Shown here: in pieces, positions 1 through 64,000 of the stretch
Position numbering within the stretch: the stretch's first letter is position 1
How the letters are laid out: every line of letters starts with the position of its first letter
Source: Ascidiella aspersa
Taxonomy: Eukaryota
Direction: 5' to 3'
Length of the DNA: 64,000 bases
Assembly: GCA_963924565.1 (NCBI GenBank)
Contig: OZ004607.1
Coordinates: 25,110,001 to 25,174,000 of the forward strand
The notes under the pieces: generated by a model
What the model saw: the letters and a program-made list of their open reading frames with translations, nothing else
What the model was told of the DNA's origin: nothing
Database searches by the model: none
Translations under genes and position numbers: made by a program

Positions 1-545
1 AAAATATCTTTAAGTTGGGGCTCAACAATAATTGTTTAGGTTTAAATTGTTCAACCGCCATGTAAATCGCAACTTTTTAGGGGCACGTATTTTCTCTAGG
101 GGAGCGCCGTTCCGCAAATTTGGCACATTTTAAGCATAGCGACAAAATAGGACGAAACCAATAAGGAAATTATTCTAGGTTTAACCTGTGATTAATTATG
201 ATACAATCTGTTGAGATTTTACTTTTATGAGGTTTCTTTCGCCAGTCGTATATTGATCTAAAAACTTCTGGGCCTAAATATTTGTAAAGTTCCAATTCTC
301 CCTTCGATTGTTATGCATAGATAATGATCGTTACGCCGAGGTCGTGATCGGTTACTGGCGTCAGGTTTAATTCGGCCTAACTGTTAAATACTTATGTATT
401 ATCTGCCATAAATATAAAATGTTGATGTCGTCAAACCAAACATAGTCAGTTGACATGAGCGTAAATATATTACATTTTTTCATATGGCGTTTTTCCGCCA
501 ACAGTTGCTAAGAATTAGGGAAAAAGTATAGGCTGTGGTATGAAC

Positions 546-1039
546 CAGTTTTTCCCAAACTTTTTTTGTCGCGATCCTCTTTTTATTTTTTTACATCTTT
601 GCGCCCCTCGATCGATTGACCAGACTACAAATATTTATAATTCGGCAAAATGTTTACATTTCTAGACAGTTTGTTTTAAGTTTGGCGAGAACGTGCGGAT
701 TTTGCCAAAACATGCACGAGTAACTAAATTATTAAGGTTTATTTGCGTCATATAACTTTTTGGTTCCTATAAGAAGAAAGAAGAAAATGTTTTGTGCACT
801 TATGTAGGAACAATGGAAGATTGTCTTACTCGTAAAGTAACTTGAATAAACCACGAAACTAAAGTAAAAATACAGATTTGGGAACAGTTCAATGTTCAAT
901 GTGTGTGCTCACGTTCCCTATACTGCTATTTGTTTAGATTATATGTTTTGTTCATTTCTTTTGGTAATATTTTATTTGAAAAATAGTACACGGCGACCCC
1001 CAAGACAACCTCTTGCGACCCCCATGCGGGGAACCACTC
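546..1039. mobile_element. Non-autonomous hAT (Charlie-like) MITE
   Basis: Imperfect TIRs CAGTTTTTCCCAAAC ... GCGGGGAACCACTC, subterminal GCGACCC motifs, and a near-perfect 8-bp TSD GTATGAAC (538-545) / GTATAAAC (1040-1047). Confidence 0.7.
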
Positions 1040-1342
1040 GTATAAACAGTGCAATATGCCCATTATAAGATAAGTTTTTTGTATTGCGTGTTTTCATACA
1101 AAGCCTCTTGCCATTTGCGTGACGTTTTAGAATTAGATTGCAATACCTAGCTTTGTTTACCACTTAAAGTGTGGCGTGTTTTGGTTGCAACAACACAGTT
1201 TTGTTTCACGGCTATTTTACCGAACGAGCACACAGTCTCGACCACCCGAAATACAACGTAAAACGTCAATGCTTCTCCCACGCGACCGCCTGGCCTATGG
1301 TCGCACGTCTATCGGGTGCCAAGTGCTGTTTGTGGTTTTCAG

Positions 1343-4300
1343 CACCCGTCGCATCCGGATACCATCATCACCTGCAGGTCGTACGACTCACAAACCAACA
1401 CTTACGCGGCCGACGGCGTCCTTATCGAGATAAAAGAGCCCGGTCGGCAGTGGAGAATTTCCTACCACGGTTTGATGAGGTATACTTGTTGCGTTTGATA
1501 GCCGGCTTATCGGTGTAGCTGTCGTCTTTATGGAATTGCCCGTGACCCGATTTGAAATATCCCCACAACTTATTTCGCATAGAACTGATTTAAAAATAAA
1601 TTAACTGAAATTATTTTAATATATGTTATTACAGATTATTTTTTGACGTGGTATTGTTGATTGAAACCAGACTTAAAATATTGCCCTATTTTAAATCGAA
1701 CTAATCTAAACATTTACGAACAAGTTTGTATCACATCTTTCTTGGTCCTTAAGGGGCGGCATTTGCGTCCAGTTTACATATACACATACCCTACGTCAGC
1801 TGATGCACTCTACCGTGGCCGAAATGTTTGGCATGTAAACTAAAATTGTGCCTTGAAAGGTTCGGGATCCCTTCACCTGAAGGGCACCAATTATTGCCGT
1901 CAATGTGTTATTGTTACTATTTTTTGAACTTGATGTTGTTCTATTTTTATCAACGAGCGTGATTGAATGTAAAGTCTTAATCCTAACTTACTATCTTTTC
2001 AAACCTATTTTGTTTGTTAATCGGCAGTTATATATATTTTCTCGTTCGTGACTATTTGTCGGTTATTTTTATTCTTATCTCACTAATGCACGTGTTTGTT
2101 TTTAGAATGGCAAACACGATGAAAGAACCCTCGCGATGGTGCGACGGAAAGAACCTCGTCTATGTAAAGTTCGGATTCACGTGAGTTGCCCCAAGTGGCT
2201 GATGTGTAACATTTAACGATCTGCTTTATGGAAACTCCCTACTTACCCCCGCTTGGGTGACAAAAAAACGCGTAAATATTTTTGACTTGTTATTTCTTCG
2301 AAAAGGCTTTAAGCTTTTCCAACAATAGATTCCAAATAATAAGTACTCGCGCTAGGTATTTTGTTTCTAAAATTACGTAATAGATTACTTAAAGTCTAGA
2401 TCAATTTATAGCTGGACGTCGTATTCTGCTTGCTACGATTTAACCAACAACATCGACCCGCATATTTTGTCCGAGGCAACCGCCCGCGAATCGTGGTCTT
2501 ACAACTTCTTCCACAAGTTGCAAACGTAAGTCTCTTTTAAAGATTTAATTACGACGATTAAAAGTGATTTGCTGATTAAAATAAGGGATTTGTATTTACC
2601 CCTTCGATCGTTGTTTATATGCAATTTTTGTTTATATGCAAACATTTCAACTAACCAACTTGATCTTAGCAATATGAATGCACCAACTGCATATGAGTAA
2701 TATATACATAGACGTACCTTGTAATAAATACAGTATATAGAATTCTTAAAACCTTGTAACATAGACCATTTCGCAGTTTTCGGCTCACCCACACCAACTA
2801 CGAGCAGTGGGGTCAGCTGCGGGGCACCTTGTACGTCGACGGGATGGAGGAAGGACCCATGGGGCGAGAATTAACCCTGAGAGGAGCCAGGAGTCACTCG
2901 TTCGGGCTCATTAACTACAGCGCTTATCACAGATACATCAGGGTGCACGCGCACACTCGGAACGGATTAACTATCAGCTTGACGGCGGTGTGCATTAGCG
3001 ACATATTAACACAGTGAGTCAAATTTCGAATTTTCGACAGAACGACATCAACCAATATATCAAACAGATTTAAATAAGCGAAATGTTTTCCTAAATATTT
3101 GGTCACTCATTTAGGTAACTTTCATTCTCGTGGCTTTAGGATCATAGCCGTAAGTTTTTATTTAATTTCAACATACAAATATTAGTAATTGATATTTTAT
3201 TTCGGAAAAGCTACCAAAAAAGTTAATCTATCCGATTGTTAAGCAATGATAAACATCCGTGTTTGTGCAATATCCACCCTGCGGCACCGTTTATCCACAT
3301 AAAGCGTGCACTTGTCGGTGTCAGCTGATGGATTGTATATTGTACAGTGGTCGTCTACCTGAATATTATGGCGGTCAGATTAAAATCAATGTTCTTAGCA
3401 GATGTGGTTTTATAGGCGCCTCTTCATTGGGTAATAGCTAGGCTAATCTACGTCCTTCAACTGCTTCTCTGGATTGCTTGGGGCCATAATTTTCCAAACA
3501 TGCGTAAATTTGAACTATGAAGACTGATAACGACGGTCTTAAAATTGTAACGTGTAGGCACTTTTCCGTTGCAGCGTGACGAGCGGTTATGTGGTGCTGC
3601 CCAATCGTACGTTGGAAACTATTACTTGGACCGATTTGTCCCTTAGACGACACGGTGAAAACGGATGTCTGCCAAACCTTATTCAGTTCAACCTTACCAC
3701 TGGTAATTTTGTGTATGATAATCGTTTCATTAGCAACTTATGTTTTAGTGTTGCAGTGACTTTATCCACATTTAAATATATTGCTACTTTGTCGAAGATA
3801 TTAAAGTTTTTAATTAATCGACTTTACAACAATGTTCGATAAAACTCGAAATAAGTCATCACGACGTTTTTCTTTTGTTATTCTTTTGTCAAGTTGATCT
3901 CCTATTTCGGCGTTCACTTTTCTCGGTTTTAGGGCATTAGTCATACAAAAACAAACATGTACAAAACGCTCTTTGTTCTGAACTGTTCGACCCGGGACCC
4001 GAGCTCTTACAACAACAAAATAATCGTTTTACATTTTTAAAACGTTTAAAGTGAAGTTTACACTGAGTCATACGTGACAAGTTGGCAAAGTTTAGTCATA
4101 CATAACGAAAAACTTGATGAAAAATTAGATACTTGAAGAAGATGTATCTATGTTGTAGAGCAGTGTTTCTCAATTTATAAGTCGCGACCCAATTTTATGT
4201 CGCTGTTTGATTTGGTTGGGTCGCCGACTGCAGTAGTTCTAGGCGGATAGATTTTTTGAAATTGATTCCGGTCAAGATGTCTTTAAAATTTGAGAAAACT

Positions 4301-7300
4301 TCGGTTCAAGTACGATGAAAAGCTCATAATAATTAAATTCGAATTTATTCATGTTATTTGTCTTTTATTGTGTTCGCCCACAAAAATTTAAGTGACAAAA
4401 ACTAGGTCGCCAAACTTTCGTAGTTATACTTACTTACTCTTAATATTTGGGTATCCGCGATAAAATCTCCTATTTTTTTTTATCTCCTTTTTTTCTTATT
4501 GTGATTTTACTTCGTGTCTTGTTGGCTTTGTGTGTCAGTCCCTGACGAAGGCTTGCCGGATAGTAAGCCGAAACGTTGGTAGAAAATAATATATATTGCC
4601 AGAGGAACCTGTTTTAAATATACTATGCCTGGTAGCAACAGCATATTTATCCGCGATAAAAGTTTGAAAAACATTGTTGTAGAGAAACAATAAATTTTCT
4701 TGCTGTTTTCGACACTGTTTTTTGTTGTATTTAAAAAAAAACATTTGTTAGGCGCTTTGTCTTGGTTTTGAGCTTGAAAACGTTCCCCAAGCAATGCTGC
4801 ATTTCGTTAATTAATATTCGCATGATGTATTATACTACATTGCAGCCACCCAGAAGTGCAATGTGGTGTGCCTGGTCGGTCTATCGCCCGAGATCAACAA
4901 CGGTTCAGAGTGGGAGGGGAGGACACACAACTGCCTCGCCGATGTTTATGTCAACTCTGTGGAGGGGAGGGGAACTGTGGAGTTCTACTACAGGTTCGTG
5001 GATATTATGCCACCATGTATCTGTTAAGTGGTTGCGACGTGTCCAATGTTTTTGGTTTTTGCTGTGGAAACGGTAGTGCTAAATCACAACATTTGGTCGG
5101 CGCAGTTTGGCTTACAGTATATTCGCCTTATTTGTTTTTGTCGACTGGTAACAACAACTCTCCTCTGCAACGTTTGGAAAGTGACAGACTAACTTAATCA
5201 GACTTTAATCTACTTTGTAATATTCTTTATTGCTCAATATTAAATTTTCAAGCAGACTGAAATGCAACTGATTTTCGACTATAATTTGCGCGTTGAATGT
5301 CCTGTATGTCCTATCTTGCGCTTCCTGTACTAGTACATCGGCGCTCTTTTTGCCACAGGCGATGATTTTAAGCACCAATTAAACTCTCGACCTCAACTTG
5401 ACCTAAAAGCGGTCATACAAAGACTCTTTTTAAAGAGGGCATAAAAAATACGCCTTAACTTAAAAATATTATATTATTTTTTACGCAGATCCAAATTATT
5501 AAACTTCTTAGATTTCTTATCTGTAAAAACCTTTAGTCACCATACGATGCAACTCAAACTACATTATACAGTAGAAATCTGCTGTCAAAATCGCAATATC
5601 CCACTTATGTTTTGACGCGTCACGGTTAACCAAATGTGAAGAGGCAATGATTTATGAGATCTTCCAGACTGGTTAAACGTCGTGCGGTTTGTACGCCACA
5701 CTACTGGTTTCTCTTTCCAATTGTTACTAAATGTTCAGTTAATGCAATAAATAATATTGAAATTTAACGATCGTCAGAACACCATCTATTGTTTGCCCAA
5801 TCGAACGCACGAAGAAGCCTTCACCATTCGCCTTTAAATTTCCTTCGACCGACTCTACCAAACTTGCTCTTTGTTTGAACGAAGAAAGCTGCCAAAACCC
5901 GCAGTTCGTCGGCGAGTCGGGATCACAACTCGCCAAAATCAAATCTATCATCCACAACCACAACCTTTCCCAGGTATGGTATATGCAGTGTTGTAAACAA
6001 GTCATTTCGGAATGACTGAAGACCCAGTCAAGTCATTTATAAAACAACTTAAGTTCTTGTCAAGTCTTTTTGAATAAATAACAAGTCAAGTCCCGGTCAA
6101 GTCCTTATCAAATCAAGTCAATTCCAAGTCAACTTGTTCTAATAACAATTACATGTTAAGTTGTTGAAATTGGGTAAACTTTGTCTGATTACGAGCAATA
6201 CCTTGACAAAAAATAACAAAAACGCAATATACGCCAAGCAAATTGTTTGATAAATAACCCAATTTTACAAAAAATTGCTGAATGAAACACTTAATTTTAA
6301 CCCAAGTCATTTGTCTAAAAGACTTAAATCAAGTCAAGTAATTGTGTCCAAACACTCAAGCATTTGTTAACAGTGACTTCCAATTTCGAGTTTCAGCAAT
6401 AAGAAAGATACCTTTCCGATATTTTAACGAAAGTCAGGTTAAAATCAAACGTTATTTACAGTTTTATGTGATGGACGGATTCTGCGTTTCTGCACATGCA
6501 TTTTGCTTACATGTTGAGGTAAGTCGCTTTTGTGACTATTACAACAATGCAAGTGCAATATTTGTAACCGTATGGGATCGAATTTATTTTAAACGCGTTA
6601 CATGTTTCAGGGTAACAGCGAAGTTAAAGAACTACTTGAGACCATGCAGGTCGTACTGAGGTGAGATCGTATTAAACATTTAGATTTATTATTAAAACGC
6701 TGTTATTTAAAACTATTCATTATTTTTACCAGGAGCAATAACAGCGAAGATTTGAGGAACATTTGCAACAGGTACGGTATACTATGCATAAACAATGTTA
6801 CGCCGTAAGTGATTTGTACTGTTAATTGCTGACGTGAAACAATACTAACATGTGGTTCGCCTATACAGCTTTATTTATTCATATATTTCTTAACTTTTAG
6901 ATGTTACTCGGCCTTTATCAATTCAACCTTTTCCGGGTCTCTCGCATCGGAGCTTGCTTCTAAGTTTAACAATCTGTCAAATATTAGTCGGCGGATGGCC
7001 CTCAAATTGGTTGTGTCTTCGTCGTTGGTTGGGGAAAGTTCCTTATGTGGTGACGAGTCGCAAAAAACTTCTTATAGCGATTTGACCAACCTTAGTCAGG
7101 TAAATTGAGCCTAATCTTTTTTTTTAACGGATTATTTGTGGTGTTGTGGTATTTGTTTACGAACTGTTGCTACTTAGGTCATGAAAAGCATTCTGAAGTG
7201 CTGGGCAAACCAATGTGCGTACGAAGCGGTTCAGTTTCGAAGGTAAAAACAATACTAGAGTTAGAATAAATTAAAGAGATTTTCGAAACGTTCGAAATGT

Positions 7301-10300
7301 TACGTACTTCTATATGGGATTTAGTTTTCCTGCTATGCTGACTAAAACCTTTAACCGTTATGCTCCAGAATTAGAATGTTTTAGAGCAATTTAACGTCGC
7401 GAATTTTATCGTCAAAACAAGTAACTTTAAAAAGAGTAAGACCAGAAATGTACGTTCTGCAGACAAAATTGCTATCCTGCCCTTCCCGCGGTACCCGTGT
7501 TAGTGCATGCGATGGTCGAAGATCCAAGAGCTTCGGGAGTTATAACCACTTGCGATCCCAACAGTGGTGATCCAACCGTTCTCTACTTAGACGCAAACTA
7601 CGTTGTTAAGAAGGTAAAATGAAAGTCAAAACATATTTTTTTACCGTAAAGCATAGTTTTCGAATTTTTTTTGTTTTTATTTGGTATTGGATCTAATTTA
7701 AAAACATAAAAGCGGCGTAAACAATTATTTTTGATATTAATAATTTTATTCTTCCCCCAAAGTTATAAACTAGGTATTTATTTTAACTGTGTCTCACAGG
7801 TTACTGCGGTAGATCAATCTCAACCAGATCGGATGGTATTGCGACGAAGTGACGACGGGTCGTTTCGAATCGTCTCGCAAAGCATTGGATTAAAACAAAA
7901 GATCACCAAGAATGGTAAAACCAAGATTTCAATCTCGTAGAACGTGACATGTGAATCATGTTTTTGTTAAGTTATTTCCGTAATACCCGGCTGACTGTTC
8001 CAAAAGTAATACAATGTCGTCTTTGTGTAGTTTAGTATAGATGTTATATATAAACAGCTATAGTATACTAAACTTGTCACATAGATTTAAGCTCCTAAAT
8101 TCAAAAAAGGATACATTCTAATTTTAATTGCAGATACTTGTTTGTCATACCGGATATGTTTGACAACTATCCTTAAGTTTAAAACCTTAGCGGGAAATTA
8201 CAAAAGGTTTATAACAATGGCAAATTTAAGTGTTTCATTTGTGCAGGTCAGTCAGGACAAGTAACTCCCAGTGACTTTTCAGTGGAGTATGTACATGAAT
8301 GTTGTCTGTCTTACGATAACGTGCAGCGGTTGGGGCAGTTGGCGCTCGACCTCAAAAGCGCGTTTCGTCAGGATAGAGAAATGTGCTGGACTACGACACC
8401 GGGAAAGGTGAAGCGGTTTTGTTTGGTTCCAAAAACTATGACGGTATATTTGTTGAGGGCGATTGCATTTTTACTAAATTTGTGGCCCAAAACCAAATTC
8501 ATCAGTTTTTTAAATTCTATATTGTCAAATTAACAAAATAATTTTTGGTAAAATAATTAATAAAGTACCGTAACATCCTAAATGTTTGTCTTGTAGTATA
8601 TGCAAACATTTGCTAGTATTAAAAAAGTTGTTCCGTGCCTTACTTTACTGCAAATATTACGTATATGTTATTATAGATTTCTCCCAATGTGTTGCAGGAA
8701 TCGTTAAGTTATTTTTTGTTAAGGAATGTGTTATCTTTTTTAACAAATTTAACAATTATAATATTTGACGATGACAGATTTACCTGACTCGAGTTTGTCG
8801 CATGTCGGCCGACTACACGGAGTCCGAGTACGAAAGTCTTCACGAGTTCGACTCGGCCTACTCGCTTGACGCTACTCGCACGAGTACAGAACAAATTGGG
8901 TAAATTATGACGTTTTGGCCAATTAGTACAAAATAAAATTATAATCCTACATAAACTCGGTTCCTTAAACTTTAATTATTATTATTTTTGTTGAAAAGCT
9001 GTCTGTGAGATGCAAATATTATTGACCGTAAGTTCTACACGTATTCGCCATTTTGGTATACTTATATTTTATTTATTTTTGGTATATTTATTTTTTACAG
9101 GGATGTTTTACCTGAGATTTCTACTCCATTGACGATTTCAACAGTTGTCTGGTCAACCGCCCTTTCCTTAAAGGTTTGTAATCTTCTTATTGTGTCAGCA
9201 CAGAAGAAAGAAACTAAATTATTATTGTGAACTAAATTATTGCGATTTTTGTTTAGGATGTCGATTGTATCGGAAACTCAAGCGAAAGCGAAGGGATGGT
9301 TGCCAGCGTTGCTTGTGGAAGAAGCATGATTAACGTACATGTACGGGAGAGTAGTTACATTTGATCAATGCTAAAAGTAACGATACGTAAATCACAAATA
9401 GCGATTTGGATAAATAGTTGATTGTAGGTGGGCATTACGTTTGTATTTTAAATGTTTTATACAGGATATGCTCCCACCATCTAACATCTCCAGCTTCCTC
9501 GGAGTCGACACAACTGGCTTAATTAGCAAGTTGAGCGAAGAACAGATAACCGATTATCACGGAACAAGTCTTTCAATACTTCAACGATTGCAAAACAAAC
9601 TATCTTACGTGGTAAATATTTTACGTTTCGTTACAATCAACGACATGATTGATATCCAGGCACAGTAATGAATCTTGGTACCCAGGTGTACGGCACAATA
9701 TTTTTTAAACATCTCTAACGAAACGAACGTTATCATAAATTCATGTCCAAAGGTATTCCTGTAATGTTGTAAGCTATCAATAAACTAGGTATATCAGTCC
9801 ATGTCAAATATATTTTAAATTATTTGTTTCCAGTCAGTGAGGCGTAATTGCTGTGTTTTACTCAACAAACGAAGGTTCTTTGCATATCTAAGGATTAGAA
9901 TTGCACAATCGAACGGTACAATAAATTGCTCCATTCCAAATATTCGACGTTCCTGGATGCAATGCGCCATAGAATAGACTCAACCATATTAAATCAATTT
10001 ATTCCTGTCAAAGCAACAACCCGTCAATCGTTTGCTTAACTTTTATAACATAAATTGTGCAATAGGCTATATACTAACTTTTAAATATATTTAAATCTGG
10101 TTAGTAAATCATTTTTGCCTTGCAATATTGCAATCAATAAACAATAAAGCAATATAATTTTTTTACAACGCAGTTTAAGATAAAATCATCCAAGAAGCAT
10201 CCGCACTTGTTGATGAACAAAATCACGACGCTCAAGCCGACCGAAATTGCCAGTGCTCGTGGCGAGTACAGCAGCATCGCCGATTCTATACTGCCATGCC

Positions 10301-13300
10301 TCCGTGACGTCACGAGATGTTACGTCATCGCGTGTAGGAAATTTTACCTTCTCGAGGAGGTTTTAAAGGTCGTCCTATCCGGTCACAGGAAACCAGGTAA
10401 CGTGGGTTACCTAAAGGTAATCTGGTCAAGCGTATACCTATATCAGCAATATCATTACATTTGTACGCTAATCCGATTTACGAAAGTAGCCTAATTGGCA
10501 GTTTGCTACGGACTGCAATTACTCTACCCCTCATCTGTTTTTCAGCCAGAAATAACCCTCATTTATTTTTAGCCAGTAATTGACCTTGAGAAAAACATTA
10601 TACAGGAGACACTTAATCTGATAATCGACTTTACCCACCTAGAAGTGTGAAATGTTGAAGTGTTTTGTGATCTAATATGTATTGAGGTTTTAGTAATTTG
10701 TAATTTGGTTTTTGTAATTATACTAATAACAATGGTAAGCGTAAAGCATAAGCATATAAGTATGAACTTGATTCTAATTTTAAATCACGAAAATTAATTT
10801 ATTTTAACCTTGCTACCACTTACTTCAACTATGATTATACGTTGGCGCTCGCGGCGATTCTAATTCCACCTGTCTGCTTGTGACGTAGCTATGACGCCGG
10901 CGTTGTCCCAAGACCTTGGGATGATCTTGTGCGCACCGGATGGAAACGCACCCGTTACTATCGCAAATTACATTCAAAGTTTGTCGGAAGCGATCGTTGA
11001 CGCGGGGTTTAAAGAGGAGTTTGTGGCAATGAAGCCTTTGGTGAGTTGAAAGTATAGATCAAATCTGGCGTTTAAAATGTTTGAAAAATATTGGGTTTTC
11101 AAATTATGAATAAATTGTCCAAGAAGTTTATTTGATTTTTCATAGCTTTGCAAATGCCTTGTCACTTTATTGTGCCTCTGGTTAATATGTAAAAGGCATT
11201 TATTTACCGATTATACAATATAAAATTATTATGGCGCCCAATATAAGTCTGGCCTTTTTTAATAGAAAATTTACTTTTCATTTTTTAATTGTGTTGTATC
11301 TAACTTATATTTATTGTTACCTATTACGTTTCACGCAAATCCAATTCAGTTTGATATTATCTTGGGTTTGTTCAATATTTTACGACCTGTCTTTTGGGTG
11401 CGTCCAATTTTTGATCGTGACAAACTGGTCCAACTACGCCCATCGATCATAAACATTGTGCTATAATTTTATACCCGTAAGCGTAATGATACGTCATGAC
11501 GTCTTTTGGCAACACAACGATGCTTTTAAGGTCAACTAACTCACCTTCCGGGCTAGATTCGATCATATGATTAACTTAAAAGGTTATGCTGAGCTGCTAT
11601 TTTTGAAAGCACTTTTAAGGAGCCAAAAGAAACACAGCGTGTAATACTAAGCGGTGATAGCTAATGGCGTTTGACTCTTATTTCCTACAAGAAACGAATA
11701 TAACAACTTATGTGTTGATTTACTGTTTGCGAATACAAAATATCGCGCAAGGCGTATTGCAAATTTGGGTGCCATGTTTTTTAAAGAACCTGCTTAAATG
11801 TATGCTGGTTTATTTACGTCCTTATTTACAGAAAGCCGTAAAATGGCTGAACAGCAAAGATTGCGGCAAAAAGGTTAGTGAGTTGTACGGCGACTTTATG
11901 GAAAACCACGGCCACCGATGCTTGGCCGAACTTGAATTACGTGAGCAATCCTGGCAGCAGGACCAGACCAAGGTGGTCACTGCACTGCAGGTTCGATTAA
12001 GCTCGATTTAAACGAATATATTTCTATACCTGGCTAAGCCGTACAATCATCAAGTCCATTGTTAACTGTTGTGAAAGGTACATCAACGTATTACTAAAGA
12101 AGTATCAAAATAAAAAACTCGACTTGAAATAATAAGAAACAGATGTACTTAAACAAAACAAATATTTTTGTAGTGGATAGTCATCTTGCCAAGCTAAGCT
12201 ATTTCTCTAACAAAGTGACATAGGCTACTTTTCATAAAAAAATAATTTGAAGAATAATGTGTTGCATTGGAATTGACAAATCTACGACAAATATATGAAT
12301 TGTCTATGCGTAGAATAGTTACATTTTGAAAACAGTACTTGATCTGGACATCCGTTAAAGCGAGTGCTACTACAATACGTTATTTTTGATAAAGGGATTT
12401 TAATGGTTTTATGTTACCTGATTACTGATTATTCTGCTTAAACTCTATTTTGCGCTTTGATTGGGTGGGGCACCAGGCCATAATCCCCACAACTATATTT
12501 TGTGCCACATTTGAAAATGCCAATGTAATTTTTTGCGCTTCTCTTGTTTGGGATACAAATTAGGTTTCGTACTTTCAAAGTTTCCTCGAGAACAGCAAGT
12601 TTCTTATGATTACTTGTTTTATGATGTCACGTTGCGGCGCAGCTTTGTTACGCCATCTTCAAAATCATTTTAGTGCTTCTCAACAAAAATCCTATCTCCA
12701 CACCTACGATTGTGTATTTTTTGCTATTGGTATGATACACGGGGTATAGGCCGCGCGGCACAGGACAATTGCAAAATTGACGCGTGATAAGTTATGAACC
12801 ACTGGTTTACCAGTTTTTGTGTTTTTGTGTTCAATTTTTTACCAATACAGGTAGACCTATAGTTCCTAAAAATGTTTTTACGTAGGCAACTGTGGAATGC
12901 CAAAGCGAAAGAAGATCAAACATCAATCTGAATGTTGACAGTCTGATCGACAAGCTAAATTCTTCGGTCAACTCCTTTCAAAGGTAGCATAATTATTTTC
13001 TACTAATGTAAAAATATCATCGCCTTTCATTACTAATCATCGCATCGCATTACTTTCGAATCATTGCTTTAGGCTTTAGTTATTCAAGACACTAAACTAA
13101 CTTTTGGTACATTTTCTAATGTTTGCAGCTTTCCTCCCAAAGCGACATATTATTTGATATACAATGTATTTTAATTCAATGTTTTTCACATCACAAGTTT
13201 ATTGTATCATAACAATATGGCTGCTTAATACTGTTTAGATTTCTCCTCCGTTCAATAATCCCCTGGACGCAGAACGCCGTCCGAGAAATGGACTGGAGCA

Positions 13301-15193
13301 AATCCCAACAGATAAAGATAGTCGACGCGTTAAAAAAGTCATATTGGACGCTGGCCAAGATGCTAAGAACAGAGGTACAAGTGCACTGTTTTCGTCGTGC
13401 TATAAGTTTTGTCTTTTTATTTGAAAAAAATTAGGCCTCGATGATTATCACCGAGCAGTTTAACGTCCAAGTATAGATTGTATTTTTCACAAAGTTGCTG
13501 TGTTTGTTTTAAATCTCTAAAAATCTTTAGATAGAAATATACCAGTAAGGTCGTCAAAATAGCATGAGTGACAAAACTTATTATAAATTGGTCATATTGC
13601 AATTTAGAACTTGTTGCCTGACGAAGATCTTCTTTTCTTTCTTACACATACCGAAGTCGGAAAAATGGTGAAATCCGCCATTCCTTTGCCCAAGCTCGTA
13701 GCAAGGTAAAATCATCACTAATAGTGCGGAGTTACGAAATACACAATAGCTATATATTTGAATCATTTAATTTGCTACCTGTTTGCTGAACTGTCTGGTT
13801 GGTAATGAGTAATGACTCAACTACTTTATCTTTATTTGACCACCAGGTCGATCAAACGGCGTCACATCCATTCACGTCAGAAGAACCTTACTCTTTCGCC
13901 CACGTGCGACCGAATACCGCAAGAACCAATCACTGAGTTCTCTACCAACGCTAACGAGAGCATAGCGTTTAACACTGTGCTGCAAGGTGTCGCTGTGAGC
14001 GGCGCCAAAGTGCGGGCCCCGGTTCGCATTGTGTCCGACCTCTCCGAGGCATTTTTAATTGAGGTGATTTCTATTATATTAACCGCTACCGCTGAAGGCC
14101 CTATGAGGTCACTGGCTGTATAACATGAGACCCTTTTGCAAATAGGTTATGGTTGACTGTAGTGCCTCATTAACTTAATTAAGTAAAAAGCAAAGCTTTT
14201 CCAACAAAGATTTTCCGACATTTAAGCAGCTTGACAGGCGGTAAAAATGAAATTAATTTTTATCAGTTTATTCATTAAATATTGTGTTTTTATAACACAA
14301 ATTGTCATATTTGATGAGTGACCCTTTATTTACGGCTTTACGTTTAACACAAAAACGACATACTGATATTATTAAACTCATATTATATAAGGTCAATTTG
14401 TATCAACACTTTTGTTCCTAATGATAAAGAAAGTGTTATACACGATTTGGTTATTATTTCTAATTTCATTTTTATTCTTATTAATGTAGCGTGTAAAAAC
14501 AGTTTATCAAAAACTGTTTTGCTAAACAATTAACTCTTTCCATACTTACCTTATTTTAACTTCTCTGATAGGCAGGAGAAATCCTTATAACCGAAAAACC
14601 AGATATCGGTTGGAGCGTGTACTACCCTCTAGTGGTCGGTTTGGTGACGGAATGCGGCCGCATGTTGTCCCAAGGAGCACTTGCCGCGGGCAGATACGGC
14701 CTCCCCTGCGTCGTTGGCATCAGTAACGCAACAAAATGCTTCAAAACAGGTTCCTCTAATTTTAAAGTTATCAAAATTGATACGTTATTTTACGAAACCT
14801 GTAATCTCAGTTAAGGAAAGCCATTTTAAGATGTTAAAAAAAAACTATACATCCACATTACAACATGCCCAACTTTTCAATTTTTGCCTTTTTTAAGATT
14901 GATATTACTAGTTAACGCGTAAAACTGTGTTACAAAATCGAAATTTGATTGAAATTTAGCAATGATGACGAATCAATATAGGCTATGCTTAAATCTATTT
15001 TTATAGTTTCCACTTTTGCCTAGGATAATGTTTCTTTATTTTATGGTGTGTCAAACTGTGGTTGTTTTTGTTTAAAGTAATAATATATTTTTACCGTGCA
15101 GGCGATGTTGTAATTATGGATGGTACCAATGGAACCTTGCAACGGGCTGTTGGTGGATTGGCCGCCGGAGATACAACTTCTCTTCATGCGTGA
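1343..15193 (+). CDS. PigC/rifampin phosphotransferase/PEP-synthase-like protein (N-terminal beta-barrel-like domain, ATP-grasp, substrate-binding domain, swivel His domain); catalytic residues degenerate; 5' end unresolved
   Basis: 28 phase-compatible GT-AG exons: 1343-1479, 2106-2180, 2412-2525, 2777-3013, 3575-3702, 4846-4993, 5778-5973, 6462-6518, 6611-6660, 6733-6771, 6901-7099, 7178-7242, 7463-7613, 7800-7914, 8247-8407, 8778-8899, 9101-9173, 9257-9340, 9465-9611, 10174-10396, 10889-11040, 11832-11990, 12886-12983, 13239-13374, 13608-13705, 13847-14063, 14572-14749, 15102-15193 (TGA). They sum to 3651 nt, or 1216 aa plus stop. Recognisable motifs: DGFCVSAHAF, ILKCWA, SGVITTCDPNSGDP, LHEFD, VLPEISTPL, HGHRCLAELEL, LPDEDLLFFLT, GEILIT..DIGW..YYP...GLVTE.G..LSQGALAAGRYGLPCVVG, GDVVIMDGTNG. 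Confidence 0.88.
4466..4647 (+). mobile_element. 182-bp hammerhead-bearing retro-insertion (retrozyme or Penelope pseudo-LTR-like)
   Basis: Flanked by the exact 14-bp direct repeat TATCCGCGATAAAA (4452-4465 and 4648-4661). It lies inside a MITE, is non-coding and contains a hammerhead core. Confidence 0.72.
4540..4579 (+). ncRNA. Minimal type I hammerhead ribozyme motif
   Basis: CUGACGA (4542-4548), A, 7-bp stem II GGCUUGC/GUAAGCC (4550-4556 / 4563-4569, loop CGGAUA), GAAA (4570-4573), a palindromic ACGU mini-stem III, predicted cleavage after U4577, and a 2-bp CC/GG stem I. This is the layout of Penelope-associated minimal hammerheads. Confidence 0.7.
5986..6375. repeat. Degenerate CAAGTC-rich MITE-like repeat
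   Basis: Starts CAGTGTTGTAAACAAGTC and has numerous CAAGTC/GACTT units. A related remnant lies at about 17047-17370. Confidence 0.45.
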
Positions 15194-15229
15194 AAAATTT
15201 AAATTGTTGTATACTCGTTTTGTTTTAAT

Positions 15230-15282
15230 AATAAATTTTATCGCGCCCATTTATTCTGTTCGTTGATTTGCTTCACAATAAA
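15230..15282 (+). terminator. Candidate polyadenylation signals of the PigC-like gene
   Basis: AATAAA at 15230-15235 and 15277-15282, just after the stop at 15193. Confidence 0.5.
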
Positions 15283-16031
15283 AAGTGACACCTTGCCTCA
15301 GTGCAGCACGCACAGTAGTGAATGATTAACACAAATGTTGTAGAAACATATTTCCTGGCACACATATAAATTATGACGTCACGTTAAAAAGTTTGTGCCG
15401 TTATCTCTGAAACTTTTTATGACCCTCAACGAACACCTTTAACCGCCTTTCCAGCTAGTGTCGATATTAGCTATGTTGTTTCGATACTTAATCATTTTTA
15501 AGGTTAAAAGTCTGGGCATTAAGGTTGCAACGAAAAAAGTAGAAAAAGTGTGTTTATATCAAGCTCGTACCGTAGAAAAATACAAGCCCAGGTTTTTTGA
15601 GTGTTTACAAGCGTCACGCGTTCGGGAGAAATGCGAAGAAACGACATTGATTGCGACGGGAACAATAGTAAGTGGAGTTGACGAGTGCACTCATGTCATG
15701 GTTTTCTTTTCGCTCCGGCCGTTAACTGTCACTAAACTAAGATGCGATGTAGGGGGCTTGAGAAAGAGTTGAACCACTTGTGGGTGTCCTTCCATCGAAA
15801 AACAGCTTTTAAAGCCTTGCTTACTCAGATTCTTGTTGAAGATATATATTGACTATTGGTAGCACACCTGCCAAGCCTATACGTTAATTTTTAGTTACGT
15901 TGTTTTGTTTAGTGTGTAAACATATGTTTAGAAGAAAGGGAAATTCATCAAACCTTGTTTTATTTTAAGAAGATTATTTTTTAGTTGGAGCAGTGTAGAA
16001 GATATAGTTTTTTGCTTGTCTGATATCAAAC

Positions 16032-19000
16032 ATGATCACCTTCCTAGTTGCGTGGATGGTTTGCATCATCATAGGTGGACCTTATACCTCAACGGTAAGT
16101 GTTTAGATTTTATTGATCTTGGCAATGAACGGGAGTATAAACCACTATGTTTCGTGACATAAACTGTTACCATTTCCTAAAGAGCAGGCTTTTGTGCCGC
16201 TACAAGTTCCCTGTATAACATTCAAATGAAATGGGTTTAAACAGTATAAACCTGAGATGATAACCCATTTTTTAAAGTATATAATTAATCGTTACGTGAC
16301 CACATTTGTTACATTTAAGATATGGCCAACTTCTAACAAAATTCTTGGTTTGCAACTTGATTAAATTTAATTGCAGATTTTTAGATATTTTTTACAAATT
16401 ATTATAATTAACTCTTTTAACCTACTTTCAACCCTATTCACTTCCAAAGCTCGCGTGTTTTCAAAACCAATCCGAAACTATACCAATAGAGTTTTTTTTT
16501 CAACACTTACTTACGGGGCCTAACATTTAATTATAATTTAGCGATGTTTACCAGTAGCCTATTTAGTTATGTTGTGTGTTTTTTTAATATATAGGCCTTA
16601 TACGTACTGTAGTAGGGTTGTAGTTGTAGTATGAGCAACAATGAATATTTTAATTGGTTTTACCCAGAATGCCATAGTACTGCCAGTTAAACATAATGAG
16701 AAGTTTGAAGCCAATGTTACAAAAGTTACTACCAGTTCTGTAACTTTGGAGTGGTCTGGTGCAAACAGGGTCCGGATTTCTAATGGTAAAGTGGAGCAAT
16801 CGGTAAGAAAATAGTATTGTTTTTGAAGGGATATGCCTTAACTGCTGTGAAATAATAATGTATATTTTTCACAATTTAGTTTGATTCTCCTGAAAACAAT
16901 ACTCGCTTTGAAGATTTGGCCAATGGCGTCTCTTATACATTCGTTGTCGTTAATTTGGAAACAATGGAACAAAACATCCTAAACGTCACCCTTGGTAAGA
17001 AGAGTTCGGCGACAAAAAGTCTTTCACTTTTACCTAGTGATATAAACCAGTCATTTTATGTCCCTGGCAAATCGTTTTTTTTTAAATAGTCCCAGTCCTT
17101 GCATAACAAATAATAACAAAGTTGAAATTACTAATTTTATTTCTTTCCTATGAATATTTTGCTAAGCAAATCCACCAACCAGCGTAAAGCGGTGAAACTG
17201 TTTAATAAGAAATAATCACTAGTCAAAAAGTTAGGTGGTAATACAATTGTCAAATATCTGCTTAAATGTTATTAAGGTAATTCGTTTATACATAAAGACT
17301 TAAGTCGAGAACATTTTTTAAAGCAGTGACTTTGGTGAACTTAAGTCAAGTCAGTTTATTTAGAAAAGTCATTAATGTACCGCTATTACCTCTTTATAAT
17401 AGTCTTTACTTATTTGTTTCCTTCAGCAAGCTGCCCTCAAGGATGGCTGGGTCAGGAGAGCTCTTGCTTTAGCGCATCAAACAGTGACCAACAAAATTGG
17501 CGAAGTGCTGTCGAAAAATGTGGCAATACACCTAGAGCCTACTTAGCCCATCCTAAGTCATCAAAAGAAAACTACTTTCTGACCAGAGTAGTACCTTCCA
17601 GCAATGTAATGTATTGGATTGGGGTCAATGAAACGGTGAGCAGTGAAGTGGGATTGATTTTATTTGAACTTCTGAACGGAAAATTAATTGCCATCTGCAA
17701 GACGGCAACACAATAAGAGAAATAAACAAAACACAGACGTGCATAATTATATATGTCTATAGCAAGAAACGTGCCCATTCATTTTAAGGCAAACTTATTA
17801 GACATCATAATTGAATGTTTTTATACACCGCTTTTGATTTACAATTCACTAGATATTGCTATCAACTCTGTTGGAATTTATTTAAGACTGTTAACTGCGA
17901 CACATAAAATGCATTATGTGACAACTTATAAGTCTATGGTTTGGTAGTGCCTCACATCAATGTGTATTTTATCTTATATGGTTGCTATAATATGTGTATT
18001 TGTTTCCAGAATGGACAGAATTTAACCTATAGTGATGGTACCCCTGTACTATGGACAAGCCTTCAGCAGGCCGTGCCAGAAGGTGCGGAAAGCATCTGTG
18101 TAGCGTTCATTTCCTACAAATTGTCAAACGCAAACAATTTCACAACTGATTGGAATCCGATGGACTGTGTTTATAACAGAAATTACATTTGCCAATACCA
18201 AGGTATGATAGTGCTCAAACGCTGATATATGTTTAAGAAAGGTTAATTAGTTTAAGTTAAAAATCACGTGAATAAACAATTACCAAAATATGAAGTAGCC
18301 TAAGCGAAGGACAATCTTACAAATTAATTACATTTAGGGCTGTTACACTTTGTTTGAAAATGTTAGCTTTTTAAACTGTACTTTTTAAACTGAACTGTTT
18401 TGCATCAAACCAAATAAACTAATTTTAAAGGTCCTATATACGTTTTAAGTTAATTTTCGTCTTTTTGTAGTGTCTGATTCACCAAAAAAGTTCAAGGTGG
18501 AAGCGGATAGTACGCGTTTACGTGTTTCGTGGGACATTCCGCCTTATATACCTATTTCGATGTCGGATGATGTTGTTTTAAACTTAACAACAGGTTAGTC
18601 TGCGGTTTATTAACGGAAACTTTGTTAGTAGCAGGAGTGTTGTGTAATACCCTTCTATATCGACAAATTTGCAACGGTAGCCCAAAATCTATTGCTGTTC
18701 ACTATAAAGTTAAATAGTTCAAGTCGATAATTTGGGATGCGATGTATAACTTTTTATTCCATTGTTTAGGTGATGGCGAGGATGTAAGCAGCCGACGGAG
18801 TACTTTGACACGACAATATAGTTGGTTATATGGCGTTAAACCTGGACGACTGTACTACCTGAATGGTGTTGCAGTCCACCGCCTAACTTCAAACGAAGAA
18901 GTCTTTAGTGGGAAATATCCCGCCACAGCCTTTGTCACAAGTAAGCTTCGTTATTTGGATACATCGTTTATTAATTATTTTGTAGGGATACCTCCTTAAA

Positions 19001-22000
19001 GACAAATCTTGAAGCGACATACATTTTTTCAGAACCGGAATCGCCGAGGAACTTTAACACCATTATGGAAGGACCGACATTTGTGGAGCTAGAGTGGGAC
19101 CTGCCCAGCGAAAGATCGCAATACAGCACGTGCGTATTCTTTTAATTAAGTTACAAATATATAACCTCAAATACTTTCTGTGAAAATGTTAATGCGTAAG
19201 AGAGAAAAATGATTTTATACGAGAAAATGTAAACACCTACGGATTCATGGCTCAACAAAACCCATCAGTTGAGCTAGAAAAATAAGTATATGCTGAAAGT
19301 ATTAAAAATCCTTGGCAAAAGAAAAAAATCGCTGTCTAATCTTGTATTTATAAGGGAGAACCACACATGTATAAGCGTTAACCTAGATGATTTGACAAAA
19401 TACAATATCATTTCAAGGTTCAAGTTGAACTACAAAGTGGTGGAATCGCAATTAAACGAAACTCAGTTGGTTGCATCGGACGACGGGGAATTTGTTTACG
19501 AGGGGGAAATCGTGCTGGACAACAAGACTAACACCGGCAAAATTACTGGGCTAGAACCTTATACCCAGTACCAGATTGATATTGTGGCGGTCAGCAGCAA
19601 AGAAACGGCGAACGGCAACGTTTTTGCTGAGAGTCACGTTACAGCAATGGACTTTAGGACCCGTGAGTAGTTGCGTAACTTAAATGCGTTTTGTGCAGCA
19701 AATGCAAGTTTAAACGACCTTTGTAAAACTTTCCAATTATTATATCACATTGCAGTGGTCGCACCTCCTCGGAATTTTCGCGTCACGGATTTGACTGAAA
19801 CCAGTTTCAACTTGGTTTGGACCCCTGCTCTTGGAAAAGTACACGGATATCACATCACAATCAGACCTATATCGGCCGATGAGTAGTAAGAAACATATCA
19901 GAAATTTCATCTCTGAATTGAGGCTGGACTTACTTAATATTAGATGCGAAGCGGTGTCTACATAAAGCTACACAATAACACACACGTTTTAAAACCCAGT
20001 AAAAAGAGAAAATATTTTTTAATTTTACCTCTGTTGCAAAATTGGACAACTGTCTGTAACATTACTATTTTCCAGCTCCCACAGTCTGACCACGAACGAA
20101 ACGTCTTTCCTGGTTGAAGGACTCAAACCAGGTTGGAGTTACAAAGCGGAGATTGAATCTGTTAGGCACATAGAAATGAGCCAGTCGGTCATCCTGTATC
20201 AAACCACACGTAAGTACCTTTTAAAGTCGACAAACGTGCAGTTATTTCGACATTTTGCTGTCTCCATAAAAGCGTTGTGTTTGACGGAAAACTAGGCCTT
20301 CCTGTCTTGTCCTTTGAGGCAATGTTTGTAAGTCTAATAAAATGTGTATCCAATCGAGCATTTAAAGTTAAACTGGTTTAGCAATAATAGAAAATATATA
20401 TGTTAAAGATTTTATTAACAACAACCTAAAATAGCCGAAGATAATCCTTAGTATTACCCATAATATCAACCTCTAAAACTATGAAAACAGACAACCCTCG
20501 AAGAACGTAGGTAATATTATCCAAACCAGGTCTTAGTGGTAACACACGACGCCAAAACAAGCCTTAATTCCGCATGGGTTGCATCTATTTTAGTTTTGTT
20601 AGCTGGAAATCGCACTCCAAAAGACTTTCCCTCTAGATGGGCAAATGCCGATTCGGCGCGTCACAGAAAGGCATGAGAGGCCTTTAGTAAGTTAAGGACC
20701 ACTCACGGTACTTTTGACAAGCAAGCACGGGGTGCGATCAAGAGGGTCGGCAACCCTACAAGTACTTTCTAATCGTTAAACCCACTTACAAAACCCCATA
20801 ATGTAAGACCAACTTTGAATGCCGCAATAATTGCCAAATCATGTTATCGCGTCTAGTGAATCTGCTGAAGGTTTTTTCGTATATATTGGACAAAAAAGGC
20901 AGTGGAAATTACAGTAAATCTTAAATACGTAACGCAAGACCCAAAGTTAAACGTTTTGCTGTACATCCACCTTTAAATAAACCCTCATCACTCTTTTAGT
21001 TAAAGTTTATAAACCGACGATTTTGTTTGCCAGGTCCGTATCCCGTTAACGTAAATCACGTCCATCCTGGAGAGGTTAGCAGTACATCGGTTGCGATAAC
21101 GATATACAATCCCAGTCAGCGGAATGGAGCCATTTTCGACGGATTTAATCTGACTTTCGATGCTACAGGTGATTTCGCCAAGATTTTAAATCGTTTATCT
21201 TTTATTTAAGTTTTGATATTTTTACGACAATGTAATGAATCCAAAACCAATGTAGGTCGTCTGGTTTCGGAAATAATTAACTCTTCGAACGAAGGTTTGT
21301 ACGAGGCTTGATAGTTTTCTATAGTGTTTGATACAACATGTTTTAAGTTGTCTTAGTACTTAAGTACAATCGGGGTTCGATGCACTTTTACTGCAGATTT
21401 ACTTTCGTTTTCCTTTCACACTTTATCTTATAATATAGCTAAAAAAATGACGGCTCATAATATAAATTGCAGACCCGCCAGTGGAAGTGAAATACTGGCG
21501 CATCCCTCACAACGGAAGTTCAATATCAGCCAGTGACACTGTAGAAGACCTAACCCCAGGACGCGTCTACCACCTCACAGTGTACACAACAAGTGGCGAA
21601 GTTGCCAGCGTTCCTGTATACCCGAAGAGCATCATCAAGACCGGTGAGTGATTTACGCCGTGCCTTTTGTTTAAACCAGGGATGTCCAACCTGCGGCCCG
21701 CCTGATGTTTACGTGCGGCCCACCACTTATTCTCACTTTCCAATAGCCTTTATTTAAAGCAATTGTTTCTAATTTCGACCATCATCAAACCGTGTAGAAT
21801 GGAACACTTGTGTACCCAATATTGTTGTTGTGTGTTTTTGCGGACCGTTTTAAGGAAATATGTACTAATAATAAACCTACACCTAAAATCCATAATCAAA
21901 CTTTCGAAAAGGTGTCGTATACAATGGCATGATACGGCATTTAACTCAATTTAAGTTCGAGATGCGGATGTTTTATAAGTTAGGCTAAGTTGTTTTGTTA

Positions 22001-25000
22001 CGTCACGATATGACGTAACTTATGACGTCACCACATTATTTAGTAGGATTTGTGGCCCATCGAAATTTTTAAAGTGGCAATGCGGCCCTTTTAGCTAAAA
22101 GGTTGGTCATCCCTGGTTTAAACACTCGTTGCTTAGCTACCCTCATTGTTTTGACCATTACGCGATCTTCTGGCTGCCCTTGAGTCTTAAGTGGCTGTTT
22201 TAAATGTCTTAATTTAACTTGCATTTCAGTCACATGTTTTCAAATGATTTCTCCAAGTAATCGAGAACAATATTTAACAAGTTGAAACTACGCTTAAAAA
22301 AGTGATTTTTTTTTAGGTTGACAGACAAAATTGTTTTTCATTTGTGTAGATTGTGTTTCACTTTTGCATAGATTCTGTTTTTTTTGTTTTTTTTGGTTTA
22401 TATTAACAATTTATTTATTATATTGATTGATTTAAGCAAATATATAGGGCTTACTCTATAATTGTGTCAAAATTTAACTTGGTTGACTAACGACTTGTTA
22501 TCACGAAAATGTAAATATATATTTTTACTGGAAGGGAACACGCAATATAAGAACTATAAAGCAACAATATCTAAAGCAACTGTTTAGTACTGTTTTAGGT
22601 TAGGGGTGAAAAATGGGTGGGTTAGAGTTTGTGTAGGGAGTTAGTGATGAAATTAAAAGGGGGTGGTTGTGGTTGGGTAAAATATTTTAAAACCTTATTC
22701 TGGCTGTTTTGGTCCTATTCCGATTTAGACCTTATTCCGAATATTAGGTATTAGTCCTGACATTTTTAGGTCTTATTTCGAACTGTGTTTTATTCCTATG
22801 TTGATCTTATTTCAATTTCGGTTCTATTTTTCAATATTAGTTTTATTGAGTGAAGAAATTTATCAAAAATTTTATGCAGTACTGACATTTATAATCAAAC
22901 TTTGCAGATTTGGATTCGCCTTCTGGCTTTCGCCTCAGCGAACGCAGCGAAACTCACATAACTCTTATTTGGGATCCAGCCAAGGGAGGTGTCGACCACT
23001 ACGTTATCCTTTGTGGTGAATGTGAAGTAGCCCATAACGAAGTGGATCCGGGGACGCATATGTTCCGATTCGATGATTTGGTGCCTGGAAAGCAGTACAA
23101 CTTCGCTTTGAGAGTGGAACACCACAAGACAAAAAGCAACGAGAGTCCCCTTGATGTCAGAACAAGTCAGTAAACCTTTTAACCTTAAATCACACGCCGT
23201 AAAACGGGATTGATATAAAATACTATTCTCGGTCGACGATTAAACTCCAATAACCACCTTAGTGCAAGTACATTTAAGCATAGTTGTTAGGTTGGAAAAT
23301 GTTTGATATAATGGCATTCATCACGATGTGTAAGCAAAAACATCACACTGATTTAAATTTGTCGTTTTTTTAGTTTTTTAAATTTATCGTTTTTTTTTAG
23401 GCAAAAATTAAAAGTCTAATCAATCCGTTGTACTAGATTGTGTATGTTCATATTTGTACAAAAATGCGCTTTTGACAAATGGTTATAGTGCTATGATTTG
23501 TTGTTTGCCTTTTGATTGCAAGAATTTGCTTAAAACTATACTCACTAATGTGTGTTAATAGGAGTTTTGGAAAAGACCAAGAAATCTATGTATTTATGGC
23601 TAATACGAAGCATTTGTACACAATGCAAATGCGCATTGTTTTTAAATTTTAAGATTTTCCCATGGTACAGTGATAGTTCAATAACGTCTGGATTTGCAAA
23701 AAGCCGCGTGAAATCGAAAACGTACTAGGGTAGCTCCTGGTCTAAACGGCAAGCTGGAGACCGAACAAGGCACGTTTTGATACAGGTCTTTGATTTTGCA
23801 GAACCCAATCAGCCTGGTCAGCCCACTGTTATAGAACGAAACGAGACAGCAATGACAATGCAATGGGCGATACCGCAAGATGTGCTCAGCGATTTTCGTG
23901 TGCGCTACGAACCTTACATGGACGATGAGGTGATTTTCGTTTCGGAACCCCTCAGTGGTGACGTCATTATACCTGCGACAAGCACCGAAGACAGTAGTAT
24001 GCTGATAACCATTTCGCCGCTCACCCCTGGCCTGATTTATGACATAAACGTTACGACTCTAAGCAGTAATGTGGAAAGTCAAAGTGTGACGACAAGAAAC
24101 GGTACAGGTAAGTACATAACATATAAAATTCATTTAAATAATCTAAATTAAAATATTACAACAGTATATTTTTGATTTGCAATTTTAAAGTATTAAGTTA
24201 ATTTTGATTAATTTGCCAACACAAACAACTAATACAACTCCTTAAAACATAACTCTCAAAGTGTCTATGGTATTTGGTTTTGTTGTACTTTTTATTTTAG
24301 AAAAAACAATCGGTTAAACATCTTGCAAAAAACATCTTTGCAAAAAAACAAACAAGTAATGACTAAAAAAGGATGGTAATAAAACAGAGCAAACTCTATT
24401 GCGCCACATAACATTGAATTACGATTTGGTTTTGATTTGTTGCGAACGCACCAATAACAAACATTTTATTTTAGAACCCGCGCCTGTGCGTGAGCTTGAA
24501 ACCAAGGATGTTGGGGACACTTGGGCTGAGGTCAATTGGAAAGCAGGAGCTGGTGGTCGCATATATTACCTTGTAAGGAAAATCTTTTCTATAAGAAACC
24601 ACAAATAAAAACAACGTGTTATTTTGTGTATATTTTTAAAGGGACCGTAAGCTATTCAAAAAAATGCTAGGGGACGGTTGCGTACTTTTTTTTTAAGTTT
24701 AAGAACCACTGGTGTAAACAAAGATTTTCCACTTGATCATAAATTATTTTTTAATCCGTTTGAAAGACAATAGAATTCCAGAACTATATTTATAAGGATG
24801 TTACGAGAAACAGTATTACATATTTTTGAGGCCCATTTTTTCCATAAAGATTTAAACTATTTGTTTGTAGTGTTCTTTATATGATGAGCCGTCGGGATAC
24901 GCACTGGTCACTAAAAACGAGATTAAGAACAATTCTTTCAGAATAATGTCTCTTGCACCAGCAACTCTTTACTATTTCACTGTGTCCACTTTCTCGCAAA

Positions 25001-28000
25001 CCGGTCATGGAAGCGAGGTGGATATTTACTTTCAGACAAGTAAGAATTAACGCCAATGCTACAAATTTCAAAAATAACGGCATATTAAACTATTTTTTTA
25101 TACTTACGTCACCGTTATTTTAAAAACTTATTTTTTTCGTTCATTGCTATTTTCACATCGTTTGACTTATATGTTGTCGTTTTTTTTATGTGCTCTATTT
25201 ATTTATTTGGTAAAAAGTTTTGCCTTATTTAATTTAATTTTACCTTACCGTGGAGGTGACTGGAAGATCCAATGGACCCATCGCTGCTCCGGCCGTATCG
25301 CGCATGAATTTATTTCTTGTCATAGCCTACTTGATGTGTTTTAATTTCAGCGCCAACGGAAAATAAACATTACTTACGTACTTACTTACTTTATATTACG
25401 TTCCATATTTTTTCTTTGACTATTTATACTTACTTCATCGGGAATTTTTCCTTACGTCAGGACCTCTTCCTCCCCGCGATCTTGAGTTTAGCATTGTCGA
25501 AGAAAGTCTGCTTCAAGTTTCCTGGCTCCTTCCCCTTTCTGCTTACTACTCGTTCGATTTGCGCCTCTTCCGTGAAACAGCAAAGGGAGAAAGTGAACTT
25601 GGTGACGTCATCAACACAATAAAACCGATCCACACTTATAATAATCTGGTTCCCGGCGCTATGTATCGTGTTGCCGTGACAACAGTTTACAACAGCACGA
25701 GCAGTTATGAATCAGTGGTTGAAAGTACCTTGTGTAAGTGTTGATTGTTTTGCCTTTGAAAGAGCGTGAAATATGTTAAGGACCTAAGTGCTGAGTGTAG
25801 CGACACTTTCTGGCACGAGTTTCAAATTGACTTGAACGCCTCTTGTTAATTGAACGGCCATACGTATAAAAGCCTATACTTTATATGGGAAAGTTGTTTT
25901 TATTAGTTTGGTTGATTAGAATATTTTGACAATCGTTGGATACACATTTCTACCATGGAGATATTTTTCTTTGGAAATATTTCCGTTATCATTTGAATTC
26001 ACGCCAATGTTTTTTTTTTAAATTAAGATCCTAAGCGTCCTATGACAGCCAACGTGACTTCTGTTTCTGCGACAAGCATTAATGTGACGTGGCAACCTCC
26101 CAGTGGTTCCATTGGAGGCTATATGGTCGAAATAACTCCAAGTCTGGGCAAGGTAATTTCATGTGTTGTAAATTTCGCCAATATTCAATAAACAGAATTC
26201 CTTTTTTCGTTTTTTAAAGCATTTTGTTTATGTTGTCTTTTAGATGGTGCTGGATGGGATAAACTCATACTTTTTCCTATTGACACCAGGAATTCAGTAT
26301 GAAATTAACATTTATACTTTGAGCGAAAACGGCCAGGTGCGCAGTAGAACCTCTGCGCAGGTGGTCACGAGCACCGACGAGTCACGTGAGTTTAGTGCCT
26401 TCCTCTTTGTTTCTAACTTTCGATAATAATTTCTATATGCTACAGCAGGGCTTCCCAAAAAAGGAACTCAATTGTTTAGGACGACACGCGACAGTTTTAA
26501 GAGTCACGAGCAGATTTGACACAAATTGTTTCGTTTGCAGTATACGAAATTTATAGTAGCGGAAAATGTATTCAAATTGAAAAGTGTTGCTCAACAAAAA
26601 GTTTGGAAAGCTCTGCGAAACAAATTAAATAAATACGTGTATTGTAGCATGAAACATAGGAAACTTAGATACACACCTGTGTATGAATGTTTTAAATGAG
26701 ATTTAAAACATTTTCCATTACTATTATATGTTGGGCAACTCGTTTGTTGTTTTCTATATAAATTAGATAATGTGACATTTTTGTACGCATATAGTAAAGT
26801 CGATCTTCTTTTAACACGATGCTGTTTTAGTTCCCGGCCCGCCAACCGACTTGTCTCTTGTGTCAGAGGAAGCGGGATTTATCACAGCAACCTGGGTTGC
26901 GCCAGCAAATCCAAATGGAAACATTACACACTTCGCCATTCAATACAGACAGGTAGTTGTCAGTTCCTTCATATCAATGTATTTAAATTTCATTTCGTCA
27001 CGCTGGTGACTTAAATTGTTAAAGGTTGTATCTTGCTTCACGTGTGTAAATGCATATTGAGTACAAGCCTCATTTATTTTAGATATATCCCCACCCTAGC
27101 GTTGAATTTCTTTCGGTTGATGCAAAATCTACCAGATACGTCATTAGTGACGTAGAACACGGGGCCAATTATTACGTCAAGGTAGCCGGGGTGAACGGTG
27201 CAGGGGTGGGAACTTTTACCTCGATGGAATCTGTTAAAGTCCGAGAATCGACATCAGGTTTAAGACTTTACTAGTTGCACCATCTTCATCTTGTTCATTT
27301 CACTTTTGTCATTATGTTTCATCAAGAAAAAGAACCATACTTTATGCTTAGGGACAAACTCGAATGTCGGATTTTAGAATCCAGTGAAACATGAAAACAG
27401 AAGGTTTATTTAAAATATTTATTTAAATATTAAATCAGATTGTATTTTACATCAACCATACTTCATTTTCATACACATCACTTATACAACCCTTCCGAGG
27501 CGCTCATAAATAAACACTTTTCTAATGTTCTAGGGACTGTGCATGATCTTAAAGTGACTGCGCATAATTCCTCGTCCATCCTAATTTCGTGGCAACATCC
27601 AAGAAAGCCCAACGGCGACATCACGCGATACTTGCTAACTGTAATGGACCCAAGTCAGAACATTATATCCGAGGTTAATTTTAGTCCCAAAGAGGTAAGG
27701 TTTCCCAAAAATGAATCCAAGTATTTTTCTTTAAAATGTAGTGCTAAAGTAAGTGACACTGTGTCACAATGCGGTAATATAACTTTCCAACACTATAGTG
27801 TACATAATTGTTCATGTTTGTGGCAAATTGTAAAAAAAACTTGGATGCATTTCAGGGCGCCAGTCCGTACGCTTGTTTGTTGCAAACATCGTCTGAAGAA
27901 GCCATCAGCTCTTTGCTTGAACTTCACGCCTCCGCTACAAACGACCACTCACAGGGCCCAACGCAAAACAGTGACGACGTTTTGATGACCTCTGTGGATG

Positions 28001-31000
28001 GTGACGATTCGAATGCTGACGGCCTATTGTCCACTAAGGAAAAAAATAAAATGGAACCCAACGTCGGATCCGGATTTGGACTTCTGGAACTAATACCTCT
28101 ATTTGACGTTGATAATGTGAAAGAAAAAGACTTGACTTCAGGTGGTTAAACGAAGGAACGAAAACCGACAGAAGATACTTAAACACATTCCGTTACTGAT
28201 GTTTTTAATGTTAATGAATTTTTATAAAAGTAAACTTTATTTAAGTTGTTACGTTACATTTTGGACCTTTTCATAAAAATATAATAAGGGGCTAGGGTTA
28301 GGCATAACACAAGCGACCTTCGTATATTTTTATTACGGTTTTAAAGTCGTTCTGAGTCTCGGCTTCTTTAAAATTTCACAAACCATGCAATTTGAGAGCA
28401 TTATAATTTCTATGGACCCCATCCATAGCTAAACAAAAATAAAGTGAATCGTGTACTGTTTGTCTTTAACCTGATAATACGTATTTAACAGCCAATAAAA
28501 AAAACATTAATGTAACATTCAGTTTTGGTTGGTTTCACATTTTAATCTGAGTGACCGAAATAACCTATTTTATTTTAGGAGATTCAGCAAAGAGTCGACA
28601 AGAGCGATCAGTTAATAACGACCATGTGACTGTAAGTTATAATTGTTTAGGCTTTCCTATCTAAAATGTAAATAATAATAAAAGTTTAAACGCAATTAAC
28701 ATAGAAACAATGTTTGTCAAACCGTTTTTCCAAGTCCACGTAAGTAACTGATTTTTAATTACATTTTTTAATTTAAAAAGTCAAGATTTCTTATCGTTTT
28801 TGGATTTTTTTACTATGGTTTAACATTTATAGCCAAACGCTTCTGAGGAATATTTTGCAATTAACTTTAAATACTAAGTTAATAAATTGGCATGTCCTTT
28901 TAACAGGTACAGTCCATTTTCGAACCACTCTGTCCGGTTACATACACCATTGGACACCTGGAGCCCTATACACAGTATGACGTCACAGTTAGGGTATGGA
29001 CAGCAGTCGGAGAGGGCTTGATATCAATTGCCAGCGCTACCACCATACAAGAAAAACCGGACGGGCCTCCTGTGAACATAGAAGTTTCTGATGTGCTGCC
29101 CAGTAAATTTATTATAACTTGGTCACCACCTGAAAAGCCAAATGGAGTACCTTGGTATAATTTGATATTGACGTCGAAAGGTTAGTAGGAAGTTTAAAAA
29201 CAACAAGCGAAACGGTATGTTTTACCAGTCGACATTTCTAGCAAGTTCAATATTTTTTTGCAGATAGTTCAAAACAATTCGCTACTAATGAAACCACATT
29301 TGAGTTCAGCGATTTGCAACCATACACAGCTTACGGCTTGACGCTTTTTGCCACGACTATGGAGGGACGTGGTCCTTCCACGGAACAATACGTGATCGCA
29401 ACTGCACAAGACAGTATGTTACCTACTTTCCAATTACAACTCGCAATAGCCTACTTTACAATGCTTTACCATAATTAAGTGCCGTACAATGTACATCATA
29501 TCGAGACGTTGTGTTGCAATAGAACCTGAAGTGGTACACGATGTTGATGCTATTGTTAATGGATCACGAAGCGCTGTCATATCGTGGCTTCCTCCTTCTC
29601 GCCCAAACGGAGTAATATCTGGATATATGGTTTACGTTTTAGATGTAGACCGAAATGTTTCTATGGAATTCGTCGAGTTACCTAAGGTATTAAAAGACTA
29701 TGTTGCATATTCGGGATCACACTTACGAAAGGATTTTCTAGGAGAATTATTTCTGATATTACAGACAACTACTAAATTTACGTAAAAATGTGATTAAAAA
29801 GTTGTTGACACAAATCACTATAGGTTTCAACTGGATGACATAATAGTGGTTATTTTTCGCAGGACTTTTATTATACGGGTATTGAGGCCGGATTCAAGAA
29901 TCAGTCTACACCGCTCGGCAGCCTGGTCGTGCTTGAAGATAACATTGCCACGACTCGTTTGACTAAACGTTTAACAGAACTGCATCCCTTTACAAACTAC
30001 CTTGTAAAAGTAGCAGGCCAGACAAGTGCAGGCCAAGGTTTATTCGGTACAGTTGGGTTTAAAACGAACCAGGACGTACCTGGATCACCGCCCTTCAATC
30101 TTACCTACAGTCACCTCAGTTCAACGTCAGTGAACATCAGTTGGGAGAAGCCACTCGAACCCAACGGTGTTATTACGGGTTACACTGTCTATATTTCTAG
30201 CGGACAACTCCAGAGCCGTAAAACTAACCATCGATTTGCTATCGTTGACGATCTGGAAAAGTACAAACCTTACACAGTAAGTTAACATCTGTATGTTAAA
30301 TTTTTAACTGAAAATCTTTCCAGAAATGTTTTACCATTGATTTGTTTCTTTGTAAGTTGCTTGATGGTAAAAACTCCTGTAACTGCTTTAAGGTTTACGT
30401 GAGGGCACATACTGTGAAGGGCGAGGGTAGGGATAGCAGCCAGAATCTGGACATCCACACTGATGAAGACATACCGAGCACTCCTCCCACCAACCTCACA
30501 TACGAGAACATCAGCTCTTCTGCGATACGCCTTTCATGGATTCCTCCATCTGCTCCAAACGGAATCGTTCTATTTTATACCGTTTTTTACACCAATGATA
30601 CAGGGACATTTACTGTCAACAGGTAACTCCGTTGTATTTCATTACCCTAACATAATATGTGCAACATTATTATTTTATTTTTCTCGATTTTTCTACAGCA
30701 CTACAACTGAGGTTATCTTGTCCCGACTTCGCACCTATGGCAACTACAATGTGACCGTCACCTCCAGCACGAGCAAAGGTGAAAGCAAGGTTGCGAGTGA
30801 AGTGCTTGGCGTTCTGACAATGGAAGGTCAGCCATCCACACCACCCTACCAACTCAGTTACGTCAACGTGTCGTCACACAGCGTCATAATTACCTGGTCG
30901 CGGCCTGTGGTACCAAATGGAATTATCCAGTTTTATAACTTGACTGTGGTGGATGTAAGCGGAAAACTCAAAAATCAAAGGTAAATAAATAACATTAAAG

Positions 31001-34000
31001 AGTCACATGTCACTACTTACGTGACAATCAACTATCAATTTACTTAGTGTATGTATTTCTTTATCTCATGAGAAAAACTGTATAGTATAAGAGATTATAC
31101 TATATTATTTCACAAGTTTTGCGACGAAAGATGATTACCCAAACGCGACTGTCGACTCTCTTGCGCCCCACAACGTTTATCAAGTCACAGTAAGTGCGAA
31201 CACAAAATACGGCGATGGCGACAAGGTTTCCTTAGCGATGACCATCTATACAATGCAGGACGGTAAGTACATTGATAAATTCAGATCATATTTTGCATGT
31301 AATGTCATTCATGCTGGTTACCATCAATTGATCGTCTCGAAATGGTTCCTGCTTAAGTGTACAAATAGTTTTATGCTTTTACGTTTAATATGTGCTATTT
31401 GCATTGGACAGTCTAACGTAGTCGTTCCCAAACGTTTTTACGTGGCGGACCCATTTTGTTTTATTTGTAATCGATCACCCATTAAATTTAAAAATAGGAC
31501 AAATTAAAAAAATCTAATCAACATAAATTTCGTAAAACTGTGTACGTTATAATTCAAAATTAATCAAAGATAAATTCTAATATATGTTAGTCTAAAGCCT
31601 AACTTGCGCCTGTGCTCGCTTTTGTTTCTAGTTGGTTTTATAGGTTTAGGTGACCTTTAACATTTATTAAAAAAAAAACATTTCTACCCAGTACCTGGTT
31701 CTACACCGGTAAATGTGCGATACACCAACAAGACGTCATCTTCGATTCGAGTCAGTTGGTCGCCACCTGACATCACGAACGGAATTATAACAACTTACAC
31801 AATGAAATACCATAAGATGGTTTCAGGTTTGTCAAGCATGTGTTATATCTTTGGCTGACATAACATACTCTATCGAAAAAACAAGCAATTTTGGCAATAC
31901 AAACAAAAACTATTGTCGAATTTAATAAAATGTGTTAAACAAGTAAACCAAAAGTTTAAATCACTTTTGCCAGATTCTACTGAACCGCAAAAAAAGGTCT
32001 ATCCTGGAAACCGATCCTTTGCAGTTTTGGAAAACCTTGGTATCTACACGAAGTACAACCTAAGCCTGTCAGCGTCAACCATCGCAGGAGAAGGACCTGC
32101 AGCATTTATTCCTATACTAACTGATGAAGACTGTAATTACTCTAATTTTACTTTTTTATTGAGTATAAATTAATTGGAGCACATGAAAGTTGAAAGCGTT
32201 AAAACAGTGCAATTTGGGCACCTGCAAATAAGAATTATGATTTGGTTGAACATTATATCGATGCTTGATTATTTTAACAATGATATTAAAATAGATTTAC
32301 ATTTGCATGGTTCGTTTGGTAAAAAAATATTTTATGTTTGCAAGTTCCGACTTCTCTTCCGTTCGAACTTGTTCCTTACCAAATCAACTCGACAGCTGTC
32401 AGACTCGAATGGAAGCCTCCTCAGGAGCCCAACGGCATCATAATTGGTTATGAAATTTTATACAAGTGAGTTTAAGACTACCACAAAGCTTGGCTGAGTG
32501 GTACAACAAACCTTGCCTTAGTAGGAAAATATTTGTCTACATAAAAGCATCGTGGTCATGCTATACATAAACGAAATTATTCTCATAGTGCCTTATATAC
32601 AAAAAACAAATTTTAAAACAAAACCTACATAGGACGAAGCGAAACTGTAAAGCGAGATTGTTGTAGATACGTTATGATTTCAGTAGGACTAGACCTATAG
32701 GCTACTATAACTTTAGCGCCTAGCTTTTATAATGTGGTTGTTTGTTGAAAATGTTTTTAGTATGAATATTTTGAGAATAAAATACTAATTGTTAATCATC
32801 TCGACCTTTGCGGTTATGGAATAATTTAATTTATTTTTATTCAATTTTGCCAATCACACCAATGTTTGTTGGATTTATTTTGTATACAGATCAAGAGCTG
32901 ACGAGAAGTTGGTAACAAAAAGAACAAATGAAACTAGTATCATTCTAACTGGTCTCAGAAAGTACGGAGTTTACGATGTGTTGGTAAATGCTTACAACAA
33001 GATCGGCTTGTACCAAGGAAAGCTACTTTTTACGGAGTCTTTTCAGACCCTTGAAGACGGTAAGCATTTTTTGTTGACGTTGAGTGTTTAATCGTTGCGC
33101 CATAAAAAATTGCCAGGTGCAACACAGGCAAATAGAAACAATACTTAAAGATTTATTTTTGCTTGACTTATTGAACACTGTCAAAAAGTCAACAGCTATG
33201 TTAGCCTATTTAATTAAATCTTGTAAGCTATTGAAGATTACCAGTATACCAAAAATATAGCACTAGATCCGTATGCCCGGTGAACTGCCACGTTTTGAGA
33301 GGCCTATGTACTCCCCGATGTACAAAAATCCTACGAAACACTATGGTTTAAGTTTAAGGTTTTTAAAGAAACAAGGTTGGATTGTAAGCCATGCTCCCCA
33401 AACCAATTTAACCTCAACTTATATATTATGACTTCTTATGACTAATGTAAAATCTGTAACCACTTAAACGGGTGACAGTTGCTTGGTGCGTGATATGCTA
33501 CACCAAATTTAGCAATTCGGTCGTTTAAACTTGATAAAACAATAATCCTTCTGTGAGTCGTTAATCGCACTTGAACATACAATGCATATGACCATCATGA
33601 GCAAACGGATAGATGCAGATACTGGAAAGCGGAGATGATATTCATCGTAGTACAATCTTGTTTTATAATTTCTCGAATAGCCCCATCGGATCCGCCGCAT
33701 GACGTCACTGCCGAGGCTTTCACATCAACGTCTATCGCCATCTCGTGGCGTCGACCGATGACACCTAATGGCAAAATTCGTTACTACACGGTTTACTATG
33801 CACTCGCCGGTGGAGAAACCCATGAAAAACAAGTATGCTTTACTTGATAAAAGACCCAAGTTAACATTAACTGAGATCATTCCTGCTTTAAATTGCTTTA
33901 ACTATCCGAATTTAAGGGCATCCTGCAATTAGGCCCCATCACCAAGCTTAAAGTTTAAATAAAATTTCATAAAAGTTTAAAATAGATTTAGAGTCTTTAC

Positions 34001-37000
34001 AAATATTGACCGCTACAAAATAAATAAACCAACAATTATTAAATTAAACCTATTGACATGTTAAATCGCTTACCTTTACACCGATACTAGTTAACTGAGT
34101 AATATGCCAGGTTTACAACGGCACAACAACTATACTCACCGACTTGCGAAAATACGCTTTGTACGGCATCCAACTGGCGGCAAGTACAATAAAGGGCGAC
34201 GGAGGTCATCGAAGTGATAAGAAAATCGTTCGGACATTACCAGACAGTAAGTTTGAAGCAACTTTAATTATAATTAAAGCTTCGATTTTGGTAGTTGGGT
34301 TTTTGTAGAGTGACTTAGCTTTCTGTACATCTTGCATGTTTTATCCAATTAACACTTATTCATGATCGCCGTATTGTACTAACCCTATTGGCCTATTTTA
34401 CCTGGTATGTGAGAAGTTTACAATAGTTTTAAACTATTATAAAAAATCATGTTCCACATTTAAAGCGCCTGGGCCACCGTTTGATTTCCTTTGTGACGTC
34501 ATTGGCAGTAAAGAAATCAACACTACATGGAAGGTTCCCAAAGAACAAAACGGAATTGTGATCGGTTACCAAGTTATTGTGGAGTCAATTGGAATTTTAT
34601 ATAACCTAACAAGTGATAAATTAGGGTTTGTTTTGAACGAGCTTCAGCCATACACCGTATATGATATTAAGGTTAGAGCACGGACGACTATCGGCCTAGG
34701 AGAAGCAAGTATTTGTCGACAACGAACTGCAGAATCAGGTTTGCTACAGCTCAGAAATGATAACAGTTTTGATGTAAACATCAACTTTAAATTTTTGTTG
34801 CTTTTCAGTTCCCAGTCAACCAATAAACGTCACAGTAATCAACGTGACATCAACCGACGTTCTTATTAGCTGGAAACCACCTCTGAAACCAAACGGCGTA
34901 ATTTTAAACTACAGAATCTTCTATCATGATCAGAGCAATACCAAACGCCTAAATAAATCCGTCCAAGTTCAGTTACCTCACAAGCCTATTGAAATTAAAC
35001 TTTATGATTTATTGAAATTCACACTATATGAAATACACGTAGTTGCAAGTACTTCAGTCGGAATGGGCCAGACTTCTAAAACCGTATACCTACACACTAA
35101 ACCCGGAGGTAAGTTTCGTAGTGCACGCACTAGCAAACATTTAATCCATCATTATAATCATATCACGTAGAGCTGCATTATAAGTACACTTCACGCTACC
35201 GACAGCGCCTTACATGATTCCTCCTATCGCTGATGAACTAAACCTAAAAATTGAAACCTATACTAAAACTTTTGTGTTGTGCACAATCATAACACAAATG
35301 TGTCAGCGATAATATATCGCAAATATTATATGTCAATCCAATCTAGTAACTTGTTATTTATTATTTTAGCCTAGCGTGGTCCAATTATATTATGTCGAGG
35401 CCATCAGAAGCAATTCGTTTCATTAGCGGGCTAATGTTGCAAGGGTTGATCGGGGATTTGAGTTTGCAAATGTTACATATCACGTCGCCTGTCACGTCGT
35501 AACGCGACGTCATAATTTAAGTATATAACGTGCTGTTCTTAAAGGGAAAGTAATGTACAAGTATACAAGTATGAAAGTGAAGCTAATTCGCGACTAAACG
35601 CGTCTATTTGGTTTCGGTTGGCCAAGCGTTTGTTTGAGAAGAACTTGACTCATTGGGCGAAGAACTTAATGAGCACTATATAACCTCTACACTTAAAGTG
35701 GAATAGGGGTTACTCGCGATGGCCGTAGGCTGTGGATATGTAGAAAAATAAAAATATTACATGGCGCCTTCATGATGAAACAATGGCATGCTAGATATTA
35801 CATAAAAACTATATAATCGAAAAATATTCGCGCGGACGGCGAACAATTTTGTGTTTACATGCTTGAAGTGGGCAACCAAGTTTGAGGGACTCACAGAAGC
35901 GATATCAAATGGGAGCAATTGCAGAAATTTTGTGATTGAGCGATTAAATCGCTGGCCGTAAAAAGAGCCTATACGGACCTGTAGTTGGATCAAGTTGATT
36001 TAGCCTATTGCGAATTAAAGCCTAAAACCGCCTTTATTGATAAGTTAAGATATAAAAGATATTCCTGCCTCAACCTAATTTTAAGTGATCTGTGAAACTG
36101 CTGTATGAAATATGAATAACTATATAACCTTGGGAGTTTCGATTAATTCCTTTAAACCAGTGCAAAATACAAAAAAAATGAAATAAAATTGAATTAAAAT
36201 TTTCTACTTTATATTTGCAGTTCCCGACCATTCTGTATCAGATTTAAAGGCCATTGCAGAAACGTCAAATTCTTTAAATATTAGTTGGCGTCCACACCTG
36301 CCTCTAACAGGGCCCACCTACTTTAGAGCAGCCACCTACCTGCATAACAATCTAAACAAACTTGTCAATGTCCAAGATAACCTTTCTAGCTCTACAATTA
36401 TTGTCGACGGGTTGCAAGTAAGTTTGTTAGAATTAATGTCTTGCATTTGACATTTGACATGATCTATAATGGACTGTTTTATCCAGCCTTTCACAAAATA
36501 CGCGGTACAAGTAACTCCTCTTGTCACTGGAGTGAAAGGAGAAGGCCCACCAGCTTTGGTTACCGTAACAACTCTGGAAGACGTTCCATCTACGCCTGTC
36601 AGGGATCTGAGATACGAGCAGTTGAGCTCCACCTCAGTTGTGATGCTTTGGGATTCCCCGGAAATACCAAACGGCATGATTACCTCGTATACTGTGGTTG
36701 TTGACGAAATTGGTTCCAAGTTCGTGCTGTCAGGTTTGTCGCTTTTTTATCTGGTGAACTATATTGGTCTATTTGGCGAACGGAAAAAGTTTCAAAAACC
36801 GCTGAACCATTCTTAGCTCAGTACTAAAACAAACCGTAGTTTAATCTTTGTACAAATATGCAGTGGAACTATTTGTTTTGATATAAGGACAATAAATGCA
36901 AACCAATGCCATCGGAACAACCTTTGTGAAATATCGCAATCGGTGATGAATGTACGCTTACCCCGCCTATTAGTTACAAACTTCTTATATTTTCTTTATA

Positions 37001-40000
37001 TTAATTGTGACAGGAAATACCACTTACCTGCCTATAAACGATTTGGCCAAGTTTTTCAACTACACGATCCATGTGACCAGCGCTACTAAAATCGGGGAAG
37101 GACCTAAAGCCGTTATTAGCTTCCAAACTCTGCAAGACGTTCCGTCTGACGCGCCACGGAATGTACAGGTAAAATATAGACCTCGGAAACCATTTTCACA
37201 ATGTTTTTGAAGAGAAATACTCCAAAAAAATAAAACAGGCTGCGCGTATGACAATTTTTGCATATGTTTACAAAGACCTTCTATAGTCATAATAAACATA
37301 AAAGGATGCTGAAATGTTTGTTTAAAATATTGCATTCAGTTTGTTCCAATTTAGTCAAACCCCGTGTTAGCTGTCAAAATTTTAATATGTCAGTGAAATA
37401 TTTACCAGACAAGGCAATATAATATCGGGCTGTTTGTTTGATAATCGTAAAGTAAATCGCATTTCAAACAGATCACTAAATGTAAGGTTCATAAACAAAC
37501 GGTCGTTTAGCATCAAGAAAAACTACAGGTCTTTTATTTTTAGGTTGATGTATTTTCTCGAAACATGACCTTGGCATGGCAGGCGCCGCGAACCCCAAAT
37601 GGAATAATTAGCAACTACACAGTCAGCTACAGTCAAATAACTTCGGTTGAAATGGTTGAAGTGGTGACATCTCCACAAGTCACGTTGTTAAATCTGAAAC
37701 CCTTTACCATCTACGAGTTATACATAGCCGCAACCACAAAGGCCGGCACTGGACCTGGGGTTCTAAAATCTGTGCAAACAAAAGAAGATGGTGGGTTTCC
37801 ATTAATTGATTTTTGTTAAGTCTGTAAATCCCGACAAGACGTTTCTACGTTTGTGCCATTTTTTTTTTATGTTCCCTTACTTTTCTTTGCAGCACCATCT
37901 GAACCAAGCGACCTTTCGTGTGAAGCCATTGGTGAATCTAAAATTTCTCTCAAATGGGGAAAGTCTATGGAATCCAACGGAATAATTGTCGACTATATGG
38001 TGCAATATGGGAAAAATGGAATAGAAGGATTAAAATCTTACAGACTTTCAGTTGACCGTTTATCGGAAGAAGTAGGGCGATTTACTTACACGTTGGAACT
38101 ATTGTCTGCTTTCACGAAATATACCGTTCAAGTAATGGCTGGTACCAAAGCTGGATTTGGAATACCTGCAGTTTGTGTGACCACAACCGGTCAAGGACGT
38201 AAGTTGCAAAACATTCATACACACATTAAAAAATCATTTTATATACCAAACGATATACAAAAATATATTTTTTGTACACCTGAGCTTTATGTAAAATAAT
38301 GGCATCTATAAATGCTGTTCAATGTCCCTTAAAAGTACTGTAATCATTAAATTTGTCAAGTTGCTTGTGTCTTTGTATTTGAAATGCCGTAAAGTAAACT
38401 TGATGTTGCAGTTCCTTTGGCCCCCGAACAAGCCGGCGTAACAGAAATCAGTGACACAACAATAGAAATTTGGTGGCGATCGCCATCAATTGTCAACGGT
38501 GTTCTTGTTGGTTATGACGTCACTTATACACCCCCAGACAACTGTCTTGGAAACCAAGGATTTTATGAAAATATAACGGTGAAATTAGTATAACTAATAT
38601 CAAGATATCCCCGTGCTTATTTTTACCAATTATTACGCTCAGGGAGAAAAGCTACGGAAATACTGCCGCATTGTTAAACCGTAAAGTTTCATTGTATTTA
38701 AAATTAAAGTTTAATTTTATGAAAATGGTTTGCCAGACATTGGTCGTCAAAAAAATTTGTTTTGAAATACTCTTCAGGTGTGCGTCATTAAAACAAATAC
38801 CACCATGACGTCACGCACCCTCAGCCATCTCAGCAAGTTTACCGAATACGTCATACACGTTGCAGCGCAGACAGGGCGTGGCATTGGGCCACCTACGTCA
38901 TCGATTACGCAACGAACGAGTGTGGGAAGTGAGTGTAGTGGTCATTTAGAAACTGCTGTCAACTTTTTCTGTCATTTTCATTTTCGGTGGAAATTGGGGA
39001 TAATATCCACTCCCATTATCCCAAACTAGTTATAATTTACAAAAAGTGATTTGCCGTTCAAATTAATGTATCGACATTTACGTCTAAGAATCAGCTGTAA
39101 GAAAAATTATAAAACAATGTTTAAAAGAATAAAACAATGTTTAAAAGCAAATTATTGACTTGTATAACAAGAAAAGACAATTTATTTGTCGGTATTTTGT
39201 TGAGCTACTAACTTTATGTGGGCTACCTCGTTTTCGTAAATGTCGATGTCAATTATGACTGCTAATCGCATCTTTAAATTTTAAACTTCGTGATCTGTAA
39301 TGTTTGGCGATTTTATTATTTGTTCAGAACCCGATCACCCACCGCGTGACATTAAAGCCGTGGCAGTAAGTTCGACATCAATCAACATTACGTGGGACCT
39401 GCCTCTGGTGCTAACAGGTCCAACCTCCTATAAGATTAAAGCTGTAAATTTGGCCACAAATCAGGTGATGTAAATGTTTTGTTTTCGAATAATACTTTGT
39501 TAAATTATCTTTGCAGGAATCATTATTACTATTTACAAAAGTAAAATACGTAGTGATGCACATAATTTCCCAGCTCTCTTAAGCATAATTGTGCCAAACT
39601 AGATTTTTGTTCAATATCAACGCGAGCCATTTTATACATTGAAAAATAAAAACTCTTTTCAAAAAAAAGTTTTTGCACTTAATGTATTAGTATTACAAAA
39701 AGCATCGACGGCGTATGTTCGGCAAAAACAAACAAATATCACAGTGTTTTGTGGACAACGTTGCACGTGTGAAGAAGGTAGTGCGACGCACACAAAATAA
39801 AAATACAATAAAATATGATTTAACTATTTGATTGATAGCGAACATTAAATATAGGGCGTAGTTATAATTGTAAAATATCAAACCTATTCCCTAACAAATT
39901 AGAGGCGGGAAACTTATTACAAAAGTCATCCACCAGATGACAGCAACGAAACACATCGGCCGTAGGGTGCACTTTCGCCACCGCCATCCGACCGCTTCAA

Positions 40001-43000
40001 ACCGGATCCATCCGGAATCGCGAGTGCCTTCTGCCGCGTTTTTTAAGTCGGCCATTGCCAGATTTGTTAGTCCGGTAAACATTGTAGCGCCGTTGCAAAA
40101 GTCGAAGGAACAGCATGATTTGCACTGCGAAATAGAAGTGCTCCACTCGCAGTATTCGGGTCCATTCGAGTCTTTCCTTTGTCCAGCCGTTCTTCTTTTC
40201 GGCGCCCGCTTGTCCGAATGGGATCTGCAGCTTTCAAGTCCCGGTGGTCCGCAGCCGCGAAAGTAGTTCGACTCTGAGTTCGGTTCTCGCTCTCGGCTTT
40301 CGATAGTCTGTAGATAAATTTAGGAAAAATTTATCAAATATTACAAGATTAAAAGTTAGCGAATATTACAAAGTCATTCTATTTGCACTGTTACACGTAT
40401 AATGTTGGAACTATAGTTGCTAATGTCATAGAAGAACGCCTATAGTGGCAATTTAATAATTCAAAATTTATGATTGGGAATAAAAAAACACCTACCCAAC
40501 AAACGTCGCCCAGGTCACACTGTAACTGAGCACTTTGATCTTTTAACCTAGGTTTCGCACACTCCATTCCAGAACAGGCGTAACATTGCGGAGCAGCTGC
40601 CTTAAGTGACTTCATTGGCCTCATTGCTACTTTAGCACTATTCTGCTCGTGCCTTGTCGCTTGTAGCGTCCCATTTTCGTGCGCCGCCTCGCCGAGGTCA
40701 ATCCAAATGCCGTCTTTCGCAGGGATGGGCGAAAATTTAACTTAAACATAAATGAATACGTATAGTTGCGACTAGCGAGTTTGTAAGCCTACAAATGTTG
40801 TTTTGAAAGGTGGAAATTTTGCTTTTTACATTAGACTAGGGATTTAAGTGTCGCTTTATTGTGATAATATGTATTAAAAAAAATAATCACATAAAGTGTG
40901 CTATAAATAATGCTTTAACTTTACGGGTACACAAGTGTCGTTAATTACCTACTTACCGTTTAACGAAATTGCCTTGACCACAGCTGTAAACAGAGTTACA
41001 AGAAATAACATAAAAACAATTTTTTCCATTTGGAATTATTACTTCCCTATTCTAGCCCTTTAAATACATTTTAAAACATAATGCTAACAGCGATGATTAT
41101 GCATTTTCCCAATTGTTTGGAATTTATATGCTCCAACAGAAACTATTTTGTTGAAAATGAATAAAGAGTTATTCGAAACGTTCAAAATTATACCTATTTC
41201 TGTATGGGCTTTGATATTCTTATTACGTCTTACTACAACTTCCAACCATTGCTCCAAAGAAACTATTTTGTTTTGTCACTTCTTTCACTAACGCTTTCCT
41301 TTTACTACCAGCGAGCAAGAATTAACTGTAAGCAGAATATTCACTGCCAACCTATCTCATTACAAAAAACAGATAGATTCATTGCAACCCTATTTAGGTT
41401 GGGTGAGCTTTACGACCAGTAAAGACAATATAAATATGTTCTTCTTAAGCAATAAACCTAGTTTTAAACTACCGGTTCGCTGAATAGTCAACAAAAACCT
41501 GACAACCTAAAACCAAAGGGGACCACGTTGCATTTAATATCTTAACTTTTATTAGAAAACTAAAATTCATCACGGGAAACGGTGTGCTATAAACTTGGCA
41601 AAAAATTGCAGCATTGAATTATTCTGTACCTAATCCCATTTTATGGGCTACAATTTAGGAGACAACTGAAGCGTGAACGCTGTAAAATAAAAAAAATCCT
41701 AAAAATATATGCATTGCTCATAACATTTATGATATATCAATCGATAGTTATTGCTAAATATTTCCTATAAGGAAATTAACTACTTAATACTTCCTCAACG
41801 ATTTTGCGAAATGTATATAGTCCAGCGATATTTTAACTCATATATATTTGGAGAGCATTCTCTCGATTCCGTTATTACTCACGCCAGTTCATTTTCGTAT
41901 CTGTGAAAGCACTGTGTGCCAGGCTCTTTGTGGTGCCGCTGCTGATGCCACAGATGTTCTCCCGCATGCATCGATTCACAATCTGTCATTGTTTTCGAGT
42001 GGCAGGGCAGCACAGTAGCGGGGCCATTTAAGGCTCCTGAAACACAAGGCTGGGTCGTTTAATTAGTAAATCAGCTGCCTAATGAGGAAAGCGACACACG
42101 TGTCCACTAATTGGAACTTAAAATGCTAACCAGCACTACATTGTAATGCTGCGCAATAGATGAGGATGCCATTTTAAAGTCGACTAACTCGATGCATTCA
42201 ACTTGAGTAACCAAGTTGAAGATCTGTCAACTAATGGATAAATTTTACAATCCCTGTGTTACACAGTCGTTGGTTTCAGGGCTGTGTTAATTATATTTTT
42301 AAATGAGCACGGTTGTGTTTCAGTTAACAACAAAAATCTGACCACAAAATATAGCCTACATTACCTGTATAACATAAACGTAAACTTTATGTACTAACTC
42401 AATGAATCTAGTATAAACGGACAATGAAGGCCCAAATTGCTTTCGTAAAATGAAGGAAAGATGCAGCTAAATTGTTATATAAACCTGTGGCCGTACCCCT
42501 AAAACCATGCATTAATATTAATATCTTCTAGAGTCAACAGTTTAAATACTTGTTACAAGCGACTTGTCTCAATCACAGGTTATACTTATTTCTCATTCTG
42601 TTTCTGTGAAAACATACCTTTATTGAGAAAATAATTTAATAGAAACACAATAAATAGATCCCGGGTGTTTTGATGACACTGACTGAGTGAAGTAAGCGAA
42701 TACATTGTATTTGGAGGGGCCTTAATTTAATTTGAATATTATCCCAAAATTTATGGCATTTAGGACTTCTATAAAGCCCGCCTAATTATTGATTGGAAAT
42801 ATTTTTAAGTTAAAGTGACATATGAATTCACAGAATAAAACATCACCTACATAAAACGTAGAGAGTGTTTTTTTTTCCATTTGAAAGGGATAAATTTTCT
42901 GAATTGGCCACAAAAATATGTACGAGCTAATTTCCCAAAAATTGGATAACAGTAGATATTGTATTACAATTGTCGTGATATAGTTGTTTACGATGCTTCA

Positions 43001-46000
43001 ATAGTCTTGACGTGCAATTTTTCATTAAATTAAGGAAACTTATCCAAGGAAATAAAATCCGAATGCGACGAACGTCAAAAAATCGTTAACCAAATTAGGT
43101 TTTAAAACATTTAACGTATAACGTTTCATGTGGATGACATTACACGCTTTGAAACGAAAAAACGCGCGCGCGGAAAAAATAGTTTTCTTGTTGTTTTGTT
43201 GTCAACAATGTCTAAAAGCAATGGCATGAAACTATGCATGATCGAGATATTATGCATGTTGCTATTGATATCTATCGATTAGGAAAATTCACCATATATC
43301 CAAAAAGAATCCAATGATTGTGAAGAATTAATTGTATCTCCAAGTAATAGAGTAATAATAACTTTTAGATTCAAAATTGGTTAGCGAAATGGAACAAAAA
43401 CGCAGGGTAACGCATTTGTAATATGTTTGTATTTGGGGGGGCTACACGTTTTCTCAAGATTGATTGCTTTCTTGAAAACCACTTTAGACGTTAGCTGCGT
43501 CCTTTCGACGATCAGTGCTGGGAAATTGCTTTAATGCGATTTATCTTGCGATTTGGATTGCAATAATCCTGTTTCCGTCCTAATTCCTTGCAGCATATCA
43601 CAACAGCGACACCAACTTACATCAGCCTCTTATAATTATTCCGTCTGAATGCTTGCTGCAGTTAACAGCTATTGATTTTTCCTGCACCCGCTTTAGTGGA
43701 AATTTCTGAGTGACACACATGTAAATTGATAATTTTTAGAATGTGGTTTTATGCTTTATTTGATGTTGTTATTCTCTGTAAGCTTTCGCAAGTCAGAACT
43801 GAAGAGTTCTCTAAAGTAAGTAGATATCATGACTGCAAAATTTTCTTGTTTTAGTTTTACATTACTTATTATTATGTTATACCTTTAATATTTAAACTTT
43901 AAAATTAAGCAAGAATTAAACAAGAAAGTATAGATAAAATGTTACACTGACCCCTTAACCGTTTGTTGATAACATATCACAATCAGTAAATGCCGTATTT
44001 CATTATATAAGTAAAAATAAATAAATGATAAAGTATATTTAAAAATATATACAAAAGGTTATATTGTCATTACGACGATACTATATCATCAGGTAACCGA
44101 TAGCCCGCTGTTAGAACCACGTGTGCGAGATTACGTCATTGATGGCCTGGTTCCCGACACCACGTATGACATCACAGTGAAAGCGGTGACGTCAGCCGGT
44201 GGACTGGAATCAAATTCGACGAGTGTACGCACAAACGAAGACGGTAAAAAACTATTAAAACCCCCACAGTGGCTACAAGAATAAAATAAAATATTTTTCA
44301 TTCAATTTATTTTTTCAGTTCCGTCATTTCCGCCCAGTGACGTCACAGCCGAATCGGTTGCAAACAATTCCTCGATCGCAATACTCCTCTTTCGACCCCC
44401 ACTTGTTCCCAACGGAAAGATCACAGAATACACAATTCAGCGTCGACTGCAACATGTATTTTATTTATAATGAATTGCATTGTCACATAAAGTTATGTTA
44501 AAAAAAGACAACTCATTCATGTATACGACTTGTTTCCTTATAGCCTTTGTTGCGAAAATATCTTTCTGCAATATTTATGATAAAAACTTGCGCTTTGTAG
44601 ACTCAAGAAATCTTTGAGGTCGTCGTTTCAACTGAACAACTTCCCGGTCCACTCGCTCTGAAGCAAACCTACTCGTGGCCAGTGAGTGGACTCCTGGGCG
44701 GGCGGTCGTACGAGTTCCGAGTTCGCGCGTCAACCGCCGTCGGTCCTGGGGAATACTCGTTGTGGACAAAGCCGATCGTAACTCCGATTACAGGTTAGTA
44801 TTTACTGTGTTTTTTAACTTTACTAAGTATATTGATGTGTTACCTCATTAGGTGGGGAAATCAGTTGGCCAAGATAAATTGTTAGGCAAGGCAATGGCCG
44901 CTAAAAACCTATTTTAAATTTGTGTTAAGACATGTGACTTAAATGGTGATTTTGTAAAAGAACAAACGTTTTAAACAACTAAGATTTGGTAAACCTGCTA
45001 ACATTTGAGCGTTTTGTCCTGATTGAACTGTACGCCGTGTGCCATTATTGAGTGCTTGTTTCGTTAGTATACTGTGTCGTATGAATATTCATAAATGGAC
45101 CGCCTCTAATTTGCAAATTCTCGACATCACGAGCGACTAATGTGATTAACTGTTCTTTAAACATTTATGTATTTTGCGTTTAGTCGAAATCGTTTTACCT
45201 CAATCCGATTTGATTCTGATTAAGTGACATCTGTTGACAGGCAGTATTAGAATGCGTTTCTAACAAAATATTTAAATCTACATAACTATCTTGAACTTGC
45301 AAATCTCATGCAGTTACATTACAGGCGATATGTTTTCGGTAAATTTAAATTGAAAGTAATTAGCCTATTATATTAATGTTTGTCGTTTAGTGAGTAAGTA
45401 AGTTTACAAGGAGAAAGCTATATACTTGTTACTATCTAGGCCAGTGGTTCTCAAAGGGAGCCACTTGGCTCACTTTGGGGGGAATTTTAAATTTTGGGGA
45501 GGAAATTTGTTCCAGTGAGGAATTGGGAAGGAAAACGGGATGAAAATGGCTCACTTTTTATTATTTGATAATTATAACACATAACTATAACTTCTCTTTT
45601 TAAATGAATTTTTAAATACTTACTATACGACTTAAGTAGCCTTATATGAAGACAATATGCTGCTTTAACTGTGTTAAACCTATGTCATAATGGACTCTGT
45701 TTGGTTTACAATGTCTATTGTTTCGTCACAGTAAGTAAAGTTAAAACATAAGATTTGGTAAAACATAAGATTGCCCAGATCCAGTATATATTTTAAATTC
45801 TGCAAAAATGCCAAAGCAAATGCCCGAGAGCGACTTTTTTCAAATCATTCATTTAAAACACATGTGGTTGGATCCACAAGTTTGTGCTATGTCAGCTGAA
45901 TAGTTTCCCAATTATACAGAGTTGAAAAAGGGCGATTTTAAAGCCACGCTTCATACCATCGGCGAAATTAAACTACAAATATCACCAAATTTGTTGATAA

Positions 46001-49000
46001 GCATCGTTAATTTTGTTGACAACGAAGTGCAACAATTTGTGATTGAAACGTCACAAAGGCTGTTCTGAGTTCTGACACCGCAATTCCATAGCGTTTTGCG
46101 CGCAATTGAAATCACTTAACAATCGGACGTGAATAAGACAATCGTACTTGAATACGAGGTGTTGCAATTTTCTTAACGTCAAATAGACGAATTTAAACAG
46201 CCGTAAGCTCCTAATAATCGCCGTTATTAGCGTCTAGAGTAGTCTCTAAAATACACGAAACGTAAAATTTTTCGGGCATCGCCCGTACCCACTAGGGTTG
46301 TTCATAACCCACACCTTAGATCCCCTAGGTGATTTCGGTTACTGATCATGTTACACAGTGGCGTATCCAGTGGGGCTGGGGTTTGTGACCCCCCTTATTT
46401 TGTGGGTGATATTATCGTGTTTTGTTCGGTTTGGTCAGGGTTTAGAAAACTGTCCGAAGCGGCAATGTTTTTAATGTAATTGGGTCGTGGTCTTTAGTTA
46501 ATGCGTAACCAAAATCTAACGCAAAACTCTGTTTCCCCTTTTTTCAAGTTATGATTGTTAACGCAAAATGATTTTCCATAAGCATATTCGATCTTCGTTT
46601 AGTATTGCAAGTGGCGAAAGGCGTGCTTGTAATCTAGCGCTAGTCCCGTACATGGAACTTGCGCTGCTGATAGTTTATCATTCTTCCAAAATCAATCACA
46701 CATATTTTACGGTCTTGGTTTAGTTTTTTGCCTGACAGGAGTGTCGACGACGCACGTGTTCGCATTTGCTGGACGTTAGTTGTTTCTGATTAGATCGTTT
46801 TATGACGTCATTACAATCACTATTTTATGATGTCACACCCGTCACTGTTTTTATGACGTCATTATTCATTAACTTCAGACGGAAAATATTAACTTCAGAC
46901 GGAAAATATATATAAAAAATATAATTCCCTAAGTTGAAAATTCGGGACACCCCCCTTTGAAACGGCCACGCTACGCGCCTGCCTACTTTTGAAATGTTCT
47001 CTGTTATTTCTGAGATGAATCGTAAAAAAGCACCTTGCAAATCATATCCATATACTGTGAAATTTTGACAATATTCCTTTTGCAATTTTTTGGGGAGGAA
47101 TTAACATTGTTTAAGCCTTTAAGGGAGGAATACGAAAAAGCTTTGAGAACCACTGATCTAGGCTAACTGGCGTTTTTAACGTACGTTTTAGGTGCTCCTT
47201 TGCCTTCTGTGGTGCCAGAAACTCCCCAAGCTTCATCAGAATTGATGAGCATCGCTCGAACATTTAGTGAATCCACCACTTTGGTTGTAAAAAGTCCTTG
47301 CGTGTTCTCCGATGTGAACGGGCCGCTGGCCAGCATAAGCGTTGTTGTGGCCGAAGGTGAGTTGTTATCACTAAACATTTTTTCATCTATTTCCACCGAG
47401 TATTCTCTGCTGATGTTTAATTTTCGCTTTCAAAATACAGATAAAGGAGTAATAGATTTGTAAGATTTCGCGCGTTTTTTGCCCGATTTACATGAAAATC
47501 CGTGTTAGTCTTTCATTGGGGTTTTCAACGGAAAGTGTCGTTCAGCTAACACTGTGCCGAAATAAATCGTCTTATTTGTTCATCTCTAGTCTCCCATAAT
47601 ACAGCTATAGTATCGTTTTACTGAAACCACACTACTTATTTTTTGGCCTTTTATTTGTCTTTCATTGCACAGCTTGTATGATTCAGCTAAAACTGTACTG
47701 AAACAAAAATCAGTTATAGCGCTGATAGGACATCTGCTTAATCAGTGATTGAGCCAGATACATGGACGCTTGTTGAACAAATTACACGGGTTTAAAAGTA
47801 TATATATATTGAAATATTAGGATAAACAACTTGTTAAAAAAATTGAAGTCTCATGTTATAATCATACTTTTTATGTATTGTTTAATTAAGGCGAGTTTAC
47901 ACGCGAGCCAACAGACTGGTACGAAGCGCATAGCCAGGTTCCCAGCCCTCCATACAAAGTAGTAGCAACACTCAGCCCAGCTTTGGATTGTCCAAGTGTT
48001 CCATATTTTCAAGCGAATGACGGCAATATTACAAAGGGAGGTAAGAGAACACAGATATATGTTTGGTTCACAATCAGCTAAAAATAATTTCTGACTTTGC
48101 CTGTCTAAGGTTATGGAAGAAACATTAGCTAACAAGTAAAACTTGTTTAAAAACGTAAAAAATGCACAAAAAATGTTGTTTTAAGAAATGTGTATTTTGC
48201 CTAAACAACATCATCAGTTCTGGGACAGTGATTACATTCAGGCACAAAAAAATATGTTTACATTAAATATTAAGGACGCAAACGACGATCGCTGGGCGAT
48301 GGCGGCAACCACTTTGTTATTGGTTCAGACAATTCATGTGATGAAGATGTGAAGCCGTTTTGTAATGGCCCCCTTAAATCAAATACCGACTACAGGTAAC
48401 CAATTAACCATATATTTAAATGTATATAGGCTATATGTATTTTAGATGAGAACAAACAAGACCAAGAATATCTAAAGCAGAATAATCTATGATACCATAG
48501 TATAATAATAATAATTTGTGATACCATACTTCCGATTTAGACGTTATTACGACTATTTGGTATTTGTCCAATTTTGGTCCTATTCCGAACTGTGTTTTAT
48601 TCCGACGTTGATGCTATTCTGATTTCGGTATTATGGCAGGTGTCGCTCTTGCATGTGTCATAATTAGCACACTATTGAAAGCTTGTATAAAAGAGAGTAA
48701 ACGCCCTTGCGGTTTAAGGCGATAATGTATGAAAATATACCAATCATTATACCTATTTTGTCACACTTTAAATAAACCATTTAAATTTTTAGTTAGCAAT
48801 TAACTAGTGAAACACATTCTAACCTTTAACCGTTAATTGTGCATTATTCGTCCCTGTAGGGTTAAATATCGAGCGGAAACCACCAACGGTGACGTCACTG
48901 AAACCGGTTATTCGAAACCGATTCGAACGAAGAAAAACTTTCTCGAAGCTCACTTCACGCTCATCGTGAGCATCGCTGCAGCCTTGGGAGCCTTCATCGT

Positions 49001-52000
49001 GATCCTCGTGATTTCCATCTGCCTAATAAGGTTATTATGCGAATACCGGTAGTGTATGCTCCCGAACAAAAGCAAAAAAGTAATAAGATGCTTTTCCAGT
49101 AGTCTCTGAGTCTTTTATTTGAGGTTTGTTTTAATAATTTTAATAATTACTAGTGATACATATATATATAAGATGACCCCGAAGGACATCAGATAAAATA
49201 TATTAGTCCTATCTCGACGCTCTATCTTGACTGGCCTTGTTGAACATATAGACGCAGAATGCAGAAAAACAAGAAATACGACGGTGGAATTGTGTCGGAG
49301 TTCGCCGCTGGAAGGTCGCCTCCACAAGGCGGTGGGCCTATAGAAGAAACCTTCGAGGATTGTAAAGGACCGATATCGGAGAGCGGTGCCCATTCAAACC
49401 GAGGATTTATTCTGGAAACTTCTCACAATGATAAAGTGTCCGAGGTGGCAGTTTCGAGGTACAAATCAAAACGCGTGTGGTATTAGCTTAGAGCAGGGTT
49501 ACTTGAACCGGGGTCCATGGACCCTTTGGGGGGTCCGTGAACTAATTTTAGGGGGTCCATGAAGGTCAAATTGAAATATTAGTATATGGTTAAGAAGTAA
49601 TCTATTCTTTTAAATAGAGTTTAATTAAAACTCGAACGGTTAGCACTGAATGTATTTTTGACTCCAATTTACTTAAATCATTAGCATATTTCTGAAAGTA
49701 TATTTGTATTGTGACGTGAATTTATGAAAAAATCAGCATATTTCAGAAGTCTATTTGATTGTGACGTCTATTTATGTCATCAGTCAATTTTGAAAATTTC
49801 TTGTCTACCGCGGTCCACACGAAGCAAAACAAAATATTAGAGGTCCGCGGTAAAAAAATTTAAAAAACCCTGGCTTGTTGGCTTAATTTGGAACTTGTGA
49901 AGGCATGCCAGATAGCAGCTATTGGATAGGTTTATTATATTCAAAGTTGAACACGCCAAGATAAAAGTGTACTGCTAAAGCCAAAGGCGGATCCAACATT
50001 TTGTTTTGAAAACCGAAAAACTTAGTTATGACGTAAAGTTTAGTGACGTATTAATTCAAGTTTATCATAAGAATTGAGTCGTTGTGGAACAAATTGTGTC
50101 AAATTATGCAACTTAGAGCGACACAAAATACGTCTATTAGGTTTAGTTGGCAAACCGTTTTCCTATAGTAAGGAGACTTGGCGCATTGGGCACATAAAGA
50201 GCAACTCATTGCTCGATATATATGAGGGCCATGAAATCAGCTTGATATCTGAACAGAAATCACGTGAAAAGGTTCTTACGAGAACAAAAAGGCATATTCA
50301 CATCAGGTGGATACATAGAGAAGTGTAAATATAAAACAAACATTTAAGGCTAAAAATTATTCATTGCAATGTAATAATAAGTGTCAAAACATACTATAAA
50401 AACGCGCAGAAGAGTCGCAAAAACTTTGGCATTTGGCTATAGTTAAAGTCTAAATGCCCATCGACGCCCTGTTAATGGCCAAGCGTGGATCTCTCGCTTT
50501 TTCGACACCGCTTGGCTCTGCATTTAAGACCTAGCCCGATGCGAAGCGGAAAGAAGTGCGAAAGGGCACCGTCACCCAGAGCAGCCGCACCCGGGAACCA
50601 GCAGAGCAAAGGTCAGGACCTTACGTCTTTTCGCAGACCGGTGCCGAAGCGCGATTTCGCGAGCCACATAACGCGCTACATGATGAACAAGAACAAGAGC
50701 TTCAGCGGCGAGTTCGACGACATTCGGGGCTTACCCGTCACCAGCACCACAATGACGGCCGACAAGCAGTTCAACCGCGCCAAGAATCGTCACGCCAAAC
50801 TCGTGCCCTGTGAGTTTTTCTTGCCTCTGCCCTATTAGCCTTTTTAAAATAGTTTCGTTAGGTTTTGCGTTTAAACGGAGATACAATACGAATTTACGAT
50901 ACGAATGGAACCAACCTTAAAACATTGCCGTAATTGTTGGACAGTACTACATCATCGGGGCTAGATCACAATGTATAGCCATGTCGCTATGTGTTCGAAA
51001 AGCTCAGTTGCTGGCGAAATGCTGTTATTGATAACCTTATTTAAATTGTATGCACAAAATTAGCAAATCCTGATTAGGACCACTAAATCCGGCAATGAAC
51101 TTTCCGAATGCATCCGATATGTCCTTTATTATTTTCTTGTTTTTCTATTACAGACGATCATTCCCGTGTTAAGCTAGAAGCAATCCCTGCAATTGAAGGC
51201 TCCGACTATATAAACGCAAGTTTTATACCCGTAAGTTAACCTGTTTAGGAAAACGCTATGATACCAATAATATTCATCTGATTATGTTTGACTATAAACG
51301 AGTGATTCAAAGCACTCAAACTATTGACAAGTGTTAAAAGTTTAATGATGAACACGCTACTTACTCAGGGCCCACAGTCCACTGAACAGTTCATTGCTGC
51401 TCAAACTCCTTTGGAACACACAAAAAAGGATTTCTGGAGAATGGTCTGGGAGACAGGAGCTAGCTGTTTGGTGATGCTTTGCAACAGCGCAGAGGAGGGA
51501 AAGGTAAGGCTGCACTATACCATATACGAGTTTAATTGTCCCTTTATCTTATCTGTCAAGATTGACTCGCTTCCTTTTTCCATAACTGCCTGGTGTGAGA
51601 TATTTCTTTGAGAAGTTGCGATGCGAAGGATTTATGATCGTTGTTGCGGTCAAATATTGTTATGCAAAATAATGTGATATTCTCAATAACTCTGCTTCAA
51701 TACAAGCCTTATTTAATGATTTCTAGTATTTTTCTTATTTGAAAAAAAGTATTTCCTTATTTTAAAAGATGCATAAATGATGGAAATATATTTCGCGGCA
51801 TCATTGGGCCACTAACTCATTAAGCAAAGTGACGTGTATTTTAGAAACGAGGATGCGATTATTGGCCAAAAAAGCAGACTGAGTATTACGGCAACTTGGC
51901 TGTACAAATGAATCACGAAGATACTCAACTCGAATGGGTTATACGCCATTTCACTGTCACAATGGTAAGTTTGCATTGCATTTTATCCTGTGAAAGTGGC

Positions 52001-54216
52001 GTGACTTAACTGCACAATAAAACCTATAGTTTCTACTCAAAATCATAAATCCTAATTATGCCGAAAGGTAAATTAAAATACCCACATAAAGTATAGGCCT
52101 ACAGTATATTTATCACCTACTTTAATTTGAAACAAAGCGCGACAAAGTACGCCACGTGACTCAATTTCATCTGATCACGTGGCCCGTCCACGAGCAATCC
52201 GACACAGCACAGGCCATCCTCCGATTTGTGCAGACTGTTCGTACCAATCGAAGCAACAAGTCATTCCCGGTGGTTGTAATGTGCAGGTAATAAAACTCGT
52301 ACAAACCTAAGCGTTTTTTTTTATTTTTTACAATTTTTTTTTGTACAGGTAGCAAAACTCGTACAAACCTAAGCGTTTTTTTTGATTTTTTACAAATTTG
52401 TTTTTGTGCAGGTAATAAAACTCGTACAAACCTAAGCGTTTGTTTTTTATTTTTTACAAATTTCCAACCGGCGGGTTCACTTCGTTTTCGAAAATATGAA
52501 CTATGCGCTTTATAGTTCTAGTAGATGCCCAGATTATGTAACAATATATATAGGCCTATATAGATAGCCTGTTTTGTTATGGGGTTGAAAACTATTCGTG
52601 CCGATTGAGTCGATTTGCGATTTTGTAACGTTTTTTTATTGATCAAGCTTAGCCTTCGCAAGTTTAAAACCAAATACCCCTTAGAGTTATCGGTTTAAGT
52701 TTTTAAAGTTTGGTATAGTTAATGTAATTGATGTTTGCAAGCAGTAGCGGTTCAGGACGATCGGGTGTTTTTATTGGATTGGATCGGATGCTGGAAAACT
52801 TGTCGATGACCCAACAAGTAGACGTGTTTGGCACTGTGGCTGCTCTCAGAAGATACAGGCCTTACATGGTGCAGACCCTTGTAAGTATTTTATAGATAAC
52901 GCAAGTTTACCTTTTACAAATATACTGCGTTAATATATATGGACTGCCATTCGTCGTTCAAGTAAATTTTAACAAGGTACAAACTGTCGATAACACGTAT
53001 CACAAGCGTTATTAATATTACAAAAAAATATGATTATATTTTCTGCGACATTTTATATTTACTAATTTACTTCTTATTGCCAGGGTGAGTATATTTTAAT
53101 GCATCGCTGTATTTGGGAAGCAATCAATCAAAAAGCCGTCGGTGGACCACAACTACGTCATACGCCTACAGGTACAGGTGTTTAAAAAGCTGTTTTTTAA
53201 ATGACGTTTTATTGCACTGCTGTAGCGACTTAAGCCATTTCTATATTCGGGTTAATATAAATCCTAGTCTGCCCTTAAGAAAATCAACCACCACAAATTT
53301 ACTACTTCAGAATATGTTGTGTTGTATGCTACTAATGAACGCTATTAATTATCAGTATCACCAAACAAGAGGTATTAATGTTAGCATAACACAAATCCAC
53401 TTATATTTTTATCAAATCATAACATGTTACTACAAGACCACGAATCAAATGACTTGCATTTTTACCATCATATCATGCTCAATTTATAGCCTAAAATCAA
53501 TGTTTTCATCACGCCCAAACACGCGAAACCAACACGAGAACGATTACGAACTCTGTTTTGACATAATGCGCCATTACTTACCAGTACTAACAATCAAAAA
53601 AAATACATCGTGACAAAAAAACCTGATCAATGTAATATGCAAAAAATTAAAATCGTTAGAGAGCAAATTCGAAATGCAAGAACACTTTAGAATTATCACC
53701 GTCCTAAAATCTATTTAACAATGCGTAAATAATTCCTAATGAAAATTAAGAACTTTGAGATTTGGGCTAATGGCAATTAACCAATTTGTGTGTTTACTGT
53801 GTTACTGTATAAACACGTAACAACTGCTAATTTAAAAAAAAAAACTTTTTTGTAAAACATTTAAGTTTTCAAATAAAAACTAACGTTGTTGCTTGATTTG
53901 TAATTTCACATGTGAAAACGGTTTGGGTAACGGAACGTAGTAGTTCTGTAAAAGTTATTCAGTCGAAAAATGCCCAAGGCCAAGTACAATTAAAATTTTC
54001 AAACAACAAAAATAAAGCACTTTTACCAAAAAATTAAAAAAAGCGATTTAAATTAGTCCTATACTAGCATAAGACATTTGTGTATATAGTTAATGTAAAA
54101 AAACATAAATATTGAACTGCGGTTACTCAAATTCGTTTAATTAGATAGACCTGTTGCTGTTTATTTAAATTTGTTCTTGTTTTTAAGGAGATGGGATGGA
54201 AGAAACTGTATTTTAG
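16032..54216 (+). CDS. PTPRQ: Receptor-type protein tyrosine/phosphoinositide phosphatase, R3 subtype, PTPRQ-like, with N-terminal FN3 and C-type lectin extension
   Basis: Signal-peptide exon 16032-16094 (MITFLVAWMVCIIIGGPYTST); FN3 16668-16995; C-type lectin 17427-18202; about 28 further FN3 repeats with W.PP..PNG.I..Y and L.PYT.Y motifs (18471-44793); juxtamembrane FCNGPLK exon 48275-48395; TM exon 48860-49030; single PTP domain (KNRH, DHSRVKL, DYINAS, IAAQTP, DFWRMVWE, WPV, VMCSSGSGRSG, VQTL); last exon 54188-54216 ending GDGMEETVF*. The FN3 run starting at 26831, the insert in its second repeat and the EETxx tail resemble vertebrate PTPRQ (recalled from memory, not aligned). Confidence 0.88.
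17427..18202 (+). other. C-type lectin-like domain exons of the RPTP (17427-17635, 18010-18202)
   Basis: CPQGW...SCF...W..A...C....AYLA......EN.FL.......YWIGV...WT...C......W....C....YICQ. Confidence 0.88.
21677..22115. mobile_element. hAT (Charlie-like) MITE
   Basis: TIRs CAGGGATGTCCAACC / GGTTGGTCATCCCTG, GCGGCCC subterminal repeats, and a perfect 8-bp TSD GTTTAAAC (21669-21676, 22116-22123). Confidence 0.9.
22690..22830. repeat. TATTCCGA-motif interspersed repeat fragment (second copy at about 48525-48635)
   Basis: Both loci share GGTCCTATTCCGA and CGAACTGTGTTTTATTCC. Confidence 0.55.
39891..41029 (-). CDS. Ly6/uPAR (three-finger) domain protein, probably GPI-anchored, 244 aa, nested antisense in a PTPRQ intron
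   Basis: Exons 41029-40957 (signal peptide MEKIVFMLFLVTLFTAVVKA), 40740-40496 (...QCYACSGMECAKP...QCDLGDVCW) and 40307-39891 (...FRGCG...SC...YC...QCKSCCSFDFCN...hydrophobic tail FVAVIWWMTFVISFPPLIC*). Phases are consistent, with 12 Cys and the CCxxDxCN signature. Confidence 0.88.
41883..42120 (-). promoter_or_regulatory. Candidate non-coding first exon and promoter/enhancer of the nested Ly6 gene
   Basis: GC-richer island with a minus-strand donor GTGAGT at 41882-41877, a TATA-like TTAAAT near 42026-42031, clustered homeodomain sites (TAATTA, TAATGA, TAATTG) and E-boxes (CAGCTG, CACGTG). Confidence 0.35.
45442..47155. mobile_element. 1.7-kb non-autonomous hAT element with nested MITE(s)
   Basis: TIRs CAGTGGTTCTCAAAG / CTTTGAGAACCACTG and a perfect 8-bp TSD ATCTAGGC (45434-45441, 47156-47163). 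Confidence 0.9.
46356..46981. mobile_element. Nested MITE with CAGTGGCGTA-type termini
   Basis: Imperfect TIRs CAGTGGCGTA ... TACGCGCCTG with G/C-run subterminal blocks. No clear TSD. Confidence 0.45.
48860..49030 (+). other. Transmembrane exon of the RPTP
   Basis: FTLIVSIAAALGAFIVILVISICLI followed by the RRRMQKNKK stop-transfer sequence. Confidence 0.88.
49494..49872. mobile_element. hAT-type MITE (GGGGTCC family), copy 1
   Basis: CAGGG...CCCTG ends and GGGGTCC repeats. Collinear with the copy at 63257-63569 (shared CAAATTGAAATATTAGT, GAGTTTAATTAAAA, GCACTGAATGTAT). Confidence 0.75.
50700..53171 (+). other. PTP catalytic domain exons of the RPTP
   Basis: Exons ending 50808, then 51154-51230, 51369-51503, 51845-51964, 52138-52286, 52745-52880 and 53084-53171, carrying the PTP motifs in order. 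Confidence 0.88.
52280..52463 (+). repeat. Three-copy tandem repeat of about 62 bp that duplicates the exon end and splice donor
   Basis: Unit TGTGCAGGTAATAAAACTCGTACAAACCTAAGCG followed by a T-rich tract, repeated three times. Confidence 0.9.
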
Positions 54217-54505
54217 TTGAGTTGCAATACGCCGTTCGGTCAAGCTGTACTGTACCTTTCAATAGTTTCTAAGGTTCATGAAATGCTATTTTGCTCTGAT
54301 ACTTTACATGTTTTACCTAATTTTTGCAATTTTGATAACTTGTGCCTCTCAGGATCTTTGTATACGTTACGAAATTTTATACCAAAAAACATCACCGATC
54401 AGATCGATTTACAAGAGGCTAATTTTGATTTATTTTAGTATCGCCTTGTTGTACTAATGTTTTATTGAAATGCGATTTGTATTGTATAATAATAATTTCT
54501 GTGTA

Positions 54506-54511
54506 AATAAA
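54506..54511 (+). terminator. Candidate polyadenylation signal of the PTPRQ-like gene
   Basis: AATAAA about 290 nt after the TAG at 54216, followed by T-rich sequence. Confidence 0.45.
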
Positions 54512-56088
54512 TGTTTTTAGTTTTTTAAACCAATACCGCCTTTTGGTGTGTACATATAGACCATGCCTATACCGCACGTTGTTTTGAAGCTAGGATACAG
54601 TTTTAACAAAAGTACTGAAGATCATAAAATATTTTCAGATTATCTAATGCTTGTACAATGTAAGATAATAAAGTAATATTTTAGCGTTTCGCTTCTCATA
54701 GCCGTGGTTCTCAAACTGTGACGATTTTTAGGAAGTACGCAAGCAGCTTTTAAGGTATTAGGATTAGTGTAAATTTGATAACTATTGCGGCTTACATAAG
54801 TTAAGCCTACATTCTCTCTTTGCAATATTAAATCGATGTGTTTCAATTTTTGCGACTGTTGTAAACCGCAGGTAAACTAAAGAATTAGGAGCGATTAGTG
54901 TTACCAATTAGACCAAGTTTCTCTTTTAGTTAATTGTCTCCCATTCATATTAATGTCCCATCGACCTAGCTATTGCTTTATCCCACCAATTATACGTAAC
55001 CAAATGAATCGATATCTATATGTAATAGGTGTTGCTTTTTGTGGAATGCAGCTATACACTAATGACTTTTTGTCTATAAGTAAATTATAATTCCTATGAA
55101 TAATTTTAAGGTGCCACGTCTCGTCTTAAAATAAAAGTCAATTTCAACCAACTAAAAGCAATTTTTTTTCGCACTTTGAATGATTTAGCCTTCATTTTGT
55201 TGGAGCTACAATTTGCGCGAGAATTTGCTCGAAACACGACATGGTTTCGTATAAACTTTAGGCAACATGATTCTCATAAAATGGAAAACAGCCTATTTTA
55301 AAAATTGGGTAAAAAACAATATAACCACAGACAAAGAGGAAAAAGATATATTTTGCAAAAAAGAAAGGAAAAATATCCGCTCTAGTAAAGAATAAAGGTA
55401 AAAACCTCTCCTCCAAATACAGTGTTTCAGAAATTGCGCTTTGTGGAATAATTCTTTAATGCAAGCTTTTGCGTAATTCATATTACAAAACTATTGGGTT
55501 TCAAACCTCATAATGGGCGTCTATACTTAACATCAATATAAGTGGGTGCTCTTACAAAAAGGTAATAGGGTAACTGAAATTCGTATTGGATATCAGCGAT
55601 TCTTTTTGTATTTATCACGTAAAGCGCTCCTCGTTTTCTAAATTATATTATTTAGTAAAACAACGTGAAAGTCTGATATTAACATACAAACGTAGAATTT
55701 CAGCCTAGGGCCCGTCTAAAAGTACTTCAGACTGAAAAGTTAAGTTGATCAGAAGGCACAAACTATAAACTCATTGCTATTAGGCTGCGTGGCAGAATAC
55801 ATTGTCATAATAATCTGGTCAAATAACTCAGTAAGATAACAATTAAAAGAGTGAATGCTTTCAACCACATTGAAAGTGTCTGAATTGATAAAAACATTCC
55901 AAGAAACTAATATAAGAAAAATTATAAGCATATATCTAAACAAAAAGAACGTTTCTTAGAAACAAGCACGAAAGGGTAACCCTGATTAATCAAAACGTCA
56001 ATTTAATTTTCGTAAGATCACGCAATACAAAAGCAAGTTCCCACTGATTAAAATAGAAGCAATATAACGAAAAAGTTATTACATCGTT

Positions 56089-56275
56089 GGCCTCATGCGG
56101 ACCTGGTGCGTGCCTTATGCGATCCTCATGTGGGCTTCATGCGGGCTTCGTGTGGGCCTCATGCAGACCTTATGGAAGCGTCATGCGAGCCTCATGCGGG
56201 CTTATTCGGGCCTTATGCAGGCCTCATGCGAGCACTATGCAGGCCTTGTGCAAGCCTCATGGGGACCCCATGCTG
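56089..56275. repeat. 11-bp minisatellite (GGCCTCATGCG consensus, about 17 degenerate copies)
   Basis: Periodic ggcctcatgcg / agcctcatgcg / ggccttatgca units in a GC-rich intergenic island. Confidence 0.85.
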
Positions 56276-58440
56276 TCCATGCGAGACGCATTTAATGGCT
56301 GTGCGTGTTGTAAGCTTTATATATTACTTGGCCTACTTGATGAAATACCCAGAGTTGCCCAGGTTAAATCCAATGTTTCTAACCGGCTATGTAAATTAAT
56401 TACACCTGTAATACGCGCGATAATTTGCGAAATCAACCTAAAATTTTCGTTTAAACAAAATAGAAAAATCCAATATGCTGTGGGCTCTACATCACAATTG
56501 CATCTACGTTATTCACAGGTAGTTCAAAAAAGGAGGAATCGCAAACGGCTTTCAACATATATCGCCCTTAAAGTTGCACTACATAGCGAAACACGTTTGG
56601 TAAATAACAAAAAATCTTAATTCTGGAGTGAGTTTTCTAGTTATAAGCCTTAAAAGACTAACAAACTAAGCGCAAATTTACTGTTTACGCTTTATGATTT
56701 TACAATGTCTGGAAAACACTGAGCATAAAAGTTTTAACTTCGCGAAAACGACAACTATAATTTAATTTTTACGATCACAAAACTGCTGCGTCCAACGTCT
56801 AATCAACTCGCCTGGTATAAATGAGGGTTTAACTAAATGCTTGTGTGGAAGCGGCATTCAACTGTTCGGCGTACTATGAAAGTTTAGACATGTTACAGCC
56901 GATGATTTAAAAAAGATTGTAGCAATTTGTCATGCAACCAAAGTGCAATGTTGTGTGATGTTTTTAAAATGGTACGACCAACAATTCCTGCCAGTTTTCA
57001 GCACAAAACATAAGACGTAACGTAATATTTGTTGTTTACGTATATACACATAACTTACTGGTCATATGGAAATAAAGGTAACCCACTGCTTGTACAAAAA
57101 GCTGTAGAAGAATCGCAAAAATCATGCTCAAACAGATATTTGAAAACACATATCACATGGTGCGCCGCACAGTAGACCGGGCGCATTTAAGCTGGTGAGG
57201 CTATTTATTGGCTGTAATTCAGTTTACAAACATTACGATATATTAGGAAAACATCACTTTGTATAGAATTTTTTCCCACGTGCACCTATAATCGAGGGTT
57301 GGCCAACTATAGTCAGCGACCAAGAACCACAATTTTGCTTTGTTAACCGCAAAGAACCACACATTATACATAGTCAGAAATGAATGTAAAAACTTCGTTT
57401 CTTGTGCACAAATTCTGTATCTTTGCACAATCTTTTTTTTTTTGTAATTGTTGCCTACCAATATAAAACTGAAAAACTTACGAGACATCATTTGTGGGCG
57501 CTCCATCAATTTTGTACGTAAAAAGTACAGTTTCCAAATTATGCTGTCTTTAATATTGCGAACGCTGTGGGTAATTCAGCATAGCATTTTTTCATTTTTA
57601 AAATATCCTAAATGCTCCCCAGATAAAATTATGCAAAACGTTAAATAAATTTAGCAAGATAATTATTGTTTCAAATGAAAAAATAAAGTTACACATTGCG
57701 GGGCACCAAATAACAAGTTCCATGGTACTACTTCAAGCTTATTAAACTTATTTTCTGCGTACTCGCAGAATTTTTGCACGGCGCGAAACCTGGCGAAAGG
57801 TTCAACTACCCCTCTTGTAAAATAAATTTGCCGCTAGATGACAGCACATTCGTGAGGTGACCTAAGCCAGTCGGGGGTGGTACCCCTCTCTATTAAGAAA
57901 AAGGCATCTTTGTGTTGCCTTTTCGTTTAATTTAATATCATAGCAACTCTATAATTGAAAGTTTTAAATACTCGAAGCACTTCACAATTATTGTAAAATA
58001 CAATTATACTTGCTTATTCGTGTTATTTTAGGCGATTAAGCAAAAGTTTTTGTTTCGTTTTACGTAAAATCGCAATTTGGATAATGTTTTTTGACCATTT
58101 TATAAAAATATAAATATATAAATAGTTTTACACTAAAAGGCCCCATGTCAGACAAGTCTAAGCAACCATTAAACGTTTTCTATGAAATACCAACCTCTTA
58201 TAACAGGATACACAGTGCACGCGCAATCAGGCAAGCACATACACTCGCACACAAACGCTGTCCAAGTATAGGCTGGGTATGTTTACACTTAGTTAAGACT
58301 GGGTCGAGACCGTTCATGCACGCCAAGTGGCAGTGCAAACTACAGAAATAGAGCGTTTGTAAAGACTATTTTTACACGTATGGTGTTCCTTGGTAGTTTT
58401 CGTGCTTTACATCTAGAGTGAATTATTATAAAAAGAGACA

Positions 58441-61400
58441 ATGACAGAAACATCGACAACAGTAAATAAAGCAGAAACTTGTAATGTGTCGGTATTGGAG
58501 AAGAAAAATTTCTTCAAAGGTTCAAGGTTGCAAGTTCTGTCAGTTGCCTTGTCGTACATCATGAGTGCCTTCGTTCTGTTCAGTCCTGTTCTTACTGATA
58601 TAACGCCAAAACACCACTGTCTAGTCAGCAAACAAGTAATGTGAAGTAATCAGTATGCATTTGTATATATTATTTAGTAGCAACCGTTACCTGTTTAATA
58701 GGAACAACTTGATGACTACTTTTCGCACAACGACACCATTCCTAACCGGGAGTGCAAAGTTGTTTTAAACAGGTTAGAATACAACTGTGCAGCCTGTACT
58801 TTACAGTAGGCTATTTGCGATGTCAAACTAACGGTATGTTTTATTATTAGTAATCAGACCAGCAATGCGTCTGGGGATAGTGTCCAAAGCGTGTTCTGTT
58901 CTCGGTGGACATACGACCAAAGCTATGGCAACACTTTTGTTAGCGAGGTAATGTTGCGTTAATGATTGGGCATGTGCTGGGTAGGGGCGGCATGTGGCAC
59001 GTGGCCATGCCGCCCCAAAACTGATTTTTTGCCTATTTTAACTGCGCAAACGCTCCGCGTGAATATCGATTAGGTTTATAGTATGTCTTATCCTATTATG
59101 ATAAAATCGTTTAGCCCTAAAAATGTTGCGCAATGCGTCTTATCCAACTCTATAAAATACATGTTTTGCAACTTAAACGGTATAAAGGCGTTTTTCGCTT
59201 TGTGCTAATCAAACCACCTCTGTAATAGATTTTATAAGATGAATACTTTTTTAACGAGCTAAACAAACTGTGTGGTGTTCTTAAGGTTCGTTAATGACGC
59301 CACGCTTTAAAGTAACTTCGTGACGTCATTAAATATATATTTTCATGGCCTCCTCCCTTCTTTTTCTCGTTAATTTATATAGTTAGTCCGGCTAACTTGG
59401 AAAAGGTGTCATTTGTTTCGGCTTGCTTTAATTTTTCAGACTAAAGCCTCGTTACATTTTACAAAAATTAAACGCCCAACGCGTTATATATGCAAAAATG
59501 AATCTAAAAATTGAATGTATAATTTGTTGTTTTAGTTCAATTTAGTTTGTGAAAACTCTTGGAAGAAACCACTATTTCAATTTGTCTTTTTGTTGGGCCA
59601 TACAATTGGCAATATAATAAGCGGACCAATAACGGACAGGTAGGCCTAAACATCACCTTCCTTTTAAAATAGTTTGTCTTCTGAAGTTTTATTTGTTTCA
59701 AACGAGCAAAAGGTAAACAACCTTCAATCTTTAGGTTTGGGCGAAAAATGGTCTTTTCCATTTCGCTATTGACAAGTACCCTAGCCAGAGGATTACTGTC
59801 ATTCGTCGAATCGTACAGTGCAGGTGCCGTGCTTCAATTTATAACCGGCGTTGGTCACACTACCCACTTCTTCACGGGATATATCCTCGGTAAGTGAACA
59901 GCAATAGTCCTGTTTCACAAAGAGATCGGAAGGGTGCGACTATACTTGATATTCATTTAAGCTGCCATAATAAATTTGAGTAAAACAAAATAATTTAACT
60001 TATTTTCGAAGTTCTATAGTGACCCTAGAAGTATGCCTTGAATCACGTACACGAGCCCAAAAGAACCGCCTTGGTTAAAGGCAGTTTTGCGATACAGTAA
60101 GGGCACTAGCATGATTGGACCTTCAACTTAAAAAGCTCACATTGACTTTATTCAAATTATGTTTTTACGTTAGATATTTATCTCACTGTAGTGCTTTTAT
60201 TAAATTTTGTTCATGCGTGAATCCTGAAACCCTTTAAGTTTTTAAATTTATTAATTTTGTGAATTAGTATTTTAACCGTGGGTTAAAAATTAGGTTTTTA
60301 AAGACTACGGAAGTAGACTGGAGAAAGTAGGTTAGCAACCCTTCGTTAACAAATAGGATGCATGTAATACATAAGGGGTCACCAAACCTTTCGTATAATG
60401 GGCCAAATACAAAATTTCAATTTTAAACCGGTCCGCAGTACAAAAAAGATTGCCTAACCCTGCCTTAAGTAATTGTCGTTCAGTTTGAAATTTAATTAAA
60501 GATATTCTAAGCACAAATTTTTGAGCAGGAAACTTTTCTATTCTTTCGTTCAAAGCTTTAAAAATACAGTATTTTTCTTGAAACGATCATTGCCCCTTTT
60601 TTCAGCACAGGAATTGGCAAAGACACAAGACAGGATTATGTCGGCCTTGGAAGTGTATATGATGTTCGGTGCTGGATATTTACTTATTGTACCTTGTGCA
60701 TATCTTACCAAGGACTGGAGGTGGATCGTAAGGATCCCAATGATAATGACAGCGTTCTACATTCCAATTCTTTGGTACGTTCGATTGTTAGGAGACAAAT
60801 TAGTAATACGTGATCTTGCAGCAGGTCTACATTAAAGCCTACTAAGCTGGAATAACATTTAACTAAAAAGCAACATCTTGCCGTTTAAAAGAATAACGCT
60901 CAATAGCGATTAAACAGAATTAATATTCTAAACGCGAAATACCGTTTTGTTGTTTTCAAACCGAACCTTGTATTACGTTCTGTTTGCAACATCGAACTGG
61001 GTAAAATTTTAATTAGATTTTTTTAATGTGTTTTTTCGACAGGTTTATACCGGAATCTCCGAAGTGGAAGGCAGAAGTACGAAAAGCACAAAACAATAGT
61101 ACTTCACCTAAATTGGGGAACGATAAGGAACTGGAAATTATTTTCGAACCGTCGGTGAGAAACGTTCTGCATTGTATATAGTTGACGCTTTATTTCAAGC
61201 ACTGTTTTATGCATAGAGTAAATTGAAAAAAGAGTGCCACACCACTGAACAACCCAATCGGATCAGGGCAACCTTACTGTTTCGGAACTCCGCATTAAGG
61301 ACTCGTTTACTTGTCCTTTTCTTTTTGTGGTAAATATGACGGTTACTGAGGTGACAGCATTGGGGACTGCCATCTTTAATGACGTAGCATCTCTAGTTGT

Positions 61401-63927
61401 AATTGAGTTTTAATAGTTCCTGATTGGCTGTATCGTAACAAAATATATTATGTAAATTTTTGGTACGCAAAACCGTCGGAGAAGGGCTTGTGATGGTGAA
61501 TATTACTTAAATTTGTTTTATATTCAACCTTCTATAATAATTAACTCAGCCGTTACTATAACCACACTATACCACACTTTTTTATAGGTGTTTATAATTT
61601 AATAAGTTTTAGAAATTTAAAAAATTTCAAGTATAAAGTTCCAGACATAAAATAAAGTTACGAGAAATCTGTTCGTGATTGACATAAGTTAAATTAGGAC
61701 TTGAAATGATATTAATGATTTAAGGAACGTTGGCTATCTCGGATTTTTCACCTTCAACTTCAATAGTTCCAACTTGTACGGAAGTGTTTATGTAAATTGT
61801 ATCATCAGTGCATTGGTGGATATGGCGTCTGCTGTTGCAATGACGCTGCTAGCAAAGGCCAGAGGTCTTCGAATTTCAAACATGTTTTCTCTCGGCTTTT
61901 GTGGAATCATTGCCCTAGCCACTCCAACAATGTATAACAGTGAGTGGAGTCTATTAATTAATTATTAAGGCCCGTTTACACTACAGCTGCACTGAGCTGC
62001 ACTGAGCTGTACTGAGCTGCACTGAGCTGCGCTGGGCGTGAAATTGTTTTCACTACAGCTGCACTGAGCTGCGCTGGGCGTAAAAATCGCTCCAAACGTA
62101 ACGTGTTTCTATAGCTGCACTGGGCTTGAGTTTAGCAAAGCGTGAAAATCGCTCCAAAGCGTATTTTTAAGCTATAGCTGCAGCTGCTGCACAGGGCTTG
62201 AGTTTAGCAAAGCTTGAAACGCTCGACACAATAGAATTTAAATGCAAATTACGCTTTGCTCAGCTCAGTGCAGCTGTAGTGTAAACCGGCCTTAATAGGT
62301 CATCTTCATTGTATAAAACGACTTATTTCTGTCTAACTCAAAGGGTTAATGCGATCCGGCTTATTTTGTCGCTCTGCGTTGTTAAGCAATACGAGATACC
62401 TATAACAGTCCACTTGAGTCAGTGGTGAATCCAGGATTTTTGTTTAGGGAGATATTTAGGGTTCTAGACACGACATTAAAAATGACGCTAAAACGTTACG
62501 TCATGCGACTAGTAGCGTATAAATCCACGTGCGAAGTAAATGTTTTTTGTCCACTAAACTTTCAATTTAGAAGGAATGTACTGGCCACACAAGAATACGT
62601 ATTATTTAGCTTCCTTATATAAAAAATTAATAAAAAAGTCGAAAGGAAAACAAATAGCAATTTTTTTCGCTCTATATGCTCAAAGGAAAAATAAAGTTTT
62701 AATTTGACCGGACGATGCAATTAACTATGCTGTCAAAAGTTCCAGTTGTGTTGTGTTTGTGTATACGTCTTTTAGTCTAAACTTTAAGTCTATTCCTAAA
62801 TGTTAAACGCGTAGGAGCTAAACGAAAGGGTAAAGAATGTTCATTTAGTAATCAAAACCGACCATTTTCAGTTAATCCTTTGGCTGGCACCATAGGGGCG
62901 ATGGTGGCAAAGTTCTTCATCAGCACTTCGCTAAGTGTTACCATCCAGCAAACAGGAGAGTTGTTCCCAACCTTGCTAAGAAACACTGCCATGGGAATGT
63001 CTGCTACCTCTGCTAGGATCACATCGGCGTTTTCTCCCTTTCTTATTTATGCTGGTTTGTAGTAGGTTGGTTTATAAACAGTTTCGTTTCAAATTCGTTT
63101 CACAAGACAATAAATGGCGCAATTAGTTTTACCTAAAGCCTAAAAACAAAATACATATTTACAACTGGCCTAACGCTACCGATAAACCACTGAAAGGTAA
63201 ACTACCCAATTTAAAGCAGCGAAGGCCACTCAGAGACAAAACCAAGCGTTTTAGTGCATGGGTTTTAAACTGGGGTCCATGTACCCCTTGGGGGCCCGTG
63301 AATTAGTTTTATTGGATCCATTAAGGCCAAATTGAAATATTAGTGTATATTTAGGAAGTAATCATTTTTTTAAAGAAAAGAGTTTAATTAAAAATAAAAT
63401 GGTTTTGCACTGAATGTATCATTTCACTTTCACATATTTTGGGCCGAAATCAGCGTATTTCTGAAGTCTATTTGTTTTGTGACGTCATTTGTGAAATTTT
63501 CTTGCCTTCCGTGGTCACGCGAAGCAAAAAAAAAATTGGGGTCCGCGATAAAAAGTTTAAAAATCCCTAATATGGTGCTAAGCACGTATTTAAAAAAATG
63601 GTGTTAACTGCGCATTAGCTAAAAAAAGAAATACTGCTTAAGGCATCTAATTAAGGTGTTGTCCAAACATTACCAAACCTTTGCTGGACACTACATTTTT
63701 TTATTACAATTACAGATACGACAGTTGTTTGAAATGGTTTATTTCGAAAAGTTTAAACTTGTCTGTCGGATTGTATATACAGGTGAAATTTTTAACGCTG
63801 GCGTACCCTTCTACATTATGGGAATTGTATCTCTCCTTGGCGCCATTCTCTGTATGTTGCTGCCAGAAACCTTGGAGAGAGCCCTTCCTAGTTCGCTGGA
63901 GGATGCCTTAGCTCTTGAACAAAACAG
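58441..63927 (+). CDS. SLC22-family organic cation/carnitine-like MFS transporter (3' end beyond the window)
   Basis: 11 phase-compatible exons starting at 58441, 58702, 58851, 59536, 59735, 60606, 61043, 61217, 61725, 62872 and 63783. Motifs: HHC, C..WTYD...T.VSE|FNLVC, DRFGRK, DWRW, IPESPKW, ELFPTLLRNTAMG...AR, LPET...LP. Confidence 0.92.
61969..62291. mobile_element. TTAA-flanked MITE with long TIRs and internal 10-bp repeats (Kolobok or PIF/Harbinger-like)
   Basis: TIR of about 31 bp, GGCCCGTTTACACTACAGCTGCACTGAGCTG / CAGCTCAGTGCAGCTGTAGTGTAAACCGGCC, with TTAA on both sides and an internal (GCTGCACTGA)n array. Confidence 0.85.
63257..63569. mobile_element. hAT-type MITE (GGGGTCC family), copy 2
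   Basis: Collinear and homologous to 49494-49872. Confidence 0.7.
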
Positions 63928-64000
63928 GTTTGTTAAAACTGGCACATATTCGTTAAACGTCATACAGTTAAATCGCAATGCCAAAAAGACCAGAATGCCA

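Follow-up and report, generated by a model that had tools for sequence, protein, structure and literature searches.

A transcribed pseudoenzyme of the RPH/PigC dikinase type with a predicted membrane anchor and lyase-like barrel in the ascidian Ascidiella aspersa

Structure and transcription of the gene

The window analysed here, 64,000 nucleotides of the A. aspersa genome (assembly GCA_963924565.1, contig OZ004607.1, positions 25,110,001 to 25,174,000), holds all but the first three exons of a gene that has 31 exons in total, encodes about 1,351 residues and starts 2.15 kb upstream of the window. The initial annotation had described an intact frame of 28 exons at 5778..15193. The frame is indeed intact, but only 22 exons fall within that span; 28 lie within the window (from 1343), three lie further upstream, and 5778 is an internal acceptor rather than the start of the gene.

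L002:7649-7751, 8390-8541 and 9610-9759 (L002:9801 is window position 1): exons 1-3, with the ATG, a hydrophobic anchor (residues 3-21) followed by basic residues, a second helix and the start of the barrel
1..1342, + strand: the part of intron 3 inside the window, exons 1-3 lying before it
1343..5778, + strand: exons 4-9 (1343-1479, 2106-2180, 2412-2525, 2777-3013, 3575-3702, 4846-4993), bulk of the predicted N-terminal double beta-barrel (residues 85-415; DUF7064/DUF7065, Rv3169, 25-phosphosteroid-lyase-like)
2799..2918, + strand: barrel motif region, retaining YEQWGQ (2799-2816) and R-S-H-S-F-G (2889-2906), with I-x-Y (2910-2918) in place of the conserved R-x-W that comes next
5860..8810, + strand: degenerate ATP-grasp (PPDK_N-like) domain, exons 10-19; Lys22, Arg117 and Thr136 equivalents are Ser, Ser and Ser, GLGE is VVKK and QxR is RxC
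8811..11013, + strand: substrate-domain arm region, exons 19-24, where divergence is greatest (25% identity with Clavelina); the donor of exon 21 is at 9340
11014..13883, + strand: apex region (Rph_4th-like), exons 24-29; HGHRC..E, LPDEDLLFFLT and the Lys670 equivalent (13300-13302) kept, with Met-Asp (13288-13293) in place of Arg666-Glu667
13971..15145, + strand: C-terminal His-swivel (PEP-utilizers) domain, exons 29-31; phospho-His is Gln (CAA, 14671-14673) and RE is GR
15191..15253, + strand: stop TGA (15191-15193), AATAAA (15230-15235) and transcript end at about 15253, the end placed from the span of an RNA contig

All 30 introns have GT-AG boundaries, no stop or frameshift interrupts the 31 exons, and the GC content is 0.49 in the coding sequence versus 0.34 in the introns. 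The donor of exon 21 was revised to 9340 from the span of a spliced RNA contig, giving the 1,351-residue model. One RNA contig carries exons 5-8 and 23 without introns, with an inner span that matches the model within 6 nt, and stranded reads map in the sense direction on the exon bins. RNA coverage is low, below 1x at 6% of one run, and the spliced contigs come from a run that carries no library record. Two further candidate exons, at about 3933-4050 and 5359-5440, were discarded for want of a fitting donor, and the RNA contig leaves only 6 nt unaccounted for. The gene is intact, spliced and transcribed at the RNA level; a transcript check proposed with the initial annotation has in this way been answered by spliced transcripts. 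All 12 listed indel alleles at the locus are intronic, and the within-species pN/pS is about 0.29 without reaching significance (3 of 537 versus 3 of 154 sites, p 0.13), a value from six sites among the 37 variants used out of 40 of 263 rows. Conservation of the protein sequence favors constraint.

The altered motifs first reported for this gene lie where they were placed, in a single open spliced frame: VGESG (5908-5922), VVSSSLVGES (7010-7039), GDESQ (7049-7063), LVHAMV (7500-7517), NYVVKK (7596-7613), EMCWT (8378-8392), LTRVCR (8784-8801), MD (13288-13293) and LSQGALAAGRYG (14665-14700, with CAA at 14671-14673). The protein also retains GLPCVVG alongside HGHRC..E and LPDEDLLFFLT. Because the His exon passes the cut-off of the Pfam family PEP-utilizers (38.6 bits against 23.1) and a spider homologue aligns over the full length of the gene model (E 1e-54, 7e-46), the motif homology is not due to chance.

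Loss of the dikinase residues in two ascidians

The order of ATP-grasp, substrate domain and C-terminal His-swivel in the A. aspersa protein is that of an RPH/PigC-type dikinase. The best solved match of the family profile is RPH-Lm (E 2e-147; PDB 5FBS/5FBT/5FBU, 5HV1; PMC4844700), and the prodiginine ligases PigC/HapC have the same domain order (PMC13534948). Relative to these enzymes, the A. aspersa protein is an animal product of 31 exons with an added N-terminal anchor and barrel, and its equivalents of RPH Lys22, Arg117, Thr136, Arg666, Glu667 and His825, as mapped by alignment, are all replaced. The passages on mutants in the RPH report state that K22A, R117A, T136V, R666A and E667A abolish function and that Glu297Ala is still active (PMC4844700), so the change in the DIEW motif should not be fatal by itself. 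Among 88 full-length animal homologues, mostly chelicerate, the Lys22, Arg117, Arg666 and Glu667 equivalents are retained in every one and the His in 87 (the other has a gap); the residue found in A. aspersa at these sites occurs in none of them. Shark and abalone proteins, used as controls outside the reference set of 89 rows including Priapulus, keep 12 of 12 key positions versus 1 of 12 in A. aspersa. Erosion extends over the ATP-grasp domain, where 33 of 81 conserved columns are kept versus 66-70 in the intact controls, and for this reason the earlier statement that selection maintains the fold is less true of this domain.

Judged by established RPH mutagenesis, the A. aspersa protein very probably carries out no ATP-to-His-to-substrate transfer, a prediction that supports the original proposal of dead chemistry in a gene kept by selection. 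Expressed at the RNA level from an open frame with its catalytic residues gone, the protein is a pseudoenzyme. The nearest precedent is an RPH-like protein of Haloferax mediterranei, PspR, for which a shift from catalysis to a role without it has been reported (PMC10948481). PspR binds DNA and still has both the ATP domain and the His, whereas the A. aspersa protein lacks the catalytic residues and is predicted to be membrane-anchored. Literature searches returned no His-less pseudo-dikinase of the RPH/PigC type and, among the papers listed (15 of 2,230 in one search), no paper on the function of the animal family or on the ascidian protein.

The Clavelina lepadiformis protein (XP_076800887.1 / CAK8678017.1) is the orthologue and forms a clade with that of A. 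aspersa (100/100); the ascidian comparison comprises these two species. The proteins share insertions, derived residues and a similar N-terminus, and Clavelina has, in both records, Cys in place of the His and Cys-Arg in place of Arg-Glu. Because the same sites were lost with different residues, the protein is an old ascidian pseudo-dikinase rather than a newly arisen pseudogene. Invariant kinase columns are lost jointly more often than expected (47 of 138 versus 28.7, p 3e-10), and 8 of them share the new residue. Unlike A. aspersa, Clavelina retains the Lys22, Arg117 and Gln equivalents and has lost more of the barrel motif. A look at close orthologues, also suggested at the outset, therefore gave a divided answer, with His and Arg-Glu missing in Clavelina too but Lys22 and Arg117 kept. 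His and Arg-Glu may have been lost first, in the ascidian ancestor, and the ATP-binding Lys and Arg later in the A. aspersa lineage. In a tree without a bacterial outgroup, the A. aspersa protein groups among animal orthologues, and the ascidian clade is sister to vertebrates with weak support (49/84).

The N-terminal anchor and barrel

The first 415 residues consist of the hydrophobic anchor and the double beta-barrel, a third of the protein that the first reading of the locus had missed and where constraint is strongest. The best 19-residue hydropathy window (2.45) lies at residue 3, and the stretch after the anchor has five basic residues and no acidic ones, a charge pattern that predicts an outward N-terminus and a cytosolic body. 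The 17 sequons, versus 9.9 by shuffle (p 0.01, one of 18 tests), hint against a cytosolic topology. The barrel fold is carried over, by way of 35% identity with the shark barrel across 316 columns, from a bird barrel-only homologue with a predicted structure of pLDDT 86.9. Its top Foldseek match is 25-phosphosteroid lyase (E 1e-11; PDB 9FZN, 9G2I, 9G4C), and VIA aligned 273-286 residues at Z of 20-25 (rmsd 3.2-4.2) with AttH (NE1406), Fsa2, kievitone hydratase, CghA and 25-phosphosteroid lyase. Phm7 and the Rv3169 family are of the same fold, and the Atlas assigns the barrel to DUF7064/7065 (0.96). Identity to the 25-phosphosteroid lyase group is 17-19%, and the A. aspersa barrel differs from that group in being fused to a dikinase and an anchor and in having lost part of its motif. 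Pfam offered no family for the barrel exons, and PF27448, tried as one, was rejected as it is Rph_4th. In PDB sequence searches, neither barrel proteins nor profiles recovered 25-phosphosteroid lyase, and no alignment to 9FZN was obtained. A HMMER search with exon 7 gave 14 matches, four of which looked repeat-like or partial (P0125, P0127, P0128, P0134), and a word-index search with the same exon gave none. A Sulfitobacter protein as query returned only 4 close relatives.

Between the two ascidians the barrel has evolved most slowly of all domains, with 48% identity versus 29% in the ATP-grasp domain and 25% in the arm; the corresponding distances are 1.01 for barrel, 1.42 for apex, 1.74 for His domain, 2.40 for ATP-grasp and 3.97 for arm. 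Pairs of intact proteins show no such slowing of the barrel relative to the ATP-grasp domain (0.96 vs 0.91; 1.31 vs 1.12). The ratio for the ascidian barrel was the lowest in 60 of 60 bootstraps, with or without Limulus. The two Clavelina records differ at 23 evenly spread residues, 8 of them among the first 415, and at this level the barrel shows no added constraint. A polar motif (Tyr; R-x-H-S-x-G-x-R-x-W; two Glu) is common to the animal family and a bacterial homologue and is incomplete in A. aspersa. Of 11 polar columns that this one bacterial sequence shares with shark, A. aspersa keeps 7 and Clavelina 4. Both ascidians have lost Tyr91, Arg289, Trp291 and Glu394, which are invariant in the 13-14 non-chelicerate homologues covering those sites; the 15 rows classed as chelicerate in this alignment include 7 unnamed proteins assumed to be so.

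Proposed role and competing readings

Animal homologues of the same architecture, about 1,300-1,350 residues long, occur in shark, hemichordate, sea urchin, molluscs, priapulid and chelicerates, and the A. aspersa protein is likewise a single chain made up of a hydrophobic N-terminus, a barrel and an RPH body. Its gene was the sole copy found in the A. aspersa genome of this old animal family, in which a predicted anchor and lyase-like barrel accompany an RPH/PigC-type dikinase. Intact members might, at the membrane, transfer phosphate to a hydroxyl group of a hydrophobic substrate, after which the barrel would expel the phosphate, as 25-phosphosteroid lyase does. According to PMC8449060, the bacterial partner kinase of that lyase acts through a sequential ternary mechanism; no likeness to RPH is described, and the idea that this 25-hydroxysteroid kinase is RPH-like was dropped accordingly. 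We put forward tentatively, as a conjecture less probable than the role proposed below for the ascidian protein, that animals possess an unrecognized lipid or sterol dehydratase, driven by ATP and anchored in the membrane, which unites an RPH-type dikinase and a phosphosteroid-lyase barrel in one chain and whose halves were dropped separately: birds would keep the barrel alone, chelicerates the kinase with the barrel motif lost, and ascidians a double pseudoenzyme serving as lipid sensor or carrier. If so, the inactive protein of ascidians would capture the substrate of the family and thereby reveal its identity.

For the ascidian gene, we give about an even chance to a present role in which the protein, a double pseudoenzyme anchored in the membrane, uses its barrel to bind a lipid-like ligand. 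Because part of the polar pocket is lost while the framework is kept, the barrel would bind, carry or sense the ligand rather than turn it over; the apex region likely stays as structural support and the ATP-grasp domain as a relaxed spacer. A dead version common to two ascidians implies that something beyond phosphotransfer is worth keeping, which points to the barrel.

The main rival, which we consider possible though rather doubtful, is that the barrel is still an enzyme, with the dead dikinase as passenger. The barrel could then be a lyase that eliminates phosphate from the product of a separate kinase, or a hydratase or cyclase that acts on a lipid without ATP. Retention of Arg282-x-His284, Glu253, Tyr297 and Glu411, with 21 of 30 conserved polar columns, means that it may be so. 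The barrel is also the slowest domain, barrel-only proteins with the motif exist in birds, sea turtles and Aplysia, and most proteins of this fold with solved structures are lyases, hydratases or cyclases. This reading must nevertheless accommodate the four lost residues shared with the bacterial homologue, and Clavelina has lost Arg282 and His284 as well, yet keeps the barrel framework. Less probable still is a ligand-free scaffold or adaptor at the membrane, perhaps facing the lumen or surface. All five domains stay in frame in both ascidians, the apex region is also relatively slow and the sequon excess would fit, but no partner is known, the charges after the anchor predict a cytosolic body, and Clavelina shows no sequon excess, with one sequon column common to the two species.

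Regulating active relatives is a common role of pseudoenzymes, and spiders carry many paralogues of this family. The initial suggestion of a regulator of, or competitor with, an active paralogue has nevertheless become very improbable, as genome searches with the His exon, PF00391, PF01326, the bird barrel and the intact shark protein found only this locus or nothing; because such searches evaluate a small number of candidates and the one with PF01326 failed to recover even the known locus, absence of a paralogue is not proven. Slow decay of the gene under no current selection seems just as remote. The low identity of ATP-grasp domain and arm, the low RNA depth and the turtle and bird records, in which the kinase half is likewise degraded or absent, would suit it, but the unbroken exons, spliced RNA, purely intronic indels and a barrel that stays conserved between the ascidians despite catalytic sites diverged since speak against it. 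Continued use of ATP by changed chemistry, as a nucleotide sensor or by direct transfer without His, is the least probable reading, for although Clavelina keeps the Lys22, Arg117 and Gln equivalents, A. aspersa has lost all three together with the GLGE and QxR motifs, and the ATP-grasp domain is among the most accelerated.

The Clavelina orthologue falls below the NCBIfam equivalog cut-offs (PigC 188.6 of 1300; RPH 160.5 of 999), as does the intact shark protein (321.9; 363.3). At one locus, the bacterial barrel homologue lies near a phosphotransferase gene. The animal family is widespread, from spiders to sharks and birds, under bacterial names that mislead. Proteins called "rifampicin phosphotransferase-like" or "putative PEP synthase" have clear homology to the A. 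aspersa protein across all domains, and the non-ascidian full-length ones examined keep the kinase residues, unlike A. aspersa; the automatic annotation of the Clavelina orthologue is itself an active-sounding enzyme name.

Gene structure and transcription

The open frame that the initial annotation described at 5778..15193 as a 28-exon, catalytically dead gene is confirmed, although position 5778 marks a splice acceptor within the gene rather than the gene start. Rebuilding by hand with script checks added six exons at window 1343-4993, and three further exons lie within 2.2 kb upstream of the window. The resulting model joins 31 exons across 30 GT-AG introns, ends in a single stop and encodes 1,349 aa, by which residues are numbered here. 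A script check of the spliced model recovered every altered motif listed in that annotation in place, including the CAA at 14671-14673. The His exon matched PF00391 at 38.6 bits (cut-off 23.1), and residues 103-816 and 1016-1334 of the model can be aligned to a spider homologue. By descent, the protein is a member of the animal family related to rifampin phosphotransferase (RPH).

A 2,566-nt contig, from a run whose library type is unrecorded, comprises pieces at 2777-3013 and 10173-10394, with allele-site depth within exons 5-8 and zero depth at the intervening intron sites. The gap between the two pieces is 1,735 nt versus 1,729 nt in the model, and a GT six bases downstream (after 9340) closes this difference in frame to give 1,351 aa. 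The length of a second contig suits a span between exon 25 and a 3′ end near 15253. In a stranded RNA run with the same species label, first mates were minus-strand over most exon bins, at a depth below 1 for about 6% of the run, with zero in several intron-only bins. Contigs of this spliced-looking kind could also come from a processed retrocopy, but no second locus turned up in genome searches. All 12 indel alleles among those listed (12/33) were intronic (p about 0.04), and the six exonic SNPs among the alleles listed comprise three synonymous and three nonsynonymous changes (p 0.13).

Predicted loss of dikinase chemistry

For RPH-Lm, the reference enzyme, it is reported that rifampin phosphorylation is abolished by Lys22Ala, Arg117Ala, Thr136Val, Arg666Ala and Glu667Ala, that His825 carries the phosphate and that Glu297Ala is still active (PMC4844700). 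Alignment maps Lys22, Arg117, Thr136, Arg666, Glu667 and His825 to Ser462, Ser568, Ser586, Met1127, Asp1128 and Gln1294. Among the 120 matches listed, 88 homologues of 1,200-1,400 aa retain Lys, Arg, Arg and Glu in 88/88 and His in 87/88 (one gap). As a distance control, 33/81 conserved ATP-grasp columns are kept here versus 70/81 in shark and 66/81 in abalone. Polar invariant kinase columns were lost more often than structural ones (22/51 versus 55/87 kept). Three tested features set the protein apart from the active dikinases, and it very probably no longer operates as one; its dikinase chemistry is almost certainly dead. The nearest precedent is PspR, which keeps its His, unlike this protein (PMC10948481). 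The His and Arg roles reported for HapC agree with the RPH reading (PMC13534948). Searches of mostly non-subscription literature found nothing published about the animal family or the ascidian version of it.

Exon 7 found its best match, among 1.84 billion representatives, in a Clavelina lepadiformis protein (E 3e-13; XP_076800887.1, CAK8678017.1), which is the orthologue by clade support (100/100) and common insertions. In both Clavelina records Cys stands in place of His, Cys-Arg in place of Arg-Glu and Lys in place of the glutamates of GLGE and DIEW; the Lys22 and Arg117 equivalents are retained. Ascidiella and Clavelina have lost 47/138 invariant columns in common versus 28.7 expected, far above chance, with the same new residue at 8 and different ones at 39. 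The simplest reading of these alignments would be one ancestral loss and then long drift at the freed sites; separate losses in the two lineages are possible. The ascidian gene is not a fresh pseudogene, and we regard ongoing decay as very improbable. Support for linking the ascidian clade to vertebrates is weak (49/84).

An active paralogue had also been suggested. In searches of the animal's own genome, the His exon, PF00391, a bird barrel protein and an intact shark protein all led to this one locus, and PF01326 matched nothing. This absence is strong but not final because genome searches score few candidates, and regulation of a paralogue seems most unlikely.

A predicted N-terminal anchor and barrel

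The dikinase part of the gene was correctly recognized initially, but the predicted N-terminal anchor and barrel were overlooked. A hydrophobic stretch spans residues 3-21, and five basic residues but no acidic ones occur at 16-35, which predicts an N-out, C-cytosol anchor. Homologues of residues 85-415 include entire proteins of 419 aa in birds, proteins of sea turtles and one of 421 aa in Aplysia. The bird-cluster protein has a predicted double beta-barrel fold (pLDDT 86.9), with 25-phosphosteroid lyase as its top Foldseek match (E 1e-11, TM 0.50, 17% identity). With VIA, six chains scored Z 20-25 (AttH, Fsa2, kievitone hydratase, CghA, a pericyclase and the lyase), and the next one 7.4. An Atlas search matched the barrel to DUF7064/DUF7065 and tocopherol cyclase, and NCBIfam gave a weak match to Rv3169 (E 3e-5, below cut-off). 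We take Rv3168 to be a phosphotransferase. Rv3168-Rv3169 is an operon (PMC5340868). In Sterolibacterium, a kinase and a phosphosteroid lyase perform a two-step dehydration of a tertiary sterol alcohol, and the kinase is not described there as RPH-like (PMC8449060, PMC11061730). A Sulfitobacter barrel homologue lies four genes downstream of a phosphotransferase gene and shares its strand; the plasmid run (L009:1397-6765) holds phosphotransferase, AMP-binding protein, acyl-CoA dehydrogenase and barrel genes. Barrel-only proteins with the motif occur in birds, among them chicken LOC776594, and also in sea turtles and Aplysia (P0129, P0143-P0156, P0126, P0130); they had no match in the literature searched and are likely to represent an animal lyase or hydratase that stands alone.

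The barrel shares 48% identity with that of Clavelina, compared with 29% for ATP-grasp, 25% for the arm and 43% each for the apex and the His domain; in the same order, means among eight intact homologues are 36, 45, 31, 43 and 60%. On a fixed tree, the barrel has an ascidian distance of 0.15 (0.12-0.19) relative to the rest and ATP-grasp one of 0.48 (0.37-0.59), and the barrel was lowest in 60/60 resamples with or without Limulus. Counter to barrel constraint, differences between the two Clavelina records are distributed evenly over the protein. Fourteen non-chelicerate homologues have in common Tyr91, Glu253, Arg282, His284, Arg289, Trp291, Tyr297, Glu394 and Glu411, likely the active site because most of the set recurs in one bacterial homologue. 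Ascidiella has lost Tyr91, Arg289, Trp291 and Glu394; of the columns shared by bacterium and shark it keeps 7/11 and Clavelina 4/11. His284 is kept in 0/15 spider-query matches (8 named chelicerates, 7 unnamed) with the kinase intact, so barrel and kinase vary independently. In ascidians (two species), this retention pattern points to damage at both the kinase site and the likely barrel site, with the barrel framework held tightly.

Paralogues are numerous in spiders and other chelicerates (P0002-P0120); their kinase residues are intact, and the barrel R-x-H motif is absent. Residues 1-440 of Araneus P0001 are a fused transposase-like N-terminus, probably an annotation artefact. The side-necked turtle record P0123, with ATP-grasp partly eroded, ends before the apex and His domains and may represent either an intermediate stage of decay or a break in annotation.

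With middling confidence, we favor a membrane-tethered double pseudoenzyme whose barrel would bind, carry or sense a lipid-like ligand, with the apex region as putative support and ATP-grasp presumably under relaxed constraint. Continued catalysis of an ATP-free step by the barrel is a lesser possibility. A scaffold, possibly luminal, is doubtful; sequons number 17 versus 9.9 expected, in its favor, in one of 18 tests. Altered use of ATP is scarcely credible.

Other features of the window

17345-51608, plus strand, large gene resembling receptor protein-tyrosine phosphatases, with one C-type lectin exon, numerous FN3 exons and a PTP domain
39894-40741, minus strand, Cys-rich exons within the phosphatase gene, no Pfam match
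58432-64000, plus strand, MFS/organic-cation-transporter-like exons, weak MFS_1 match
4200-4650 and 5986-6370, intronic repeats in high copy number, with contig depth reaching tens of thousands
56052-56617, tandem-repeat-like region, long open frames in each of the three plus-strand frames

The phosphatase-like gene possibly starts near 16034. We take the Cys-rich exons to follow the pattern of a small Ly6/three-finger-type gene, and the exons at 58432-64000 presumably resemble SLC22. One intronic repeat has AAGTC-rich units, which are also present at about 5350-5420 of L002, the overlapping upstream stretch.
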